DNA of 64,000 nt from Parcubacteria group bacterium (GTDB lineage: Bacteria > Patescibacteriota > Patescibacteriia > UBA1558 > GWA2-36-10). A program made the position numbers and the translations under genes. Where the stretch lies: assembly GCA_003104935.1 (NCBI GenBank), contig PQAE01000007.1, positions 47,221 through 111,220 of the forward strand, in the 5' to 3' direction. Shown piece after piece: positions 1 through 64,000 of the stretch. The notes under the pieces were generated by a model that had not been told where the DNA came from, searched no databases, and was given only the letters and a program-made list of their open reading frames with translations. The stretch's first letter is position 1. Every line of letters starts with the position of its first letter.

Positions 1-1620
1 AAGAGATGCAAGTTGGTGTGCTCCATACCGCCGTTGTACCAATCCACCGGTAGCCAATACTTGGCTTTTTTAGGATCCACTAATTGCTTTTTATTTCTGG
101 GATCAGTATAGCGGATAAAATACCAATTTGATCCGCCCCAGTTGGGCATGACATCAGTCTCCCGCCTGGCCGGTCCGCCACAAACCGGGCACTTGGTATT
201 AATCCACTTATCCAGCTTAGCTAAAGGTGATTGACCGTCAGCCGTGGGCTTAAAATCTTTGATGTCGGGAAGTACAACCGGCAGATCTTTTTCCGGGACT
301 GCTTGCCAATTATCTTTTTCACAATAAACCATCGGTATCGGCTCGCCCCAATATCTTTGCCGGGAAAAAATCCAGTCGTGGAGTTTATAATTGACAGTTT
401 TTTTGCCAATTTTGTTCTTGGATAGCCAACCAGTAATTTCTTTCTGAAACTTCTTGACGCTGAAACCATTATATTTGTCCGAATTTATCATCTGGCCGCT
501 CTCGGTGTCCGTATAAGCTTCTTTTTTAATATCGCCGCCCGAGATTACAGGGACAATATTTAATTTGTATTTTTTAGCAAACTCCCAGTCCCGCTGGTCA
601 TGCGCCGGCACCGCCATAATCGCACCCGTACCATAGCTCATCATCACATAGTCGGCCACAAAAATGGGGATTTCTTTTTTATTAACAGGATTAATGGCCG
701 ATACTCCCTCTAATTTCAGGCCGCTTTTTTCTTTGCCTCGGTCAATATCGGATTTACCGCGAGCGGCACTGATATACTTTTTTATGGCAGACAAATTCTT
801 TATCTGTCCTTCTAGCCGATGAATTATCGGATGCTCCGGCGCCAATACCATAAAAGTCACGCCAAACAAAGTGTCCGGCCGGGTGGTAAACACTTTCAGT
901 TTTTGATCGCTGTTAGTAATGGCAAAATCAACTTCAACACCTTCACTGCGGCCGATCCAGTCAGTTTGTTGTTTTTTTATAGGTTCCAGGAAATCAATTC
1001 GCTTCAAACCATCAATCAATCTATCGGCATATTTGCTAATGCGTAGTAACCACTGTTCTTTTTCTTTTTTGACTATTGCTCCGCCGCAACGTTCGCAGAC
1101 TCCGCCCACTACTTCTTCATTGGCCAGACCGATCTGGCAGGACAGACACCAATTAATATTTTCCTTAGCTTTATAAGCTAAACCATTTTTCCAAAGCTGA
1201 ATAAAAATCCACTGCGTCCAATGGTAATAATCTTCGTCGGAAGTGGAAAAGAACCGCGACCAATCAAAACTATAGCCCAACATCTGTAATTGGCGGTTAA
1301 AATTAGCGATATTTCTTTTGGTCGCTACTTTGGGCGGTGTATTGGTCTTGATGGCGTAGTTTTCCGCCGGCAAACCAAAAGTATCCATACCGATGGGGTA
1401 TAAAACATTTTCTCCGGCCATGCGTCGCTGACGGCTGATGACATCCATAGCCGTGATCGGACGCAAATGTCCGACGTGCAGACCGTCGCCGGAAGGATAA
1501 GGAAATTCGATCAGACTATAAAACTTTTTTTTCTTAGAATTATCCAAAGCCAGCCAGGTCTGCTCTCTCTGCCAATACTGCTGCCACTTCTTTTCCGTTG
1601 CCTTAAAATTATATTTCATA
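1..1620 (-). CDS. leuS: leucyl-tRNA synthetase, N-terminal part; the gene runs off the window start
   Basis: Minus-strand translation from ATG (rc of cat at 1618-1620) reads MKYNFKATEKKWQQYWQ...FPYPSGDGLHVGHLRPITAMDV..., giving the class I HIGH motif and a LeuRS-type N-terminus. It is absent from the ORF track because there is no stop inside the window. Confidence 0.85.
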
Positions 1621-1653
1621 AAATATCTTCAAATATAAAGCAATTTTAACATT

Positions 1654-3144
1654 ATGGGTACTAAAAATCAACCGTGCACCGATACTGGTGCACGGTTGCC
1701 CCCGCGCAAGCGGGGGCCCAGCTTAAATAATGGCACTACAATTTTTTTGGAGATTATGTTATTATCACTAATACTTTTTAACCCCACTATTATTAACCTA
1801 TTTATCCAAAAAATTCTCAATAAATTAGCCATTTTTTTAGCCGATTCTTTGCTGTGGTTAAAAAATAAGCTGGGCTCCGGACTAAGAGGGTTTGGCCGAC
1901 TGCTGGCCGGCGCCGGTAAAGTTACTATCCTGCCGATAATTTTATTTTTGTATAAAAACATTTTGCTGACCAAAATCCGGTTGAAAAATTTTGACTGGCT
2001 AAAGTTACGCTATCTTACTTTTTTCAAAAAATATCTGCCCGGCCTGATCATCATCATGATCATCACTATCGCCACCTCACATAATATCCTAGCCAAAAAC
2101 TACACCGCGGAAGAATATGTCAACCGTACTTTATTACCGGCCATGATTCAAAGTAGCGATGAAGAACGCAGTACTATCGTAGAAGAAAAAGCTCCGGTCA
2201 CGGCGACCACCGGAATTATTAATTATCTGGATGAACAAGGTAGTCTCCAGGAAATAGTTATCTCCACCCCCTTCCAATCGGATGCCGGCTCCGGTTATGG
2301 GGATGTTACGGCCGATGCCTCCAGCCTGGTCTTAAACACTCCGGAAAACTCCGCGGAAACGTCCGGTGAAGACTTTGGCGACAGCGCCCCGGTCCGTAGC
2401 GAAAATATCAGCTACACTGTCCAGGCCGGCGATGTCTTGGGATCTATTGCCGAAAAATTTGACATCAGCGTTAATACTATCCTCTGGGCCAATGGCCTAA
2501 ACTGGAGTAGCACTATCAGGCCCGGACAAAAACTAGTCATCCTGCCGGGTTCGGGTATAAACTATGAAGTCAAAAAAGGAGATGTCCTCTCCAGCGTGGC
2601 TAAAAAATATCAGGCGGACGTGGAAAAAATAATCCCTGCTAATAACCTGGCCAACGCTTCCAATATTAATGCCGGAGATCTCATCTTTATCCCCGACGGC
2701 GTCAAACCGACCGCCGTGGTTTCCTCTTATAAACCGGCTAAAACCGAAACTATTCCGTCGGTGGTTAGTAAACCAATGGATTTGGGAACCAAATTTTTAT
2801 GGCCGGCCGTCAGCACCCGTATCACCCAATATTTTAGCTGGCGCCATACCGGAGTTGATATCGGTGATAAAACCGGCAATCCGATCTATGCGGCGGAAGA
2901 CGGCAAGGTAACCCGAGCCGGCTGGTCACGGGGCTATGGCAATAACGTTATCATCAATCACGGCAACGGCGTAGAAACTCTCTATGGTCATGCCAGTAAA
3001 TTGCTGGTTGAAGAAGGAGAAACCGTGTCCCGTGGCCAGTTGATCGCCTTGATCGGCTCCACCGGCTGGTCTACCGGACCGCACTTGCACTTTGAGGTGC
3101 GAGTAAATGGCGTCCGGCAAAATGGATTGAACTATATTAAATAA
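1654..3144 (+). CDS. LysM-repeat / M23 family metallopeptidase (cell-wall hydrolase); the true start is probably internal, near 1755
   Basis: Three LysM-like segments (YTVQAGDVLGSIAEKF, YEVKKGDVLSSVAKKY, NINAGDLIFIP) and a C-terminal M23 motif (HTGVDIG...GYGNNVIINHGNG...GSTGWSTGPHLHFEV). The first ~30 codons overlap two GC hairpins and are unlikely to be translated. Confidence 0.8.
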   Translation: MGTKNQPCTDTGARLPPRKRGPSLNNGTTIFLEIMLLSLILFNPTIINLFIQKILNKLAIFLADSLLWLKNKLGSGLRGFGRLLAGAGKVTILPIILFLYKNILLTKIRLKNFDWLKLRYLTFFKKYLPGLIIIMIITIATSHNILAKNYTAEEYVNRTLLPAMIQSSDEERSTIVEEKAPVTATTGIINYLDEQGSLQEIVISTPFQSDAGSGYGDVTADASSLVLNTPENSAETSGEDFGDSAPVRSENISYTVQAGDVLGSIAEKFDISVNTILWANGLNWSSTIRPGQKLVILPGSGINYEVKKGDVLSSVAKKYQADVEKIIPANNLANASNINAGDLIFIPDGVKPTAVVSSYKPAKTETIPSVVSKPMDLGTKFLWPAVSTRITQYFSWRHTGVDIGDKTGNPIYAAEDGKVTRAGWSRGYGNNVIINHGNGVETLYGHASKLLVEEGETVSRGQLIALIGSTGWSTGPHLHFEVRVNGVRQNGLNYIK

Positions 3145-3157
3145 ATCAGGCACCGGG

Positions 3158-3183
3158 CCCGCTAATCCAGCGGGCTTTTTATA
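3158..3183. terminator. bidirectional rho-independent terminator between the M23 peptidase gene and the recombinase gene
   Basis: GCCCGCTAATCCAGCGGGC hairpin followed by TTTTTA; the A-run on the other side serves the convergent minus-strand gene. Confidence 0.5.
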
Positions 3184-4073
3184 TTACGCAAATACGAATG
3201 CGCTACACTAGTATAGCCCTGGGTGGTGCGAATACTGCCGTGACCTAATAATTTCTGGATGTAGCGAATATCCAAGCCACTTTCCAATAAATGCGTGGCA
3301 AAGCTGTGCCGCAAACTGTGGCAAGTGGCCGCTGCGTTAATACCCGCTTTGGTCATGGCAGTAGTAAAAATTTTTTGGGCGGTGCGCTGACTGATGTGCG
3401 AACGATTGCCGGCACCCGGAAAAATATATTCCGAATAATCCGCTCTTTGTTTACTATACGCTTCCCACAGATCAAGACTCTGTAGGCTTAATAAAGTATA
3501 GCGATCCTTGTGTCCTTTGGCGTCCTTAACCAGTAATAATTTTTCGGCGGGTCGCAAATGATCCGGCTTTAATTTTACTACCTCGGAGACCCGCAAGCCC
3601 GATCCGTAAAGCAAGGACAAAAGCAGACGATGTTTAATATTGATCGGAACATTTATAATTCTTATAATCTGCTCGCGCGCTAAAATTGTCGGCAAAAATT
3701 TTTCCCGCCGCGGCCGGCGGACATGAGTGAAGAGACGGCGATGCAAAAAATCATCGTAGTAAAAACGCAAGGCAGAAATAACCAAATTTAAAGAAGTGTT
3801 GGAATACCCACGAGACTTGAGATATAAAAGATAATTTTTTATATCTTGAGCGTTCACTTCTTTGGCCGATTTAGAGACAAAATCCAAAAACCTCTGATTA
3901 TGCCCCAAATAAGCCTTGACAGTCCGATGTGAAAAACCTCTAATAATGAGCTCCTGAACTAAAAAAGCCAAGGGATGAGCCCGAGGCACTAACTCAACTG
4001 TCTTTTTAGCTAAATCTGGACTATTGGTTAAGTCCGACTGACCATTATAGTCAGCAAAAAAATCGCTTTTCAT
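3162..4073 (-). CDS. tyrosine site-specific recombinase, XerC/XerD-like, encoded divergently from the cassette array (candidate array recombinase)
   Basis: Catalytic residues present: RVSEV (Arg), KDAKGHKDRYTLL (Lys hairpin), HSLRHSFATHLL (HxxR), LGHGSIRTTQGYTSV (Tyr). The Lys-to-HxxR spacing is ~55 aa, so the IntI-specific insertion appears absent. Confidence 0.8.
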   Translation of the reverse strand: MKSDFFADYNGQSDLTNSPDLAKKTVELVPRAHPLAFLVQELIIRGFSHRTVKAYLGHNQRFLDFVSKSAKEVNAQDIKNYLLYLKSRGYSNTSLNLVISALRFYYDDFLHRRLFTHVRRPRREKFLPTILAREQIIRIINVPINIKHRLLLSLLYGSGLRVSEVVKLKPDHLRPAEKLLLVKDAKGHKDRYTLLSLQSLDLWEAYSKQRADYSEYIFPGAGNRSHISQRTAQKIFTTAMTKAGINAAATCHSLRHSFATHLLESGLDIRYIQKLLGHGSIRTTQGYTSVAHSYLRNIKSPLD

Positions 4074-4098
4074 ACTTTCTTCCGATTAATAATTATTG

Positions 4099-4127
4099 TT
4101 TACATTTTGGCTAATTAGAGCTATTAT
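4099..4127 (+). promoter_or_regulatory. sigma70-like promoter TTTACA-17-TATTAT facing the cassette array (Pc-like)
   Basis: TTTACA at 4099-4104, a 17-nt spacer, then TATTAT at 4122-4127, located between the recombinase start and the first cassette. Confidence 0.35.
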
Positions 4128-4187
4128 GTCAATAGGTTCGCAAAGCAACTGTTGTACGCCATAATAAAAAGCCCTAAATAAAATACT

Positions 4188-4871
4188 ATGGAAAACCCCG
4201 AAATAATGCCCGCTAATCAATTGACAAAGGCCGAAAGAGAGCGTCAAAATATCGAACAACAATCACGTTCAAGAATTTATGAAATTTTTGATAAATTTAA
4301 TACTGCAAATGAAAGAGTGGATGATATATTTAATAACTTAAAAAATATATTGACAAAAATGCCAAACTCTGAAGAAATAAAAAGTGAATTAGAGGCTCTA
4401 AGACAAATAGAAGAAAAAGGACATTTTTGTGAAAAAGCTTTCACTATTCTTGAACAAATAATTGAATGGCGGGAAAATAATTTACAAGAATTTGAGGAAA
4501 TTAGACGAAACGATTTTAATGAGCAGGGTGATTTTATTGAATTAAATAAAATGCTTTCTTACAATATTGACGGAGATTCTATTCATATTCATGTTCCGCC
4601 CAACGTATCAACATCAAACTCCGAAAAAATAAACTTAGTATATGATGGCCTAAAAAAACTGGCTCAAATAGTAGATCAAAATCCTGCTATAAAAACAATC
4701 GTTGGCACATCGTGGATAGTAGCTGAACATCCAGCATTAATGACTAAACTACATTTTACCTTGGAAGGTAAAATAGACGAGACAAGTAGAGCGGAACATT
4801 TTCCTGCTGAAAATAGAGAAATTGCTGTAGCTACGATGTCTAGAGATGAATTAATTAAACACTATTTATAA
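4188..4871 (+). CDS. hypothetical protein (cassette 1)
   Basis: 227-aa ORF flanked by a 23-bp inverted repeat GTTGTACGCCATAATAAAAAGCC (4151-4173) / GGCTTTTTATTACGGCGCACAAC (4884-4906). Confidence 0.55.
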   Translation: MENPEIMPANQLTKAERERQNIEQQSRSRIYEIFDKFNTANERVDDIFNNLKNILTKMPNSEEIKSELEALRQIEEKGHFCEKAFTILEQIIEWRENNLQEFEEIRRNDFNEQGDFIELNKMLSYNIDGDSIHIHVPPNVSTSNSEKINLVYDGLKKLAQIVDQNPAIKTIVGTSWIVAEHPALMTKLHFTLEGKIDETSRAEHFPAENREIAVATMSRDELIKHYL

Positions 4872-4970
4872 ATACTACAGTTTGGCTTTTTATTACGGCG
4901 CACAACACCGCGTATCTGGTTCGCGGACTAAATTATATTTTTATCTTAATAATAATTAAACATAAATTAT

Positions 4971-5231
4971 ATGAAACACAACATTTATTCTAGTGGCGGA
5001 GTTCAAAACATTGAATTTACTGATAATCAATCCGACAAATCCGTAGGCGTTGTTGATCCTGGCAGTTATACATTTACTACTGAACGTGAAGAAACTGTGC
5101 AATGTCTGACTGGATCATTAGAAATAAACAACAATCAGTGTTTACCTGGTCAAAAAGTTGTAATTCCAAAAGGAGAATCTTTTACTATTTCAGCAAAAGA
5201 AGCTTCAAGTTATTTGTGTTTATATAAATAA
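4971..5231 (+). CDS. ppnP: pyrimidine/purine nucleoside phosphorylase PpnP (DUF1255 cupin)
   Basis: 86 aa; ...GVVDPGSYTFTTEREETVQCLTGSLEI...SYLCLYK matches the PpnP/YaiE pattern (GEYTF...E.M.V..G.L...SYLCRY). Confidence 0.7.
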   Translation: MKHNIYSSGGVQNIEFTDNQSDKSVGVVDPGSYTFTTEREETVQCLTGSLEINNNQCLPGQKVVIPKGESFTISAKEASSYLCLYK

Positions 5232-5376
5232 AAATATAATTTAGTCCGCTCACTGAAATTCCTCGCCCATTAATAATTAATGGCCGCTCGGAACTTCAGA
5301 TACGCTGGCCTGTTATGTGAAATAAATAAATTCTTTTCTGCTATCGCAGAAAAATTATCCGTTCAATTTTTAATTT

Positions 5377-6519
5377 ATGTATCCAGAAAAATACAATCCG
5401 ACGCAAGAAGAAATTAACAAGGCTGAAAGCATAATGACAGACGAACAACGTCAAGCTTCTGAAATTCGGGCTGAAAATTACGAACAGGTGCAACCCCCGT
5501 GGAAAGATTTTACGGAAAAGATTGATGAAAATTTTGTCCGCAAAAGACCATCCCCTGAAGTTGTTAAAGCAATGAATCAGAGCCTAGAGGAATTGGGCCA
5601 GACATTTGAGGGGTCTGGTTTGAATTGGCACCTTGATGGAGCTTTAAATATATCCTTAATGAATGGCGCCGGCGAAAACCCTGAAAAATACATCGGCGAA
5701 CACAAGGATGTTGATATCTCCGTAGAGAAAGACGAACTTGAGGCATTAGAGGCGCAATTGCTTAAAAACGGTTATGGCTTATTTTTATCTCGCACAGGAG
5801 ATAAAATAAAAAATAAAATAATGAGGCGAGTTGGACATGGGGATTTCGCCGAATCAGATACAGAACATATGCTAATTGCCGCTATAGATGAAAACGGTAA
5901 AATCCGCCAAGATAAAGCCTTAAATTTTGTAGATATCCATATTATCCAAAGAGATGAGGCTGGGAAACCCTTGGGCGTATCAGGTACGCCCATCCCTGAA
6001 AAATGGGTTCAACCGCAGCCAATGGAATTTCATAGCAAACAAATAAATGTTTCACATCCTGGAAAAGTGCTTTATTTCAAGCTCCACCAAGATAGAAATT
6101 ATGATGTTACCGACGCGGAAAAATTAATTGAAACAGGTAAAATCATTGAAGAAGATATTGATGATATAGAAAAAGTATATAGGGATGAATTTAAAGCAAA
6201 TGTTGAGCGCGGTCGAAAAATTTTTGAGGGTTATACCAATCAACTCAAACCAGAAATGAGTGCGGACGAAATTTTTAATCTTATGCAAAGCCAGCCCGAA
6301 TTTCAAAAACGAGGAGATATGGCAGTGGGGTTAAAGAAATTAGCAGAAAAAATTGCAGAATCTGAAAATAAATCAGTTGATAATATATTATCTATTGCTA
6401 TCACCTTTTTTGGAATTGAAGAAAAGTATAATCAAAAGCGTCAAATATTAAACAGGATGAAACAAAGGGTAAAGGATATTAAAGAAATGGAACGAATTTG
6501 CGGAGAATTACAAAAATAA
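5377..6519 (+). CDS. hypothetical protein (cassette), possibly a nucleotidyltransferase fold
   Basis: 380-aa ORF; GSGLNWHLDGALNISLMNG...HKDVDISV resembles a GS-x(n)-D-x-D nucleotidyltransferase motif. This is a weak call. Confidence 0.45.
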   Translation: MYPEKYNPTQEEINKAESIMTDEQRQASEIRAENYEQVQPPWKDFTEKIDENFVRKRPSPEVVKAMNQSLEELGQTFEGSGLNWHLDGALNISLMNGAGENPEKYIGEHKDVDISVEKDELEALEAQLLKNGYGLFLSRTGDKIKNKIMRRVGHGDFAESDTEHMLIAAIDENGKIRQDKALNFVDIHIIQRDEAGKPLGVSGTPIPEKWVQPQPMEFHSKQINVSHPGKVLYFKLHQDRNYDVTDAEKLIETGKIIEEDIDDIEKVYRDEFKANVERGRKIFEGYTNQLKPEMSADEIFNLMQSQPEFQKRGDMAVGLKKLAEKIAESENKSVDNILSIAITFFGIEEKYNQKRQILNRMKQRVKDIKEMERICGELQK

Positions 6520-6622
6520 AATTTGCCTGAATAATGCCTGCTATCGCTCGCGAATTTATTTACATCAGCTAACACTGCGTATCTGGTTAATAGAATAAAT
6601 GATTTATTATTAATTTAAAAAT

Positions 6623-6979
6623 ATGGAAAAACTAATAGAATTAGCGCAGTCTCCATCAAGTCCTGGGATAGAGACCGTTGATAAAATGGTTATGAAATTA
6701 CATGTACCCTGTTCTGAAAAAAGTGTAACTGTGCAAATAAATCCATTTTTACAAGATTATGAAGAAAATGCAGACCAGCCAAATGTTCAAATAAGACAAA
6801 TGCAAATAACGAGTACTACATCAGATACAAAAACTCTTACTTTTGATTTTGAAAATAACTCTACTCATAACATAGATATAGATGGAGAAAATTATCAAAT
6901 AACCCTAATGAATATTGGAAAAGAAAAAACTCAAGATGGTGAATTTCCCGCTTTTGAATTTCTAGTCAAAAAAGATTAA
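6623..6979 (+). CDS. hypothetical protein (cassette; inside palindrome 6567-7106)
   Basis: 118-aa ORF between arm AGCTAACACTGCGTATCTGGTTAATAGAATAAATGAT and its complement, which is split at 6980-6999 / 7081-7106. Confidence 0.5.
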   Translation: MEKLIELAQSPSSPGIETVDKMVMKLHVPCSEKSVTVQINPFLQDYEENADQPNVQIRQMQITSTTSDTKTLTFDFENNSTHNIDIDGENYQITLMNIGKEKTQDGEFPAFEFLVKKD

Positions 6980-7125
6980 ATCATTTATTCTATTAACCCA
7001 AATCCCTCATTCCCCTTCGACTCGTTCCGGTGGTCACTTCGTGAAAGTTTACCACTTCCACTTGCTCAGGGTCATTCGGGACTTCAGATACGCTGACCTG
7101 TTAGGAGAAATTAAGTTTCAAAAAT

Positions 7126-7491
7126 ATGAATAAAAAATTTAAAAAAATGTTATTCCAAATGTATCGAAGCTTTCCTAATTCTTTTTGGTCAGACTCTGAA
7201 TTAAAAAAAATTGCTACCAAGGAAGCTATAGATGCTCTGGTCGAGGCTCATTATCTTTTTAAGATAAAAGTAGAATTTATTGAAAAAGGAAAGATCAAGG
7301 TGGACGGAGGCACATATATGAATACTGAAAACAAGGCTCTTCATAATCCCGGTTTTAAAGATTGTTACGGACTTGGACCAAACTCAATAAACATAATATA
7401 CGCTCATAGACTACAAATTCTTACTTATTGGATTATTGCACTGACAGTATTTACAACGGTTTTAACAATTTTCACAATTTTTGAAACTTAA
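7126..7491 (+). CDS. hypothetical protein (cassette), C-terminal transmembrane segment
   Basis: 121-aa ORF; hydrophobic C-terminus ILTYWIIALTVFTTVLTIFTIF; flanked by GTTAGGAGA / TCGCCCAAC. Confidence 0.5.
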   Translation: MNKKFKKMLFQMYRSFPNSFWSDSELKKIATKEAIDALVEAHYLFKIKVEFIEKGKIKVDGGTYMNTENKALHNPGFKDCYGLGPNSINIIYAHRLQILTYWIIALTVFTTVLTIFTIFET

Positions 7492-7547
7492 CATCGCCCA
7501 ACACCGGATATCCGAGGATCGAGCTAGAATAAAATTATTAAAAAAAT

Positions 7548-8090
7548 ATGAAAAAGATAATAAAATTTTTTAAAAAGCCATCCACTTTAGTAATAATCGT
7601 ACTTCTAGTTACTATATTCGTTTTATCTTTAAAAAACTCCGATTTAAAATATTCACGTCTTTACGAAGTGGAGACTATTCCTGATATAAATCTTACAAAT
7701 TCGTTATATAATTATTCTAATGATAATTATAGTGCGGGCTCTATTAGCGGATTTGTTGCATTTTATGATAAAGACAGCCAGCCAAAGGGATTAAAACAAT
7801 ATTATATTATTGGGCCATTAAATAAATTAGATGAAAATTTAAATCGAATATTTTCTCTTGAAGAAATAGTTAAAATGGATTATTTACCTCCAACAAGTAT
7901 CAATAAGTACGAGCTCAGAGAAACCAGCGAATCATATCAAATGTTGACACTAGAAGATGAAACTGGAAATATGTTTTTTATAAACAAAAATTCAGATGAA
8001 GTTACTATGAGGGATGTAGGTGGTGATAATACTAGATTAATTACCAACCAATCAGATTATAAAAATTTTATAATTAACCTTTTAAAATAA
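7548..8090 (+). CDS. hypothetical membrane-anchored protein (cassette; inside palindrome 7496-8212)
   Basis: 180-aa ORF with an N-terminal transmembrane helix LVIIVLLVTIFVLSL. Confidence 0.5.
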   Translation: MKKIIKFFKKPSTLVIIVLLVTIFVLSLKNSDLKYSRLYEVETIPDINLTNSLYNYSNDNYSAGSISGFVAFYDKDSQPKGLKQYYIIGPLNKLDENLNRIFSLEEIVKMDYLPPTSINKYELRETSESYQMLTLEDETGNMFFINKNSDEVTMRDVGGDNTRLITNQSDYKNFIINLLK

Positions 8091-8239
8091 TTTTATTCTT
8101 TACGCTCGCTCCTCTACATCCCTTCGCCTCCTAATATGATGTTGGCTTTTAAAAGCCAAATATTATATCATATTAGTAGGCTCGGGACGTCGGATATCCT
8201 GGCCTGTTAGGCGAAATTTACTCATCTTTTTATTAAAAT

Positions 8240-8752
8240 ATGCCAATTTACTTTTCAGTTGATCGTAATAAAACCTTACAAAAAGGAACAGAGATTGCTT
8301 TAATTCAGCACAATGATATTAGTCCAGTAGAGCTACAAAATTATATAAATACGCTGTTTCCAGATGGAGTAACGAATCACGGTGAAAGATATATGTTGCA
8401 ACCATGTCCGGCAAATCAAGTTAATTCCGTAATTGAACTGATTTTTGAATATGAAAGACGGAATAATTTCATAAGCTGCCCTTCTAGAATGCAATCTGTA
8501 TTTGCCTTTGATAATCTTGAATCAGCAAAAAAATTTCGCGAAATATACGGGAACAATCAAGGCGCTATAGTAAAAATTGACGCAATCTCTGCTTTCAAAG
8601 CTGATATGAATTTATTAACTTTAAAAGATTCATTATTACAACTGTCTTATAATGCTCATAAATATTGGAAAGGTGAAGCCTCTGATAGTCCATTTTGGGA
8701 ACATCTATTGATTCCGCCAGTTAAAGTAATTGATATAATAAAAGATGAGTAA
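8240..8752 (+). CDS. hypothetical protein (cassette)
   Basis: 170-aa ORF in the array, bounded by GTTAGGCGA (8206) and CTCGCCCAAC (8755-8764). Confidence 0.5.
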   Translation: MPIYFSVDRNKTLQKGTEIALIQHNDISPVELQNYINTLFPDGVTNHGERYMLQPCPANQVNSVIELIFEYERRNNFISCPSRMQSVFAFDNLESAKKFREIYGNNQGAIVKIDAISAFKADMNLLTLKDSLLQLSYNAHKYWKGEASDSPFWEHLLIPPVKVIDIIKDE

Positions 8753-8841
8753 ACCTCGCCCAACACCGGATATCCGAGGAGCGAGCTAGAATAAAATTAT
8801 TAAATAAAAGTAATATGCTTCATAAATAATAAATACAAAAT

Positions 8842-9066
8842 ATGGATATCAAAACAACACTTTACATTATAGAAAAAAGACGTGGTAATAATTACGCAAA
8901 AATGATTGATATGGTTGCGTTCGGACTAACGAATGGTGGTACAAAAACCGCTTTAATATTGGAAGAAACAGCTCAAGCCCTAGAAAAAGCCCAAACCAAC
9001 CCAACTAAAGAAAATTGGGAAAATTTAAAAAAATCACTTATTAATAATCCGCCAAGAGATATTTAA
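8842..9066 (+). CDS. hypothetical small protein (cassette; inside palindrome 8758-9192)
   Basis: 74-aa ORF; the flanking arms are near-identical to those around 7548-8090. Confidence 0.45.
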   Translation: MDIKTTLYIIEKRRGNNYAKMIDMVAFGLTNGGTKTALILEETAQALEKAQTNPTKENWENLKKSLINNPPRDI

Positions 9067-9209
9067 TACTTTTATTCCTTGACGCTCACTCCTCTACATC
9101 CCTTCGCCTCCTAATATGATGTTGGCTTTAAAAAGCCAAATATTATATCATATTAGTAGGCTCGGGACGTCGGATATCCTGAACCGTTAGCTGAAATATT
9201 TTAAATTTA

Positions 9210-9470
9210 GTGCCACAGATCATGTTTAATTATAAAGAAAAAATTGGAGAAGATTTAAAGAAAGAGGCGCGAGCCCTCGGCCTTAGTGAAGAAGGTTGGT
9301 ACGAACATAAAGGAACAGTTCGTGAAGTATTCAGAGAAGCCGCCGTTCAGACGCGAGTAAGAGAAGCAAAAAGAGCGCGTCGAGAAAATAGATTGTGGAT
9401 CTTCGCTGTAATCTCCGCTTTAAATGCTCTTTTTAGTGCTGCGGCCGCATGGCTCGCTGTGCTAAAATAA
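9210..9470 (+). CDS. hypothetical small protein (cassette)
   Basis: 86-aa ORF flanked by a 22-bp inverted repeat GTTAGCTGAAATATTTTAAATT / AATTTAAAATACATCGCCCAAC. Confidence 0.45.
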   Translation: MPQIMFNYKEKIGEDLKKEARALGLSEEGWYEHKGTVREVFREAAVQTRVREAKRARRENRLWIFAVISALNALFSAAAAWLAVLK

Positions 9471-9588
9471 AATTTAAAATACATCGCCCAACACCGCGTA
9501 TGCGCTTAGAGAAATACCCCTATTTGACAAGGTTTTTAATCTATGATAATGTGTGTAATACAAAGTATTACAATTAATATATAAATAT

Positions 9589-9804
9589 ATGCGACAAGTA
9601 ATAAATATCTCCCTGCCTGATACTATGGCTAAAACAGTTAAAAAAGCTGTTAAAACTGGTGACTATTCCTCTACCAGCGAATTTTTTCGTCATTTAATAA
9701 GAGACTGGCAAGAAAATAAGCTAATGACTGAATTAAGTGAGAGTAGATTAGAACTAGCTAGTGGAAAAGGAATGGTTTTAAAATCCTTAAAAGATTTGCG
9801 ATAA
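9589..9804 (+). CDS. ribbon-helix-helix antitoxin (ParD/CopG-like)
   Basis: 71 aa; 10 bp upstream of a RelE/ParE toxin gene; N-terminal RHH-like segment ISLPDTMAKTVKKAV. Confidence 0.6.
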   Translation: MRQVINISLPDTMAKTVKKAVKTGDYSSTSEFFRHLIRDWQENKLMTELSESRLELASGKGMVLKSLKDLR

Positions 9805-9814
9805 TCCATTTTCT

Positions 9815-10075
9815 ATGGAAATTATTTATAGCTCAAAATTCGCTAGAGAGTATAGAAGGCTGCCAAAGGATGTGAAAGCTCTAGCTGAAACACAAGAAGC
9901 TATTTTTCGTAAAGATCCTTATGATCCGAGGCTAAAAACCCACAAGCTAAAAGGAAAGTTTGATGGGTTTTTATCTTTTTCTATTGGCTATAAATATAGG
10001 ATAATATTTGAATTCGCCAAAGGTAGAAAAACGGTATATTTTCACATAGTAGGAGATCATGATATTTATCAATAG
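9815..10075 (+). CDS. type II toxin-antitoxin system RelE/ParE family toxin
   Basis: 86 aa; YKYRIIFEF...VYFHIVGDHDIY is a typical RelE/ParE C-terminus. Confidence 0.7.
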   Translation: MEIIYSSKFAREYRRLPKDVKALAETQEAIFRKDPYDPRLKTHKLKGKFDGFLSFSIGYKYRIIFEFAKGRKTVYFHIVGDHDIYQ

Positions 10076-10205
10076 ACCGGGTATTTCTCTAAAGCAAATT
10101 ATCTTTTCGCTACGGTGGTTTGTCCCGCAAAATTATACCACCTACGCTCAAAGATAACTTCGCATACGCACATCTGTTAGCTGGAAATATTCCTTTTCAA
10201 AAATC

Positions 10206-10580
10206 ATGAAAAATAAAAGAGCTGTTATAATAATTACAATGCTGATTATTGCCGGAATCTTTGTAATCGGCGCTGATTGGGCGAATGAGACAATTCATCG
10301 TTTCTTTCACAGCTATTTTGCTGATATTATTATTCCATTTGGATTTTACTTGCTCTTAATTTTAAATGAAGAAAATTTTGTTTTTCTTAAAAAATGGCAG
10401 GTAAAAGCCGGGACAGTATTTGCTTTATGTGCCCTATCTGAAACACTGCAATACTTTGATATTTATGCATTAGCAAGGGTTTTTGATCCTATAGACTATG
10501 TAATGTATGGTCTGGGAGTAATTTTTGCTGTTTTCGTTGATAGAGTTATTTTAAAAAAAATGTTCAGTTTCTGGCATTAA
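10206..10580 (+). CDS. hypothetical membrane protein (last cassette; no closing site identified)
   Basis: 124-aa ORF with multiple hydrophobic helices; preceded by the GTTAGCTGGAAAT core at 10176. Confidence 0.5.
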   Translation: MKNKRAVIIITMLIIAGIFVIGADWANETIHRFFHSYFADIIIPFGFYLLLILNEENFVFLKKWQVKAGTVFALCALSETLQYFDIYALARVFDPIDYVMYGLGVIFAVFVDRVILKKMFSFWH

Positions 10581-10665
10581 AAAGTTGTAATACAAAAAAT
10601 TGCCAAATAATATTAAAGATATTGCATCAATTCTTTAGCCCTAAAATTTAAGAAAAAATAATTCA

Positions 10666-10700
10666 AACAAAAAATCCGGCGCTAGAGGCGCCGGATTTTT
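10666..10700. terminator. bidirectional rho-independent terminator
   Basis: AAAAAATCCGGCGCTAGAGGCGCCGGATTTTTTG, a perfect hairpin with A/T runs on both sides. Confidence 0.7.
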
Positions 10701-10702
10701 TG

Positions 10703-12307
10703 TTAATATTGACCTGGACACACAAACCCAGATTTTACCAAACTAGGATCGCTTTCATAAATCTTTAACGCGTTGGGACAATCACAATAGCTTCTAGCCG
10801 GCGCACATATATTTGGTTGGACAAAACGATTCCAGTAACAACCGGCATCGTTTGCACAAACACTATCACTAGCATAAAGCAAACATTGTTCTGTACTTTT
10901 TGGGATAGCCGCAAACCATTTTCCTCCCCCATTTTCGCAGATAGTACTAAAATTTGGTTTAATATCATTTAAGGGTACTAATAATCCTGCACCCAAAGGA
11001 TTATGTCCCGTCTGCATCTCTTGCCCATCAAGATATCCATCACCATCGGTATCCGGATTGCGAGGATCGGTGCCATAATAAGCTTCCAACTGATCGGTCA
11101 GACCGTCATTATCCGAATCTAACATACTATTTGTGGTAGTGGTTAACTCGGTCGGCATCAGGCTGGTCATAAACTGCTCCAGAGTCATAGCATCAGCCGG
11201 TGCGGCCAGTTGTTTGTCTGGGATAGACTCTATCATCAGACTAATTTCAAAACTAATGACAATATTATCGGCCGCAGACATTACTTGAAAATTATTATTT
11301 ATGAGTTCTAGGCCGTAGATAATATTATCCTTGGTTCCCAGCCACATATTTATTTCCATACCTTCCAGTGACATGACGATTTCTCCCAGAGCTTTAGGAT
11401 CTTCCTTGATTTTAGAAAAATAGGCCTGATCTAATTCCGTGCTGGCATAAGTTTGCGATAATAAATTAAAAAAATCTTGACCCTTGCCCGGAATGATGCG
11501 ATACTTTATTTTTTTTGCCTGGGCGGCGGAAATTTTTTTTATTTCGTGAGTATCGGTTATGGAAATAAGATTACTACGTCTTAATTTATTTATAAAATCT
11601 GTGTACTTTTTACTATACTGCTGAGCTAAATCACTCTGTTGTTGTCCCATGTTCGACTCAGGAATCGCTCCCCGTAATGACAACCATTTGTTCATCAAAT
11701 TATTAGGATCGCCTAAAATTCCCTGCAGTCCCGCTATACTTTTATCATCAAGACTGGTTAACTGCAAATAATAATCCGGGCCAATGGCAATATAATTTAA
11801 GCTAGCCAAAGTATTAAAATAATCGCTTTTAAAATCTACCTTAAAATCGCCTTCTGATCCTTTTTCATAGACATTAAAATTTGAACTGATTGTGTAGCTA
11901 GTATCTTTAAGATTATTAACCCCGAGTGGCAACAGAGTTCCTAGCTCACTGCCGGAACTCACCTGACTATTTCCAGCAAGGTTGAACTTAAGAGACGCCT
12001 GATATTCTCCGGTAACTTTAAAATTCTTCTCCGTCGTGCCCCAGGGCCAACTCATCTGTCGGCTCATCAGCATTGCCTGTCCCTGGGCATAATACCACCA
12101 TCCGCCTACGCCCGCTAAGACTAAAACAATCACCGCGATAATACCAATAATTAGCAATTTCTTACTGCCTCCCGTTTTTTGACTTTGCAGACGCTCGGTC
12201 AGGCCGGCCGGCGGCTGAGGCATGCCCGGATAGGCTTTAAAATTTGTCAGCTCCGGTGCGGCCGGACTAGGGTTGGTTTGATTAGCTTGGGGAGTTTGAT
12301 TTTCCAT
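10703..12307 (-). CDS. membrane-anchored secreted protein with thrombospondin type-3-like calcium-binding repeats and a Cys-rich C-terminus
   Basis: N-terminal transmembrane helix LLIIGIIAVIVLVLAGV; DSDNDGLTDQLE...DPRNPDTDGDGYLDGQE repeats; C-terminal Cys-rich region. Confidence 0.6.
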   Translation of the reverse strand: MENQTPQANQTNPSPAAPELTNFKAYPGMPQPPAGLTERLQSQKTGGSKKLLIIGIIAVIVLVLAGVGGWWYYAQGQAMLMSRQMSWPWGTTEKNFKVTGEYQASLKFNLAGNSQVSSGSELGTLLPLGVNNLKDTSYTISSNFNVYEKGSEGDFKVDFKSDYFNTLASLNYIAIGPDYYLQLTSLDDKSIAGLQGILGDPNNLMNKWLSLRGAIPESNMGQQQSDLAQQYSKKYTDFINKLRRSNLISITDTHEIKKISAAQAKKIKYRIIPGKGQDFFNLLSQTYASTELDQAYFSKIKEDPKALGEIVMSLEGMEINMWLGTKDNIIYGLELINNNFQVMSAADNIVISFEISLMIESIPDKQLAAPADAMTLEQFMTSLMPTELTTTTNSMLDSDNDGLTDQLEAYYGTDPRNPDTDGDGYLDGQEMQTGHNPLGAGLLVPLNDIKPNFSTICENGGGKWFAAIPKSTEQCLLYASDSVCANDAGCYWNRFVQPNICAPARSYCDCPNALKIYESDPSLVKSGFVCPGQY

Positions 12308-12349
12308 ATAAAATTTTAATACTTATTGCCTTTATTATAGCACAAATTA

Positions 12350-13045
12350 TTATTTTAATCTTTTTTGAACTGCCTTGCTCTGCAATTCCCGCAGAGCATC
12401 GGCCGCTATCCAACGGGCGCTTTTAGAATGCGATCGACTGATATCTCGGGCGGATTTTATAGCTAAGACATTGAGTTTTTTATTTCTTTTTCCGACTTGG
12501 CGCAAGGCCCAGTTGACGGCTTTGCGGACAAAATTCCGCTCATCAGTAGAATATTTTTTTATGATTGGGAAAAATTGAATAAATTTTGTGTTCGGGGAAA
12601 ACTTGTCGCCGATCGCTAAACAGGCGATAAGGGCAAAGCCGGCGCGACGGACATATTCCCGTCTGTCCTTTGACCATTTTTTTACTTTTTGAAAAGCCCG
12701 AGGTGTACGGCGGTAAAGATTTAGGCAAACCTGATCACAGACATCCCAAGAATCAAAATCTTGAGTCCAACTATCCATCTGTTGACTGGTAATTTTGTGT
12801 GGCTCGGCGATCATGCCAGCTAGGATGCGGGCCTCATGGATCTCTGTCCGCCACAAAGACAAAGCCAGACCATGGTCTTGGCCAATTTGTCTGGCTAGTT
12901 GACGAAGTATGGGGATTTTTACCCCCCAAGGTTTTTTAGCTTTAATACCGAAAGCCATCATCCCCTGCACCGTCTTCGGCTGGCGATATCTTTTGAGATG
13001 TGCGATGACCTGTGCTGTAGTCATTATTTTAATTCCAGAGAACAC
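12350..13045 (-). CDS. DNA alkylation repair enzyme (AlkC/AlkD-like HEAT-repeat glycosylase family)
   Basis: 231 aa; family-like segments ...RILAGMIAEP..., WDVCDQVC, AVNWALRQVGK. Confidence 0.6.
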   Translation of the reverse strand: MFSGIKIMTTAQVIAHLKRYRQPKTVQGMMAFGIKAKKPWGVKIPILRQLARQIGQDHGLALSLWRTEIHEARILAGMIAEPHKITSQQMDSWTQDFDSWDVCDQVCLNLYRRTPRAFQKVKKWSKDRREYVRRAGFALIACLAIGDKFSPNTKFIQFFPIIKKYSTDERNFVRKAVNWALRQVGKRNKKLNVLAIKSARDISRSHSKSARWIAADALRELQSKAVQKRLK

Positions 13046-13770
13046 GGCTGATCATCAGCACAATCATAATACAAACTCAGTTCTAATATTTTACCCGGTC
13101 TCCAGGAGGAAATAAAACTGTAGAGATTTATATTTTTGCCGGCGCCGAAAAGTTTTAACGCATCAAGCTCACTGGGCGTTCGGCTCTCATCATAAGGAAT
13201 GGCTGGTAGATAACTTATTTTTTCCAGGGGGAATAATAATTCCGTAGCGTCGCTATTTGGTGTAGCCAATGTATTTGGACGGAAAAGGTGCCCTCCAAAA
13301 TTTGCTAACTTTAGATAAAAACTATCAAATTTGGTCATTTTTTTGTCCTCCACGACGGCTCTGACATAGACATAAGCGTCGGCGATTTCCCCGTTCTGAC
13401 GGATATTTACTATTTTGATTTTACTGTTATCCAAAACCGAATTCGGCGTCCAAGAAACAAAATCTTTGGCTATTTCCAGTTTTTGCATCTGAGACAAGCG
13501 CGCATAATCCGGAAAATTTGCCAGGTCCTGACTGATATTATCCGTACTGGTAGCATTGGCGTTTTGATTATTGGTATTAAGGGACGGTTTCCAATTTTTT
13601 ATTACCAGAAAAAATAAAACTATGATCACCGCTATGATGCCGGCGATTAATTTCCAGCGGCTCTGGCCGCGGCTGGCTCCCTCTATCTCAGCGCTATAGT
13701 CCGGGTGGTGCTGAGGCGTGGCACTGGGTGGTGTGGACTGATTTTGACTGAGATCTTTTTCTTCTTCCAT
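13024..13770 (-). CDS. hypothetical membrane-anchored protein
   Basis: 248 aa with a single transmembrane helix LIAGIIAVIIVLFFLVI. Confidence 0.5.
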   Translation of the reverse strand: MEEEKDLSQNQSTPPSATPQHHPDYSAEIEGASRGQSRWKLIAGIIAVIIVLFFLVIKNWKPSLNTNNQNANATSTDNISQDLANFPDYARLSQMQKLEIAKDFVSWTPNSVLDNSKIKIVNIRQNGEIADAYVYVRAVVEDKKMTKFDSFYLKLANFGGHLFRPNTLATPNSDATELLFPLEKISYLPAIPYDESRTPSELDALKLFGAGKNINLYSFISSWRPGKILELSLYYDCADDQPCSLELK

Positions 13771-13785
13771 AGCTGAAATATTAAA

Positions 13786-14703
13786 TTATAAATTAACCGA
13801 TATTTTTTTTAAATTATGCTGATCCAATAAACGAAAACTATACCAAGCCACTACGCCCAGGACTACCAAACCGACCAACCCTCCTGGGCCGCCTATAAAG
13901 TGATTAAAGGCCGGAAATATCATCGCCCAGATACCATAGGCTTGAGAATTGAAAACGCCGTGGGCCCAACCGGCCAATATACTACTACCCGAGTGTAAAC
14001 GTAAATATCCGATATAAATTCCTAGGAAGGTGGCCATAGCTATAAAGAATAAAGCTCCCAGCCAAACATTAGAATATCCGCCAAAACCCAGGAGGACAAC
14101 AAAGGGCACGTGCCACAATCCCCAAATCAGTCCGCTGATGACCAGAGCTTTTTTTTCGCCGAGCGGCAACAAGTGTGGTAAGAGATGACCTCGCCAGCCC
14201 AGTTCCTCTCCTAGACCAGCTACGGAATTGACAAAAGGGGTAAATAAAAAGGTGAACAGAAATATTATCAGCACGATCAGCGGACCGGGCAAAGGTAAGG
14301 TCAGACCATATTGGGAGGCAAATCCGCTTAAAGAAAAATCCACCGGCGCTCCCAAAATGTAGGTTAAGGTATAGATTATAATAAACACGGCCGGTATGAG
14401 TAGCCAGACATTAAGATAATTTTTGAAAGCTCCCCAGTGCCAGCCCGCAGTCGCCCAACCCTCTTTAGTGATAAACTGCCGGGTGATAATCGTGGCGATG
14501 GTCGGCAAAAACATTAAACCGGCTAAAACCAGCTGAGCGGACAAAGCTCCGGCTACCATCTTCATCTGCAAGCCAGCCATCACCCCGACGACTATCAAGG
14601 TCAGGCCAAAAGTGATGATAATATAGGAATATAGGGATTTTTTGTTGATTTTCTGATCCATATTTATCCCCTCTATTCTATCGCATTCATCAAAATAATC
14701 CAA
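13786..14703 (-). CDS. CPBP family intramembrane glutamic endopeptidase (CAAX protease/Abi)
   Basis: EELGWRGHLLPHL (EExxxR), GLIWGLWH (FxxxH) and a further His (HGVFN); multi-pass membrane protein. Confidence 0.75.
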   Translation of the reverse strand: MDYFDECDRIEGINMDQKINKKSLYSYIIITFGLTLIVVGVMAGLQMKMVAGALSAQLVLAGLMFLPTIATIITRQFITKEGWATAGWHWGAFKNYLNVWLLIPAVFIIIYTLTYILGAPVDFSLSGFASQYGLTLPLPGPLIVLIIFLFTFLFTPFVNSVAGLGEELGWRGHLLPHLLPLGEKKALVISGLIWGLWHVPFVVLLGFGGYSNVWLGALFFIAMATFLGIYIGYLRLHSGSSILAGWAHGVFNSQAYGIWAMIFPAFNHFIGGPGGLVGLVVLGVVAWYSFRLLDQHNLKKISVNL

Positions 14704-14799
14704 TCCCTCAAATAAAGTTTGACAAATAGTCTTAATCAGATGAAAATATAACCATTAATCGTTCTATACAACCTCTACCTTTCTCTGCGGAGGAAAAAA

Positions 14800-15144
14800 A
14801 TGAGAACCGATAATGTCGTCGCTATCACCCATCTTTGGCAAGCCACCTACATGAATGAACTGCCGCTTATCAAGTGCGGTCTCGTGGACCGCTGGATGAT
14901 CCTATCGTCGGAATACCACCTTCAAGTTTTACCCGATGACTATGTCGAGTTCAGCGGACGGGTTCTCTGCCGAATCACTGGTGTTCGCCGGTATGACAGT
15001 TTTGCCGCGCTACTGGCGCGCGAAGATACCGCGCGGATCGACCCCGACTCCAGCGCCGAGGAACTCCTCGGTCTCTGGAGGGCTAAGTATAGCCCCGAGC
15101 AAGAAAATGAAGGAGTGTTTATCGCTCAATTTTGTGTTGTTTAA
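14800..15144 (+). CDS. hypothetical protein, GC-rich (~52%) relative to its neighbours
   Basis: 114-aa ORF followed by an imperfect hairpin at 15159-15195; higher GC than flanking genes. Confidence 0.45.
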   Translation: MRTDNVVAITHLWQATYMNELPLIKCGLVDRWMILSSEYHLQVLPDDYVEFSGRVLCRITGVRRYDSFAALLAREDTARIDPDSSAEELLGLWRAKYSPEQENEGVFIAQFCVV

Positions 15145-15256
15145 AACAACGCAATATCTATAGACCCTGTCGCGCTTAGCGTGACGGGGTCTATACAAAT
15201 AAAAGCTTTATTTTTTCTCATTTTACCGCTATAATCAAGATAAATTATAGCAATTC

Positions 15257-15346
15257 GGTGGGCTGGCCGAGTGGTTGAAGGCGCTAGTCTCGAAAACTGG
15301 TATACCTGTAAGGGTATCGTGAGTTCGAATCTCACGCCCACCGCCA
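15257..15346 (+). tRNA. tRNA-Ser (anticodon CGA)
   Basis: GGTGGGC acceptor stem, D-arm GCCGAGTGGTTGAAGGC, anticodon loop CTCGAAA, long variable arm, T-arm GTGAGTTCGAATCTCAC, 3' GCCCACC-G-CCA. Confidence 0.85.
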
Positions 15347-15380
15347 CACTTCGCGTCAGCCAAGGAAATAAAATAAAAAT

Positions 15381-15932
15381 ATGCCCAACAACGAATATCA
15401 AAATCTCGGACCAAAAACATTATTTATTTTCATCTTTGGCAATACTATGCTGGCGGTGATGGTTTTGTTGGTTTTATTAGTTGCCTGGTGGCTGATAAAT
15501 TTTTTCGGCAATAGCCAATTGATTGATCAATCGTTGCCACTAATCAATTCCCTGATGCCTCTGCTAATAATTGTTGATTTGATTTTTTTTATTATCATGA
15601 CCCTGATTGCCCGTTGGCAATATACAAATTACAAATTTAAAATTGACGATGACGCTTTTCGAGTAATGCATGGCATCCTGACTCGCGAAGAAATCGCCAT
15701 GCCCTATCGCCGGATAGAAAGCGTGGATTTGAAGCAGACTTTATTTTACCAAATACTGGGTGTCAGCTAGGTCACGATTGAAACCGTGTCCGATATGGAG
15801 TCAGAGGGCGATGTGAAAAATTATAACCGTGATGATGAGGTCCTGCCGGCCATTGACCGCCATCTGGCCGAGACTATACAACACGAGCTGACTAGCCGGG
15901 CCAATATCCAAAAAATGCATTTACACGATTAA
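15381..15932 (+). pseudogene. bacterial PH domain (bPH_2/YdbS-like) membrane protein interrupted by an in-frame TAG at 15768-15770
   Basis: ORF 15381-15770 ends ...LFYQILGVS*; the same frame continues VTIETVSDMESEGD... to TAA at 15930, which restores the conserved bPH_2 C-terminus. Confidence 0.5.
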
Positions 15933-15948
15933 AATTTAAAAAAAATAT

Positions 15949-16098
15949 ATGAGAAAAAATTGGGCTCTAGGATTCCTGGGATTTATGGGCATCAGAGGAA
16001 TCGTCGGAATTATGCACGGCGACTGGTTAGAAGCTGTTTGGATCTGTTGGCTAGCCTGGTTTGCCGCCTTTATTCCGGAGAAAGATGATAAAAATTAG
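15949..16098 (+). CDS. small hydrophobic protein (49 aa)
   Basis: MRKNWALGFLGFMGIRGIVGIMHGDWLEAVWICWLAWFAAFIPEKDDKN; paralogous to the next gene. Too short for the ORF track. Confidence 0.4.
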   Translation: MRKNWALGFLGFMGIRGIVGIMHGDWLEAVWICWLAWFAAFIPEKDDKN

Positions 16099-16290
16099 TT
16101 GAAAACTATGGACAACCAAAAAAAGGGTAGCAGCGTGGCCAGTGGCGCTTATGGCCTGGGTTTTATCGGGGCGGCCATTTATTTTATCCAACATGCCGGC
16201 GATTTTTGGCTGGGAGTGCTGGGAGTGCTCAAGGCGCTAGTCTGGCCGGCTTTCCTGGTTTATAAACTACTGGAGTTTCTAAAGATGTAA
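16099..16290 (+). CDS. small hydrophobic protein (63 aa)
   Basis: Shares the GLGFIGAAIYF pattern with the preceding small ORF. Confidence 0.4.
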   Translation: MKTMDNQKKGSSVASGAYGLGFIGAAIYFIQHAGDFWLGVLGVLKALVWPAFLVYKLLEFLKM

Positions 16291-16315
16291 GATAATTTTA
16301 TAATCAAAAATAAAA

Positions 16316-17245
16316 ATGTTTAACCTAATACTGCTTTTAGCCGCTCTTTTATTATTAATCGTCAGTGCTAATTTTGCCAACAAATACGCCACTAGATTAG
16401 CCCAGGCCTTGCGACTACCCAAATATATTGTCGGCTTTATTGTGGTGGCCATTATATCTATCCTTCCGGAAACATTTATAGCCATAAACTCCGCCTTGGC
16501 GGGCGTACCCTCTTTTGGCTTAGGTACACTCTTTGGTTCCAACGTGGCTGATCTTACTCTGGTCTTTACTATTATAATATTTACTACTACCCGTGGCCTG
16601 AAAATCAGTAGCCAGATTTTAGATAATAATAAATGGTATCCGAGTATGCTGGCGCTGCCGATTCTGGTAGGCTGGGACGGTTACTACTCGCGTACCGAGG
16701 GCGTTATGCTTATCATCGCCGGTTTTTTATTTTACTTTTGGGTCTTGCGTCGTAATCCCCGTCTGCCCCTGAGCGACAAAAAAATAAATACTCATTTGCT
16801 CGCAGACATTTTTTTCTTGCTGGTGAGTATGGCCACACTGCTCTGGGCCTCGTACCTGACGGTAGAATATGGCGTAGCCTTTGCCCAGACGATACGGCTA
16901 AACCCGGCTCTGATCGCCATGTTGATCGTCGGCGTCGGCACCACTTTACCGGAGTTGTCTTTTTCTCTGATTGCCGTGCGCCACAAGGGCGAGGGTTTGG
17001 CTCTGGGAGACATCCTCGGCACGGTCATTTCTGACGCGACTATCGCCGTAGGTATCATCGCCATAATCAGCCCATTTTATTTCCCCCAAAGAATTATCTA
17101 TATTACCGCCATGTTTATGGTCGTGGCCGCTATGCTACTTTTCACTCTGATGCGCTCAGGAAAATTACTTACCAAGCAGGAAGGAGTGTTTCTCCTTTTA
17201 TTCTACATATTTTTTATTTTGACGGAGTATCTGCTAAATGGATAA
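16316..17245 (+). CDS. CaCA family Na+/Ca2+ exchanger membrane protein (YrbG-like)
   Basis: Two alpha-repeats: GLGTLFGSNVADLTLVF and GVGTTLPELSFSLIAV...GDILGTVISD. Confidence 0.75.
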   Translation: MFNLILLLAALLLLIVSANFANKYATRLAQALRLPKYIVGFIVVAIISILPETFIAINSALAGVPSFGLGTLFGSNVADLTLVFTIIIFTTTRGLKISSQILDNNKWYPSMLALPILVGWDGYYSRTEGVMLIIAGFLFYFWVLRRNPRLPLSDKKINTHLLADIFFLLVSMATLLWASYLTVEYGVAFAQTIRLNPALIAMLIVGVGTTLPELSFSLIAVRHKGEGLALGDILGTVISDATIAVGIIAIISPFYFPQRIIYITAMFMVVAAMLLFTLMRSGKLLTKQEGVFLLLFYIFFILTEYLLNG

Positions 17246-17247
17246 TT

Positions 17248-17718
17248 ATGAGGAATCTAAAAATACCCTACCACCGCCAACAAAATAATTTTTATTGCGG
17301 TCCGGCCAGTTTGCAGATGGCTCTGGCTTTTTTTAAATACTTTCAGCCGCAGACTAGCCTGGCTCGACAATTAAAAACTAGTCCCCGGCTGGGTACAAAT
17401 AATCAGCGTATGGTCAAGGTCGCTCAGGAGCACGGCTTTGCCAGTTTTGCCAAAAAAAATTCTAAGTTATCCGATATTAAATTTTTTTTGAAAAATAAAC
17501 TGCCGGTAATCATCAACTATCGGGAACCATCAGAAAACGAATATCACTTTGCCCTGATCTCCGGCTTGGATGACCAAGCAGTGCGTCTGGCCGACCCGCA
17601 TAACGGCCACAATTTTAAATTAAAAAAAACTATCTTTTTACGCCGCTGGCGGGACAGTCGTAATATCTATAAAAAGTGGTTTATGGTGATCGCCCCTAAA
17701 AAATATATTAACAAATAA
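17248..17718 (+). CDS. peptidase C39-like domain protein
   Basis: YHRQQNNFYCGPASLQMALAFF, with a Cys in the C39_2-type context. Confidence 0.55.
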   Translation: MRNLKIPYHRQQNNFYCGPASLQMALAFFKYFQPQTSLARQLKTSPRLGTNNQRMVKVAQEHGFASFAKKNSKLSDIKFFLKNKLPVIINYREPSENEYHFALISGLDDQAVRLADPHNGHNFKLKKTIFLRRWRDSRNIYKKWFMVIAPKKYINK

Positions 17719-17722
17719 GCTT

Positions 17723-18241
17723 ATGATAAAAAATAAATTTTTCTGGATAGCCCTGATCTTTATGCTGGTCGCCCTGATAATATATCTGGGTACACCTAAA
17801 AAAACCGTGGCTCCGGGTGCACCGAACACCGCGGTACCGGAAACGATATCCTATGATAATTCCCAATATGGCTTTTCTTTTGCCCTAGCAAATAGCTGGA
17901 GGGGATATTCTGTTATTAGTAGTGAATGGCGGGGCCTGACGACCGATGCCCAAAATGGTGAAGTCGCCACTACCACCGGCCCGCTAATTTCCATCCGCCA
18001 CCCGCTTTGGACTGGAGAAAATCCTCGACAAGATATACCGATTATGGTTCTGACAATATACCAGTGGAATGAATTACAACAAGACAAATTTCACATCGGT
18101 GCCGCCCCGATCAGACCGAGTGAACTGGGACGCAATGACAAATACGTTTTTGCCTTACCGGCACGCTATAATTTTGCTTTTCCGACCGGGTATGAAGAGG
18201 TAGAACAAATCCTGCAAGCTAAACCCCTAAAAGCTTATTAA
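17723..18241 (+). CDS. hypothetical membrane-anchored protein
   Basis: 172 aa with an N-terminal transmembrane helix FWIALIFMLVALIIYL. Confidence 0.45.
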   Translation: MIKNKFFWIALIFMLVALIIYLGTPKKTVAPGAPNTAVPETISYDNSQYGFSFALANSWRGYSVISSEWRGLTTDAQNGEVATTTGPLISIRHPLWTGENPRQDIPIMVLTIYQWNELQQDKFHIGAAPIRPSELGRNDKYVFALPARYNFAFPTGYEEVEQILQAKPLKAY

Positions 18242-18246
18242 TATTT

Positions 18247-18462
18247 ATGAAAAATCCTTGGTTTAAAAAAGCCTGCTGGATTCATTATCCGGTTTCATTC
18301 AGCGGCTATGTCATCACTATATTGATCTTAGCTTTTTGCGTGCAGGTTTTTATGGCCGTTGATTCCCGCTCCCACTCGGTTAGTGATACTCTCTATGGAG
18401 CATTCCCTTTTATCGTGCCGGCTTTGTTGGTTTGGGATTGGATAGCCGAGAAAACTAGCTAA
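18247..18462 (+). CDS. small membrane protein
   Basis: 71 aa with two hydrophobic helices. Confidence 0.35.
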   Translation: MKNPWFKKACWIHYPVSFSGYVITILILAFCVQVFMAVDSRSHSVSDTLYGAFPFIVPALLVWDWIAEKTS

Positions 18463-18465
18463 TAA

Positions 18466-18882
18466 ATGACTATGAAAATATATTTTGCCGGATCCATCCG
18501 CTCGGGTCGTCAGGATCGCGACTGGTACAGACAAATTATTGAACTCCTCAAAAACTACGGCCGGGTTTTAACTGAGCATATCGGCGATCCTAAAATTACC
18601 GGCCAGGGTGAGCATTGGCTAGATGATCAGGTAATCTTTAAACGGGACATCGAGTGGCTTTTGGAAGCCGATGTTTTAGTAGCTGATATCACACAACCGA
18701 GCACCGGCGTTGGCTACGAGATAGCACGGGCTGAACAGGCTACTAAAAAAGTGCTTTGCCTGTTCCGAAAAAATAGTAAGACCTCATTGTCTGGCATGAT
18801 TAACGGTAATAAAAAAATCACTACCAAGCTATATTCAAATATGGAGGATGTTAAAACTATCCTAGAACAATTTTTTCAATAG
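18466..18882 (+). CDS. nucleoside 2-deoxyribosyltransferase-like protein (DNPH1/Rcl-like)
   Basis: MKIYFAGSIRSGRQDRDWY... is the characteristic N-terminal motif of this family. Confidence 0.65.
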   Translation: MTMKIYFAGSIRSGRQDRDWYRQIIELLKNYGRVLTEHIGDPKITGQGEHWLDDQVIFKRDIEWLLEADVLVADITQPSTGVGYEIARAEQATKKVLCLFRKNSKTSLSGMINGNKKITTKLYSNMEDVKTILEQFFQ

Positions 18883-18883
18883 T

Positions 18884-19207
18884 ATGCCGGCAAAATTGAT
18901 TTTTTTCAGCTTAATTATTCTGGCCGTATTTTTAGAAGTAGTCGGTGATACCTATCTAAAAAAATGGTCTCTGGAAAGTAAAAATTTATGGCTCCTTATT
19001 GGCCTGCTAATTTATTTTGTCGGCTCCATTTTTTGGATAGTTTCCCTGAAATATGATTATCTCTCCCGAGCCATTACTATCTTTACAGTACTCAACCTCA
19101 TCTTAGTGGTCCTGGTCGGTGTTTTGTATTTTAAAGAGGACTTATCTTTGATTAACAAATTCGGCATTGCTCTCGCTGTCCTCAGTGTGATCTTAATCGA
19201 ACTATAA
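18884..19207 (+). CDS. small DMT/SMR-like membrane protein
   Basis: 107 aa, four predicted transmembrane helices, EamA/SMR-like. Confidence 0.5.
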   Translation: MPAKLIFFSLIILAVFLEVVGDTYLKKWSLESKNLWLLIGLLIYFVGSIFWIVSLKYDYLSRAITIFTVLNLILVVLVGVLYFKEDLSLINKFGIALAVLSVILIEL

Positions 19208-19214
19208 CTATAGA

Positions 19215-19262
19215 ATATTATTTATCAAGAGCCGCCGCCGCGTCAGACGCGGCGGCGGCTTT
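19215..19262. terminator. bidirectional terminator
   Basis: GCCGCCGCCGCGTCAGACGCGGCGGCGGC perfect hairpin followed by TTTATT. Confidence 0.65.
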
Positions 19263-19289
19263 ATTAATCATAAAAAAGGTAATCCCATT

Positions 19290-19697
19290 CTAATTGAAGT
19301 TTATCTTAAAACTATACATACCCATACCACAGAGGCCTTGCATCGTACCCTTGGCCTGATCGGCGACAATAGCTATTTCTTTGACCCCGGTAGGCTCCAG
19401 GCTACCCCGCCAGCCAAGCTTAGGAATTACCAAGCTGGACGAACAATCATAAGTGCCGTTGGTAGAAACTCTCAAAGTAGTGGCTATATTTGCCTTAGCG
19501 TCGATTACCCGAGGAGTGTAGCCGCCTTTGGCGGTGATATCAATCACTTGCTTATCGCCGATTTGCGAAACTACGTTTGATACTCCTACATCAGATTTAT
19601 CATTAGCCGGCTCGCCTCCCAGGGTAAAGCCGACACCGATAGCGCCGCCCAAAACTACGATGGCTATAATTATAAAAAATATGTTTTTACTTTTCAT
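19290..19697 (-). CDS. secreted hypothetical protein, last gene of the copper cluster; start assigned to the ATG at 19697 (MKSKNIFF...)
   Basis: Signal-peptide-like N-terminus; C-terminal QGLCGMGMYSF. The ORF-track start at 19712 is a TTG. The ATG lies inside the inverted-repeat arm GATCTTTAACGGGATGAA. Confidence 0.5.
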   Translation of the reverse strand: MKSKNIFFIIIAIVVLGGAIGVGFTLGGEPANDKSDVGVSNVVSQIGDKQVIDITAKGGYTPRVIDAKANIATTLRVSTNGTYDCSSSLVIPKLGWRGSLEPTGVKEIAIVADQAKGTMQGLCGMGMYSFKINFN

Positions 19698-19802
19698 CCC
19701 GTTAAAGATCAAATGATTAAATAATTTACAAGTAAATTATTATGCTAAATTTTATAACCGCCAGTGATATGTTTTAAAAAAGATCTCTAACGGGCTTCAT
19801 AT

Positions 19803-20822
19803 TTATAAATTAAAAATAGGATTGATAATACCGGCTACCGCCAGCAGATTAAGCAGATTAAATATGGCCATGGCCATAACTATCAGTCCGGCTGTCTTAA
19901 AAAATATCCCTTGCCAGGGTTTGCTGATAATGCTGAAGGAACTAAAAGATAATAGGGACAACATCGGCAAGGTGCCCAACACAAAAATAAGCATCGTCAA
20001 TGCCCCTTTAAAAAAACTGCCGGTAGATAAAGCGTAAATTTGCATAGATTGCGTAAAACCGCAGGGCATAAAAAAAGTCAGCCCACCCACTAAAAACGGG
20101 GTAAAAAAATTAAATACTTCCCGCGGCGCCAAAACTTTTTTAGCAATATGTTTGGGCATAACTATTTGAAACTTTTGCGTAAAATCTGTTAAATCCAAAA
20201 GGTTAAAACCTAAGACTAGCATCACCAACCCGACTACCATACTAATAATTAAATTAACAGTCCAGTTTAGATGCAAGGCACTGCCGATAGTGCCGATCAC
20301 TCCGCCCAGCACAAAAAAAGTTAGCAGGCGTCCCAGGTGAAACATGATTTGGGTGCGGGCTTTGGCTCCGCTTTTAGCATAAGAAGCTGACAGTGATAAA
20401 ACCAGACCACCGACTATTGCCAGGCAAGTGGAGACTGAAGCGATAAGCCCGATTACTAAAGCCGTGGAATAACTGACATTATTGCCGCTCACTAGATTAA
20501 CCAGCCCTAGTTTTTGTAGCCAGATAAAAACAGCAATTAGGGTGGTAGCCATGGGTAGGGCATAATAAAACTCCGACCAAACAATGGTTTTTTTTGTTTT
20601 GTTAGTAGATAAGGTATAACCGTCTGATTTTAAGATCAGATTTAAATCTTGAATTACTTTTTCTTGGTCTCCAATCAAATTGCCGGTGATTATTATTTCC
20701 CGGCGTGCCAAATCAGCCCGAGCGCTCGTTACTCCCGGATATTCTTTGAGCCGGTCGTCAATGAGCATGACGCAGGCGCGACAATGCATGCCACTAACGT
20801 AAAATTTATATGTTTGTTCCAT
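19803..20822 (-). CDS. heavy-metal-associated (HMA) domain fused to a CcdA/DsbD-like cytochrome c biogenesis transmembrane domain
   Basis: YKFYVSGMHCRACVMLIDDRLKEYPGV (HMA, MxCxxC) followed by a multi-pass membrane region; start taken at MEQTYK, 1 nt after the copA stop. Confidence 0.65.
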   Translation of the reverse strand: MEQTYKFYVSGMHCRACVMLIDDRLKEYPGVTSARADLARREIIITGNLIGDQEKVIQDLNLILKSDGYTLSTNKTKKTIVWSEFYYALPMATTLIAVFIWLQKLGLVNLVSGNNVSYSTALVIGLIASVSTCLAIVGGLVLSLSASYAKSGAKARTQIMFHLGRLLTFFVLGGVIGTIGSALHLNWTVNLIISMVVGLVMLVLGFNLLDLTDFTQKFQIVMPKHIAKKVLAPREVFNFFTPFLVGGLTFFMPCGFTQSMQIYALSTGSFFKGALTMLIFVLGTLPMLSLLSFSSFSIISKPWQGIFFKTAGLIVMAMAIFNLLNLLAVAGIINPIFNL

Positions 20823-20823
20823 T

Positions 20824-23073
20824 TTATAATTTTTTAGTTTTAAGTCTAAGAGAATTACTGACAACCGACACGCTAGACAGAGCCATGGCTAATCCAGCTA
20901 AGACTGGTGACAAAACCCAGCCAAATATAGGATAAAATAATCCGCTAGCTATGGGAATGCCAATAATATTATAGATAAAAGCCCAAAAAAGATTTTGCTT
21001 GACCGTGGCCATAGTCAGACGGGAAAGTTTGATGGCCTGGGCAATCTTACTAATATCGCCATTGAGCAGAGTAACGTCGCTGGTTTCAATAGAGACGTCG
21101 GTGCCGGTAGACATAGTCAGACCGACGTCAGCCTGCGCCAGAGCCGGAGCATCGTTTACCCCGTCGCCCGCCATAGCCACTACTTGCCCCTGGCTTTGCA
21201 GAGCTTTAATTTTAGCTAGTTTATCAGCCGGCATAGTTTGAGCTAATACTTCATCAATTCCCAATTGATCGGCGATATTTTGGGCGGCACGCTGATTATC
21301 ACCGGTAGCCATAATCACCCGGGTGCCGGATTGGTGCAAATTATCAATAGCGGCCTTGGCCTCCGGTTTTAATTTGTCGCCAATATTGACCTGGGCTAAC
21401 AATTGTTTCTCGGTAGTTAAATACACTATAGTCTGGTTGTTTCTATCGTCACTACCAGCCAATTTAAATTTGGCCAATAGGGCCGGACCACCGACATAAT
21501 AGTTCTGCCCCTCCACTTTTCCGCTGATGCCTTGCCCAGGCAAATTTTTGAAATCCGTCGTTTTGAGTAAATTGATTTTTTTGCTGATAGCGTTCTGAAC
21601 AATGCATTCGCCCAAGGGATGTTCGGAATTTTTTTCCAACGAAGCTAAAATTTGCAAAGCTTTATCTGAATCTAACTGGGCTAAAGTTTTTAGAGAAATT
21701 AATTCCGGCCGACCGACAGTCAGGGTTCCTGTTTTGTCTATCACTAGGGTTGTAACCTTGTGTAATTTTTCTAAAACCTCGGCGTTTTTGATCAAGATGC
21801 CGTTGCTCGCCCCCTTGCCCACGCCGACGATAATCGCCGTGGGCGTAGCCAGACCCAAGGCACAGGGACAGGCAATAATAAGGACACCGACAAAACTAGT
21901 CAATCCAAAAGATAAAGCTTCACTAAAAACCATATAACGGGAACCTATCAGCAACCAAGAGGCTACAGATAAAAAAGAAATAATTAACACCGCCGGCACA
22001 AAAATTGCCGCGATTTTGTCCGCTAATTTTTGGATCGGCGCTTTGGATCCCTGGGCATCTTCCACCATTTTTATAATATGGGCTAAGAGCGTTTCCGATC
22101 CGACATTGGTTGCTTTCAGGGTAAAAGATCCGGTGGTATTAATTGTGCCGGCCGCTACCTTATCACCGACATTTTTTGACACCGGCATGGGCTCGCCGGT
22201 GAGCATAGATTCGTTAATATTTGAATGACCGTCGGTAATAATTCCGTCCACCGGTACTTTCATGCCCGGTTTGACTAAAATCAAATCGCCATGTTGCACT
22301 TGATCAATAAAAATTTCCTGCTCTTTCCCATTGCGAACAATCAAGGCGGTCTTTACCTGTAGACCCATTAACTTCTTGATCGCCTCGCCGGTTTTTAATT
22401 TTGCCCGCGCTTCCAAATATTTTCCTAGAGTAATCAAACCTATAACGATGATAGTAACATCATAATAAGTATGTTCGATATTGATATAATTTCTTAGCGA
22501 CTGTCCGAAAACCGAAACCACAAAACTATAGAGAAAGGCGGCTAGTGTGCCGATGCCTACCAGAGTGTCCATATTAGCCGCGCCACGCCGGATAAAAATC
22601 CAAACTCCCCGCAAATATTGTCGGCCGATAAAAAATAAGGAGTAGGCCGCCAATAAGGGCATTAACCACATTAGCAAGCTGGTCAGGGCAAACGGCATTT
22701 CCGGAATAAGTTTAATCCCGGACGATAAATCCCAAACCATGAACAAGGCGCTAATAATGACTAGGGGCATGGCGATTTGCACTTTGTGCCGCAAGCTACC
22801 CAGCTCCTGCTGTTTCAGCATTTTACTGTGGTCATGACCGGGCATAGACATCTGATCAGTCCCGGATTCCTCAAAGGTGTACCCTAAAGGTTTGATTACC
22901 GCCGATAATTTTGTCAAATCGGTAATCTGTGAATCAAAGTCTAGTTGGGCCTTTTCTGTGCCATAACTGACAGCCACTGATTTTACACCGGCTTGTTTTT
23001 GTAATTTTCTTTCTATGATGCTGGCACACGAAGCGCAGTGCATCCCTCTAATTTGATATGTATTACCTGACAT
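20824..23073 (-). CDS. copA: copper-translocating P1B-type ATPase
   Basis: N-terminal HMA GMHCASCASII; CPCALGLATP; DKTGTLT; GDGVNDAPAL; 749 aa. Confidence 0.9.
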   Translation of the reverse strand: MSGNTYQIRGMHCASCASIIERKLQKQAGVKSVAVSYGTEKAQLDFDSQITDLTKLSAVIKPLGYTFEESGTDQMSMPGHDHSKMLKQQELGSLRHKVQIAMPLVIISALFMVWDLSSGIKLIPEMPFALTSLLMWLMPLLAAYSLFFIGRQYLRGVWIFIRRGAANMDTLVGIGTLAAFLYSFVVSVFGQSLRNYINIEHTYYDVTIIVIGLITLGKYLEARAKLKTGEAIKKLMGLQVKTALIVRNGKEQEIFIDQVQHGDLILVKPGMKVPVDGIITDGHSNINESMLTGEPMPVSKNVGDKVAAGTINTTGSFTLKATNVGSETLLAHIIKMVEDAQGSKAPIQKLADKIAAIFVPAVLIISFLSVASWLLIGSRYMVFSEALSFGLTSFVGVLIIACPCALGLATPTAIIVGVGKGASNGILIKNAEVLEKLHKVTTLVIDKTGTLTVGRPELISLKTLAQLDSDKALQILASLEKNSEHPLGECIVQNAISKKINLLKTTDFKNLPGQGISGKVEGQNYYVGGPALLAKFKLAGSDDRNNQTIVYLTTEKQLLAQVNIGDKLKPEAKAAIDNLHQSGTRVIMATGDNQRAAQNIADQLGIDEVLAQTMPADKLAKIKALQSQGQVVAMAGDGVNDAPALAQADVGLTMSTGTDVSIETSDVTLLNGDISKIAQAIKLSRLTMATVKQNLFWAFIYNIIGIPIASGLFYPIFGWVLSPVLAGLAMALSSVSVVSNSLRLKTKKL

Positions 23074-23235
23074 AATTGTTACCGATTAATATGCTATATC
23101 TATAGGGAAGCGAAGCCTCGAGCGTAGTCGAGAGGAGAGGCACAGTGCATGCCCTGAATTTTATATGTGTTGGTACCCATATTTTTATATATCGCATCCC
23201 CCGCGCAAGCGGGGCCCAAAAAAACAAATTAATAA

Positions 23236-23502
23236 TTATTTGCGCTTTAGTTTATAAACCTTAAGAATCTCACTTTTGGCCTTAGCGGTTTGTCCGGCCT
23301 GCATCTGATGGATAACACAATGCCCCAAATGGCTTTCCATCATCAAATCCTCAATATTGGAAAGAGCTTGCTTGACCGCCGAGGTCTGAGTGATGATGTC
23401 AATGCAGTATTTACCCCGGGCGACCATTTCCTGCAAACCGCGAATCTGCCCTTCGACTATTTTCAGCCGGCGAATTAACTTCTTTTGATTGGAGTTTAAC
23501 AT
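23236..23502 (-). CDS. csoR: CsoR/RcnR family metal-sensing transcriptional repressor
   Basis: ...KKLIRRLKIVEGQIRGLQEMVARGKYCIDIITQTSAVKQAL...HLGHCV (DUF156; C-H-C ligand set). Start taken at MLNSNQ; an alternative ATG at 23514 overlaps the operator. Confidence 0.75.
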   Translation of the reverse strand: MLNSNQKKLIRRLKIVEGQIRGLQEMVARGKYCIDIITQTSAVKQALSNIEDLMMESHLGHCVIHQMQAGQTAKAKSEILKVYKLKRK

Positions 23503-23512
23503 ATTTAATAAC

Positions 23513-23532
23513 ATACACCCCCTGGGGGGTAT
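23513..23532. promoter_or_regulatory. CsoR-type operator palindrome
   Basis: ATACACCCCCTGGGGGGTAT is a perfect GC-rich inverted repeat of the CsoR-box type (TACCC-N-GGGTA), sited at the csoR start. Confidence 0.55.
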
Positions 23533-23593
23533 TGTCAAATATAAAACAAAAAACCACGAAGCCGATTTGACTTCGTGGTTTGGCCCTAACGGG

Positions 23594-23923
23594 CTAAGAT
23601 TTTTGACGCCTGACGACTCTGATATTGGCGCTGAAGTTGCCCTTGGTCTCGTGGCTCTGCTGACAACGCTCACTGCAGTAAAAGAAAACTCGCCAGAACG
23701 GCAAGCCGTCACGCGTGCCGCTACGCCACTTCACGGCCACTACCGGATCGCCAGGAGTGATGAACTTCTCCCCTTCGGCCACGGGATGGTTCTTGCAAAC
23801 CACGATATCGCCGTTAACGATCAACTGACGCCAGTGTCCTCGTTCGGGCAAAAAAAGCAAGATACTTTCATCAAACAGCCCCTTATAGACTGCGGGTTGC
23901 GGCAAGCTCTTATTACTCGGCAT
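23594..23923 (-). CDS. YHS/TRASH-type metal-binding domain protein (GC-rich)
   Basis: ...DPVVAVKWRSGTRDGLPFWRVFFYCSERCQQ matches the YHS/TRASH pattern (DPVCGM...YYFCSxxC); upstream of csoR-copA on the same strand. Confidence 0.45.
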   Translation of the reverse strand: MPSNKSLPQPAVYKGLFDESILLFLPERGHWRQLIVNGDIVVCKNHPVAEGEKFITPGDPVVAVKWRSGTRDGLPFWRVFFYCSERCQQSHETKGNFSANIRVVRRQKS

Positions 23924-24183
23924 TGCGGACCTCCTTTGAGACGAACTAAAGACGGCGCTATCTTAAAATAAAAATCCAATAAAGTCAAAATAGAAAAGCC
24001 AGCCATGGGCAATCATAAAAAAAATGGTCGTCCTGCTGCCTGTCCGCCTTTGGTGGAGGACTCGGACCTAGGACCCCCACATTACCCGCCGTCGCTAAAG
24101 TTCTGGCAGGCAGGTAAGTGTGGCCTTATTTATTTTATTACTATCTTCACTAGCGGCGGGCCATCCGCAGCCTTGGTGAAGAA

Positions 24184-24261
24184 TGGTGCGCATAGATGGA
24201 TTTGAACCATCGACCCCCACATTATAAGTGTGATGCTCTAACCAAGCTGAGCTATATGCGC
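24184..24261 (-). tRNA. tRNA-Ile (anticodon UAU)
   Basis: Minus strand GCGCATA-TA-GCTC-AGCTTGGTTA-GAGC-A-TCACA-CTTATAA-TGTGG-GGGTC-GATGG-TTCAAAT-CCATC-TATGCGC-A-CCA: perfect acceptor stem, canonical T-loop, anticodon TAT. Confidence 0.8.
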
Positions 24262-24313
24262 AAAAAATAAAAGGCTATAACAATTATAGTGAAGATATGA
24301 CCTTTTGTGAAGC

Positions 24314-25429
24314 CTAAAGTGTATTATTTATTATTCTGAGTTTATCGCTCAGTTTTTCCAAAATAATTTCTTTAGCACCATCCAGAGTGTGCCCCAAGAC
24401 AATCTGGGCAAAACGCCGATGTCCTTTGGGATTAAACTCCCTGACTAGTTCCAGGGCATCGACATTATCGATAGTGTAGAGCCAAACCTCGGTCTGGTCC
24501 AGGGCTAATTGGTAAAAGATAGCCGCAACTTGTGTCTCGGGATTGGCTAGGATCAGATCGCGGACTAAATCCTGAAAGTCCTGAGGCAGGTTTTCTAATT
24601 CTTCATGCTTTAAAAAAGAAGTAATGACGTGCTCGCTTTGGCTCAAACGAGATAAAACTCGTCCCCAATTTTTTAAAGTCTTGATGTCCTTGGTACGATA
24701 AAGCGACTCTATAATCAACTCCCGATTAGCCCCCTGCACGATCAATTGGCTGGCCAGCTCCAAAGTGGCTGGTGTAACCTGGGAAGACTGAAAACTGTTA
24801 GTAGCGGCGATCATGCCGCCCAAGAGATTAGTAGCGATGTTTTTATCCAGCTCCCCAGCCATCAGCCCATAGCTGATCTCCGCCAGCGAAGTGGCCTTGG
24901 CATCAATAATATTTAGCTGGCCATAATTTTCATTAATCACCGATCGGTCGATATTGATCACCGGGACCTCATGAAAAAAATGTCGATGTTCGCTAAAAAC
25001 GTGACCTAAGAGCTCCAAACTAACCGCTCCCAAAACTAGTACCAAATCATATTTATAATCACCTTGCTCGGTACGGACATCTCCGGCGCTAAAAACGCCG
25101 CCGTCGGATACAATATTTATTTCCAAGGCCTGGCCCCGGACATCATAGCTAAGCTGTTTGACCTGAGTCCGAGAAACGTCCAACACTATTTTAAAACGAT
25201 TTAAATTTTCCAGTTTTTGAATCCAATCTATTTTTTCCGGCAAAAAAGCAAAGCGATGGACCGTGCCGTCAAAGACCACCTCCGCCGGTTTATTTTTCTT
25301 GGCAAAATAAAGCCACCAAGCGGCCGCCGTGCAAATCACATCCGTATTAGGATTGGCCGGACCGGCGACCAAAATACTGCGGGCTCCTGCTACTAAAGTT
25401 TTAAATTCTTGGTGACTGGTATCAGGCAT
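24314..25429 (-). CDS. DHH-family phosphoesterase-like protein (NrnA-like), DHH motif degenerate
   Basis: 371 aa with DHH/DHHA1-like architecture, but no canonical DHH motif or GGGH signature. Confidence 0.45.
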   Translation of the reverse strand: MPDTSHQEFKTLVAGARSILVAGPANPNTDVICTAAAWWLYFAKKNKPAEVVFDGTVHRFAFLPEKIDWIQKLENLNRFKIVLDVSRTQVKQLSYDVRGQALEINIVSDGGVFSAGDVRTEQGDYKYDLVLVLGAVSLELLGHVFSEHRHFFHEVPVINIDRSVINENYGQLNIIDAKATSLAEISYGLMAGELDKNIATNLLGGMIAATNSFQSSQVTPATLELASQLIVQGANRELIIESLYRTKDIKTLKNWGRVLSRLSQSEHVITSFLKHEELENLPQDFQDLVRDLILANPETQVAAIFYQLALDQTEVWLYTIDNVDALELVREFNPKGHRRFAQIVLGHTLDGAKEIILEKLSDKLRIINNTL

Positions 25430-25700
25430 ATTTTATTTATTTGACTTTTCAGAATAACTTATTAACAGCAGTTTGTCAATCATTTATTTAAAATCCGAAC
25501 CATAATCTGCCCGGTTTGTCTAGAGTCTGACCAATCCGTTATTATTGACTTTAAGTATAAAATATTGTAAGGTGAGAGCGACTAAAAAATTTTAGCAAAT
25601 GCGCATTAGGCGCCTTTTTAAATAAAATCATTCATCCCGTTAGAGATATAGAGCACAATTCTAAGGGGTAAAGTGAATTTAAACATTAATCTCTAACGGG

Positions 25701-27665
25701 ATGAACGTCAGCGCCCTGGCCCGACAACTTAAAGTGACAGTCAGCGAACTTCTGGAAAAATTGCCGGAGCTGGGTTTTGACGTCGGAGCCCGCGCCATAA
25801 AAATCGATGACAAGCTGGTACCGAAGATTATAGAAGCCTGGCGCCGGGCTGACCGCAAAGAAAGTTTCAAAAAAGAACTTTCCCAAATCGAGGAAAGAGG
25901 CCGGGAAAAAAACGACGAAAAAACTGTAGTAGAAAAACAGATCTCCGTCGGCGAAACCATAGTTGTTAAAGATATGGCTGAACTGATGAAACTGCCTGTA
26001 GCCCGACTGATGGGTGAGTTGATGAAAAACGGAATCATGGTTTCTCTAAATGAAAAAGTCGATTTTGATACGGCCACTATCATTGCTGAGGATTTGGGCT
26101 TTAAAGTCGTAAAAACCGATCACGAAGCTCTGGAAGAAATAAGTAAAAAAGCACGCTTGGCTGAATTACTAACGGAAAGAACAGCCACTATCACCAAACC
26201 ACCTGTGGTTGTGGTAATGGGCCATGTCGATCACGGCAAAACTAAACTACTCGATGCTATCCGGTCAACTAATGTGGTAGATCAAGAGGCCGGCGGTATT
26301 ACCCAGCATATCGGTGCCTATCAGGTAGAAACCAAAGGCAAGTTGATCACTTTTTTGGATACGCCCGGACATGAGGCTTTTAAGGCTATGCGTAGCCGCG
26401 GCGGACAAATCGCCGATATCGCTATCTTAGTAGTAGCGGCCGATGACGGCCTGCAACCACAGACTCTGGAAAGCATTTCGGTAATCCAAAAAGAGAGCTT
26501 ATCTTTTATAGTAGCGATTAATAAAATTGACAAAGAAGGCGCCGATCCAGACCGCATCAAACAACAACTGACCGAATTAAATCTAACTCCTGAAGACTGG
26601 GGCGGCAAAACCGTTACCTGTCTGATTTCCGCCAAACAAAAACAGGGCATTAGCGAACTATTAGACCTGGTGTTGCTCATCGCCGATATGGAAAACCTGC
26701 GCGCCGATACGGAAGGGTCGGCCATCGGCACGATCATCGAATCCCATATTGATAAAAGCGCTGGTCCGGTGACCACAGTGCTGGTCCAAGCCGGAACTTT
26801 GCGTGTGGGTGATATGTTTATCGTCGGCGAAGTGCCAGGTAAGATAAAAACTCTACAAAATTGGATGGCTAAGGATGTGGCCGCGGCCACTCCGGGTATG
26901 CCTGTTAAAATACTAGGCTTAAAACTATCCCCAGCTGTGGGCGAAATATTACAGGTTATCTCTGACAAAAAACAATTTAAAGACAAACTAAAGAATCTCA
27001 GCCACCGAGGTCACACTTCCAACAATAACGTCAAACAAAGCGAAGACGAAGACCGTGCCGATGTGACTGTTCTCAACCTGATCATTAAATCCGACGTTTT
27101 GGGCTCGGCCGAAGCCATCGAAGAAGCCCTGTCAAAAATCAAGGTGTCTGACACCAAAGTTAAGGTTATCAAAAAAGGCCTGGGCCAAATTACCGACGCC
27201 GATATTTTGCAGGCCGAAGCTACCGGCGCCATGGTCATCGGCTTTCATATCAAAGAAAATAAGAGTCTGATTTCGCTGATAGATCAAAAAGGCGTCATTG
27301 TCCTCTATTTTGATATTATCTATAAACTACTGGAACACATCGAGGAAACCCTTCAAAATATCAGGGGCAAAAAAACGATTCATAAATTTATCGGCCGCAT
27401 GGAAGTCTTGGCCATCTTTAAAACCACCAAAAAGGGCATGATCGTCGGCGGTAAGGTCATTGAAGGAAAAATAACCAAAAACGCCAAAATTAAGGTCTTG
27501 AAAAGTGGCGAGGTAGAAACCATCGGCCAGCTGATCAATCTCCAAGCCGGCAAGGAAAACGTTTCCGAAGTAATCAGCGGCACCCAGGCCGGTATCGAAT
27601 ATCACGGCGACCCGATCATCGCAGTGGGCGATACATTGGAATTTTTTGAAGAGATCTATGAGTAA
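25701..27665 (+). CDS. infB: translation initiation factor IF-2
   Basis: IF2_N (KVTVSELLEKL); G-domain VVVMGHVDHGKTKLLD, DTPGHEAF, NKID. Confidence 0.9.
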   Translation: MNVSALARQLKVTVSELLEKLPELGFDVGARAIKIDDKLVPKIIEAWRRADRKESFKKELSQIEERGREKNDEKTVVEKQISVGETIVVKDMAELMKLPVARLMGELMKNGIMVSLNEKVDFDTATIIAEDLGFKVVKTDHEALEEISKKARLAELLTERTATITKPPVVVVMGHVDHGKTKLLDAIRSTNVVDQEAGGITQHIGAYQVETKGKLITFLDTPGHEAFKAMRSRGGQIADIAILVVAADDGLQPQTLESISVIQKESLSFIVAINKIDKEGADPDRIKQQLTELNLTPEDWGGKTVTCLISAKQKQGISELLDLVLLIADMENLRADTEGSAIGTIIESHIDKSAGPVTTVLVQAGTLRVGDMFIVGEVPGKIKTLQNWMAKDVAAATPGMPVKILGLKLSPAVGEILQVISDKKQFKDKLKNLSHRGHTSNNNVKQSEDEDRADVTVLNLIIKSDVLGSAEAIEEALSKIKVSDTKVKVIKKGLGQITDADILQAEATGAMVIGFHIKENKSLISLIDQKGVIVLYFDIIYKLLEHIEETLQNIRGKKTIHKFIGRMEVLAIFKTTKKGMIVGGKVIEGKITKNAKIKVLKSGEVETIGQLINLQAGKENVSEVISGTQAGIEYHGDPIIAVGDTLEFFEEIYE

Positions 27666-27984
27666 GAGAACAGAACAGATCGCTTCGCTCTTGGAAAGAA
27701 TTATCAATGAAATACTATTGCGCGACTTTGAACCCCCTTTAGGCACATTGGTCAGCGTCACTAGTGTCACCGTGGCCCCGGACATGAAAAATGCCACCGC
27801 CTATGTCAGTGTCATTCCTACTAATAAGTTGGGTTCTACGTTTGCTCTGGTAAAAAAATTCGGCTCCCACGTCCAGCATCAGCTCCGCCAAAAAATGCAG
27901 ACTAAAATCATCCCCAATATACACTGGGAGATCGATGACCGCGATCTCAAATATGCCAAGATAGACGAGGCACTACGAAGCTAA
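27646..27984 (+). CDS. rbfA: ribosome-binding factor A
   Basis: ...RTEQIASLLERIINEILLRDF...VSVTSVTVAPDMKNATAYVSV; follows infB. Confidence 0.8.
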   Translation: MKRSMSKRTEQIASLLERIINEILLRDFEPPLGTLVSVTSVTVAPDMKNATAYVSVIPTNKLGSTFALVKKFGSHVQHQLRQKMQTKIIPNIHWEIDDRDLKYAKIDEALRS

Positions 27985-28072
27985 AAACTCTCCTTGCCGG
28001 GTGAGTTTTTTAAAAATAAAGGATAAATCCCAGGGTTGACCCCAGTCCTTTTATCGGCTATAATGACCGGCT

Positions 28073-29038
28073 ATGGAAATCAACAAACTCACTAGTCGCG
28101 CCATCCTAACCGCTGTCCAACAAGCGACTAATATTTTAGTTATCGCTCATAAAAAACCGGATGGTGATACTCTGGGTTCCAACCTAGCCTTTACCAAATA
28201 TCTGCTTAGTGTCGGTAAAAAATTTACCAGCTTTTGCCTACACCCGGCACCATCCCACCTAGCCTTTCTACCTAATAGCCATCTGATCAGTAATGATCAC
28301 CTCACCTTTAGCCAAACTTTTGACCTGGTTATTTTGCTGGATTCCAGTAATTTAGAATATGCCGGCGTTGACAAGCTCATGACCGCACTCCGGCCGGGTT
28401 ATAAAATAATTAATATTGACCACCATGTATCCAATACTATGTTTGGCGATATTAATCTGGTGATCTATGAAGCCTCTTCTACCGCCGAGGTGGTCTACCG
28501 TCTTTTTAAAGACTGGGACATAGACTGGAGTGCGGGTATCGCTTCTTGCCTGGCCTGCGGCATGATCACCGACACCGGCGGATTTAAAAATCCTGCTACC
28601 AACTATATTACACTGCTGGCCGCTTCCGATTTAAAAAGCAAAGGAGCAAATATCCATCAGATTACCAAACAAGCTCTAGGTAGTACAAAGCTCAATAATC
28701 TCCGTTTGTGGGGACGGGCTCTAGAGCGGCTCAGGGACGTGCCACACTATAATCTGATTTATACTTGGCTGACTGAACAGGATTTTACAGAATGCGCTAC
28801 GGATGAATCGGCCGTGGACGGACTGTCAAACTTTTTGCATATTATCAAGGAGGGAAAAATAATTATGGTTCTGCGCCAAAGCAAGGTCGATACCATCAAG
28901 GGGTCACTGCGCACTACCAGTAATATTGACCTGACAAAAATAGCGGAAATTTTCGGTGGCGGCGGACACAAAAAGGCCGCCGGTTTCAGCTTGTCAGGCC
29001 GGCTAGAATGTAATGATGGTCAGTTAATTATCAAATAG
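28073..29038 (+). CDS. nrnA: DHH/DHHA1 bifunctional oligoribonuclease / pAp phosphatase
   Basis: NIDHHVSNTMFGD (DHH) and GGGHKKAAGF (DHHA1 GGGH). Confidence 0.75.
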   Translation: MEINKLTSRAILTAVQQATNILVIAHKKPDGDTLGSNLAFTKYLLSVGKKFTSFCLHPAPSHLAFLPNSHLISNDHLTFSQTFDLVILLDSSNLEYAGVDKLMTALRPGYKIINIDHHVSNTMFGDINLVIYEASSTAEVVYRLFKDWDIDWSAGIASCLACGMITDTGGFKNPATNYITLLAASDLKSKGANIHQITKQALGSTKLNNLRLWGRALERLRDVPHYNLIYTWLTEQDFTECATDESAVDGLSNFLHIIKEGKIIMVLRQSKVDTIKGSLRTTSNIDLTKIAEIFGGGGHKKAAGFSLSGRLECNDGQLIIK

Positions 29039-29953
29039 GAAAATCTTACTTAATAATTCTTTCCTTAATTCCCAAGTATTGGCGTGTTTCAGCACACCGA
29101 GGTACGACGGTGCGTTATTTTTATTTACTAAGCGTAAAATTCTTCTCTTTGTCTTAGTTCGTAAAACTCTATAATGCGGCAAGGTCACATAGCCCAAAAA
29201 ATCTATACCTTGACTGACTTTTCTGATACTTATTTTCCCTGGGTGTATATCTAATCGTAATTGATCCTTTAAAAATGTGTTTAATTCTTTCAAAATATTT
29301 GCTAAATAACCTTTATCTTTATGCAAAATTATAAAATCGTCACAATAACGAATATAAAATTTCTGTTTTAACCCGTGTTTTACAAATTGATCTAATTCAT
29401 TTAGATAAATATTGCCAAAAAGCTGACTAGTTACATTGCCTAAGGGTAGTCCCTTATTATCTGCCGAAGAAAAACTATTAATTATTTTCTTAATTAACCA
29501 CATAACATCGACTTCTTCCACTCTATTCTCTAACAAAGCTAATAGTATCTTATGATCTATATTATTGAAAAACTTCTTGATATCACATTTTAAAGCATAG
29601 ATCTTTTGGCTATAATTCAGGCTCGCTCTAAGCACAAAATTTCCTAATCGTTTAACCCCCTTGTGCGTGCCTTTTCCTATCCGACATGAATAAGAATCAT
29701 ATATAAATTGCTTGTTAAAAATATGATATAATATTCTATATAAAGCTTGATGAACCACTCGATCTCGCACCCCTGCTTTATGGATATGCCTGAGCTTGGG
29801 GTCACAAACATAAAAGGCCTGATAAGGTGCGTGATTATAAGTCTTGTCCACTAATTCTTGGTGAAGTTGAAAAATATTATCTTCAAGATTAAACTCAAAT
29901 TCCTGTGTTTCCACCTTTCTGGTCTTACCCCTTTTAAATTCACGCCAGGCCAA
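29024..29953 (-). CDS. diversity-generating retroelement reverse transcriptase (DGR-1); N-terminus lacks an ATG in the conserved frame
   Basis: RT motifs YALKCDIKKFFNNIDH, GLPLGNVTSQLFGNIYLNELD (the DGR-type xGxxxSQ rather than QGxxxSP) and YIRYCDDFIIL; ~50% identical to the RT at 45002-45988. The ORF-track start is TTG. Confidence 0.85.
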   Translation of the reverse strand: MAWREFKRGKTRKVETQEFEFNLEDNIFQLHQELVDKTYNHAPYQAFYVCDPKLRHIHKAGVRDRVVHQALYRILYHIFNKQFIYDSYSCRIGKGTHKGVKRLGNFVLRASLNYSQKIYALKCDIKKFFNNIDHKILLALLENRVEEVDVMWLIKKIINSFSSADNKGLPLGNVTSQLFGNIYLNELDQFVKHGLKQKFYIRYCDDFIILHKDKGYLANILKELNTFLKDQLRLDIHPGKISIRKVSQGIDFLGYVTLPHYRVLRTKTKRRILRLVNKNNAPSYLGVLKHANTWELRKELLSKIFLFDN

Positions 29954-30027
29954 AAATAAATTATCTAAAGAAATAACTTCATTAAAAAGACTATTATGAT
30001 TATACCCCCCCCCCTCATAAGATAGGT

Positions 30028-30369
30028 TTGCCTATTGTCCATGAGATTACTAATTTATACCGAGAATTATATATCACCCGCCACCAAATACCAAAGGCCG
30101 AACGCTATGGGATTTTTCAGAAAATAGAAAACACAGTATTAGACTGCCTAGAGATTGCCCTCACCGCGGCCTTGACCGAGAAAGACAAAAAATCAATATT
30201 ATTGGTGAGACTAAAAATAAAGATTGAAATCATACAAAAATTAGTAAGATTAATTAGAGAATTAGAAATTATCTCGGAAAGAAAACATATTCTTTTTTCA
30301 CAAAAATCCATAACAATTTCTAAAATGACCAGTGGCTGGCTTAAGTATTTAAATAAAGAGCCTATCTAG
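30028..30369 (+). CDS. Avd-like four-helix-bundle protein (accessory variability determinant), divergent from the RT
   Basis: 113 aa; PKAERYGIFQKIENTVLDCLEIALTAA resembles the Avd / 23S-IVS four-helix-bundle family; paralogous to 46050-46364 at the protein level only. Confidence 0.6.
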   Translation: MPIVHEITNLYRELYITRHQIPKAERYGIFQKIENTVLDCLEIALTAALTEKDKKSILLVRLKIKIEIIQKLVRLIRELEIISERKHILFSQKSITISKMTSGWLKYLNKEPI

Positions 30370-30385
30370 GCCCTTTATTTTTTGT

Positions 30386-30511
30386 GGAAACTTCTGCGCG
30401 ACCCCGCAAGTTGTCGTTGGCGTTATCCGGATTGTACCAGTTGACGTTCAGCTTGCTGTTGTCGCTGTTCCAGTTCACGTTCGGCACGTTACCATTGCGG
30501 TTACGCGAACC
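30386..30511 (-). repeat. DGR-1 template repeat (TR1)
   Basis: 126 bp matching 30840-30965 with about 20 mismatches; every mismatch is a T on the plus strand, i.e. an A on the transcribed minus strand. Confidence 0.85.
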
Positions 30512-30836
30512 TATTTTTTGTTAAGTCCCATCCAAAAACGTTAGATTATATCTATATAACCCAACGCCCCGGCTCTTTGACCGGGCAATGTGTGTGGATC
30601 TTTAAATCCAACCAGAATTTAACAAGCAGTTTCCTTTACCCCGTTAGAGACTTATCTCTAATGGGGTATTTTTTGGCAAATCGCTACCGAGCTAAGCCCG
30701 ACCGATTATATTAGCCATATCTTTATTATACGAAAAGGCGCCGATGATGCCAAGCTTGGTATAGCTTGTTCACCGACGCCTTATGTTTTGTACTTTCTAC
30801 CCCAACCCCGAGGGTTAAAGTAAAAAGTTACAAGGC

Positions 30837-31523
30837 TTAGGAAACTACTGCGCGACCCCGCAAGCCGTCGTCGGCGCTATCCGGATGGCACCAGTCGACG
30901 CACAGCTTGCCGAGGCCGCTGCTCCAGTACACGCACGGCACGCTACCATTGCGGTGACGCGAACCGGCGCAGAGCGTGGTGTTCTGGATGTCCAGATGCT
31001 TGTTGGTCTCCGAGTAGTATTTCAACTCGTAGACCAGTCTTTCCAGCAAAGTGATGCTGGAGATTTTTCGCTTCTGGAGATCATTGGCCGAGAGATTCTT
31101 CAGCTCTTCGTCTGCTTCCACGCGGTCGCGGACACGGATGGCGTAGGACGCCTCGGTGTTGCGATCGTTGTTAGGCACATCTTTGTCCAGATCATTTGTG
31201 TATGACCAAGACTTGAAGGCCTTGGAGCAGGCTTGGAAAGCCTGATTGATGGTCAGACCCTGGGGGATGAAGAGGACTCTGGTGAAGTCTTCTTGCTCTT
31301 CGGGAATGGAGACATCCGAGAAGTCCACGGACAGACGGAAGTACTTGCGGTAGAACTCCTGCCATTCCTCTTGGATGGAGTTGATGGCGAAGGGGTTTTG
31401 GCGCTGAGCAAAGAGATCCAGCTCCCGCGGCGTGATGACTCCGCTCTTGATCTTGAGCAAAATATCGCTCATGGTACCAAGCACAGTGCCCGGCACCATA
31501 CCGACCGTCGCCTGCTTAGGCAT
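30837..31523 (-). CDS. DGR-1 target (variable) protein with a C-terminal C-type-lectin/FGE-like variable region
   Basis: C-terminus ...CAGSRHRNGSVPCVYWSSGLGKLCVDWCHPDSADDGLRGRAVVS is encoded by VR1 at 30840-30965, up to the stop at 30837. Confidence 0.8.
   Translation of the reverse strand: MPKQATVGMVPGTVLGTMSDILLKIKSGVITPRELDLFAQRQNPFAINSIQEEWQEFYRKYFRLSVDFSDVSIPEEQEDFTRVLFIPQGLTINQAFQACSKAFKSWSYTNDLDKDVPNNDRNTEASYAIRVRDRVEADEELKNLSANDLQKRKISSITLLERLVYELKYYSETNKHLDIQNTTLCAGSRHRNGSVPCVYWSSGLGKLCVDWCHPDSADDGLRGRAVVS
30840..30965 (-). repeat. DGR-1 variable repeat (VR1)
   Basis: Covers the 3' end of the target ORF; differs from TR1 only at TR adenine positions; GC-rich IMH-like 3' end CTTGCGGGGTCGCGCAG. 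Confidence 0.85.
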
Positions 31524-31627
31524 GATCAGTTTCCTTTATTTTGAGGTACAATTCTAGGTATTTCCTAGAACATATAATAATATCATATATTCACGATTTT
31601 GTCAATAGTTGCTAGTCCCCTATTATT

Positions 31628-31945
31628 ATGCTAAAAATAACAAGAAGAAAAGCGATGCGATATAAACAATACTATATCTATATTCTGGCCACATATAAAA
31701 ACGGTACGCTCTATACTGGTGTAACAAACAATTTAGTTAGAAGGGTTTGGGAGCATAAAAATAATATAACAAAAGGATTTACTGCTCGATACAATATTCA
31801 TAAATTAGTATATTTCGAAATATTTGAAGATATCTACGAAGCTATTTCTAGAGAAAAACAAATAAAAGCTGGTCCAAGAAAAAAGAAATTAGATTTAATA
31901 TACAACTTTAACCCTTTGTGGAAAGATTTATATAATAACCTCTAA
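31628..31945 (+). CDS. GIY-YIG nuclease family protein
   Basis: YYIYILATYKNGTLYTGVTNNLVRRVWEHK. Confidence 0.75.
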   Translation: MLKITRRKAMRYKQYYIYILATYKNGTLYTGVTNNLVRRVWEHKNNITKGFTARYNIHKLVYFEIFEDIYEAISREKQIKAGPRKKKLDLIYNFNPLWKDLYNNL

Positions 31946-32039
31946 CTAGCGTCTTTGCGAGGACGCAGGACGAAGCAAACCATAAGATTTTAGATTGCTT
32001 CGCCTGCAGTGCAGTCTCGCAATAGACTTACAAAAAAAT

Positions 32040-32612
32040 ATGCTCATACCAACAGTAATTGACAAAGTGCCCGGCGGAGAAAGAATCTATGATATCTACT
32101 CCCGTCTGCTCAAGGATAGAATTATTTTTTTAGGCGACCCTATTGACGACCATGTAGCCAATACGGTCATAGCCCAGCTCCTGTTTTTAGACGCCCAGGA
32201 CAAAACCAAACCCATTAAGATGTATATAAACTCTCCCGGCGGTTCTGTTACCGATGGCCTGGCTATTTATGATACTATGCAACACGTCAAAAGTCCGGTG
32301 TCCACGATTTGCGTGGGTATGGCCGCCTCCATGGGCGCCTTGCTCTTGGCCGCTGGCGCTTTCGGACAAAGATTTGCCTTGCCTAACTCGGAAATCCTAA
32401 TCCATCAGATCATGGGCGGCGCCACTGGTCAGGCTTCGGATATTAAAATAAAAGCCGAACAGATTTTGAAATTAAAAGATAAAATAAATAAAATTTTACA
32501 ACTACATACCAAACAACCGCTAAAAAAAATTGAGCAGGATGCTGACCGTGATTATTATATGACTGCCGAGGAGGCGCGCACTTACGGAATTATTGATAAA
32601 ATTATCAAATAA
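32040..32612 (+). CDS. clpP: ATP-dependent Clp protease proteolytic subunit
   Basis: [31 protein letters not shown]...[24 protein letters not shown]...[14 protein letters not shown] (Ser-His active-site context). Confidence 0.9.
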
Positions 32613-33177
32613 AACTTTCCCTACTTTTCATTATTTTTAAAATATGCTATTATAGTGGCCAAGATGAGCTTGAGGGTTTTTCAATCCTCGCTATAAACAG
32701 CTTGTCCAGGGACTGTCAGTGCCTGACACCATTTATAGTCGAAAGACTTTGCTTGATGTCAAGCTAAAAACTGACAGTCTTTTATTTTAAAAGTAGCGTG
32801 GGTCGAGTACCGACCCACACACCCCCTCTATCTCCCCTTGGTAAGGGGGAGGAGATTGAAGCGAAGCGGAAATCGAGGGGGTATTATCAGCTATCTGCCC
32901 TTGATTTTAATTAACCTTTATGTTAGAGTAGCCATTGAGGTTAAATAACCTCAATCAGATTTAATAAATAATTTACTGTTGTTTGGGAGATTGGATTATA
33001 CGCCTTTTGATTATCTGCTGACCAATGCCTCATTATTTGCACAGCCAGTCAATAGATTAATGACCCTAATAAAAAATTCTCTCTTATTAAATACCATTAT
33101 TTACTCTAAAGCCTAAGGTTTTGGTATTTTAGGTTATTTTTGACTCTCTCCCACAGTAAAAAGAAGGATACACTATC

Positions 33178-34692
33178 ATGGATCTTTTATGGTTAGGCAT
33201 CATGCTCTTAGCCGGTATGGTTATCGGCTATTTCGCCAAACAGATGCTGACCAGCCGAGCCATCCGTCTGGCCCAACAAAAGGCCGAGGCTCTTTTAAAT
33301 GATGCAAAAAAAGAAGCTAAGGATGTTGTTTTGGATTCCAAAGATAAAGCTTTACAGATTATCGAGGAGGCCAAGCAAGAAGAAAAGTTACGGCGTCAGC
33401 AACTCAATGATTTGGAAGACCGAGTGAGTAAAAGAGAATCTCTTTTTGACAAAAAAATCCTGGAGATCGAAGAAAGCAAACAAAAAATAGAACACGCTAA
33501 CCGCCAGTTAGTGAAAACTCGCGAAGAGATAACCAAGATAAAAGAAGAACAGCTGGCCAAACTGGAAAAAATCGCCGGTTTGAACCAGGAGGAGGCCAAG
33601 GAAATCCTGCTCAAAAACACCGAGGTACGCATCAAAGACGATTTGCTGAATCGCATCCGCAAATTGGAAAATGAGTCCAGCGAAGAGTTGGAAGCCCGCG
33701 CCCGTGACATCTTAAGCTCCGTCATCGAAAGGTGTGCTGCTCCTCACACGGTGGAAACTACCACTACGGCGGTTACTCTGCCAAATGATGAAATGAAAGG
33801 CCGAATCATCGGTCGTGAAGGCAGGAATATCAAAACCATCGAGCAATTAACCGGTGTAGAAATCATTATTGACGACACTCCCGGATCTATTTTAATTTCC
33901 GCGTTTAATCCGGTGCGCCGCCAGTTGGCCAAACGGGCTTTAGAACACCTTATGGCCGACGGACGCATCCACCCGGGACGCATCGAGGAAACTGTGGCGC
34001 AATCCAAAAAAGAACTGGCCTTAGACATCAAGCGGGCCGGTGAAGAAGCCGCTTATCAAACTGGTGTGGTCGGCCTGGATAATAAATTGATCCAAATCCT
34101 GGGACGCCTGAAATACCGTACCAGCTACGGGCAAAACCAATTACAGCATGCTATGGAGGTTTCCTACCTCTCGGGACTATTAGCTTCCGAACTCAAGGCC
34201 GACGTCACCGTCTGTAAAAAAGGCGGATTACTGCATGATATCGGCAAGGCTCTGGACCACGAAATCCAGGGTGCTCACCCCGATATCGGCTATGACCTGA
34301 TGAAAAAATTTGGTCTGCCGGAAGAAGTGGCCTATATGTCCGTAGCCCACCATGAAGACAAACCTCGGACACTGGAAGGCGTGATTGTAAAAATCGCTGA
34401 CGCCATCAGCGGCTCGCGCCCCGGCGCTCGCCGCGACTCTTTAGAAGAATATATTCAACGCCTAACCGAGCTGGAAGATACCGCTAAATCTTTTGCCGGG
34501 GTAGATAAAGCTTATGCTATCCAGGCCGGAAGGGAAATCCGCGTGTTTGTTTCTCCCGAACAGATAGACGACTTTGCCGCGGAAAAACTAGCCCAAGATA
34601 TAGCTCACAAGATAGAAAACGAGCTCAAGTACCCCGGTGAAATCCGCGTGACCGTCATCCGGGAAAAACGCACTATCGAATATGCCCGCTAA
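33178..34692 (+). CDS. rny: ribonuclease Y
   Basis: N-terminal transmembrane helix, coiled coil, KH (GRIIGREGRNIKTIE) and HD domain (HAMEVSYLSGLLA...GLLHDIGKA). Confidence 0.9.
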   Translation: MDLLWLGIMLLAGMVIGYFAKQMLTSRAIRLAQQKAEALLNDAKKEAKDVVLDSKDKALQIIEEAKQEEKLRRQQLNDLEDRVSKRESLFDKKILEIEESKQKIEHANRQLVKTREEITKIKEEQLAKLEKIAGLNQEEAKEILLKNTEVRIKDDLLNRIRKLENESSEELEARARDILSSVIERCAAPHTVETTTTAVTLPNDEMKGRIIGREGRNIKTIEQLTGVEIIIDDTPGSILISAFNPVRRQLAKRALEHLMADGRIHPGRIEETVAQSKKELALDIKRAGEEAAYQTGVVGLDNKLIQILGRLKYRTSYGQNQLQHAMEVSYLSGLLASELKADVTVCKKGGLLHDIGKALDHEIQGAHPDIGYDLMKKFGLPEEVAYMSVAHHEDKPRTLEGVIVKIADAISGSRPGARRDSLEEYIQRLTELEDTAKSFAGVDKAYAIQAGREIRVFVSPEQIDDFAAEKLAQDIAHKIENELKYPGEIRVTVIREKRTIEYAR

Positions 34693-35488
34693 AAAAACAA
34701 CTAAAATTATTTTTTTCGGTGATGTAGCCGGATCCTTTGGCCGCCGAGGAGTAAAAAAAATCATACCACTCTGGCAGGGAAAATATCAGCCCGATATTTT
34801 TGTGGCCAATGTAGAAAATCTGGCCCATCACAAGGGTGTGACCATCAAAACTCTGGAAGAATTGCGCTCGGCCGGGATAAAAGCCATGACCGGGGGCAAC
34901 CACATCTGGTCCAAACACGATATTGGCGATTTAGCCCGGGACACTGACTTTGCTTTAGCTTGTCCGCTCAATGATTCACGCACTCCTAAAAAATATTCCT
35001 TTCAATCTGTTCCGGTGGGTGATCAGCAATTGATTTTTATCAACTTGCAGGGCCAGACCTTTATGGAATCGGATTATACCAGCAACCCATTCCTGGCGAT
35101 TGACAAATTACTGCCTGAGTTGCCGGCTGAGGCGATGATTATTGTTGATGTCCATGCGGAAGCCACCAGCGAAAAACGGGCTCTGGGTTTTTATTTGGCT
35201 GGACGGATAGCGGCGGTCATCGGCACCCACACTCATGTGCCTACAGCCGACTCCCAGATTCTGGAAGGCGGCACTGCCTACATCTCTGATATCGGCATGA
35301 CCGGTCCGCTGGACTCTATCTTGGGTATAAAAAAGGAAGTGATTATTGAAAAATTTCTATCTAGTGATCGTATCCGCCATGAATTGCCGGAATCTGGTCA
35401 AACGGAAGTAAATGCGGTATTATTAGAAATAGATAATAGGAGTAAAAAAGCCGTACGAATCGAACACCTTCGCGAAATTATAGATTAA
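34682..35488 (+). CDS. ymdB: YmdB-family metallophosphoesterase (2',3'-cyclic-nucleotide phosphodiesterase)
   Basis: IIFFGDVAGSFGRRGV...GGNHIWSKHD...GTHTHVPTAD; conserved rny-ymdB pairing. Confidence 0.8.
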   Translation: MPAKKTTKIIFFGDVAGSFGRRGVKKIIPLWQGKYQPDIFVANVENLAHHKGVTIKTLEELRSAGIKAMTGGNHIWSKHDIGDLARDTDFALACPLNDSRTPKKYSFQSVPVGDQQLIFINLQGQTFMESDYTSNPFLAIDKLLPELPAEAMIIVDVHAEATSEKRALGFYLAGRIAAVIGTHTHVPTADSQILEGGTAYISDIGMTGPLDSILGIKKEVIIEKFLSSDRIRHELPESGQTEVNAVLLEIDNRSKKAVRIEHLREIID

Positions 35489-35560
35489 AATATACGAATC
35501 CTGTTAGAAGTTTACTGCCTATAACAGGATGAATACATAAAATAAGTAATCTCTAACAGG

Positions 35561-35839
35561 ATGAAGAAAGCCCAACTTATAGAAACTCTAGCCATCAAAG
35601 CCGGAGTAAGCAAAAAGCAAGCCGAGGACCTACTAGATGCTCTGCAAAGTTTAATTATCGAGAGAATGAAGCAAAGCCAGGAAACAACTCTGACCGGTTT
35701 TGGTACTTTTTCCGCCCGCGTACGCTCCGCTCGTTTAGGCGTCAGCCCCCAGCATCCGGACCAAAAAATTCAGATCCCCCAAGTCATCGTGCCCAAATTT
35801 AAAGCGGGTAAAACTCTCAAGGACGCTTTAAAAAAATAA
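35561..35839 (+). CDS. hupB: HU family DNA-binding protein
   Basis: MKKAQLIETLAIKAGVSKKQAEDLLDAL...GFGTFSARVRSARLG...NPQ...PKFKAGK. Confidence 0.85.
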   Translation: MKKAQLIETLAIKAGVSKKQAEDLLDALQSLIIERMKQSQETTLTGFGTFSARVRSARLGVSPQHPDQKIQIPQVIVPKFKAGKTLKDALKK

Positions 35840-35850
35840 TAAATAAAATT

Positions 35851-35905
35851 ACCCCGTCGCGCTCTGGTTGAGCTTAACTCGATTGAGTAAGACGGGGGTT
35901 TTTTG
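35851..35905 (+). terminator. rho-independent terminator after hupB
   Basis: CCCCGTCGCGC...GACGGGGG hairpin followed by TTTTTTG. Confidence 0.6.
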
Positions 35906-35913
35906 TTTTAAAA

Positions 35914-36729
35914 TTATTTTCGTCGCAGTATCAGACCCACACTGGGACCGCTAGCCTTGTTTTGAATTGTGTCCCAATCATGAATTGAGGACATCAAATT
36001 ATTTTCGGTATAGACAAAGTCGTGCCCCTTTCTGGTACCAGGGTCGTCGGTGATAAATTTATCGTCAACATAGCCCTTGATAACTAACATGTGATATTCC
36101 GGGCCGCCGTTTCTGAAATTTGGATTATCTAGTTCCTGGCCGTCGGCCGGCACTATCACCGGTAGGCCTTTATCCAGATAATTACGGATTTTATCCGCCG
36201 TAAGATCACTCACCACCTCGGCGCGCAGAGAAAAATTTAGCCTGGCAAACTCCGCTACCTTGGCGACCGGTAAATTATTATGCCCGCCCCAATTTTCTAT
36301 TTGCCATTGGACCAGATTAACTAATATATTTTCTGTTTCCGGCTGGGAAGGAAAATCTTTATTGGAAAAATAATAATCCACCATCAACACACTCGCTTCC
36401 TCGCAGGCGTTTTGAAAGGGCTCGGCCCAATTAGCGGTCGGTGCCTGGGAGGTAAAAGGCACATCCAGATTGATGGATTTTTTTTCGGTCAGCACATCCT
36501 TTACTTCCGTCTGCGACGGTTCCGGTGCAGGAAAGTCCAGGTTGACTAAAGGCACAACGCTGGTAGCGGTATTGCTAGCAGTATCCGTCCCGACAGTGCT
36601 GGTGCTAAAATCCAGAAAATCATGAGCCGGCGGCATGTCAATCTTCACTATACTACCCGCTTGGCGATGATAATACCAAAAACTAACACCGAAAATTAAT
36701 ATAATTAAAATGACATATATTTTTTTCAT
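35914..36729 (-). CDS. peptidase C39-like domain protein, membrane-anchored
   Basis: N-terminal transmembrane helix; VPFTSQAPTANWAEPFQNACEEASVLMVDYY (C39_2-like). Confidence 0.55.
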   Translation of the reverse strand: MKKIYVILIILIFGVSFWYYHRQAGSIVKIDMPPAHDFLDFSTSTVGTDTASNTATSVVPLVNLDFPAPEPSQTEVKDVLTEKKSINLDVPFTSQAPTANWAEPFQNACEEASVLMVDYYFSNKDFPSQPETENILVNLVQWQIENWGGHNNLPVAKVAEFARLNFSLRAEVVSDLTADKIRNYLDKGLPVIVPADGQELDNPNFRNGGPEYHMLVIKGYVDDKFITDDPGTRKGHDFVYTENNLMSSIHDWDTIQNKASGPSVGLILRRK

Positions 36730-36830
36730 AATGCCATAATAACAATATTACCACATTTTGGCAAAAAATTGACATAATCAACGATTGTTATATAATTTAA
36801 CCATCTTCGTGTTCCTGTCATCACCCGCGG

Positions 36831-37130
36831 TTGGAGGAAATAGCTATGCCCCTAAAGCTAGTGTTTGGCCTCTGCCCCATCTTGGCTATCATCACTCTCT
36901 GCCTGCTATTTTGGCGGGTAGAAGAAAAACTCCATGACGTCGAGATGTGTTGCATCAAGCTCGGACTGCTCGTCTGGGCCATCGGCTTCTGGTTCGCCCT
37001 AGGCACAGCTGCGCACTGGGCTCTAACCGGCCAATGGCACCCCACGACTATCGTCGCTTTCTCGTGCTTTGCACTGACCACATTGGCTTTTCTGGAGCCG
37101 ATCATCCGCCCTCACCTGCGCCTTCGCTAG
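36831..37130 (+). CDS. hypothetical membrane protein in a GC-rich (~57%) island
   Basis: 99 aa with three hydrophobic helices; followed by terminator AAGACCCG...CGGGTCTT + TCCTTTTTT (37147-37190). Confidence 0.45.
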   Translation: MEEIAMPLKLVFGLCPILAIITLCLLFWRVEEKLHDVEMCCIKLGLLVWAIGFWFALGTAAHWALTGQWHPTTIVAFSCFALTTLAFLEPIIRPHLRLR

Positions 37131-37636
37131 CTTTATCCCCACCGGGTACCATCTCTAAAGACCCGTTGCTCACCAGTAGCGGGTCTTTCCTTTTTTAAAA
37201 ATAAACAAAAAAAGATCAGCCGAAGCCGATCTCTTTTCTTGCTTTATACTCCCGTGGGCGGGAATATATTAGTGGTACCCGATTGACCCAGGGCTAAGAT
37301 GATGTTATTCATCAAAACCAGCACGTTGGTCACGAGTTCCACCGAAAGCACAAAGACACTTGGAGCAAATAACTTGAAGAGTAGCAACAGGAATATTAGG
37401 TTGAAAAACCCATAGAGTGCTCGAAACATATTTCTGTTGTTAGCTTCCAGGCCCGAGGAGAAATATCCAAGGATATTCGACGACTATCCCCAGACGCGGA
37501 AGCGTCCAAGATATTCTCTGCAGGCAACTGGGTCCTAATATATTAAGAACCAGCTCCCTACAGAGAAATAATCTGCTCTATGTTAATGAACCTTCTCTAA
37601 TTTAGGCATAACATATAATAAAAAATAAGGCAAGTT

Positions 37637-39157
37637 TTAGCGGCTAAAAATCTTATTTCTATACTGCAAAGCCTCTAAAATATGACTGGGGCTAATTTGT
37701 TCACAGCCCTCTAAATCGGCGATAGTCCGCGCCACTTTTAGTATTTTAAAATAGGCCCGGGCGGACAAATCCAGCTGGTCAGTGGCCCGACTAAGTATCT
37801 GACGGGACTGATCATCGATAGCACAGAACTTTTTTATTTGCTGGACAGATAATTGATTGTTTAATTTTGCGCCCATACCGTTATATCTTTTATTTTGCCT
37901 ATTCCGCGCCGTGGCCACTCTTTGCCGAATAGACTCTGATGATTCTGTATTAATATTGACGCAATCTAATTCCTCACTCTTTACCTTGGAGACAAACAAA
38001 TGTAAATCTATCCGGTCCAAGAGCGGTCCGGATAATCTTTTTTGATAACGCTTGATGTCGTGGTTACTACAATGGCACTTATTGGTACTATCCAATAAGT
38101 ATCCGCAAGGGCAGGGATTGGCCGTGGCTAATAATATAAAATCCGCCGGAAAATCAAAACTGCCTTTGGCCCGAGATACGGTAATTATCTTATCTTCCAG
38201 GGGCTGGCGCAAAGCTTCTAAAACCGTACGGGGGAATTCCAATATTTCATCCAAAAATAAAACATTTTTGTGCGCCAGGCTGATTTCTCCGGGACGAGGC
38301 CAAGAGCCGCCGCCGACTATTGCCGAGACCGAAGCGCTGTGGTGGGGACTCCGCAAAAGCCGCTGGGAAATCAAGTGCTTTTGCCCAGTTAAAAGTCCGG
38401 CCAAACTAAAAATTTTTCCTATTTCCAAGGCTTCGGCTAAATCCAGAGGCGGTAAGATCGATAGAAAACTTTTGGCAAGCAATGTTTTGCCCGCTCCGGG
38501 CGGTCCGACCATCAGCACATTGTGCCCACCGGCGGCGGCGATCTCTAATACCCGTTTGGCTTCGGCCTGTCCCCTAACTTCGCTAAAATCTAGAGTGGAC
38601 TCCGCCAACGTGGGACAAAAATCAGTCTGGATTAGTGGATTAACGATAATTTTTTTATTTAAAAAATCCACCAGCTGTCGCAAGTGGCTAATCGGGTATA
38701 TTTCCAGGCCGCGAATCAGTGCCGCTTCAGCGGCGTTGGCCTCGGGAATGAAAACTTTGGAAAATCCGGCTTCTTGCAGAGCCGCTACCATGACCAAAAC
38801 TCCGGGTACGGCCTTGAGATCACCGGCTAATGATAATTCGCCGATAAAAGCCAACTTTTCTGTCGGTAAAATAAGCTCACCGCTGGCTAATAAAATACTG
38901 ACGGCGATCGGCAGGTCATAAGAACCGCCTTCTTTGCGGATTTGGGCCGGGGCCAGATTGACCACCACTTTTTTGCGGGGAAAATCTAAATCACTACTTT
39001 CAATAGCCGCCCAAACCCGCTCTTTGGCCTCTTGTACCGAAGTATCAGGCAGGCCGACAAAGATTATTTTGGGCAAATGGCGGGATAAATTTGCTTCTAC
39101 TTCTACCAATACTCCCTGCAAACCCAGCGGGGCCATGGTATAGACTTTTTCTGACAT
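37637..39157 (-). CDS. YifB/ComM family Mg-chelatase-like AAA+ ATPase
   Basis: Lon-like N-terminal domain; Walker A VGPPGAGKTLLAKSF; 506 aa. Confidence 0.85.
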   Translation of the reverse strand: MSEKVYTMAPLGLQGVLVEVEANLSRHLPKIIFVGLPDTSVQEAKERVWAAIESSDLDFPRKKVVVNLAPAQIRKEGGSYDLPIAVSILLASGELILPTEKLAFIGELSLAGDLKAVPGVLVMVAALQEAGFSKVFIPEANAAEAALIRGLEIYPISHLRQLVDFLNKKIIVNPLIQTDFCPTLAESTLDFSEVRGQAEAKRVLEIAAAGGHNVLMVGPPGAGKTLLAKSFLSILPPLDLAEALEIGKIFSLAGLLTGQKHLISQRLLRSPHHSASVSAIVGGGSWPRPGEISLAHKNVLFLDEILEFPRTVLEALRQPLEDKIITVSRAKGSFDFPADFILLATANPCPCGYLLDSTNKCHCSNHDIKRYQKRLSGPLLDRIDLHLFVSKVKSEELDCVNINTESSESIRQRVATARNRQNKRYNGMGAKLNNQLSVQQIKKFCAIDDQSRQILSRATDQLDLSARAYFKILKVARTIADLEGCEQISPSHILEALQYRNKIFSR

Positions 39158-39261
39158 AAAATCGCTTTCTCACCTAACAAAAAACTAACATTACTCTCCG
39201 ACGTTTTCTTCATAAACGCCAATCACTTCTTCAAATTAGCTTTAATCTTAGTAAAATTTGC

Positions 39262-39699
39262 CTAAACTGTCAAACCAGAATCATCTTTTTTACTTTTAGG
39301 CAAATTAAACAACAAAAGCCAGACCACCCCAATAGTAATATAACTATCCGCCAGATTAAACACAAAAAAATTGGGCCAACTCAAAAAATCTATCACCCCA
39401 TGATAAAATAAACGGTCAATCAGGTTACTGATCGCTCCGATGATGATCAAAGACCATGGCCAAAGCATGATACTTTTATTTTTCCGACTCTTGTCGGCAT
39501 AGTAAAACAGAAAAAATAAAATAATAACCGCCAGAGGATAATACATCCAGGCGATCATGGGCCAGGAAAAGGCCATGTGCGGATTGATACTAAAACTAAT
39601 AAAGCCCCCGCGACTGCCAGAGAGCGATGGGCTTATGAAGAAAATTAATTTAGTAACCCGATCAATGACAAATAGTAATAAAATGCCCCAATAGAACAT
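39262..39699 (-). CDS. lspA: lipoprotein signal peptidase II
   Basis: INPHMAFSW, VIDFLSW, FNLADS; start taken at MFYWGILL. Confidence 0.8.
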   Translation of the reverse strand: MFYWGILLLFVIDRVTKLIFFISPSLSGSRGGFISFSINPHMAFSWPMIAWMYYPLAVIILFFLFYYADKSRKNKSIMLWPWSLIIIGAISNLIDRLFYHGVIDFLSWPNFFVFNLADSYITIGVVWLLLFNLPKSKKDDSGLTV

Positions 39700-40061
39700 T
39701 ATAATGATTTTTGCTTGCAACTCATGCAAGAAGTGGCCGAGGGGAAAGCTTCTAGTCTCTCCAGAGAAATAGGTTGCCCGCACCTTTCACATAGGCCATA
39801 CTTACCCTGCTCTATCTTTTCAATGGCTTTATTGACATTAAAAAGAGAGACCTCTAGGGTCTTTTCTAATGACAGATTTTTCTCAAAAGTGGCTACCTCC
39901 GCCGCGTTTTCGTCATCCTTATCGCCGAAGTCCACAAATTTGGCGTCATAATTATTATCACCAACCTGCTCGGCATCGACGTTTAATTCCCGCAGCAGTT
40001 CCTCGCGGCGTTTTTCCAAATCTTTTTTCCTTTCAGCTATAAATTTTGCGTCCATTTTCAT
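39699..40061 (-). CDS. DksA/TraR family C4-type zinc-finger protein
   Basis: C-terminal CERCGQPISLERLEAFPSATSCMSCK four-Cys zinc finger. Confidence 0.75.
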   Translation of the reverse strand: MKMDAKFIAERKKDLEKRREELLRELNVDAEQVGDNNYDAKFVDFGDKDDENAAEVATFEKNLSLEKTLEVSLFNVNKAIEKIEQGKYGLCERCGQPISLERLEAFPSATSCMSCKQKSL

Positions 40062-40062
40062 A

Positions 40063-40503
40063 TTAGTGCTTTCTACACCCCTTTAAACATATTAACATAT
40101 TAGCAAATAAAGCCAATAAAATCAATTGCCCGGAGGGCAATTGCCCCGGCCGAACAAAGTGAAGCGCTGGGGCCCATATCGTAAAATTTCTAAAAGTTTT
40201 TATCAATAATCTTATTGTTTCTAAAATTGAAACGACAAAATTTTTTTCATATTTTGGTAAATTAATAAGGCGCACTCTGGTGCCCCTAAAAGCTAATGTT
40301 TTAAGTGGGCGGTGGTACGCCTTATACCTCTGCAATACAGCAGCTTTGACTTTTTGTAAGTCGAAATTGGACTGCATGTTGTGATGCAAAGATCTGATGC
40401 CCCTACTCTTACTCAAGAGGCTATAGCTAACTACCGAACCACGGTTGTTTCTCCGCTTTTTAGGCGAGGATGAACCTTTTTGTTTTTGTTTTATTTCGCC
40501 CAT
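40063..40503 (-). CDS. hypothetical basic protein
   Basis: 146-aa ORF with a Lys/Arg-rich N-terminus; no recognisable family. Confidence 0.3.
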   Translation of the reverse strand: MGEIKQKQKGSSSPKKRRNNRGSVVSYSLLSKSRGIRSLHHNMQSNFDLQKVKAAVLQRYKAYHRPLKTLAFRGTRVRLINLPKYEKNFVVSILETIRLLIKTFRNFTIWAPALHFVRPGQLPSGQLILLALFANMLICLKGCRKH

Positions 40504-40785
40504 GGGGCGACCACCCTATGGGTGATGTTGGTGAAGCGGTAAGGGCGCTTCTATTTTTTTTGCTGGTTCAGTAACTAGCAAAGAGTTACCCATTAATCTA
40601 AACTAATGGCCAATTCCTTGGTGATATAAAGGTACTTATCTACTGTAAGTATATCATATTGTGAACAATGTGTCAATAATAATTATTGGCTAATTTTAGC
40701 AAAAAAAATGATTAAAAAAAGTATATATTGACACAACAACAATAATATCTTCTGAGAAATCAACAGGTTATCCACAGCACTAATA

Positions 40786-42135
40786 CTAAAAACATAATTG
40801 CCAACCTCGGCTCTGTTCCTCTGACAATCCAAAAATCTCTAAAAGACCTATGTTTTCCGACTTCAAATAATCTTTTATAGCCCCTTGGGGCAACTTATCT
40901 ACCTGCCAGATCATAAAATCCTTGATTTTAGGAGCCTCTGACTGGTCACATTGATTCCACCAGTCACTCACAAAGGAGCTGCGGCTGATAAACTGCTCCA
41001 ACCATAGTTGAGAATTGCCTACATAATAGGTAGTGTTGCTCTGCCAACCAAACAAATTGTCAAACTGCCAATATTGCTGATCACGATAGTCGTGTTTGCT
41101 CACATTTTCTGGCTTTTCGGCCATTAATTCAGTATATTTTGTACCGTCGGACAAGGTTTTAGTCCTTTCAGCTAGGGTAAGCTGGCTAGCCAGATCTATC
41201 AGCAGGGACTGCCAGTCGCTGGAGCCGGCGATAAGCCAATCCGGACCCCTTTGTAACACCAGGTTACCCCCGGTCAAAAGCTGTTGATCCGTGCCATATA
41301 AACTATCATATGGTAGACTCTGAAAAATTGGCTTTATCAGATATTCTTTAATAAAAGTAAGGTTATCCGCTGAATCCGTACTATAACCCAGAGCTAATTC
41401 AAAGTCGGTAGGTATAGGCACACTCTCCCAGAATGGTTGGTTAAGGTCTGCCCGCGCTTGACCGGACAGAGGTTGGCTCAATTTTATTATTTTTTTATTA
41501 CCCCGACTATAAAAATTTAGATAAAACTCCGGGCCATCAACAAAAGTATTTAGCCAACCTGCGAGCGGATCTAGCACGGGCCAAGATTTGTCCGTATGCC
41601 AGTAGATATTTATACCGACCTTATTCGGCATCTGATCCCAATGAGTGTTGGGCTGGTCAGAAATATCCGCCGCCGCTTCCGTTTGGTTGCTAATAGCCAA
41701 AATATTGTTTGCCAACTGACGATAATAATAATCGGGTTGATCTTTTTTTAATTTTTTAATCAGCGGAGAGACTGGTTCGTTTAAAACCAATAGCCAAGAA
41801 TTAGCGGAAAGGTGGTTTGCCGTCTTAAACCATAATCTATCCTTAATTTTACTGTAGTCACCGGACAAGATGTTCTGCAAAAACCGGTCTTGATCGAGCC
41901 AGGCCTGATAATTGATGATGTTTTTGTCTTTAACCCAATTGACCATGGGATCGCTGACCGTTGCCGGCTGATAATAAAAAATAGTATCCTCCGGCAGGAA
42001 AGAAAATACCGAAAATGTCTTTTTTGGCCAAGCCCAAAATATAATAACGGCTAATAATAAAACGGCCAGGGCTACTACCAAACCGATTAAGCCCGGCCGT
42101 TTTATATAACCTAATATAACTGCTTTACTAAGCAT
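40786..42135 (-). CDS. hypothetical membrane-anchored protein
   Basis: 449 aa with an N-terminal transmembrane helix LIGLVVALAVLLLAVIIF. Confidence 0.5.
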   Translation of the reverse strand: MLSKAVILGYIKRPGLIGLVVALAVLLLAVIIFWAWPKKTFSVFSFLPEDTIFYYQPATVSDPMVNWVKDKNIINYQAWLDQDRFLQNILSGDYSKIKDRLWFKTANHLSANSWLLVLNEPVSPLIKKLKKDQPDYYYRQLANNILAISNQTEAAADISDQPNTHWDQMPNKVGINIYWHTDKSWPVLDPLAGWLNTFVDGPEFYLNFYSRGNKKIIKLSQPLSGQARADLNQPFWESVPIPTDFELALGYSTDSADNLTFIKEYLIKPIFQSLPYDSLYGTDQQLLTGGNLVLQRGPDWLIAGSSDWQSLLIDLASQLTLAERTKTLSDGTKYTELMAEKPENVSKHDYRDQQYWQFDNLFGWQSNTTYYVGNSQLWLEQFISRSSFVSDWWNQCDQSEAPKIKDFMIWQVDKLPQGAIKDYLKSENIGLLEIFGLSEEQSRGWQLCF

Positions 42136-42147
42136 TAAAATTGATAA

Positions 42148-44358
42148 CTAGTGGCGATTAAAGCGCGGACGGCGGTCATGATCGCGGGTCGGACGCCGCG
42201 GACGATCTACATAACCCTCCGGACGGGGCAAAAGCGCCTTGATGGACAGGCCGACGCGGCCTTTTTCCTTGTCCACTTCCATTACTTTTACCTTAACTTT
42301 ATCGCCCAGTTTCAAAACATCGCTGATTTTCTCTACGCGGGTATAAGAGATCTCGGAAATATGCACCATGCCGTCCTTACCGGGTAAAAGCTGGGCAATG
42401 GCTCCGATTTCGGCCCCGGTATTTTTATCCGTAACAATACGGACTATTTCACCGTCATAAATCTCGCCTACTTGAAGTTCTTTGACGATATTTTCAATCC
42501 ACTCTTTGGCCCGGCGCGCACCGTCCTCGTCGGTAGAAGTGATCATCACTAATCCATCTTGTTCTACGTCGATGGTGACACCGCATTTTTCGATAATTTC
42601 ATTGATTACTTTGCCGCCACTGCCGATAACATCGCGGATTTTTTCCGGATCAATACGCAGAGTAGTAATGCGGGGAGCATATTGGGAAAGTTCTGGCCGG
42701 GGCTGAGCGATCACGGCGTCCATCACATCCAAAACTTGATGGCGGGCTTTTTTAGCACCGGCTAAAGCTTCTTCTAAAACCTTGTAGGCTACACCGCCGA
42801 GCTTGATGTCTAATTGGATGGCGGTAATGCCGTTTCTGGTACCGGCTACTTTAAAATCCATATGACCGGAATGGTCCTCAATACCCTGAATATCGGTCAG
42901 GATCTGATATTTATTTTTATCATTATCATCAACTACTAGCCCCATGGCAATGCCAGCCACGGCGGCTTTGATCGGCACCCCGGCATCCATCAAAGATAAA
43001 CTGGAACCACAAACTGAAGCCTGGGAAGAAGAACCGTTTGATCCTAACACCTCGGAAACAACGCGGATGGTATAGGGAAAATCCTCATCCGCCGGCAATA
43101 CCGGTTCAATAGCTTTTTCCGCCAAAGCCCCGTGGCCGATTTCCCGGCGTCCGGGACCACGCAAAGGCCGTACTTCTCCCACGGAAAATCCGGGAAAGTT
43201 ATAATGATGCATATATTTCTTGGTGCCGGACTCTTCCATAGTATCCAAAGTCTGTTCGTCGCCCGGAGCGCCCAGGGTTACCACGGACAACACTTGCGTT
43301 TCGCCACGATTAAATAAGGCGCTGCCATGGGTACGCGGTAACAGTGCGACTTCGGCCGAAAGATTTCTGATTTCATCAAATTTTCTTTTGTCCGGTCTTT
43401 GTTTTTTTTGCAGAACTAAAGATTTAAAGGCTCTGGTTAGAGCTTCATCAATCATAGACACTCCCATCGCTCGCATATCTTTGGTAACTTCATTATCGGC
43501 CTTGAGCACGGCATCTATTTTTTCAGTAATAGCTGTAATAGCGGCCTTAGTTTTGGATTTATCGGGATTAAAACAATCCTCCAGATTTTCCTGAGCCAAA
43601 AGTTCTTCCACTTTAGCACTGACCTTATCGCGCAGAGCTTGTTTTTCCGGATCTAATTCGGTTTCCACCTTACGCTCACCCACTTCACTGATGATCTGCT
43701 CGATAAAAGGCATGATTTTTTTGATATGCCGTCCGGCAAACTCAATTCCGGCAAACATATCATCCTCCGAGACCTGCTGGGCGCCGGCTTCGATCATTAT
43801 CACTTCTTCTTTATTGCCGACGACAAATAATTCCAAATCACTTTTTGCTTTAGCCTCCACCGTCGGGTTCAAAACCCACTCCGTGCCGATCCGTCCGACC
43901 TGGACACCGGCCAAAGGGCCACCCCAGGGGATAGAGGAAATACCCAAGGCAATAGAAGAAGCAATGACCGCGGGAAAATCGGGGTCATTGATCCCATCAT
44001 AAGATAAAACCGTGACTACCACCTGCACATCATTACGTTCACTCTCCTTAAATAAGGGACGGATAGAACGATCGATCAGGCGGGCGGTCAAAACTGCCTC
44101 GTCGGTAGCCCGACCTTCGCGCTTGATAAAACGCGAACCCTTGATCTTGCCGGCGGCATAGAGCTTTTCTTCATAATCGACCATCAGCGGAAAGTAATCG
44201 ATGCCTTCGCGGATGGCAGACGAGCTCACGGCAGTAGCTAAAACTACAGTATCGCCGTAACTTACTGTACAGGACCCTTGGGCCTGCTGGGCTAGTTTGC
44301 CGACCTCTACTTTGAGCTCTTGGCCGGCCACTTCCATATTAAATTGTTTGATTGACAT
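42148..44358 (-). CDS. pnp: polynucleotide phosphorylase
   Basis: Two RNase PH domains, KH (GSGGKVINEI) and S1; ...RPLRGPGRREIGHGALAEKA. Start taken at MSIKQFNMEVAG. Confidence 0.9.
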   Translation of the reverse strand: MSIKQFNMEVAGQELKVEVGKLAQQAQGSCTVSYGDTVVLATAVSSSAIREGIDYFPLMVDYEEKLYAAGKIKGSRFIKREGRATDEAVLTARLIDRSIRPLFKESERNDVQVVVTVLSYDGINDPDFPAVIASSIALGISSIPWGGPLAGVQVGRIGTEWVLNPTVEAKAKSDLELFVVGNKEEVIMIEAGAQQVSEDDMFAGIEFAGRHIKKIMPFIEQIISEVGERKVETELDPEKQALRDKVSAKVEELLAQENLEDCFNPDKSKTKAAITAITEKIDAVLKADNEVTKDMRAMGVSMIDEALTRAFKSLVLQKKQRPDKRKFDEIRNLSAEVALLPRTHGSALFNRGETQVLSVVTLGAPGDEQTLDTMEESGTKKYMHHYNFPGFSVGEVRPLRGPGRREIGHGALAEKAIEPVLPADEDFPYTIRVVSEVLGSNGSSSQASVCGSSLSLMDAGVPIKAAVAGIAMGLVVDDNDKNKYQILTDIQGIEDHSGHMDFKVAGTRNGITAIQLDIKLGGVAYKVLEEALAGAKKARHQVLDVMDAVIAQPRPELSQYAPRITTLRIDPEKIRDVIGSGGKVINEIIEKCGVTIDVEQDGLVMITSTDEDGARRAKEWIENIVKELQVGEIYDGEIVRIVTDKNTGAEIGAIAQLLPGKDGMVHISEISYTRVEKISDVLKLGDKVKVKVMEVDKEKGRVGLSIKALLPRPEGYVDRPRRPTRDHDRRPRFNRH

Positions 44359-44524
44359 AAATGTCTCCTCAGACTGACTAGAGAATTGATGCGACAAATA
44401 TCAACGCGGTAAATTTTACCGGACTAATATCTGCCTACCAATACTCTGCCCCAGTCTATTAATTAATGAATTAAAGGCCCCGCCAGCTCCGCCACCCGGC
44501 AGATCAAACAGGGCCGCTATATTA

Positions 44525-44881
44525 TTACTCTTTTACTTCTTCGTTCTCTTCGATGACTTCCTCTTCCGGGGTTTCCAAACCCAGGTCAATAGCGTCCTCC
44601 AACTTTTGGCCGCTCTTGATCTTTAGTTTTAAAATCTTGACCAGCTTGGTAAAGCGCTTTTCATCTTCGCGCTCCAGATAGCGGAGCAGTTTGTGACGGA
44701 GCGATACTTTGGCCAACAAACCGCGGCGGGAAGAATAATCTTTTTTGTTTTCCCGCAAGTGTTTGGTCAGTTCTTTTATTTCTTCGGTCAAAATCGCAAT
44801 TTGGACTTCAGTGGAACCGGTATCGCTCTTGTGGGTCTTGAACTTCTCGATAATTTGCTGTTTTTTTCTCTTTTCTAACAT
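44525..44881 (-). CDS. rpsO: 30S ribosomal protein S15 with an acidic C-terminal extension
   Basis: ...GSTEVQIAILTEEIKELTKHLRENKKDYSSRRGLLAKVSLRHKLLRYL; upstream of pnp. Confidence 0.85.
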   Translation of the reverse strand: MLEKRKKQQIIEKFKTHKSDTGSTEVQIAILTEEIKELTKHLRENKKDYSSRRGLLAKVSLRHKLLRYLEREDEKRFTKLVKILKLKIKSGQKLEDAIDLGLETPEEEVIEENEEVKE

Positions 44882-45001
44882 ATTTTTCCTTTTACGCCTT
44901 TGACCGAGCTTAGCCCCGAGTTAGCGATGTCGGGCCAGACCAAGCCAGAGGTAATTAATTAAGTGTCTATAAACTAACATTTTGAAGGGGAAAAGTCAAT
45001 C

Positions 45002-45988
45002 CTACAAAGGAAAGTCTAAAAGGCCTTTTAACTTCATAGTATTACCGTAACCAAATAGCCCTAAATACGATTGTTTAGTAAATTCATTGTAGTTTTTTAA
45101 TTTGAGCCTGGTCAACATTCTTTTTTTACTTGTTGTCCTCAAAACACGATGATCTGTAAAATGTACCCACCCTAAAAAATCTATACCGGAATACAGGGTT
45201 TTAATAAAAACCTTATCGGGATGTAATTGTAATCGCAAATCATTATTTAAAAAATGTTTTATCACGCCCAAAATATTTTCTAACCATTTTTTGTCCTTAG
45301 ATAATATAACAAAATCATCGGCATATCGAATATAATATTTGGCTTTTAGCTTATGTTTTACAAACTGGTCAAATGTATTCATATAAACATTGACTAGTAG
45401 TTGTGATGTCAAATTTCCTAAAGGTAAACCTTTGTTATTGATGTGAAAACTATCAATCACTCTATTTAATAGCCATAAAATATTTTCATCAGCTATATAC
45501 TGACTTAAAATATCTATTAATATACTATGATCAATATTGGCAAAAAATTTCTTAATATCTCCTTTCAACACCCAAGCTGTTTTGGTATGATTTTGAGATG
45601 CTCGATAAGCAAAATTACAAAACTTGTTTATGGCCTTGTGAGTCCCTTTACCTAAACGGCAGGAATAAGAATCAGCAATAAATGTCGTGTCAAAAAAAGG
45701 ATACAAAACCCTATAGATAGCGTGATGTAATAGTCTATCGCGAACACTGGCCTTATGAATGTTTCTTGGTTTAGGGTCAGAAATATTGAAAGCCTGATAA
45801 TCCGAATGCCAATAAGTCTTATTTTTCAAATCACTATGTAGAGCTATAATATTACTCATTAAATCTAATTCAAATTCTTGGACATCCCGACGACTTCTTT
45901 TGCCTTTGATAAACTCCTGCCAGGCTAAAAGCAAATTTTCCAAAGAAATGATATAATCATAACTATAATTAAATTTAATTTTGCTCAT
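45002..45988 (-). CDS. diversity-generating retroelement reverse transcriptase (DGR-2)
   Basis: GLPLGNLTSQLLVNVYMNTFD (xGxxxSQ), YIRYADDFVIL; ATG start preceded by a G10-TATAAT element. Confidence 0.85.
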   Translation of the reverse strand: MSKIKFNYSYDYIISLENLLLAWQEFIKGKRSRRDVQEFELDLMSNIIALHSDLKNKTYWHSDYQAFNISDPKPRNIHKASVRDRLLHHAIYRVLYPFFDTTFIADSYSCRLGKGTHKAINKFCNFAYRASQNHTKTAWVLKGDIKKFFANIDHSILIDILSQYIADENILWLLNRVIDSFHINNKGLPLGNLTSQLLVNVYMNTFDQFVKHKLKAKYYIRYADDFVILSKDKKWLENILGVIKHFLNNDLRLQLHPDKVFIKTLYSGIDFLGWVHFTDHRVLRTTSKKRMLTRLKLKNYNEFTKQSYLGLFGYGNTMKLKGLLDFPL

Positions 45989-46049
45989 ATGACAGATTAT
46001 ACCCCCCCCCCGTCTATTACCAGTACTTCAAAAACTAAAAAGTGTTTAT

Positions 46050-46364
46050 TTGCTATGGTATAGCTATTACCAAGTTTTGCCAAAAAATCATCGCTATTCT
46101 CTGGGAATAAAAGTTGATAATTTACTGACGGAAACAATAGAATCAGTGGCTACGGCTATTTTCTTGGTACCCAACGACAAATTACCATACGTGCGACGAG
46201 GCATTCAGAAATTAGACACCTTAAAAATATTTCTAATGATTCTCTGGGAAACGAAATCTTTAGACGATAATAAATATATCGCCTTGTCAGTAAAAATAGA
46301 CGAGGTTGGCAAAATGTTGGGTGGCTGGCAAGGACAGATATTAAAACAAAACTCTCCTAAATAA
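46050..46364 (+). CDS. Avd-like four-helix-bundle protein, divergent from RT-2
   Basis: 104 aa; PKNHRYSLGIKVDNLLTETIESVATA; homologous to 30028-30369. Confidence 0.6.
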   Translation: MLWYSYYQVLPKNHRYSLGIKVDNLLTETIESVATAIFLVPNDKLPYVRRGIQKLDTLKIFLMILWETKSLDDNKYIALSVKIDEVGKMLGGWQGQILKQNSPK

Positions 46365-46385
46365 ATTAGGAGAGAAACGAAGTAT

Positions 46386-46507
46386 TTGCAGACCGCCGCG
46401 GGGTTGTTGTCGTTGAAGTTGTTGTCCAGGTAGTTGTAGTTCCAGTTCCACTGCTGGCCATTCCAGTAGAGATAGCGGACGTACAAGTTGCCGTTGGAGT
46501 TGCGGTA
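46386..46507 (-). repeat. DGR-2 template repeat (TR2)
   Basis: 122 bp matching 46929-47050; all 14 mismatches are T on the plus strand (A on the minus strand). Confidence 0.85.
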
Positions 46508-46818
46508 TTATATATAATGCCGTCTATAGCACTGCCCATAGACCCGTTCGACTCCATCCCGCGATGCGGGACTTCGCTCAGGGTCATCCCGAATTTATTG
46601 AAGGATGAATACTCGCCGGGCTGTATCGTATTTGTGATCTAAAATCACTTAGCACTATATACCAAGTATCTTCATTTTTTGAGTTTCTAGGCATCTCTCT
46701 ATCTTAAACCGCAGTCTAAGCTATTCTCAATGCATAGATACTGGATTCGGCCGTAAAAAACCTTGATCTTTTACTGATTAGCCTAGTACCAATTATACTT
46801 TATCATAAATTGAAGAAG

Positions 46819-46855
46819 CCTCATACATTACTGTATGAGGCTTCTCGTTTTTGTA
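46819..46855 (+). terminator. plus-strand rho-independent terminator
   Basis: GAAGCCTCATACATTACTGTATGAGGCTTC followed by TCGTTTTTG. Confidence 0.55.
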
Positions 46856-46924
46856 TAGCTACAAAGTCTAAGGTCAAAGGACTTAAGGGTAAGTCCTAAG
46901 AACCAAAGCACTAAGTGCTATATG

Positions 46925-47503
46925 TTACTTGCAGACCGCCGCGGGGTTGCCGTCGTTGAAGTAGCTGCCCAGGTAGTAGTAGTTCCAGTTCCACTGCTGG
47001 CCATCCCAGTAGAGATAGCGGACGCACAAGTCGCCGTAGGAGCTGCGGTAGATGGTACCCCAGAAGTAGGTGTACTTTCCTTTCCACTCCTCGGGAATGA
47101 ACTGGGGATTTTTCAGATACCAATCCAAGAGATTGGCATTGAAGACCGGCTGGCCCTGGAGCTCCTTACGGAGATCGTGGCCTATGATCCAGCGACCGTC
47201 CTTCTTCCTCTCGGAGAGGTAGAGGCTGATCTTGGTGGGATCAAACTCCAACTTCCCACCACGGATGTGCTCCTCGACCTTCCAGCCGTCAGGCACGAAG
47301 GGGTTGGCGTCGAGGTCGACGATGTGTTTGGTGACGACGATCTGGGCCAGGCCGTGAAGCAGGGCTTTGATGTCGATGAGTTGAGGGTACTGACCCAGCA
47401 AAGTGATTTCTGCCGGAGTAAAATCCTTCGCCTCCAGAGCGTTCATCAGCTGATGAGTCTGACCCTCAGAATAAGAAGACATGTCTTCTCTCCTTTTTGG
47501 CAC
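46925..47503 (-). CDS. DGR-2 target (variable) protein with a Tyr/Trp-rich C-terminus
   Basis: C-terminus ...CVRYLYWDGQQWNWNYYYLGSYFNDGNPAAVCK is encoded by VR2. Confidence 0.75.
   Translation of the reverse strand: MPKRREDMSSYSEGQTHQLMNALEAKDFTPAEITLLGQYPQLIDIKALLHGLAQIVVTKHIVDLDANPFVPDGWKVEEHIRGGKLEFDPTKISLYLSERKKDGRWIIGHDLRKELQGQPVFNANLLDWYLKNPQFIPEEWKGKYTYFWGTIYRSSYGDLCVRYLYWDGQQWNWNYYYLGSYFNDGNPAAVCK
46929..47050 (-). repeat. DGR-2 variable repeat (VR2)
   Basis: Covers the 3' end of the target ORF and differs from TR2 only at TR adenine positions. Confidence 0.85.
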
Positions 47504-47856
47504 ATGTGCCTTGATTCGCCAGAGGGCTCCATTTGGTAGCCATAGCTACAAAAGTCCAATCTTCTTTACCGTCACCCTGAATTTATTTCAGGGTCTGGTA
47601 TGTGAGACTCTGAAACAAGTTCAGAGTGACCATCATTTATTAGGCTTTTGTAGCTATGGCTAGCCAAAATATGCAAGTAAGATATTAATGTACTAACATA
47701 TAATGTTAGCATATTTTATGAATTTTGTCAATAGTAGGTAAATACCCTATATAAAGCCTGTTACTCTGGAGTCTGTAGGACGATAGAGTCTATATGTATA
47801 TAATCTTATGGATTCTATCGCCGCGCTAAGCGCGGCTCCAGAATGACAAATAAAAA

Positions 47857-47973
47857 TGCGGCCAGCCACGCTTGTTCACGGTCATTGCGAGCCCGTCTCA
47901 GGGCGTGGCAATCTAAATGTTTTAGATTGCTTCGTCGCCGTAGGCTCCTCGCAATGACTATTAATTTCCGTGG
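47857..47973. repeat. nested palindromic element; its inner part is shared with 31950-32020
   Basis: GCGGCCAGCCACG...GTCATTGCGAG...TTTTAGATTGCTTCG...CTCGCAATGAC...CGTGGCTGGCCGC. Confidence 0.5.
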
Positions 47974-48025
47974 CTGGCCGCCGCAACTTTTTCTATTTTG
48001 TGTCGCTTTATGTTAAGATATAAGT

Positions 48026-48805
48026 ATGTCTGGAATAAAAGAATATACAAAATATCTCAAAGCCGGTGGTCTAAAAAAACAAACTGTCGAAAATTACCTC
48101 TGGCACACCAGTAAATTTTTGAATTGGCTGGGCACTAATGACTTAAATACGGAAAAAATTAAATCTTATCAGAAAGACTTAGTCCGCTCCGCTTATAGTC
48201 CGGCTACCGTCAACCTTCATCTCATTAGTATCAATAAATATTTAGACTATCGCGGGCTAAAATCAAAGCTTCATCTTGTGGCCGAGCCAACTAAAGAACT
48301 TGATTATCTAAATAAACGCCAGCTGTCTCTCTTTGTGGAGGCCGTGCCCAATACTTCGAAGTTTATTCATCTGCGCGACCGGGCGCTGCTGGAAATACTC
48401 TATACTACCGGGCTTAAAGTGGGGCAGATTATTTTACTAAAAAAGCATCATATTGATACCGTCAAGCAAGAAATAATTTTAGATAATAAAAAACAACTCC
48501 TCCTGCCACCTCTAGCCTGGTCGGCTCTGAAAAAATATCTGGACAGAAGAGTTGACGATATAGATTATTTATTTGTCAATCTGGATAGAGCACAAAAGGG
48601 TAAAGAAATGATGCTATCTATCCGCTCAGTCGAGAGAATTATTGAAAAATACGGCCGCCAGATCGGCTTGGAGGTAACACCGCAAATTTTACGCAATACT
48701 CTGGCCAAAAATCTAAAAAATGACGGCGCCGACCGCGGTCAATTACAAGCACAGCTGCATTTTCATACCAAACTGGGTGCGGAAAATTATCTCAAGAGAA
48801 TTTAA
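48026..48805 (+). CDS. tyrosine recombinase-like protein (small, possibly degenerate active site)
   Basis: 259 aa; N-terminal SAM-like core-binding region; RDRALLEILYTTGLKVGQ (Arg), QILRNTLA (R present, H replaced by Q), ...ENYLKRI (Tyr). Confidence 0.55.
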   Translation: MSGIKEYTKYLKAGGLKKQTVENYLWHTSKFLNWLGTNDLNTEKIKSYQKDLVRSAYSPATVNLHLISINKYLDYRGLKSKLHLVAEPTKELDYLNKRQLSLFVEAVPNTSKFIHLRDRALLEILYTTGLKVGQIILLKKHHIDTVKQEIILDNKKQLLLPPLAWSALKKYLDRRVDDIDYLFVNLDRAQKGKEMMLSIRSVERIIEKYGRQIGLEVTPQILRNTLAKNLKNDGADRGQLQAQLHFHTKLGAENYLKRI

Positions 48806-48896
48806 AATAAAAAAAACGTTGACCCCCTCTTCCGTCTCCCCCTTGGTAAGGGGGAGAAAAAGCAGGGTTATTAAGTGCGCCGTTTTTGAATTGCTA

Positions 48897-49442
48897 TTAT
48901 CTTTTGTAAATCCCAATAAGCTGTGCCGTGTCCAAAACATGCCCCTGTATTTCTTTGAGCACATCGGCTTTAGTGGAATTGAACGGCAGGTCTAATAAAT
49001 TATCCAGAGCGTAAAGTGTAAAAACATAAGAATGTTCCCCGTCTGGCGGGCAGGGACCGCCATAAGCTTGTTTACCACCGCTATTCATACCGACGATGCC
49101 GGCCGGTTTGGTATCTTCGGCAATACTAAGATTGCCCGGCATAATATTCCAGACTAACCAGTGATCCCAGACCTTGCCGGCGGGTTTGATAGCATCCGGA
49201 TCATCCATAATCAGTACCAAACTCTGCGTGCCCTCAGGAATTTCCGCAAAACTCAGAGGTGGATTTATATTTTGTCCGTCGCACGTATACTTTGCAGGTA
49301 TTAAATCGTTATTTTGAAAAGCAGTTGATGTAATATTCATATGATTATTGTTTATATTAAAATTTTTGACCGGAGCAGTTTGCTCCTGAGAAGTGCAACC
49401 GGTCAAGAACAATACCAAGGTTATTAATAAAAAAACCCTCAT
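48897..49442 (-). CDS. YbhB/YbcL (PEBP) family protein, lipoprotein
   Basis: Lipobox LTGC; YTCDGQNINPPLSF...DDPDA...WDHWLVWNI...YGGPCPPDGEHSYVFTLYALD. Confidence 0.75.
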   Translation of the reverse strand: MRVFLLITLVLFLTGCTSQEQTAPVKNFNINNNHMNITSTAFQNNDLIPAKYTCDGQNINPPLSFAEIPEGTQSLVLIMDDPDAIKPAGKVWDHWLVWNIMPGNLSIAEDTKPAGIVGMNSGGKQAYGGPCPPDGEHSYVFTLYALDNLLDLPFNSTKADVLKEIQGHVLDTAQLIGIYKR

Positions 49443-49578
49443 AACGATATTATAGCCATTTTAGGCCCAGTAGTAAAATCAATATCCGGCCGTCATATTT
49501 GACAAATCAGTTAAATAGGCTTAAATTAAGGCATTATTTAAGTTCATCAAAACCTGAGTTATTGAAGGAGGCAAAAAA

Positions 49579-50628
49579 ATGATCAACCCCGGCCAGTTTG
49601 TGATCATGAGCGGCACCGGGAATCATGATCTTGCTCAGCGCGTTCTGGACGTGGTCAACGGATTGGGCTTCAATAAACTGAAGTTCAACCATTTGTCCAA
49701 GGATTCTTACCAAGACGGTGAGGACGATACCAGCATCGAGAAACCGGAATCGCTCCACGGAAAAGATCTGGTCTTTTTTCAGAGCATCTTTGGCATCCCC
49801 TTGCTGTTGGAGTTTCTCCAGATCGTCTGGGCCGCCAAGTTCCAATATGGCGCTCGTTCGGTCACGGCTGTGTTGCCGTTTTTCATCTACCGGCGCCAGG
49901 ATCATCCGGAAATCATCGAGGAGATCTATCGCAACCAGTGGCTAGTGGCGATGATGAAGGCCTCTGGCGTCGATCGGGTGCTTTTCTGCGACGTCCATTC
50001 TCAGCGCAGTTTGCAAAATTGCGCCCAGTACGGCATCGAAGCCTATAACGTCATTCCGTCCACGGCTTTTGCCGAGCATCTCAGTCCGCTGGTGGAAACC
50101 GCCCATGAGCAAGGCCGGAAGTTTTACGTCTATGCGCCGGATGAAGGGGCGCTAGTCAGAGCTGTTGATCTGGCCAAAACCCTGAAAGTCAAGTTAGTGG
50201 CCACTCTCAAAAGGAGAGATTACAAGGGCGATCTGGTCATCTACAAAGATTTGGTCAGATTGCAAGAACTTTCCCGGCAACACAGCTTCCCGATTGCCTG
50301 GGCTGATAAACGGCGCATCAAAGGACATGACGTCTGTGTCCGCGACGATGAGCTTGCCACCGGCAGCACCGCTCACAAGACAGGTTGGTATGCCCGTAAG
50401 CATCTGGGCGCCAACAAAGTCTTTTTCTGCGCTTCATCTGCTGTCTGCGCGCCCGGTTGGCGCAGGAAATTCCTGCGCAATACTCCCTTTGACCACGCTT
50501 TCTTGGGGAATTGTATCCCCCGCGACTATCCTCGCAGTACGGGCGGTCACGCCACTACGGTCCATGTTTCCCGACCTTTGGGAAACCAGCTCTTCAAAAT
50601 CATGGCCGGCATTCCCAAAGCCGACTAA
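49579..50628 (+). CDS. ribose-phosphate pyrophosphokinase-like protein (Prs family), GC-rich
   Basis: VIMSGTGNHDLAQRV, FCDVHSQRS, VRDDELATGSTAH (PRPP-binding loop); ~55% GC. Confidence 0.55.
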   Translation: MINPGQFVIMSGTGNHDLAQRVLDVVNGLGFNKLKFNHLSKDSYQDGEDDTSIEKPESLHGKDLVFFQSIFGIPLLLEFLQIVWAAKFQYGARSVTAVLPFFIYRRQDHPEIIEEIYRNQWLVAMMKASGVDRVLFCDVHSQRSLQNCAQYGIEAYNVIPSTAFAEHLSPLVETAHEQGRKFYVYAPDEGALVRAVDLAKTLKVKLVATLKRRDYKGDLVIYKDLVRLQELSRQHSFPIAWADKRRIKGHDVCVRDDELATGSTAHKTGWYARKHLGANKVFFCASSAVCAPGWRRKFLRNTPFDHAFLGNCIPRDYPRSTGGHATTVHVSRPLGNQLFKIMAGIPKAD

Positions 50629-50685
50629 AAAGCCCCCCAGTATCAAGCGTCAAACGCAGGTACTGGGGGGTTTTGCATTTATGAA

Positions 50686-51147
50686 TTAGGGGATTAGCTC
50701 AAACCAGCGGCAATTGGAAATGTCGTTGTTACAAGTATATTTTACTTTTCGCGTCGCTCCGGTGCTACTAGCTGTGGCTTCTATATTGGTCAGACAATCA
50801 GTGCCACAATCCAGATCATCGACAAAAACAGTATTAACTTCAAAACCACTGACCGTCATAGTGGCAAAAATGAAATTAGTCGGTTCGCGACGGAGTTGCA
50901 TGATCGCTTCACCTAAACCGGATTCCGAAGCGTAAAAAGCTTGAGTGGAATCCAAAAAAGATTTGGTACTGATCTGATTGTTATTAGCCGTCACCGCCGT
51001 AGAAATCGCGATGGTTAGTACCGCCGCCGATATTACCATAGCGGCTATGATCGCCGCGGCTCCGGATCTTTTGTGATTTGTTTTAAACATCTTAGCGAAT
51101 GCTGATAAAAGTCTGATAAGTTTGCTGCAAATATCTGAGAGGGTCAA
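50686..51147 (-). CDS. pilus-assembly PilX-like minor pilin, membrane-anchored
   Basis: KRSGAAAIIAAMVISAAVLTIAIS N-terminal helix; within the type IV pilus cluster. Confidence 0.4.
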   Translation of the reverse strand: MTLSDICSKLIRLLSAFAKMFKTNHKRSGAAAIIAAMVISAAVLTIAISTAVTANNNQISTKSFLDSTQAFYASESGLGEAIMQLRREPTNFIFATMTVSGFEVNTVFVDDLDCGTDCLTNIEATASSTGATRKVKYTCNNDISNCRWFELIP

Positions 51148-51625
51148 CGGTAGCGGCGGTGGTTAGTGTAAAACCTATCTCTACTCCTTTGTTCGCCACG
51201 CCGGCGTTATTGGTCAGACTCTGCAAAGTCAAACCCGAAACACTTATGTTGGACGAATTTAGTATCACTGGTGTGACACTGGACTGGGCCGGAAAACCGC
51301 CACCCTGATCGTCAGATTGGCGATAAACCAACTTGTCGGATTCCAAAGTGATGCTAAAACGTGAAGTACTGGAAGTATAAAATAATAATTTTTCTATTGC
51401 CGGAGAAACATCTTCCATATAATCCACATTATGCACGCGGTTGGCTATAAAATTCAAAATAAAACGGGCATTGTGGTTTACCGAGTCCGACGATTGTTGC
51501 ATCTTCTTGGCGTTATAAATATTAATCACCAAACTGCCGACGGTAATTAAAATAATGGCCGTAATGGAAAAATACATTATAGTTTCTATGAGAGTAAAGC
51601 CTTTTTTTATTTTCTTACCCTTCAT
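51092..51625 (-). CDS. prepilin-type N-terminal cleavage/methylation domain protein (pseudopilin)
   Basis: MKGKKIKKGFTLIETIMYFSITAIIL. Confidence 0.7.
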   Translation of the reverse strand: MKGKKIKKGFTLIETIMYFSITAIILITVGSLVINIYNAKKMQQSSDSVNHNARFILNFIANRVHNVDYMEDVSPAIEKLLFYTSSTSRFSITLESDKLVYRQSDDQGGGFPAQSSVTPVILNSSNISVSGLTLQSLTNNAGVANKGVEIGFTLTTAATVDPLRYLQQTYQTFISIR

Positions 51626-51626
51626 C

Positions 51627-53525
51627 TCAATTAATGCTATAACTGATGGTTACTTCCTCCAACACGGGCGCCAACAATTCCGCTGTGCTGGACATAAATA
51701 ATTTGTATCTAATATACCTTTGATTAACATGCTGGCTATAGTTTATATATTCATGAGCGCCGACGGTATAGTAAGTAGCCGCTGTGCCATTCGGCCCGGC
51801 ATAATTCCAGGGGCCGCCGATGTCGTTGCTGGTGGCCAATTGAAACTTCATAACGGTATTATCCGGCATGGTGCCGGTCCAAGATATCCAATTATAAACA
51901 GTTTGATTGCTACCGGTGTCGTAAGTCGATGACTCTAGAGTGCCGGCAACGGAATATCCGCAATTGGAAACCTGTGTCCAGATTATAAAAAATTCCTTTT
52001 GATTGCCGGAAGTAGCGGCATAAATCACCGAACAGTTAGCCGACATACCCAAAACAAAACCGTATAGATTAAAACCCGATATTTTAGTAATCGCCGCCGG
52101 GTTAGCAATATCAATAACTACCAATTCCTCGTCCAAAAAATTCGTGCCTAATAAAGCGTATTGACCGACAATTGCAAAAGAATGAACTGACTCCCCGACC
52201 TCATACGAGCCTAATAAAACCGGAGCGGATGGGTCAGTAATGTCAAAAACATAAAATTCAGGATAAGAACCGTTATTTTCCGTAGCTAAATAAGCCCGGG
52301 TACCCCGCACATTAACATCGGTAGCTTTGAGATTGCCCGATAAATTATATTGCCCCCGCGGCAACAAGTTGGCCGGGTTAGTAGCGTCTATTATTTGCAG
52401 TTCCTTGTCGCTATCTTGAGTAGCGATAAAGACGTTATTTTCCGCTAAATACAATTCCCAGGCATTATCATCGACGGAAATGCTATCTAACAACAGTGGA
52501 GCCGCTGGATTAGCCAGTGAAAAAGCATAGAGGTTAGCCCCCTGTACCACAAAAACCTGGGAGTTGTTCAATACTAAATCCCGGGCATCATCGTTTGAGG
52601 GTAGGTTATAGGTATAAATAATATGGGGATTCTGTCTATCAGAAACATCAACCACGGTTATTTCCGAATTATTTCCTCGGGTAGACAAATAGGCATAATT
52701 GCCCTGAGTCACTACCGAGGTGACTCCATCGCCGATATCCAAAGAAGAAATTAATACCGGACTGCCGATATTACTGACATCCAATATGTAAAACTCTGAA
52801 CCGGAGGGATTATTTTCCGTCACTAAATAGGCGATACCGTTAACCTCAAAAACATCGGTATCGTCAAAATTTCCCGGCGTATCAAAATATGCTGTGGTTG
52901 TGGCCTGGGTCCAATCAATATGACCGGCCGACAAGGTGGCTGTACCGGCAAAGGAAACATCAATACCACTGTCTTTAGTATAAAATTTAGTGGGATCGGA
53001 CCACTGGTTTTGACCCGCGCCGCCGGACCAGTCCGTCTGGATCCAACGAGTCGCCCCCCAGCGATACCGAAAATTCTCTAAAGCTACGCTTTTTTCTTGA
53101 CCAATGGCGCTGGGCCAGGTTATATCCACGGTTATTTTTTTGGTATCTGGATCGAGATAGCCACCCGTAGCAACTATCGCTCCGTGTACCTGACCATTAG
53201 TAGAACTAGCTCTATAAACATCACTGACTGTTAAAAGACGGGTGTATTTGCCATCAAGAAGCTCGCTACCCGAAGCCAGGTTCCAAGTACCGCCGCTAAC
53301 TACCGGATGGTATTGCCCGCTACTGAGGTTGGACCAGGAAATCAAATTAGCCGCCTCAATACCCTCGGTGGCGTCAAAAATTGCCTGTGTGCGTTCCTGA
53401 TTAAAACGGCGTAACTGAAAACTATGTCCGCTGATACTGATGGTTAGGACGATAATGACCGCCACAAAAGATATAGCCACCAACAATTCAATCAGTGAAA
53501 ATCCTTTTTTATTTTTACCGATCAT
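51627..53525 (-). CDS. large prepilin-type protein with a beta-propeller-like (LVIVD-repeat-like) domain; candidate tip adhesin
   Basis: MIGKNKKGFSLIELLVAISFVAVI followed by ~600 aa carrying repeated ...Y(A/L)...VVDVS... units. Confidence 0.6.
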   Translation of the reverse strand: MIGKNKKGFSLIELLVAISFVAVIIVLTISISGHSFQLRRFNQERTQAIFDATEGIEAANLISWSNLSSGQYHPVVSGGTWNLASGSELLDGKYTRLLTVSDVYRASSTNGQVHGAIVATGGYLDPDTKKITVDITWPSAIGQEKSVALENFRYRWGATRWIQTDWSGGAGQNQWSDPTKFYTKDSGIDVSFAGTATLSAGHIDWTQATTTAYFDTPGNFDDTDVFEVNGIAYLVTENNPSGSEFYILDVSNIGSPVLISSLDIGDGVTSVVTQGNYAYLSTRGNNSEITVVDVSDRQNPHIIYTYNLPSNDDARDLVLNNSQVFVVQGANLYAFSLANPAAPLLLDSISVDDNAWELYLAENNVFIATQDSDKELQIIDATNPANLLPRGQYNLSGNLKATDVNVRGTRAYLATENNGSYPEFYVFDITDPSAPVLLGSYEVGESVHSFAIVGQYALLGTNFLDEELVVIDIANPAAITKISGFNLYGFVLGMSANCSVIYAATSGNQKEFFIIWTQVSNCGYSVAGTLESSTYDTGSNQTVYNWISWTGTMPDNTVMKFQLATSNDIGGPWNYAGPNGTAATYYTVGAHEYINYSQHVNQRYIRYKLFMSSTAELLAPVLEEVTISYSIN

Positions 53526-54001
53526 AAATCAATCAGGCCTGAGGCCTCTATTTTTATTTCCTGAATTTGGTTATTGTCCGGGATGAAAAAAAGAGTGATT
53601 GTTCCGGTGTTGTTTGTCTCTCCGGTAAATTTGCCGAAGATCACGTCTGCCCCGCGCAAACTTAGGTCTTTAGCAAAGGTAGAGGTAGGTCTAAACACAG
53701 CTACTTTATCTAGATACCAAATTTTGTTGGTGGGATCGAGACTATCGTAGGTACTGCTGGCAAAAAGCGTATAGCTATTTTCTTCCAGATGCACTCCCCA
53801 GTCTTTGCCTCCGGCCGCCGCCGTAGCTAACTGCTGTGCCCGATACAAAACACTGGCTAAATTTTCCTTGCTGGTCACTAGTTGCTGATAGTATCGCCAA
53901 TGCTGATAGGTGGTAAAACCAAAGTAAGATATTATCCCTAATATAGCTATGACTACCAGTACTTCGATGATGCTAAATCCTCGATGTTTGATCATGCTCA
54001 A
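53522..54001 (-). CDS. prepilin-type pseudopilin
   Basis: MSMIKHRGFSIIEVLVVIAILGII. Confidence 0.7.
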   Translation of the reverse strand: MSMIKHRGFSIIEVLVVIAILGIISYFGFTTYQHWRYYQQLVTSKENLASVLYRAQQLATAAAGGKDWGVHLEENSYTLFASSTYDSLDPTNKIWYLDKVAVFRPTSTFAKDLSLRGADVIFGKFTGETNNTGTITLFFIPDNNQIQEIKIEASGLIDL

Positions 54002-55257
54002 TCCGCAAAGCTAAGAGTTAATTGGTACATCGGGCTAATCACTGAGACCGCGATAAAACCCACGGCCACACCTACAAGCAGTAGTAAAACCGGCTCGATG
54101 ATAGTAGATAAATTTGCCAAGGTGTTGGTCACCCGGTCCTCATAATACTCGCCGATTTTTGCTAAGATACTTTCCAGTTCTCCGGTCTTGGCTCCGACCT
54201 GGCAAAGCTGAATAGCTAGTGACGGGAATAAATTGGAACGCTCGCTCATGGTCTTGTCCAGGGGCTCTCCTTTTTCCAACTCCTTGGCCATGTCCAGCAC
54301 TGCCAACCGATATTTCATATTACCCAATGTCTTACCGACTATTTCCATCGAGGTGACAATCGCCAAACCAGCTCCTAATAGCGTATGTAGGTTGCTGGCA
54401 TATCTGGTGAGATTAATATCTTTGATAATCCGTCCAGCGATAGGCATTTTTAACAAAAAACTGTGTAATAATAACTTTGGTTTTGGCAGTTTAAAAATAA
54501 TTTTGAACAAAATAAACAAAATGACTAGGGCCAGCAGAATATAGATATAATAATTTCTGATAGTATTACTGATAAAGCGAACCGCCACTAACGTAAATGG
54601 TAATTTAACTCCGGCGTCTTCAAACATGGTAACTAATTGAGGGAAAACCATCGTGGCCAGAACCAAGCTGACCACCACTAAAGCGATTAAAACAATGCAG
54701 GGATACATCAGGGCGCCCAATACCTTGCTCTTTAGGGCCTTTTGCGATTTAAGGGTGATAGCCAAGCGCGCCAGAGTTTCTGGCAACATACCGGTATTTT
54801 CTCCCACTTCGACCGAAGCGATGATCATCTCGGAAAAAACTTTAGGATAAAGCTTCATACCTTTGGATAAGAGCTGTCCGTTTTCCACGTTGTCTTCCAG
54901 ATGCGCTAATATTTTTTTAAAATATTTATTTTTTGTTTCCTGAGCTAAAGTATGGAGTGCCGGCGCTAAAGGCAGACCGGCCTTAAGCATGGTGGAGAGG
55001 TTGTCCACAAACATCATCTCTTCAGTCAAGGAAACCCGGCTAAAAAATTCTCTCAGCCGTCCGACTCTTTTTTCATCCGTTTTTTTGACGGGCGGGTTGG
55101 GGTGCTTCTCCTCCTTGTCCGGCTTAGCAGCATGACGATTGTAAGGGGCCGGTGGCGCTTTGGGCGCGGCCTTGACCGGAACTTCTTTAGAGGTCTCGGC
55201 CTTTTTTTGAAGGTCGGTATCGTCGATCAGGTGGTGTTTAGTGTCTAAATATTCCAT
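53998..55257 (-). CDS. pilC: type IV pilus / type II secretion platform protein (GspF/PilC family)
   Basis: Two T2SSF-like repeats and three transmembrane segments; 419 aa; immediately downstream of the ATPase gene. Confidence 0.8.
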   Translation of the reverse strand: MEYLDTKHHLIDDTDLQKKAETSKEVPVKAAPKAPPAPYNRHAAKPDKEEKHPNPPVKKTDEKRVGRLREFFSRVSLTEEMMFVDNLSTMLKAGLPLAPALHTLAQETKNKYFKKILAHLEDNVENGQLLSKGMKLYPKVFSEMIIASVEVGENTGMLPETLARLAITLKSQKALKSKVLGALMYPCIVLIALVVVSLVLATMVFPQLVTMFEDAGVKLPFTLVAVRFISNTIRNYYIYILLALVILFILFKIIFKLPKPKLLLHSFLLKMPIAGRIIKDINLTRYASNLHTLLGAGLAIVTSMEIVGKTLGNMKYRLAVLDMAKELEKGEPLDKTMSERSNLFPSLAIQLCQVGAKTGELESILAKIGEYYEDRVTNTLANLSTIIEPVLLLLVGVAVGFIAVSVISPMYQLTLSFAD

Positions 55258-55258
55258 A

Positions 55259-56992
55259 TTATTCTCGTTTGATGCTTAAGACTTCGTCGATAGTGGTCAT
55301 GCCCATCAGCGCTTTTTGCATACCGTCTTCAAAAATGGTGATCATGCCCTCTTCTTTGGCGATATCTTCAATATCCCCGGAGGAAGCGTTGTTGATTATT
55401 TTATGCTGGACACGATCGGTGTTTTCCAATATCTCTAAAACCGACAATCTCTTGCGATAGCCGGTACCGTTGCACTGATCACAACCCTTGCCCCGGTAAA
55501 AAGTCAGTTCGGCAAAAGATTTAAATTTATCTTCAATGATATTTAACTTCTTAAAACGCTCCAGCATTTCTTCCAGATTAAACTCCTTGCTCAAAACCTT
55601 GAGTTCATCTTTAGATAACATATAGGAATAAATGCAACCCTGACAAACACGACGCACCAATCTTTGAGCCAGCACCACATTTAAAGTCGAGGCTACTAGA
55701 TACGGCTCTACGCCCATATCCAGGAGACGTGGCGGGGCGCCGGCGGCATTGTTGGTATGCAAGGTGGACAAAACCAAATGTCCGGTCAAACCGGCGCGTA
55801 CGGAAATCTGAGCCGTGTCGCTGTCGCGGATTTCACCGATCATGATAATGTCCGGATCTTGACGAAGTAGGGCGCGCAGGCCGTTGACAAAGTCGTAACC
55901 GGCTTTGATGTTAACCTGAGTTTGATTAACCCGATTGATACCATATTCGATCGGATCTTCGATGGTACAAATATTAACGTCTTCCGTATTTAAAATGTTT
56001 AGCACGGCATAAAGGGTAGTGGTCTTGCCGGAACCGGTCGGTCCGACTACCAAAATCATGCCAAAAGGTTTTTTAATCTGACGGTCCATAATCTCAATGT
56101 GTCGATCGGTAAAACCGATATCGGACAAAGTCATATCCTGGGCTTCATCGGTCATCAGCCGCATCTCTACTTTCTCCCCATAAAAAGCCGGGATGACCGA
56201 AACGCGTACCGATTCCTCTTCTTCATCCACTTTAAAAGAAAAACGTCCGTCCTGGGGAACGCGATGTTCATCGGTCCGCAGATTGGCTAATATTTTAATG
56301 CGCGCAACCAAAGCATCGTGCACTGTGGTGGGTAATTCGATCTTATCCTGCAGTTCACCGTCCACCCGAAAACGCACCACGACCGCATCGGGCAACGCTT
56401 CAATGTGAATATCCGAAGCCTGCTCAAACATAGCCGCTTCTAAGATGGCATCAATTATTTTTATGATCGGCACTTCGGCCTTAACTGTCTTTTCCGCTTC
56501 GGTCTGGGGAAACTTAGTGGCTAAAATCTTGGTAATCTCCGCCTTCATGTCTTTTTTATACAGACGCGAGGCAAAGCGGTAACTTTTGTAATTAGTAATA
56601 TAAGGAACTACCGTCTTTTTAGTGGCTTTTTTAACCAGGGCGATATTTTCCTCGTTAATCGGATCGATAAAAGCTACGTTTATCTTTTTGCCCTTAACTT
56701 CAAAAGGTATAGCCCGCGCCTGACGGACGGTTTCATCGTCTAGCTCCTGCAACACTGTCATATCCATTTTATATTTGCGCAGGTTGACATAGGGGATCTT
56801 GAGATTATCCCCAATTAATTCATATAAATAACGCTCATTAAAAAAACCGCGCTCAATCAAGACTTCTTCAATGCCCCGGCGACGCCGGTTAGCGTTGTGT
56901 TCAGCATCTTTCCAGTCTTGGGCGCTGATGACCTTAGCCTTAATAAGGACTTCTTTTAATTTTTCCAGAGATATTGGCAATGTTGCCGCCAT
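55259..56992 (-). CDS. pilB: type IV pilus assembly ATPase (GspE/PilB family)
   Basis: Walker A VVGPTGSGKTTTLYA; Asp/His boxes; tetracysteine CQGC...CDQCNGTGY. Confidence 0.9.
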   Translation of the reverse strand: MAATLPISLEKLKEVLIKAKVISAQDWKDAEHNANRRRRGIEEVLIERGFFNERYLYELIGDNLKIPYVNLRKYKMDMTVLQELDDETVRQARAIPFEVKGKKINVAFIDPINEENIALVKKATKKTVVPYITNYKSYRFASRLYKKDMKAEITKILATKFPQTEAEKTVKAEVPIIKIIDAILEAAMFEQASDIHIEALPDAVVVRFRVDGELQDKIELPTTVHDALVARIKILANLRTDEHRVPQDGRFSFKVDEEEESVRVSVIPAFYGEKVEMRLMTDEAQDMTLSDIGFTDRHIEIMDRQIKKPFGMILVVGPTGSGKTTTLYAVLNILNTEDVNICTIEDPIEYGINRVNQTQVNIKAGYDFVNGLRALLRQDPDIIMIGEIRDSDTAQISVRAGLTGHLVLSTLHTNNAAGAPPRLLDMGVEPYLVASTLNVVLAQRLVRRVCQGCIYSYMLSKDELKVLSKEFNLEEMLERFKKLNIIEDKFKSFAELTFYRGKGCDQCNGTGYRKRLSVLEILENTDRVQHKIINNASSGDIEDIAKEEGMITIFEDGMQKALMGMTTIDEVLSIKRE

Positions 56993-57061
56993 ATTAAGCT
57001 TTCCAAAGAATATTAATGACTAAATTATACCAAAAATCGGCTATTTATACAAAATAAATAA

Positions 57062-57092
57062 AAACCCCACGCCCGACAGTGTGGGGTTCTTA
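57062..57092 (-). terminator. rho-independent terminator of the protease gene
   Basis: Minus strand: CCCCACACTGTCGGGCGTGGGG followed by TTTTTATTT. Confidence 0.65.
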
Positions 57093-57110
57093 ATAATTAT
57101 TGTCAAAATA

Positions 57111-58364
57111 TTAGTTCGGGGACTTTTCTAGTTTTAATTTTACTTCTTTTTCCTGACCTTTACTCAGAACTCTTAGAGTCACTGAATCGCCGATTTTCTT
57201 TTGACGAATTATATAAGCCAGAGTCTGACTGCCGTCACTTGTTAGCTTTTGACCATCAATACTTAAAATAATATCGTTCTCTACCAAACCGGCCTTATCC
57301 GCCGGCGAACCTGGAATAACCGCTAATTCGCCGGGGTTAATTCCACGCGCAATCAGTACTCCGTAGTCAACGCTTAAATTATTTTTATCTTTCAAGGCTT
57401 GATCGATCTGCACATAACGAATACCCAAATATGGTCGGAAAATCGAGCCGTATTGTTTGACCGAATCGACCACACCTTTGACAATACTGATCGGCAGGGC
57501 AAAACCGACATTTTCTGAACCCTGAGCCACAGCCACATTAACGCCGATTACTTTTCCCTGTAAGTCTAACAATGGCCCGCCGGAATTACCAGGGTTGATG
57601 GCGGCGTCAGTTTGAATTACTTGGTCCAAATTTTCAGAACTACCTCCGTCGCCGGCCACAATAGAGCGGGACAAGCCTGATACTACTCCCACGGAAATTG
57701 AATTTCTAAATTGCCCCAGAGCATTACCGATGGCGATCACACTCTGACCGAGCTTAAGTTGGTCCGAATTTCCTAACTCCAGATACGGTGTATCTTTTTT
57801 GTCTATTTTTACAATAGCAACATCCAGAAAAGGATCGCGCGCTAAGACGGTCGCTGTATATTTTTTATTGTCGCTAGTGATGACAGTATATTCGGCCTGC
57901 GTATCAGACACTACATGTTTATTGGTTACCACCAGACCATCGGAAGAAACAAAAAATCCTGAGCCGCTACCGATCTCCTGTTTTTGCGTGCCATTTTGCC
58001 GATACTGTGGAATCTGCATACCAAAAAAATCTCCGAACGGACTACTATTATCAAAATATTGCTCGATCACCGGTACATCTTTACTGGCCACGATAGACAC
58101 AACGGCTGGATTGACCTTAGCCACCACACCCTCCACACTAAGGTCTCCGCCCATAATCTTATTACCCAAAACTTTATTTAGGTCGACTGATTTAGAGGAA
58201 TTATTTTTGCCCGCGGCAGAAGAGTCGGTTATATATTGATTGGCAAAATTGCCAAAGATACTGGTACGATGATCATAGACATACCAGCTCGCCGCCCCAA
58301 AAACCAGGGTGCTAACTAGGATATTTAGACCCACCAGCATTAGAATATTTTTTACGTTTTTCAT
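57111..58364 (-). CDS. HtrA/DegP family serine protease with a PDZ domain
   Basis: TNKHVV (His), catalytic Asp in DVAIVKI, GNSGGPLLD (Ser); C-terminal PDZ. Confidence 0.85.
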   Translation of the reverse strand: MKNVKNILMLVGLNILVSTLVFGAASWYVYDHRTSIFGNFANQYITDSSAAGKNNSSKSVDLNKVLGNKIMGGDLSVEGVVAKVNPAVVSIVASKDVPVIEQYFDNSSPFGDFFGMQIPQYRQNGTQKQEIGSGSGFFVSSDGLVVTNKHVVSDTQAEYTVITSDNKKYTATVLARDPFLDVAIVKIDKKDTPYLELGNSDQLKLGQSVIAIGNALGQFRNSISVGVVSGLSRSIVAGDGGSSENLDQVIQTDAAINPGNSGGPLLDLQGKVIGVNVAVAQGSENVGFALPISIVKGVVDSVKQYGSIFRPYLGIRYVQIDQALKDKNNLSVDYGVLIARGINPGELAVIPGSPADKAGLVENDIILSIDGQKLTSDGSQTLAYIIRQKKIGDSVTLRVLSKGQEKEVKLKLEKSPN

Positions 58365-58522
58365 ATTTAAAATATGCTATGTTTTCTATAATATATATTT
58401 TTTCCAAAAAAATCAAGACTGGCTGTTTATTATTTTATTACGAACAAAAGCCAATATTTATTTCAAAATAAAAAGGGACTAAATACCCCCTAAAATATTA
58501 TTATTTTTTAAAAAAGACTTGG

Positions 58523-60475
58523 TTAAAAAAACTGAAGATAAGCCAAAAGGCGATTGGTCCCGGGCCAGCGTAGCCCTGATAATAGACCGGTCATAAAACG
58601 AGAAATATTATTATACTCTCCGGCCAAAATATCATATTTACTTAGTGAGGCCAGTCCTAGATTCGACCAAGATTTTGCCAGGACAAACAAATGATTAAAG
58701 GCCAAACTAAGTTGACGGGTATTGCCAGCAATTTTGGAATTGAAATCGAATTTTACTAATCTATTTTGATCACCCTGCTCATTCCTACTGACGCCGCCCT
58801 GATATTGGATATAAACAATTTCCTTATAGGACGGCCTATTATCGGTATTGGCGTCGGCCGTGACGGTGGCGCTACCGGTCGTACCGCCGCCAGTAACTGA
58901 CAGTGTATGGGTATGAGACTGGCTGGCGATGGTAGTACCGTCAGCATCTCCTCCTAATTCATATTTAGCTGAGGTGCCGGCACTGACTGTAAAACTATGA
59001 CTATGGGAATTAATAGTATGAGTATGACCGGTTCCCGCCGAGTGGGTATGAGTAGCGGCTCCACCAGTGCCATTGATTTCACTATCGGCATTAGCTCCCT
59101 TGATAAATTTATCATTTAAATTAGGACAACCATTATTACCGTCACAAAGTACCCAACCACTGGGAATACTAGCGGTAGTGCCTGACCACATGGCAATAAT
59201 GTTGTTTGGATAATTAGCGCTACCGGTGTCATTTTGAATAATATTTAATTTGTAAAATGGAGGCTGACCATCGCCATTAGCTAATACGCCCACTCCGGAA
59301 ACCTCGGTAGCGGTTTGATTACCGCTTGATATGGTGTGTGTATGACTAGTGCGAGCTCCTCCAGCTACAGTAGAAGAAATTAAACTTCCGCCAACACTGG
59401 CTGATCCAGTGGTTCCAGTATGGGTATGAGCACTTTCGGTATGGGTATGACCGTTGTCCGTATGAGAATGATCATTTGCTGACCCGCCGGTTCCGCCACC
59501 GTTTCCGCTAGCCGCCGCTCCCTTAAGAAATCTATTGCCACTCTGACGTGACCAGCTAGCGGGTAGAGTATCAGAATCAAATAGAGCCCAAGCGCCGTTT
59601 GGTACACCGGCGGCCGTGCCATTTGATTGTATCCAGATTACTTCCGTATAAGGCGGATCATTGGATATGGCGCCTAAGTCGGCAGACGCCGCCACATTAC
59701 TACCCGAGGCATTAGCGGTAGTGATGGTTTGAGTATGAGCATTGGCCGCTCCCCCTATTCCCTCGGCAGTGTCATAAGTACCAGAGGCTGCTCCGGTGGT
59801 GCCGGTATGAGTATGGGCAATAGTGTGAGTATGCGTCGCAGAAGTATGGGTGTGAGTAGTATTACCGCCGGCTACAGCCGAAGGATTAGCCGTGGTACCC
59901 TCCAAATAATAAGCATCTAGATCCGTGACTCTGGTCCAGCCCGAGGGTATATTGATATTGGTAGAAGGCCAGGCGACGATGACTCCCGAGGGCACAGTCG
60001 CCGCCGGCGTACTGGCCACCGGAATAGTCGGCACTACATAACTATAACAATTATTAACTGCGTAGCTATTGCCCTGTTTTACAATATAATATCCCGTATC
60101 ATTACTATCACTACTTAGAGTGGGGTCCTTTATCGCCGCCGGCAAATAAGTCGCTAAATCACCTAAAATATCCGCCTTGGCGATCGGTTCAGTACTAGTG
60201 CAAGCACTGGTGCCGGAGGTACTGCCGCCTCTTTTCACGATCATATAGGGCGTATCCGCCGCCAGACTGCTTAAGCTCGCCGGAAAACCGTAGTTATCAA
60301 TGGCATACTGTTGGATAGCTCTTTGGATAGCCAGCACATCGGTGGTACGCACCGAATTCCAAGCCTCACCCATCCGTCTGGCCGGATTCATCGCCCGAAT
60401 CATAATAGTAGCGGTGATAGCTAACACGGCCACGACCAATATTATTTCCAAAAGCGTAAACCCTTTTTTAAGCAT
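58523..60475 (-). CDS. prepilin-type protein with a long Gly/Thr/His-rich repetitive domain (HTHT repeats)
   Basis: MLKKGFTLLEIILVVAVLAI; repeats NTTHTHTSATHTHTIAHTHTGTTG / HSHTDNGHTHTESAHTHTGTTG / ATHTHSAGTGHTHTINSHSHS. Confidence 0.7.
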   Translation of the reverse strand: MLKKGFTLLEIILVVAVLAITATIMIRAMNPARRMGEAWNSVRTTDVLAIQRAIQQYAIDNYGFPASLSSLAADTPYMIVKRGGSTSGTSACTSTEPIAKADILGDLATYLPAAIKDPTLSSDSNDTGYYIVKQGNSYAVNNCYSYVVPTIPVASTPAATVPSGVIVAWPSTNINIPSGWTRVTDLDAYYLEGTTANPSAVAGGNTTHTHTSATHTHTIAHTHTGTTGAASGTYDTAEGIGGAANAHTQTITTANASGSNVAASADLGAISNDPPYTEVIWIQSNGTAAGVPNGAWALFDSDTLPASWSRQSGNRFLKGAAASGNGGGTGGSANDHSHTDNGHTHTESAHTHTGTTGSASVGGSLISSTVAGGARTSHTHTISSGNQTATEVSGVGVLANGDGQPPFYKLNIIQNDTGSANYPNNIIAMWSGTTASIPSGWVLCDGNNGCPNLNDKFIKGANADSEINGTGGAATHTHSAGTGHTHTINSHSHSFTVSAGTSAKYELGGDADGTTIASQSHTHTLSVTGGGTTGSATVTADANTDNRPSYKEIVYIQYQGGVSRNEQGDQNRLVKFDFNSKIAGNTRQLSLAFNHLFVLAKSWSNLGLASLSKYDILAGEYNNISRFMTGLLSGLRWPGTNRLLAYLQFF

Positions 60476-60804
60476 GAATACAAAGCCTTTTAATTCTTTC
60501 TCTAAGGGGTCTCAACCCTGCTTCATTATAACATTTTTTAAAATAAACAAAAAATCATCCCAAAAAATCTCAGAGAGATGATTTTTTGTTTCCTTTTTAT
60601 AGAAACAAATAATGAGCTAGATTAACCCCAGATCTTAACAGCAGTAATGAACAATATAGCAACGAAGACTACCACCACTAAAAGCTCATAGACGTTTACT
60701 TTGGCTTTCATTTTTCCCCTCTTAATGATTATAAATATATTATAGCACAATTTTTAACAAAACAGAATAGTTCCGGACACCAGAAAACTTCCGGCGGCGA
60801 TATT

Positions 60805-62004
60805 CTATCCGAAAGACAACCACTGATGTTTAAAGATTAGAAGCAAACCGATGAGAATCATCAACGCGCCGCCGATCAGACTGGAATATTTGGCATATTT
60901 ATTACTCAGACCTGTAGCTCGCAGGGTAATCATGGCGCCGGCAAAAACCAAAAGATCGTCCATCATGAAAAATAATATATAAAGTAATATGTATGAATAA
61001 TATTCCCAGCCGCTCAGATGATTTATGGCTAAAACCTGGACGTACACCGCGGGAAAACCGGCGGAACAGACCAGTTCCAGCAAATTAACGGCACACGCTA
61101 GGACGATAATGCCTAAGATTGCCAAAACGTATTTTTCCCTAAGCGCCGCTTTTTTCAAACCTTCAAAAATGCGGCGGCGGGATGGCGCTTGGGTAATTTT
61201 ACAAGTACCGCGGCTCTGGTACCAAGATTTGATGTTCCAGGAACCGCCGCCTATGGCCACCAGACCGATGATGATTCGGACCCAGAATATAAACCCCAAA
61301 AATAAAATTATATTTAGCCAGGCGGCCATAAATAAAAAATAGACTACTGCTGAGGTGACCAAAAAAACTACGCCTAAAATCCACATACGCCGCCTATCTT
61401 TCAATCCGATCAACAGAGAGATTAAGAATATCAGGGCCCACATGGCGCAGGGATTAAAACCGTCTAAAATTCCCAGAACAATGGTCAGCGCCGGCAAAGA
61501 TAAATTATTTAATTCGATGTTTCCTATCCTCGGCAAACTTGATAAGGCCTTATTGGGGTCAGGTATCTGCTCGGAAGAGAGCGAATCATTGCTTTTCCTG
61601 AGGGCGTTTTGGATTAAATTTTCAATCTGTATTCCTGTAGTTTCCGCACTTAAAAACCCGGCAATATATTGGTCCCCGATCACTAAAAATGGCACCCCTG
61701 ACACATTGGCCTGCAATCGCTGGCCAAAATCCATCAGTAATTTTATGTTATCCTGGCTTTGGCTGACCTCAAAACGCTGGATATTGATCGCCGCGCCATA
61801 TTTTTTTTCCAGCTGGTCCAGAAAATAACCCTCCTTTATGCAGTGAGGACAAGTCTGGCTGTGAAAAAAATAAACTTCTAGAGGCACTCCAGCTGAAGCT
61901 GTAATCGGCGTCAGGCAGAATAAAAAAACTAAAGCGATTATTATTTTTTTTAGGCCAAACATAAAAATTATTTTTATATTACTTGCAAGGATACGAATAA
62001 CCAA
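60805..62004 (-). CDS. thioredoxin-fold CxxC domain fused to a CcdA/DsbD-like transmembrane domain (thiol:disulfide interchange)
   Basis: HSQTCPHCIKEGYFL (CxxC) plus LGILDGFNPCAMWALIFLISLL (DsbD transmembrane Cys). Confidence 0.7.
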   Translation of the reverse strand: MVIRILASNIKIIFMFGLKKIIIALVFLFCLTPITASAGVPLEVYFFHSQTCPHCIKEGYFLDQLEKKYGAAINIQRFEVSQSQDNIKLLMDFGQRLQANVSGVPFLVIGDQYIAGFLSAETTGIQIENLIQNALRKSNDSLSSEQIPDPNKALSSLPRIGNIELNNLSLPALTIVLGILDGFNPCAMWALIFLISLLIGLKDRRRMWILGVVFLVTSAVVYFLFMAAWLNIILFLGFIFWVRIIIGLVAIGGGSWNIKSWYQSRGTCKITQAPSRRRIFEGLKKAALREKYVLAILGIIVLACAVNLLELVCSAGFPAVYVQVLAINHLSGWEYYSYILLYILFFMMDDLLVFAGAMITLRATGLSNKYAKYSSLIGGALMILIGLLLIFKHQWLSFG

Positions 62005-62297
62005 AACAAGAAAACCATTAGCAATAGGTACGCAAAGGTATAAGCCAAAACCCTGAGCCCCTCCTTGACCTTATGATTTATAAAAAGAAAGGTGGCATAG
62101 CCGAAAACTAGTGAACTGGTAATACCGGCCGAAAATACCAGGAGCATAAGCATCAGAGCTCCTCCCATCGCTCCGGTGGCTTCAACAAAATGCTGACTGC
62201 TATACTGCATAAACGAGGCCACCAAGGCGCAGTATATGGCCACGCCCAGGGCCTGCCAAAAACCGATAGCCGCCAGAGATAAATTTTTTAGTTTCAT
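61974..62297 (-). CDS. hypothetical membrane protein
   Basis: Start taken at MKLKNLSLAA; three hydrophobic helices. Confidence 0.4.
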   Translation of the reverse strand: MKLKNLSLAAIGFWQALGVAIYCALVASFMQYSSQHFVEATGAMGGALMLMLLVFSAGITSSLVFGYATFLFINHKVKEGLRVLAYTFAYLLLMVFLFWLFVSLQVI

Positions 62298-62321
62298 ATA
62301 TTTATATTTTAATTTATTTTT

Positions 62322-62462
62322 GCGCCGCCGACTTGACCGCGAATCTAGGTGTGCTAACATTCCCTATTGCCAGTCGCCCGACCTTGGTCTGCGTACTAGC
62401 ATCCAGCGGGGTCAACGGAATCACATCTGAAGGCTTCCCGAAGGGGTGGTTCGCCACCCCTT
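62322..62462. ncRNA. candidate GC-rich structured RNA or leader ending in a UUCG-capped hairpin
   Basis: ~140-nt GC-rich non-coding stretch in an AT-rich genome; AAGGGGTGG-TTCG-CCACCCCTT perfect stem followed by TTAATTTTA. Confidence 0.3.
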
Positions 62463-62468
62463 TTAATT

Positions 62469-63116
62469 TTATTCTCTGCTGAAGACTATTGGTATTTCCA
62501 AAGCGTCATCATTGGCCGGCAGACCAGAAGGATTATCCTTCTTTAAAATCAAAGACCCGTTATTATAAACTGTCGGTTTTTCAAAAGTAATACTGACATA
62601 AAAAGGCACAAAATCCTCGGTCATCCACTCGCCGTCAGCTTTGGCTACACCTTGACCAATGATCTTACCGTCCCAGTCGGTGATCATGATCGGAAAAGAA
62701 CCCTCAAAAAACCACGTGCCCCTGGCCTGTCCGGAAATTAACATCGGACTACTAATTTTCTGATAAGGAATGATGGAATTTAATTTGACCAAATCGGCTT
62801 TGGCCTTAGCATTGCCGCTCTCTCCGGTAAATAGCTCCCCTTTGGCGCTAATGCAGGTGCTGGGGTCAGCTCCGACTACCGGATTACCCAAGCGAACACA
62901 ATCCATAAAGGAAGTAGGATCGGACAGAACCAAGCTGGAACCGGTTGATGTTTCTTGCTTTGACCGCTCGATGATACGCAACGCCTGCCCGGTGATTTCA
63001 TTTAGGCGGTAAAAATTTTTAATTTCCTGACCAACATAAACTCCGGCAATAAAAATAATTGCTACAAAAATTATAGCCGTTAAGACAGAGATATTGGTAC
63101 TTCCTCGCTGAGACAT
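62469..63116 (-). CDS. membrane-anchored protein with a Gmad2-type Ig-like domain
   Basis: N-terminal transmembrane helix; GTWFFEGSFPIMITDWDGKIIGQGVAKADGEWMTEDFVPF. Confidence 0.5.
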   Translation of the reverse strand: MSQRGSTNISVLTAIIFVAIIFIAGVYVGQEIKNFYRLNEITGQALRIIERSKQETSTGSSLVLSDPTSFMDCVRLGNPVVGADPSTCISAKGELFTGESGNAKAKADLVKLNSIIPYQKISSPMLISGQARGTWFFEGSFPIMITDWDGKIIGQGVAKADGEWMTEDFVPFYVSITFEKPTVYNNGSLILKKDNPSGLPANDDALEIPIVFSRE

Positions 63117-63276
63117 ATTTTTGTTTTACTTGCTTAAATATATACAAAAGTAAAAACAATTTTCCAACTGCTTTTCTATTATAGCAAATTGGCAAAAAAT
63201 ATGATAGAAACAACCAGACGTACTAAATCACCTCGCAAAAAAACGAATTCATTATGAGCTCGCTCTTTAGAAAATT

Positions 63277-63699
63277 CTATTTTTTCAGCAAATCCCTGAT
63301 TTCTTCCAAAAGTTGTACCTCCGGACTAGGCTGAGCTATTGCCGCCGTTTCTTCGGACTTCTTTTTTAGCTTATTAAAAAATCTCACGAGTAAAAACACG
63401 GCAAAAGCCACAATTATAAAACTAATAATCACACTGATAAAACTGCCGTAGTTTATGGTCACAGCTCCAGCCGCCCGGGCGTCAGCCAGAGTATGATAGG
63501 GCCCGGCCGACGATCCCGCTTTTAACAGAATGTACAAATTTGTAAAATCCACGCTACCCAAGAGCAAACCGATGGGTGGCATGATCAGGTCATCAACCAG
63601 CGATTTGACGATGGTAGAAAAAGAAGCTCCGATGATGATGCCGATGGCCATGTCCAGGACATTGCCTTTAAGGGCAAACTTTTTAAAATCGTCTAGCAT
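63277..63699 (-). CDS. mscL: large-conductance mechanosensitive channel
   Basis: MLDDFKKFALKGNVLDMAIGIIIGASFSTIVKSLVDDLIMPPIG. Confidence 0.9.
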   Translation of the reverse strand: MLDDFKKFALKGNVLDMAIGIIIGASFSTIVKSLVDDLIMPPIGLLLGSVDFTNLYILLKAGSSAGPYHTLADARAAGAVTINYGSFISVIISFIIVAFAVFLLVRFFNKLKKKSEETAAIAQPSPEVQLLEEIRDLLKK

Positions 63700-63709
63700 A
63701 TTTTTAATA

Positions 63710-63913
63710 TTAAAATCCCGTACCCACCGCCGAGGTAAGCACGCTCATATATTGCGGTAAAATAATAACCAGCCCGATTATCGGTAGGATAATCACTATA
63801 ATAGTGATAATCAAAGTCCAGAGAAAATACTGGCGCATTTTTTCCGAGGATTTATAAACCTGATCAATCTTGACCTCCAACACCGCTAATTTATCGGCTA
63901 TATCCTGTTCCAT
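63710..63913 (-). CDS. small membrane protein
   Basis: 67 aa with a hydrophobic helix LWTLIITIIVIILPIIGLVIIL. Confidence 0.35.
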   Translation of the reverse strand: MEQDIADKLAVLEVKIDQVYKSSEKMRQYFLWTLIITIIVIILPIIGLVIILPQYMSVLTSAVGTGF

Positions 63914-64000
63914 AAATATTTTTTAATAATTTTAGATTTATTTCAGTCATCTTCTCCGTCGTCACCCCGCGGTATAACGCTATTGGTGTTTTGGGTATTT

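What the first reader, a model, noticed from the sequence alone, without database searches (positions are those of the whole stretch)
45002..47503. Second complete DGR (RT-2, divergent Avd-2, TR2, VR2) with a different target family
TR2 (46386-46507) and VR2 (46929-47050) are 122 bp each and have 14 mismatches, all T in TR on the plus strand (A on the minus strand). The target C-terminus is Tyr/Trp/Asn-rich (YLYWDGQQWNWNYYYLGSYFNDGNPAAVCK), unlike the DGR-1 target. The RT-2/TR2 versus RT-1/TR1 nucleotide sequences are unrelated. The window therefore carries two independent cognate DGRs, i.e. two separately diversified ligand-binding proteins.
Basis: seen in the sequence. Interest (0 to 1): 0.7.

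Follow-up and report, generated by a model that had tools for sequence, protein, structure and literature searches.

The report
Second retroelement that rewrites a gene
This is a genuine second diversity-generating retroelement in a Patescibacteria genome, an ordinary member of a known kind, but its relatives share three features I found no description of: a structured template RNA, a poly-G tract and a short-palindrome array.

Summary

- A roughly 230-nt covariation-supported structured leader RNA lies upstream of TR. One leader segment pairs with the sequence just 3' of TR.
- A G8-G14 homopolymer sits at the avd-RT junction of both DGRs here and in 36 related cassettes.
- A short-palindrome array follows VR.

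Caveats: Avd-2 lacks a canonical start for its first ~11 residues unless the tract is C9 or C12. A 63-66-nt insertion interrupts the leader. Activity is inferred, not shown.

The parts
45002..45988 (-). RT-2, a DGR reverse transcriptase of 328 aa. It has YADD and the LGNLTSQ form of the (I/L/V)GxxxSQ motif. The counterpart of bRT R74 is conserved.
   Evidence: Pfam RVT_1 1.1e-26. Best PDB hit is bRT 8ub7_A at 8.7e-41, against group II RTs at about 1e-18. PHROG RT 7e-105.
45996..46001 (-). TATAAT -10-like box directly after the G tract and 7 nt before the RT-2 ATG. A leaderless RT mRNA is inferred.
   Evidence: Sequence. In relatives a TAnnnT follows the tract in 17 of 32, and the RT start lies exactly 7 nt further on in 12 of those.
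46002..46011 (.). G10 (minus strand) / C10 (plus strand) homopolymer between the divergent avd and RT starts.
   Evidence: This tract and its DGR-1 twin (30005-30014) are the only G/C runs of 7 or more in the 64-kb window. In 556 kb of related loci, 36 of 40 G/C runs of 8 or more lie at the same junction. Lengths run from 6 to 14.
46050..46364 (+). Avd-2 accessory protein, 104-aa ORF from TTG. Homology to the Avd N-terminus continues in frame upstream to about 46011, but with no canonical start codon.
   Evidence: Pfam bAvd 6e-10, 40.0 bits, equal to the cut-off. NCBIfam DivGenRetAVD 9e-15, below its cut-off. PHROG Avd 1e-10. With C9 or C12, ATG 45989 gives a 124-aa protein covering bAvd profile positions 4-105 instead of 15-105.
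46342..46374 (-). Hairpin CTCTCCTAA/TTAGGAGAG followed by TTTTGTTTT, starting 9 nt after TR and overlapping the avd stop codon. Read as an intrinsic terminator and the 3' end of the template RNA.
   Evidence: Terminator scan. Conserved in 39 related cassettes, with changes in the upper stem.
46375..46382 (-). CTTCGTTT, the 3' flank of TR that pairs with the leader segment at 46670-46677.
   Evidence: 9-bp helix on alignment A7: 88.9% of cells paired against 45-56% for slid partners, and 17 compensatory cells against 1-7. The helix is also present in the MFE fold.
46383..46507 (-). TR2 template repeat, with 38 A. 23 codons carry A at position 1 or 2, and 13 of them are AAC or AAT.
46508..46790 (-). 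Structured leader of the template RNA with 8 helices. It contains the invariant ACTTGG at 46662-46667 and the pairing segment AAATGAAG at 46670-46677. A 63-66-nt insertion at about 46540-46605 interrupts it.
   Evidence: RNAalifold: 56 pairs, 41 with compensatory changes. 96.6% of cells paired against 38-48% for slid partners; 0 of 500 shuffles reach the observed value. nhmmer places it at 46792-46606 plus 46542-46500. No Rfam match.
46797..46805 (-). Extended -10 promoter (TG-n-TAAAGT) for the template RNA. The predicted start is near G46790.
   Evidence: A TAnnnT lies at the same position in 50 of 51 related loci, directly after the target terminator.
46814..46845 (.). Perfect 14-bp hairpin, read as the terminator of the target gene.
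46850..46924 (-). Array of short CTTWG/CTTGG palindromic units directly 3' of VR. Read as a candidate target-recognition or cruciform element.
   Evidence: 3.7 motifs per 90 nt in cassettes against 0.31 in the background. Also present after orphan homologues, at 3.0 per 90 nt.
46926..47050 (-). VR2 variable repeat, covering residues 145-185 of the target.
46925..47482 (-). Target-2 protein, 185 aa from ATG 47482 (the longest ORF runs from GTG 47503). It has an N-terminal helical part and a ~135-aa core domain ending in VR.
47532..47667 (.). 136-bp element with 29-nt terminal inverted repeats inside the target 5' UTR. It looks like a MITE insertion.
47703..47731 (-). Target promoter TTGACA-17-TAACAT with TG. 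It lies in a 46-nt block that is 78% identical to the block upstream of target-1 (31569-31614).

Best explanation
DGR-2 is a chromosomal diversity-generating retroelement of the Patescibacteria lineage. Its gene order is target/VR, then TR, then avd on the reverse strand, then RT.

Shown:
- An intact RT of the DGR type.
- An Avd homologue.
- A 125-nt TR/VR pair that differs only at template adenines.
- A target whose family-wide hypervariable positions are exactly the TR adenine codons.
- The same cassette in about 40 other Patescibacteria genomes.

Inferred mechanism:
1. An extended -10 promoter just after the target terminator drives a roughly 450-nt non-coding RNA, about 380 nt in relatives.
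2. This RNA consists of a structured ~230-nt leader, TR, an 8-9-nt flank and a terminator hairpin.
3. The flank pairs back to a conserved A-rich leader segment next to an invariant ACTTGG. This encloses TR and puts its 3' end against the leader core.
4. The pairing plays the part of the TR-Sp helix that positions the priming nucleotide in the Bordetella phage element, but here the partner lies upstream of TR instead of downstream.
5. RT-2 with Avd-2 copies TR into cDNA, misincorporating opposite adenines.
6. The cDNA replaces VR. VR is marked by an A-free GC-rich 3' end and a downstream palindrome array.

The result is up to about 3e21 variants of the last 41 residues of a small, probably C-type-lectin-like binding protein. 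The G10 tract between avd and RT probably tunes or switches expression of the machinery.
For: TR/VR pair:
- 12 of 12 mismatches lie at A, P 1.5e-7, with no other differences.

RT and Avd:
- RT-2 is closest to bRT 8ub7 (8.7e-41), with the R74 counterpart conserved and the LGNLTSQ motif.
- Avd-2 matches the Avd models.

Target family:
- Entropy is 2.46 bits at TR-adenine codons against 0.65 elsewhere, p 2.6e-6. The residue spectra (D, S, Y, G, N, C) are those expected from AAC mutagenesis.
- The computed repertoire is 2.7e21 proteins.

Cassette conservation:
- The same cassette, with adenine-biased TR/VR pairs, occurs in about 40 of 82 related loci.
- The gene order equals published architecture B3 (PMC5758913).

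Leader RNA:
- 56 pairs, 41 of them compensatory. 96.6% of cells are paired against 38-48% for slid partners.
- Leader to 3'-flank helix: 88.9% paired against 45-56%, 0 of 500 shuffles for compensatory cells. It also appears in the MFE fold.
- TR/VR homology ends exactly where that helix starts.
- The BPP-1 precedent for a TR-proximal priming helix is in PMC6182149.

Transcription signals:
- A promoter at a fixed position in 50 of 51 loci.
- A conserved terminator hairpin.

Fold:
- The fold hit list is dominated by C-type lectin folds, including the DGR targets TvpA and Mtd.
Against: - No direct evidence of activity. There is only one assembled sequence, and an independent Logan contig is identical over 45929-46879 and stops before VR.
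- Avd-2 has TTA where relatives have a TTG start. As assembled (C10) it can only start 11 codons inside the conserved N-terminus. Its Pfam score is exactly at the cut-off and its NCBIfam score is below the cut-off.
- The leader carries a 63-66-nt insertion and the target 5' UTR a 136-bp insertion.
- The long-range helix has only 4 pairs with double changes, which is no more than in shuffles.
- The priming site, the RNA ends and the role of the G tract are inferences.
Confidence: 0.85

Rival explanations
1. DGR-2 is a recently disabled remnant. The cassette was active in the past and left adenine-specific differences, but it can no longer diversify. In this reading Avd-2 has lost its start codon and the template RNA leader and target 5' UTR have been hit by insertions.
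For: - TTA replaces the TTG start seen in relatives, and ATG 45989 is out of frame at C10.
- The annotated Avd covers only bAvd profile positions 15-105.
- A 63-66-nt insertion lies in the leader and a 136-bp inverted-repeat element in the 5' UTR.
- Decayed cassettes with partial leaders and no RT exist in relatives.
- About half of the target homologues have no RT nearby.
Against: - There are no non-adenine differences in 125 nt of TR/VR, so VR was rewritten recently or the pair is under selection.
- The RT ORF is intact with its catalytic motifs.
- The insertion sits at the tip of helix 8, where five relatives also carry extra hairpins.
- A one-base slip in the tract restores a full-length Avd.
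- 8 of 33 related cassettes also lack the canonical Avd start downstream of the tract.
Confidence: 0.2
2. The TR/VR pair is an ordinary partial gene duplication, and the neighbouring RT is an unrelated retroelement such as a group II intron, retron or defence RT.
For: RT-2 also gives sub-threshold matches to group II intron, retron and DRT models.
Against: - All 12 differences lie at adenines (P 1.5e-7).
- The same RT/Avd/TR/VR arrangement recurs in about 40 genomes with adenine-biased differences.
- bRT is by far the best solved relative.
- All intron, retron and DRT scores are far below their cut-offs.
- No intron or retron RNA family is found in the region.
Confidence: 0.01
3. The poly-G tract is a sequencing or assembly artefact, or a neutral low-complexity spacer, with no role in the DGR.
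For: - Homopolymer lengths are error-prone.
- Tract length differs among relatives with no obvious rule.
- In most relatives both start codons lie outside the tract.
Against: - It is present at the same junction in both DGRs of the window and in 36 cassettes from many independent assemblies.
- These are the only G/C runs of 7 or more in 64 kb.
- An independent Logan assembly gives the same C10.
- The tract is kept across cassettes whose RTs are only 50-70% identical.
Confidence: 0.1

Closest known systems
Bordetella phage BPP-1 DGR (mtd-avd-TR-brt; bRT-Avd with DGR RNA)
   Same: - An RT of the same clade (E 8.7e-41 to 8ub7), with the R74 counterpart and the (I/L/V)GxxxSQ motif.
- An Avd accessory protein.
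- Adenine-specific TR to VR differences.
- VR at the 3' end of the target ORF.
- An A-free GC-rich 3' end shared by both repeats, and inverted repeats downstream of VR.
- A short helix involving the sequence just 3' of the cDNA start.
   Different: - It is chromosomal in a Patescibacteria genome, not in a phage.
- avd is inverted and lies between TR and RT.
- Only 8 nt and a terminator hairpin follow TR, in place of the 140-nt Sp region.
- The structured RNA domain and the pairing partner of the TR 3' flank lie upstream of TR.
- The target is a 185-aa protein with no tail-fibre context.
Architecture B3, TR-(avd)-RT, and the CPR set with 'unknown VR' classes (Wu et al. 2018, PMC5758913); DGR clade 2 of Roux et al. 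2021 (PMC8144416)
   Same: - The same gene order, with avd on the reverse strand.
- A Patescibacteria host.
- A small target with no recognisable domain, transmembrane segment or signal peptide, which those papers report as typical of this clade.
   Different: - I could not check which UVR class this VR belongs to, because the supplements are not held.
- Neither paper's text, as far as I could search it, describes the leader RNA, the poly-G tract or the CTTWG array.
C-type lectin-fold DGR variable proteins (Mtd 1yu0, TvpA 2y3c) and other CLec folds
   Same: - VR forms the C-terminal strands and loops.
- Invariant aromatic or aliphatic scaffold residues alternate with variable ones.
   Different: - The domain is smaller, at about 135 aa.
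- Membership of the fold is plausible but not established.
Simple-sequence-repeat contingency loci (poly-G/C tracts in Neisseria, Campylobacter, Haemophilus promoters and 5' coding regions)
   Same: - A G/C homopolymer of 8-14 bp sits between a -10 box and the upstream region, or in a 5' coding region.
- Its length differs between related elements.
- One-base changes switch reading frames: RT-1 at G11 or G8, Avd-2 at C9 or C12.
   Different: - No within-population length variation has been shown.
- In most relatives both start codons lie outside the tract.
- The controlled genes are a mutagenesis machine, not a surface antigen.

Membership tests
Diversity-generating retroelement (DGR) | Reverse transcriptase of the DGR clade with YxDD and the (I/L/V)GxxxSQ motif | tested here: met
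   Best PDB hit is bRT 8ub7_A at 8.7e-41, against about 1e-18 for group II RTs. The alignment shows YADD, LGNLTSQ and the R74 counterpart.
Diversity-generating retroelement (DGR) | TR/VR repeat pair whose differences correspond to adenines in TR | tested here: met
   125 nt with 12 mismatches, all at TR adenines, P 1.5e-7.
Diversity-generating retroelement (DGR) | VR inside a protein-coding target, usually at its 3' end; TR non-coding with AAY-rich codons in the VR frame | tested here: met
   VR covers residues 145-185 of a 185-aa ORF. TR has 13 AAC/AAT codons in that frame and only spurious overlapping ORFs.
Diversity-generating retroelement (DGR) | Accessory variability determinant (Avd) or another accessory gene | tested here: met
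   Pfam bAvd 40.0 bits, equal to the cut-off. NCBIfam DivGenRetAVD 9e-15 but below its cut-off. PHROG Avd 1e-10. Caveat: there is no canonical start for the first ~11 homologous residues.
Diversity-generating retroelement (DGR) | IMH-like A-free GC-rich 3' end of VR, a differing flank after TR, and an inverted repeat downstream of VR | tested here: met
   Both repeats share CCCCGCGGCGGTCTGC. The flanks diverge 2 nt after the last sense codon. Hairpins and a CTTWG palindrome array follow VR only, and a terminator hairpin follows TR only. Their function was not tested.
Diversity-generating retroelement (DGR) | Ongoing mutagenic retrohoming (VR heterogeneity in a population, or cDNA) | not testable with these tools
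   There is only one assembled sequence. The Logan contig is identical and ends 47 nt before VR.
DGR architecture B3, TR-(avd)-RT (Wu et al. 2018) | Order TR, avd on the reverse strand, RT | tested here: met
   Coordinates. The definition is in PMC5758913. The same order is seen in about 40 related loci.
BPP-1-type DGR RNA | Structured spacer (Sp) downstream of TR that binds Avd and supplies the priming nucleotide through a TR-Sp helix | tested here: not met
   Only 8 nt and a terminator hairpin follow TR before the antisense avd. The structured domain and the partner of the TR 3' flank are upstream. It may work in a similar way, but the topology is permuted.
C-type lectin fold DGR variable protein | CLec fold with VR residues on a solvent-exposed binding face | tested here: inconclusive
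   [not shown]
Simple-sequence-repeat phase-variable locus | Homopolymer of at least 7-8 nt in a promoter or 5' coding region whose length changes switch expression, with length polymorphism in populations | tested here: inconclusive
   The tract is present, conserved in position and variable in length between genomes, from 6 to 14. Frame switching was shown in silico for RT-1 and Avd-2. Population polymorphism and the effect on expression are not testable here.

The most novel reading that the evidence does not exclude
In this Patescibacteria DGR lineage the hypermutation machine is itself under a hypermutable switch. On this reading, the conserved G8-G14 tract at the avd-RT junction slips during replication. 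That turns RT on or off in DGR-1-type cassettes, where the ATG is in frame only at G8 or G11. In DGR-2 it does the same for Avd, which is in frame only at C9 or C12. Alternatively, slippage tunes the divergent promoters. Separately, the template RNA uses a permuted architecture in which a structured upstream leader, not a downstream spacer, docks the 3' end of TR for priming.
Probability: 0.3. Interest if true: 0.75.

Novelty: new variant of a known kind. Interest (0 to 1): 0.5.

Why it matters
As a DGR in a Patescibacteria genome this is expected. DGRs are known to be enriched in that group, the gene order is a named architecture, and the genome is already public (Parcubacteria MAG, locus tags C3F02_).

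What adds value is the comparative picture that came out of checking it.

- **RNA model.** Almost all mechanistic knowledge of DGRs comes from one phage element. How other DGRs define their template RNA and prime cDNA synthesis is open. The covariation-supported leader and its pairing with the TR 3' flank give a concrete model with named nucleotides to mutate.
- **Regulation.** How cells restrain a mutator of this power is also open. A conserved slippage-prone tract exactly between the two machinery genes is a direct, checkable candidate.
- **Target family.** The family has thousands of members, no annotation and a confident but nearly orphan fold. It is a good case for defining a new variable-protein scaffold.

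Tried and rejected
- **Sequence searches on the target.** A profile search of the target family against PDB sequences found nothing. Pfam, NCBIfam, PHROGs and PADLOC found nothing for either target.
- **Fold searches.** Foldseek against PDB and BFVD found nothing significant. The afdb50 library was not available.
- **Rfam.** A search of 44900-47900 at E up to 1 returned only chance miRNA and sRNA hits.
- **Look-ups.** RT-2 and target-2 are not on record as exact sequences.
- **Population variation.** The only other assembly of this organism, a 951-bp Logan contig, is identical over 45929-46879. It tells nothing about VR or tract heterogeneity.
- **Translational switch in general.** I tested whether the G tract is a translational switch across relatives. 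In most, both start codons lie outside the tract, and upstream ATGs fall in all three frames about equally. That reading holds only for particular cassettes.
- **Other repeats and leaders.** The repeat at 8091-8217 / 9071-9197 is not a DGR pair, because its mismatches are not adenine-specific. DGR-1 has no leader homologous to that of DGR-2.
- **Insertion boundaries.** I tried to define the cassette's insertion boundaries from a related genome. Only the RT-side end could be placed, at 45004.
- **Literature.** Paul et al. 2017, the supplements of Wu et al. 2018 and a 2026 preprint that mentions both DGRs and poly-G could not be read.
Full report
**1. Checking the observation**

The window holds three long direct repeat pairs. 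The pair at 46383-46507 and 46926-47050 is 125 nt long and 90% identical.

Read base by base, it has 12 mismatches. Every one is T in the first copy on the + strand, that is, A on the - strand. The count of 14 is therefore wrong, but the essential point, adenine specificity, is right.

TR has 38 A in 125 nt. The chance that 12 of 12 differences fall on A is about 1.5e-7. There is no non-adenine difference at all.

The second copy forms the last 41 codons of ORF 46925-47503 (-). Its most likely start is ATG 47482, behind AGGAGA, which gives 185 aa. The first copy is non-coding. In the VR frame it reads YRNSNGNLYVRYLYWNGQQWNWNYNYLDNNFNDNNPAAVCK, with 13 AAC/AAT codons.

The pair at 30386-30511 / 30840-30965 is DGR-1, with 20 mismatches, all at A. 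The pair at 8091 / 9071 is a palindromic element with unbiased mismatches and is not a DGR pair.

**2. The proteins**

ORF 45002-45988 (-) is a reverse transcriptase (RVT_1, 1.1e-26).
- Its best solved relative is the Bordetella phage DGR enzyme bRT (8ub7_A, E 8.7e-41, aligned over residues 10-300). Group II intron RTs follow at about 1e-18.
- The alignment shows YADD, the LGNLTSQ version of the (I/L/V)GxxxSQ motif (L in place of bRT I181), and the counterpart of bRT R74.
- Matches to intron, retron and defence RT models are all far below their cut-offs.

ORF 46050-46364 is an Avd homologue. It scores bAvd 6e-10 at exactly the Pfam cut-off, DivGenRetAVD 9e-15 below the NCBIfam cut-off, and PHROG 'Avd protein of DGR' 1e-10. 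It lies on the + strand, opposite to RT, TR and target. This order, TR-(avd)-RT, is the published architecture B3 (PMC5758913).

DGR-1 (RT 29024-29953, Avd 30028-30369 on +, TR1, VR1, target 30837-31523) has the same layout.
- RT-1 and RT-2 are 52% identical. They are paralogues of one clade, not unrelated.
- The two Avds are 25% identical.
- The two targets are unrelated by BLASTP and by profile-profile comparison (probability 9.9%, and that only in the N-terminal helices).

**3. The target family**

- Target-2 has 745 homologues in the 90%-clustered collection. Nearly all are 180-195 aa, without Pfam domains, and those that carry a source name are Patescibacteria hypotheticals.
- It has 2,890 representatives at 50% clustering with E up to 1e-3.
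- The conserved core is residues ~50-183. A few proteins carry three or four tandem copies.
- In a 120-sequence alignment, the columns matching TR codons with A at position 1 or 2 have mean entropy 2.46 bits. The other VR columns have 0.65 bits (p 2.6e-6). The variable columns show the D/S/Y/G/N/C spectrum expected from AAC mutagenesis.
- Between the variable columns lie nearly invariant G, L, V, R, W and P residues.
- The theoretical repertoire of TR2 is about 2.7e21 proteins.

AlphaFold2 with this alignment gives a confident model: pLDDT 94.6, pTM 0.80. It has three N-terminal helices and a mixed core whose last four strands carry VR.

Foldseek finds nothing significant in PDB or in viral models. 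A sequence profile finds no solved relative.

I conclude that the fold is at most a very divergent C-type lectin variant. Roux et al. anticipated such variants for this clade (PMC8144416).

**4. The cassette elsewhere**

Eighty loci from one-genome-per-species contigs, plus two from a direct look-up, encode relatives of the target.

About 40 of them have an RT2-like gene (50-70% identical) and an inverted Avd2-like gene immediately downstream, in the same order. They also have a TR about 330-410 nt after the stop codon whose differences from VR are mostly at A.

The rest have no RT within 4 kb. Some of these keep partial leader remnants, so they are decayed cassettes.

The window itself is a public MAG: Parcubacteria group bacterium, locus tags C3F02_, with Avd-2 = PWB38659.1. 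In a related genome (76% nt identity) the homology around rpsO stops exactly at the RT-2 stop codon. The cassette is therefore an insertion or a deletion difference there.

**5. The template RNA**

This was not part of the finding.

The ~230 nt upstream of TR are conserved in all cassettes.
- RNAalifold on 25 sequences gives 56 pairs in 8 helices, 41 of them with compensatory changes.
- On the named structure, 96.6% of cells pair, against 38-48% when partners are slid by 1-3 columns. The covariation score is 0.61 against 0.12-0.17. No shuffle out of 500 reaches the observed values.
- No Rfam family matches.

Directly upstream, at a fixed distance, 50 of 51 loci have a TAnnnT box, usually preceded by TG. 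It sits right after the hairpin and T-run that end the target gene. In the window this is TG 46805-46804 plus TAAAGT 46802-46797, which predicts a start near G46790.

Directly after TR comes a conserved hairpin, CTCTCC...GGAGAG, followed by TTTTGTTTT (46374-46342). It overlaps the avd stop codon and scores as an intrinsic terminator.

Between TR and that hairpin, the 8-9 nt TCTTCATTT (CTTCGTTT in the window, 46375-46382) are complementary to the conserved leader segment AAATGAAGA (46670-46677). That segment sits 2 nt before an invariant ACTTGG.
- On 39 sequences this helix is paired in 88.9% of cells, against 45-56% for slid partners.
- It has 17 compensatory cells, against 1-7 for slid partners and 5.4 +/- 1.9 in shuffles (0 of 500).
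- Only 4 pairs show double changes, so the support is moderate.
- The helix also appears in the unconstrained MFE fold of the 451-nt RNA.

TR/VR homology ends exactly at the base before this helix.

In the Bordetella phage element, a 7-bp helix forms between the TR sequence just 3' of the initiation site and the downstream spacer. It positions the priming adenosine Sp A56 (PMC6182149).

The arrangement here looks like the same logic with permuted topology. The docking partner, and probably the priming nucleotide, lies upstream of TR. That step is inference.

In the window the leader is interrupted at about 46540-46605 by a 63-66-nt insertion. It sits at the tip of helix 8, where five relatives also carry extra hairpins.

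**6. The poly-G tract**

On the RT strand, a G10 run (46002-46011) lies between the divergent avd and RT starts. It is followed by TATAAT, then 7 nt, then the RT-2 ATG. DGR-1 has the same G10-TATAATC at 30005-30014.

- These two are the only G/C runs of 7 or more in the 64-kb window.
- In 556 kb of related loci, 36 of 40 G/C runs of 8 or more lie at this junction.
- Lengths range from 6 to 14, most often 9-10.
- A DGR-1-type cassette from another genome has a G9 there.
- In 17 of 32 distinct relatives a TAnnnT follows the tract immediately. In 12 of these the RT start is exactly 7 nt further on, which suggests a leaderless RT mRNA.

Frame analysis:
- RT-1 has no canonical start for its first ~24 homologous residues unless the tract is G8 or G11, which brings ATG 30017 into frame. 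As assembled (G10) it is out of frame.
- Avd-2 has TTA where relatives have the TTG start. ATG 45989 gives a full-length Avd only at C9 or C12. That longer form covers the bAvd profile from position 4 instead of 15.
- In most relatives both starts lie outside the tract. A general role is therefore more likely at the promoter or 5' end than in translation.

I found no paper linking DGRs with homopolymer tracts in the searchable library.

**7. Downstream of VR**

The 75 nt after the stop codon (46924-46850) consist of short CTTWG/CTTGG palindromic units that can form alternative hairpins. The motif occurs 3.7 times per 90 nt after cassette targets and 3.0 after orphan homologues, against 0.31 in the background.

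By position, this array corresponds to the inverted repeat that helps target recognition in the Bordetella element (own knowledge; summarised in PMC5758913). Its function here is untested.

**8. Verdict**

DGR-2 is a real DGR of the Patescibacteria lineage. It is cognate to its own VR, and its target is unrelated to that of DGR-1.

It is an ordinary member of a known kind in terms of gene content. The lineage's RNA organisation, the junction homopolymer and the palindrome array are features I could not find described.

Whether this particular copy is currently active is open. In favour are the perfect adenine specificity and the intact RT. Against are the missing Avd start at C10 and the two insertions.

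Noticed in passing
window 46002-46011 and 30005-30014; related loci L001-L082 and L084: A G/C homopolymer (G10 in both DGRs here, G6-G14 in relatives) sits exactly between the divergent avd and RT starts. These two are the only runs of 7 or more in the window, and 36 of 40 runs of 8 or more in 556 kb of related loci lie at this junction. The tract is often followed by TAnnnT, 7 nt and the RT ATG.
   Followed up: partly
window 29954-30020 (DGR-1): RT-1 has no canonical start for its first ~24 conserved residues as assembled (G10). ATG 30017 comes into frame only at G8 or G11, and at those lengths an upstream ATG also comes into frame with Avd-1. DGR-1 may be in an OFF phase, or the tract length may be mis-assembled.
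   Followed up: partly
window 46500-46792 (-); alignment A6: A conserved ~230-nt structured RNA leader lies upstream of TR (8 helices, 41 covarying pairs). It has its own extended -10 promoter and no Rfam family. Two of its hairpins carry the same GATTACGGTTT-like loop.
   Followed up: yes
window 46850-46924 (-): An array of CTTWG/CTTGG short palindromes lies directly after the target stop codon. It is about 12-fold enriched over background in all cassettes and is also kept after orphan target homologues.
   Followed up: partly
window about 46540-46605, 47532-47667 and 47858-47981: Three small palindromic, MITE- or REP-like elements lie around DGR-2: one inside the TR leader, one inside the target 5' UTR (29-nt terminal inverted repeats), and one between the target promoter and the integrase gene. 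They contain the 'CTGAGCGAAG' / 'TCATTGCGAG' type of motif, which from my own recollection is common in uncultured-bacteria genomes.
   Followed up: partly
window 31569-31614 and 47695-47740: A 46-nt block, 78% identical between the two sites, lies upstream of both DGR targets. It contains TTGACA-17-TAnnAT on the minus strand, which suggests a shared promoter or regulator site for the two targets.
   Followed up: partly
related loci, e.g. L009, L015, L026, L083, L085, L086; partial leaders in L080, L046, L035, L051, L042, L029, L024: About half of the homologues of both target families have no RT or Avd within 4 kb. Some keep leader fragments and so are decayed cassettes. Others keep the CTTWG array and could be diversified in trans.
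   Followed up: partly
L088 and L089 compared with window 42191-45004: A related genome (76% nt identity across rpsO-pnp) lacks the cassette, and homology ends at the RT-2 stop codon. A tyrosine recombinase gene (48026-48805) flanks the other side of DGR-2, so the cassette may sit on a small mobile segment.
   Followed up: partly
proteins P0121, P0122, P0123, P0124: Some relatives carry three or four tandem copies of the ~135-aa target core domain in one protein of 480-800 aa.
   Followed up: no
L087 (Logan SRR5381729), matching window 45929-46879: The independent assembly of the same organism breaks 47 nt before VR2. Heterogeneity in VR or the repetitive array could cause such a break. The contig is otherwise 100% identical, including C10.
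   Followed up: no
window 8091-8217 / 9071-9197, and 4887-4930 / 6554-6597 / 9473-9516, and 7490-7546 / 8752-8808: Several intergenic repeat families lie in the 4.8-9.6 kb region between small ORFs. One is a 127-nt palindromic element in two copies (91% identical). They are unrelated to the DGRs.
   Followed up: no
window 46925-47482 and 30837-31523 (N-termini): The N-terminal helical parts of the two otherwise unrelated targets give a weak profile-profile match (E 0.003, probability 10%). This may reflect a shared docking module, but the match is not significant.
   Followed up: no

What the first reader, a model, noticed from the sequence alone, without database searches (positions are those of the whole stretch)
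58523..60475. Prepilin with a long His-Thr (HTHT) and Gly-Thr repetitive domain
After a canonical class III signal (KKGFTLLEI) the protein carries three blocks of H-T-H-T-x-x-x-H-T-H-T repeats embedded in G/T/S-rich low-complexity sequence (NTTHTHTSATHTHTIAHTHTGTTG; DHSHTDNGHTHTESAHTHTGTTG; ATHTHSAGTGHTHTINSHSHS). Alternating His is a metal-chelating pattern (Ni/Zn/Cu). The gene lies 1.5 kb from a thioredoxin-DsbD fusion and in the same window as a copper cluster. The repeats also make this a likely hypervariable surface fibre.
Basis: partly seen in the sequence, partly recalled or inferred. Interest (0 to 1): 0.55.

Follow-up and report, generated by a model that had tools for sequence, protein, structure and literature searches.

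The report
Pilin carrying a phage-fibre metal needle
A tiny uncultured (Parcubacteria/CPR) bacterium encodes a type IV pilus subunit whose His-Thr "repeats" are really three copies of a phage tail-fibre tip domain, predicted to fold as one unit and inferred to be held together by buried metal ions, most likely a host- or surface-binding adhesin rather than a metal-scavenging or hypervariable repeat protein.

Summary
The ORF is real: window 58523-60475, minus strand, 650 aa, identical in an independent assembly. It has four parts.

- **Pilin (aa 1-150):** a complete PilA-like type IV pilin with the signal MLKKG|FTLLE.
- **Linker:** a short Pro/Thr-rich stretch.
- **Triple module (aa 160-565):** three diverged tandem copies (31-36% identity) of a ~130-aa phage tail-fibre tip module. 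Each copy carries four HxH motifs in register.
- **Tail:** an orphan 85-aa C-terminus.

The module matches PHROG tail proteins, the trimeric fibre tips C24 (6OV6), Pa223 and T4 gp37, and as a whole unit Pas28/Pas29 of Actinoplanes phage phiAsp2.

The same three-copy unit occurs in at least 542 viral contigs and in Patescibacteria surface proteins. All 24 His positions are 74-100% conserved. A subfamily changes one "layer" in repeats 1 and 3 together (His6 to His3Cys).

AlphaFold gives pTM 0.80 for the unit alone. I infer a single-chain pseudo-trimer with about four axial structural metal sites, displayed on a pilus as an adhesin.

The metal-homeostasis and repeat-hypervariability readings are not supported. 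There are no DNA repeats, and the copper cluster lies 35 kb away. I rate it a new variant of known kinds (modular pilin; HxH fibre tip).

The parts
58523..60475 (-). Whole gene: modular type IV prepilin, 650 aa
   Evidence: ORF. Identical protein P0001. Identical DNA in an independent assembly.
60386..60475 (-). Class III signal peptide (MLKKG|F, Glu at +5) and hydrophobic alpha1N helix, aa 1-30
   Evidence: TIGR02532 scores 23.8 bits, above its cut-off. AF2 predicts a helix at 8-28.
60026..60475 (-). Complete PilA-like pilin module, aa 1-150 (Cys92 and Cys143 are candidates for a disulfide)
   Evidence: 36-41% identity, end to end, to 145-176-aa Patescibacteria pilins named PilA by their sources. 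Also hits GspG and geopilin.
59999..60025 (-). Pro/Thr/Ala-rich linker, aa 151-159 (PTIPVASTPAA)
   Evidence: It replaces the C-terminal 'ISVTR' end of the stand-alone pilins in alignment A4. pLDDT is low here.
59606..59998 (-). Repeat 1 of the fibre-tip module, aa 160-290. HxH at 208/210, 215/217 and 221/223; degenerate H247-x-Q249.
   Evidence: pLDDT is above 90 except in the 225-246 loop.
59216..59605 (-). Repeat 2, aa 291-420. HxH at 336/338, 343/345, 350/352 and 378/380.
58781..59215 (-). Repeat 3, aa 421-565. HxH at 476/478, 484/486, 491/493 and 521/523. Carries the tail-collar-like motif IAMWSGTTASIPSGWVLCDGNNGC.
   Evidence: phrog_5795 E=1.6e-38. PDB 9qgo, 6ov6 and 9nxk. Pfam Collar only 15.1 bits.
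58523..58780 (-). Orphan C-terminal tail, aa 566-650, plus stop codon. Function unknown.
   Evidence: No homologue among 229 relatives and no frameshifted remnant of the domains that relatives carry here. pLDDT below 50. GC about 0.36-0.43 against 0.43-0.54 in the rest of the gene.
60728..60757 (-). Promoter-like site upstream of the gene (TTAAAA-18-TATAAT)
   Evidence: Consensus scan only. The number of sites does not exceed the shuffles.
58473..58491 (-). Terminator-like hairpin plus T-run, 32 nt after the stop codon
   Evidence: Consensus scan only.
57111..58364 (-). Downstream HtrA-type serine protease with PDZ domain
   Evidence: Trypsin_2 E=5e-36 and PDZ_2.
55259..56992 (-). PilB/GspE-type assembly ATPase
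   Evidence: T2SSE E=9e-124 and MshEN.
53998..55257 (-). PilC/GspF platform protein
   Evidence: T2SSF E=2e-49.
51092..54001 (-). Three further prepilin genes (159 aa; 632 aa with an LVIVD beta-propeller; 177 aa). Probably the minor-pilin set.
   Evidence: N_methyl and TIGR02532 hits, LVIVD E=1e-19. Class III motifs found by scan.

Best explanation
The gene encodes a modular type IV pilin. A complete PilA-like pilin module (aa 1-150) anchors the protein in a type IV filament built by the adjacent PilB/PilC machinery. A short linker joins it to a ~400-aa module of phage origin.

That module consists of three diverged tandem copies of a tail-fibre tip domain that is normally a homotrimer of three separate chains. 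I infer the following mechanism:
- The three copies pack around a pseudo-threefold axis into one rigid needle.
- Each copy contributes one HxH pair to each of four axial layers.
- This gives about four buried metal sites (His6, octahedral; in this protein one site is His5Gln), probably Fe2+ or Zn2+ as in phage fibres.
- The His residues are therefore structural staples, not a chelating surface.
- The three hypervariable loops, one per repeat (aa ~225-246, 355-377 and 497-519), would sit together at the distal end and form the ligand-binding tip.

A single-chain version makes sense on a pilin, which enters the filament as a monomer.

Proposed function: an adhesin displayed at the tip of, or sparsely along, the pilus, used by this probably episymbiotic Parcubacteria cell to bind a host cell or surface polymer.

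Shown here: the pilin signal and pilin homology, the pilus-gene neighbourhood, the three homologous repeats, homology to phage fibre tips, His conservation, and a confident single-unit fold prediction.

Inferred: the pseudo-threefold geometry, metal binding and metal identity, display on the pilus, and the adhesin role.
For: **Pilin**
- TIGR02532 scores above its cut-off.
- There is end-to-end homology to small Patescibacteria PilA-like pilins.
- PilB, PilC and three more prepilins lie directly downstream on the same strand.

**Module**
- phrog_5795 'tail protein' E=1.6e-38, plus three other tail-fibre PHROGs.
- Sequence hits to the trimeric fibres 9qgo (9e-7), 6ov6 C24 (3e-6) and 9nxk.
- A whole-unit structural match to phiAsp2 Pas28 and Pas29 (TMq 0.68 and 0.75, E~1e-28). 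Both lie in that phage's tail gene block.

**Repeats**
- hhalign probability 99.9% with all four HxH motifs in register.

**One packed unit**
- AF2 of aa 160-565 alone gives pLDDT 85.8 and pTM 0.80.

**Metal sites shared between repeats**
- The 24 His positions are 74-100% conserved.
- 133 of 221 modules keep all 24.
- About 31 modules switch layer 2 in repeats 1 and 3 together: R1 HxH to HxP or HxN, R3 HxH to CxP or CxT, with R2 unchanged. The result is a His3Cys set.
- One module has lost layer 2 in all three repeats at once.

**Precedents**
- Modular pilins act as tip adhesins (PMC8179133).
- A beta-propeller-bearing minor pilin is needed for host binding in Saccharibacteria (PMC11623550).
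- T4P trigger episymbiosis (PMC9894109).
- T4 gp37 HxH motifs bind seven Fe ions (cited in PMC11705849).
Against: - No coordinates were available, so His-His geometry and the threefold arrangement were never measured.
- The coordinated layer-2 switch may reflect one or a few evolutionary events in a single clade.
- A pilin folds outside the cytoplasm, where Fe2+ or Zn2+ loading is less obvious than for phage fibres assembled in the cytoplasm.
- One site is degenerate (Q249).
- The 85-aa C-terminal tail is unexplained and may indicate a truncated or decaying distal end. Close relatives carry an additional C-terminal domain after the module instead.
- No prepilin peptidase was found among the window ORFs I scanned.
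- No expression or localisation data exist.
- This exact pilin fusion is a singleton in a 5.8-billion-protein database.
Confidence: 0.6

Rival explanations
1. Cell-surface anchor only. The prepilin N-terminus serves only as an export and membrane-anchor device (pseudopilin-like), and the protein is never polymerised into a long pilus. The phage-derived needle would work at the cell surface, as in the paralogue that uses a plain transmembrane anchor.
For: - The closest relatives of the module, including paralogue P0007 in the same MAG, have an N-terminal TM segment instead of a pilin. They sit in a conserved non-pilus operon with dockerin- and Big_13-domain proteins.
- The gene looks monocistronic, with its own promoter-like and terminator-like sites.
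- A 500-aa appendage is bulky for filament packing.
Against: - The pilin part is a complete PilA-type globular pilin, not just a signal.
- It lies two genes upstream of pilB and pilC on the same strand.
- Bulky modular pilins are known to be incorporated into filaments (PMC8179133).
Confidence: 0.2
2. One reading: a metal-chelating surface fibre (Ni, Zn, Cu or Fe). Exposed alternating His residues would capture or buffer metal ions for uptake or detoxification.
For: - 23 His residues lie in HxH-type motifs.
- In another lineage a pilin-fused homologue (P0040) is followed by a HupE/UreJ_2 membrane protein, and P0058 has that domain fused in front of the module.
- A copper-resistance cluster exists in the window.
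Against: - The His positions are fixed, in register, inside a confidently folded domain homologous to phage fibre tips, where such His residues are buried structural ligands.
- Phage homologues in at least 542 viral contigs have no reason to scavenge metal.
- The copper genes are 35 kb away.
- The HupE association is seen in only one locus type.
- No metal transporter lies next to this gene.
Confidence: 0.08
3. A decaying or chimeric gene. The fusion is a recent accident or an assembly chimera, and the protein is non-functional.
For: - The fusion is a singleton.
- The orphan C-terminal tail has low GC and no homologue.
- One His ligand is lost (Q249).
Against: - Two assemblies agree base for base over 8 kb.
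- The 650-codon ORF is intact.
- 23 of 24 ligand positions and all core motifs are retained at 52-69% identity to the Patescibacteria homologues (P0002-P0016).
- A pilin fusion arose independently in P0040, which has a different pilin and a different spacer.
Confidence: 0.05

Closest known systems
C24 of a Bizionia argentinensis prophage (PDB 6OV6), T4 gp37 long-tail-fibre needle tip (2XGF) and the Pa223 tail fibre (9NXK)
   Same: - Sequence similarity to the module: E 3e-6 to C24, 30-32% identity over about 120-160 residues.
- The same motifs occur: IPSGW.LCDG...F..G at the start, HxH motifs, and a PPYY..I.YI-like closing strand.
- HxH pairs bind axial Fe in gp37 (PMC11705849).
- C24 is described as a receptor-binding tip (PMC11821841).
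   Different: - Those are homotrimers with one module per chain and are part of virions.
- Here three diverged modules lie in one chain, attached to a pilin, in a cellular pilus locus.
Pas28 and Pas29 of Actinoplanes phage phiAsp2, and hundreds of stand-alone ~420-450-aa proteins in IMG/VR contigs
   Same: - They share the same single-chain three-copy unit with 12 HxH motifs (TMq 0.68-0.75 over about 440 columns; 31-41% identity).
- Pas29 was annotated as a possible receptor-recognising protein with HXHY motifs.
   Different: - They are phage proteins without a pilin or signal peptide.
- Many carry other distal domains, such as Ig_Rha78A_N or DUF5047.
- I found no paper describing the three-in-one architecture.
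Modular type IV pilins: S. sanguinis PilB (vWA) and PilC (lectin); TM7x PilX2 (beta-propeller)
   Same: - A pilin module, a short linker, then a bulky functional module not specific to pili.
- They are proposed or shown to be tip adhesins (PMC8179133, PMC11623550).
- The window also has a beta-propeller pilin (51627-53525).
   Different: - The grafted module here is a phage fibre tip. None of the modules named in the passages of PMC8179133 that I read is a phage fibre domain, but I did not check its full architecture list (Dataset S1).
- The pilin part here resembles major-type PilA pilins rather than the minor pilins of the locus.
T4 gp12 short tail fibre receptor-binding domain and the Pfam Phage Tail Collar domain (PF07484)
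   Same: The collar-like motif precedes a His-ligated metal site. From my own knowledge, gp12 binds Zn through His445 and His447 of three chains. There are weak hits to Collar and phrog_4591 at aa 426-447.
   Different: The Collar hit is below Pfam's threshold (15.1 against 24 bits) and covers only about 20 residues. gp12 is a knitted homotrimer.
PAAR-repeat spike tip proteins (for example 6P22 chain D)
   Different: There is no sequence relationship. PAAR is much smaller and is not fibre-derived.

Membership tests
Type IV pilin (class III signal peptide protein) | Short leader ending in Gly, Phe or Met at +1, Glu at +5 | tested here: met
   MLKKG|FTLLE. TIGR02532 scores 23.8 bits against a cut-off of 16.3.
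Type IV pilin (class III signal peptide protein) | Pfam N_methyl (PF07963) at its gathering score | tested here: inconclusive
   18.5 bits against a cut-off of 21.2, E=0.0014. The motif is present by eye.
Type IV pilin (class III signal peptide protein) | Long hydrophobic N-terminal helix followed by a globular pilin domain | tested here: met
   AF2 helices at 8-28 and 31-62. 36-41% identity across the whole length of 145-176-aa PilA-like pilins.
Type IV pilin (class III signal peptide protein) | Encoded with type IV filament machinery (assembly ATPase, platform protein, other pilins) | tested here: met
   PilB, PilC and three prepilins lie at 51.1-57.0 kb on the same strand.
Type IV pilin (class III signal peptide protein) | Cleavage and N-methylation by a prepilin peptidase, and polymerisation into a filament | not testable with these tools
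   No Peptidase_A24 gene was found among the window ORFs scanned. This needs biochemistry or EM.
HxH metal-binding phage fibre tip (T4 gp37 needle / C24-like) | Sequence or profile similarity to solved or curated members | tested here: met
   phrog_5795 at 1.6e-38. 9qgo at 9e-7 and 6ov6 at 3e-6. Foldseek probability 1.0 to 6ov6.
HxH metal-binding phage fibre tip (T4 gp37 needle / C24-like) | Conserved HxH pairs at fixed positions | tested here: met
   11 HxH motifs against 0.85 expected. The 24 positions are 74-100% His in the family.
HxH metal-binding phage fibre tip (T4 gp37 needle / C24-like) | Homotrimer of three separate chains around a threefold axis | tested here: not met
   Three tandem diverged copies lie in one chain. 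The unit is predicted as one body, with pTM 0.80 as a monomer. It works like a trimer but is not one.
HxH metal-binding phage fibre tip (T4 gp37 needle / C24-like) | Octahedral His6 coordination of Fe or Zn on the axis | not testable with these tools
   No model coordinates or metal data are available. The only support is indirect: the cross-repeat, same-layer switch to His3Cys.
HxH metal-binding phage fibre tip (T4 gp37 needle / C24-like) | Component of a virion tail | tested here: not met
   The context is cellular: a pilus locus, HtrA and MscL. Homologues in true phage contigs exist.
Pfam Phage Tail Collar domain (PF07484) | Score at or above the gathering threshold | tested here: not met
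   15.1 bits against 24. Only profile positions 2-21 of 57 are matched.
Modular pilin (sensu Raynaud et al. 2021) | N-terminal pilin module linked to an extra domain that is not specific to pilus biology | tested here: met
   Complete pilin, linker and phage fibre module. Definition taken from PMC8179133.
His-rich metal storage or chaperone proteins (Hpn-like, His tails) | Disordered or low-complexity His runs with poorly conserved positions | tested here: not met
   The His residues sit in a confidently folded domain (pLDDT mostly 83-98 at the motifs, against about 50-68 in the variable loops) at conserved, aligned positions.
Repeat-mediated (slippage) hypervariable surface gene | Near-identical tandem DNA repeats within the gene | tested here: not met
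   TRF finds only a 21-nt unit x2.6 at 78% and a 9-nt unit x2.1 at 90% (score 31). Other repeats are 14-21 nt at 69-93%. The protein repeats are only 31-36% identical.

The most novel reading that the evidence does not exclude
Phages and Patescibacteria share an undescribed protein architecture. It is a trimeric, metal-stapled tail-fibre needle rewritten as a single chain with three diverged repeats and about four axial His6 (or His3Cys) sites. Patescibacteria have domesticated it as a cell-surface device. In this genome it is grafted onto a type IV pilin, producing a pilus tipped with a phage-type receptor-binding needle that the episymbiont uses to catch its host.
Probability: 0.35. Interest if true: 0.7.

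Novelty: new variant of a known kind. Interest (0 to 1): 0.55.

Why it matters
How ultrasmall CPR/Patescibacteria recognise and hold their hosts is largely unknown. In the few cultured Saccharibacteria, type IV pili and large modular minor pilins are implicated (PMC9894109, PMC11623550).

This gene offers a concrete candidate adhesin for the uncultured Parcubacteria. It also suggests that host recognition hardware has moved between phages and episymbionts.

Separately, the single-chain three-repeat form of an HxH fibre tip is widespread: at least 542 viral contigs and 492 clusters (at 50% identity) at E<1e-30. I found no description of it. It would be:
- a natural 'single-chain trimer' that should be easy to express as a monomer;
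- a good system for studying metal-stapled beta-needles;
- a possible scaffold for engineered receptor-binding proteins.

It also shows that His-Thr 'repeats' in raw sequence should not be read as metal-homeostasis domains by default.

Tried and rejected
- **DNA-level repeats and slippage.** TRF and the repeat finder found only short imperfect matches. Rejected.
- **Link to the copper cluster or DsbD.** The cluster is 35 kb away. The upstream neighbour has only weak thioredoxin-like hits and no similarity to the window's DsbD_2 protein. Rejected as functional evidence.
- **Frameshift hiding a conserved C-terminal domain.** tblastn with relatives' tails against the window found nothing.
- **Homologues of the 85-aa tail.** None were found among 229 family members.
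- **Other fusions of this pilin with the module.** Searches with aa 1-164 and aa 1-228 returned mostly small pilins of 145-197 aa and no other pilin-module fusion.
- **GTDB genome scan.** The first attempt failed for lack of a conserved pattern. The second used over-specific patterns and found only one locus, Patescibacteria UBA1406. No taxonomic census came out of it.
- **Pa223 preprint.** It does not mention His or metal. The C24 paper is not held in the library.
- **Direct geometric test of His sites.** This was impossible because model coordinates are not exposed.
- **DGR targeting of this gene.** The window's DGR repeats map elsewhere.
Full report
**1. Observation**

The ORF at 58523..60475 is on the minus strand and encodes 650 aa. 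It equals a hypothetical protein of a 'Parcubacteria group bacterium' MAG (P0001). An independent Logan assembly of SRR5381729 carries the same 7,953 bp without a single difference, so a collapsed or expanded repeat is unlikely.

The quoted motifs are all present. There are 11 HxH motifs, against 0.85 expected by shuffling and a maximum of 6 in 20,000 shuffles.

At the DNA level there are no meaningful repeats. TRF reports a 21-nt unit x2.6 at 78% and a 9-nt unit x2.1 at 90%. The other matches are 14-21-nt imperfect copies of the His-Thr codons.

**2. Anatomy**

*Pilin module (aa 1-150).* The N-terminus MLKKG|FTLLE passes TIGR02532 but falls just short of Pfam N_methyl. The first ~150 residues align end to end, at 36-41% identity, with complete 145-176-aa Patescibacteria pilins that their sources call PilA. 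Where those proteins end ('ISVTR'), this one continues with a Pro/Thr/Ala linker.

*Three repeats (aa 160-565).* There are three copies of a ~130-aa unit: R1 160-290, R2 291-420 and R3 421-565.
- They are 31-36% identical.
- Profile-profile comparison of the three repeat alignments gives probability 99.9% and E 1e-31 to 1e-37.
- All four HxH motifs of each repeat are in register.

*C-terminal tail (aa 566-650).*
- It has no homologue among 229 relatives and no frameshifted remnant behind it.
- It has low pLDDT.
- Its GC content is lower than that of the rest of the gene.
- It remains unexplained.

**3. What the repeat is**

Sequence and fold evidence points to a phage tail-fibre tip domain.
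- PHROGs gives 'tail protein' phrog_5795 at E=1.6e-38 and three more tail-fibre families.
- PDB sequence search gives the trimeric fibres 9qgo, 6ov6 and 9nxk. 6ov6 is C24 of a Bizionia argentinensis prophage, described as a long-tail-fibre receptor-binding tip resembling T4 gp37 (PMC11821841). 9nxk is the Pa223 fibre.
- In gp37, HxH pairs of the three chains bind seven axial iron ions (as summarised in PMC11705849).
- Pfam's Tail Collar domain is hit only below threshold.

**4. The three-copy unit is a family**

- The full-length search found 707 homologues, which almost always match aa ~160-560 as one block.
- The exhaustive representative search found 492 clusters at E<1e-30.
- A scan of IMG/VR found at least 542 viral contigs, and the 80 loci kept encode essentially the whole unit.
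- Many members are stand-alone ~420-450-aa proteins that begin directly with the R1 motif.
- One such contig, L006, has a large terminase and a portal next to the gene.
- In the cultured Actinoplanes phage phiAsp2, Pas28 and Pas29 both carry the unit (BFVD TMq 0.68 and 0.75). They lie in the tail block, and Pas29 is annotated as a possible receptor-recognising protein with HXHY motifs.
- The closest relatives (52-69% identity) include named Patescibacteria proteins (Falkowbacteria, the same Parcubacteria MAG) and mostly carry an N-terminal TM anchor. Two checked examples, the paralogue P0007 in the same MAG and P0005, sit in a conserved cellular operon with dockerin- and Big_13-domain proteins.
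- Only one other pilin fusion was seen, P0040. It has a different pilin and a 370-aa spacer, so it arose independently.
- Searches with the pilin part, or with the pilin-R1 junction, found no further fusions.

**5. Evidence for a single-chain pseudo-trimer with shared metal sites**

- AlphaFold2 predicts aa 160-565 at pLDDT mostly above 90 within the full protein.
- On its own, the unit gives pLDDT 85.8 and pTM 0.80. This means the relative positions of the three repeats are confidently defined, as expected for one packed body rather than beads on a string.
- The 24 His positions are 74-100% conserved, and 133 of 221 modules keep all 24.
- In about 31 modules the second 'layer' changes together in two repeats. 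R1 goes from H-x-H to H-x-P (H-x-N in one module), R3 goes from H-x-H to C-x-P or C-x-T, and R2 keeps H-x-H. This leaves three His and one Cys, a typical tetrahedral set.
- One module has lost that layer in all three repeats.
- Such same-layer, cross-repeat coupling is what a shared axial site predicts. It may, however, stem from few evolutionary events.
- In the query, one ligand of layer 4 is Gln (Q249).
- The geometry itself could not be measured because coordinates are not exposed.

**6. Variable parts**

Column entropy peaks (above 3 bits) in one loop per repeat, between the third and fourth HxH: aa ~230-246, 360-377 and 500-519. The same stretches have the lowest pLDDT. I infer that they form the distal, ligand-binding end of the needle. 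Variation is therefore by substitution in loops, not by repeat number.

**7. Context**

- The gene has promoter-like and terminator-like sites of its own, though these come from consensus scans only.
- Downstream on the same strand lie HtrA, PilB, PilC and three more prepilins. One of these is a 632-aa pilin with an LVIVD beta-propeller.
- In Saccharibacteria TM7x a beta-propeller-bearing minor pilin (PilX2) is needed for efficient host binding (PMC11623550), and T4P trigger episymbiosis (PMC9894109).
- Modular pilins, in which a pilin carries a grafted functional module, are widespread and are thought to sit at pilus tips (PMC8179133).

**8. Interpretation**

The best reading is a modular type IV pilin that displays a phage-derived, metal-stapled, single-chain needle as an adhesin (confidence about 0.6). 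The pilin and the phage-fibre homology are near certain. The pseudo-trimer and metal sites are likely. The adhesin role is inferred.

Rivals:
- The pilin part acts only as an anchor (0.2).
This is kept alive only by HupE/UreJ fusions or neighbours in another lineage.
- A decaying or chimeric gene (0.05).

**9. Novelty**

Both parent kinds are known: modular pilins and HxH fibre tips. The combination, and the three-in-one form of the fibre tip, were not found in the literature searches I could run. I rate it a new variant of a known kind, with interest 0.55.

Noticed in passing
window 45002-47503: A diversity-generating retroelement. It has an RVT_1 reverse transcriptase ORF at 45002..45988 (-) and a 125-nt repeat pair, 46383-46507 (template) and 46926-47050 (variable), found. 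All 13 mismatches within the repeat fall on adenines of the first copy when read on the minus strand. The variable copy is the 3' end of ORF 46925..47503 (-), a 192-aa protein with no Pfam hit.
   Followed up: partly
window 29024-30965: A second reverse transcriptase ORF (29024..29953, -, RVT_1 E=1.6e-22) sits next to another imperfect 126-nt repeat pair, 30386-30511 and 30840-30965 (84%). This is probably a second DGR.
   Followed up: no
window 7490-9197: Two further direct repeat pairs: 8091-8217 with 9071-9197 (127 nt, 91%) and 7490-7546 with 8752-8808 (57 nt, 95%). Their nature is unknown.
   Followed up: no
window 51627-53525 (-): A second large modular prepilin (632 aa) carries an LVIVD-repeat beta-propeller. 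This is reminiscent of the beta-propeller minor pilin PilX2 needed for host binding in Saccharibacteria (PMC11623550).
   Followed up: partly
proteins P0010, P0011, P0013, P0031, P0034, P0042 and others; loci L087 630-8671, L089 8001-14674: Patescibacteria homologues of the module start with a TM segment followed by a conserved 'SGWPQIWxNPxFPP' motif. They head a conserved operon: a ~175-aa protein, a ~200-aa protein, a ~350-aa dockerin-like protein, a ~280-aa protein and a ~585-aa Big_13 protein. This is an uncharacterised surface system.
   Followed up: partly
L003 5792-9591; L088 2575-5478: The independently pilin-fused homologue P0040 is followed by a HupE/UreJ_2 membrane protein. P0058 has a HupE_UreJ_2 domain fused N-terminal to the module. 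This could mean metal delivery to the His sites outside the cell, or merely a membrane anchor.
   Followed up: partly
family alignment A3 and 221 modules (positions equivalent to aa 217, 484 and 486 of the query): A subfamily of about 31 modules replaces the His6 set of layer 2 by His3Cys through simultaneous changes in repeats 1 and 3. Another group of about 17 modules couples H336N with loss of H521.
   Followed up: partly
window 58523-58780 (-): The last 85 residues of the protein have no detectable homologue, low predicted confidence and lower GC than the rest of the gene. Close relatives instead carry an additional C-terminal domain of about 130-200 aa after the module.
   Followed up: partly
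L006 3627-10154: In one viral contig the stand-alone three-copy module gene lies between the large terminase and the portal gene, next to a DNA polymerase exonuclease-like ORF, rather than in a tail gene block.
   Followed up: no
window 19290-23712 (-): A compact copper-resistance cluster: cupredoxin-like protein, HMA-DsbD_2 fusion, CopA-type P-type ATPase and a CsoR-type repressor. It is unrelated to the pilin by distance.
   Followed up: partly
window 60805-62004 (-): The upstream neighbour has a signal or TM segment, a CPHC motif with weak thioredoxin and glutaredoxin hits, and a polytopic membrane domain with no family assignment. It might oxidise the pilin's candidate disulfides (C92-C143, C444-C450), but this is speculation.
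   Followed up: partly
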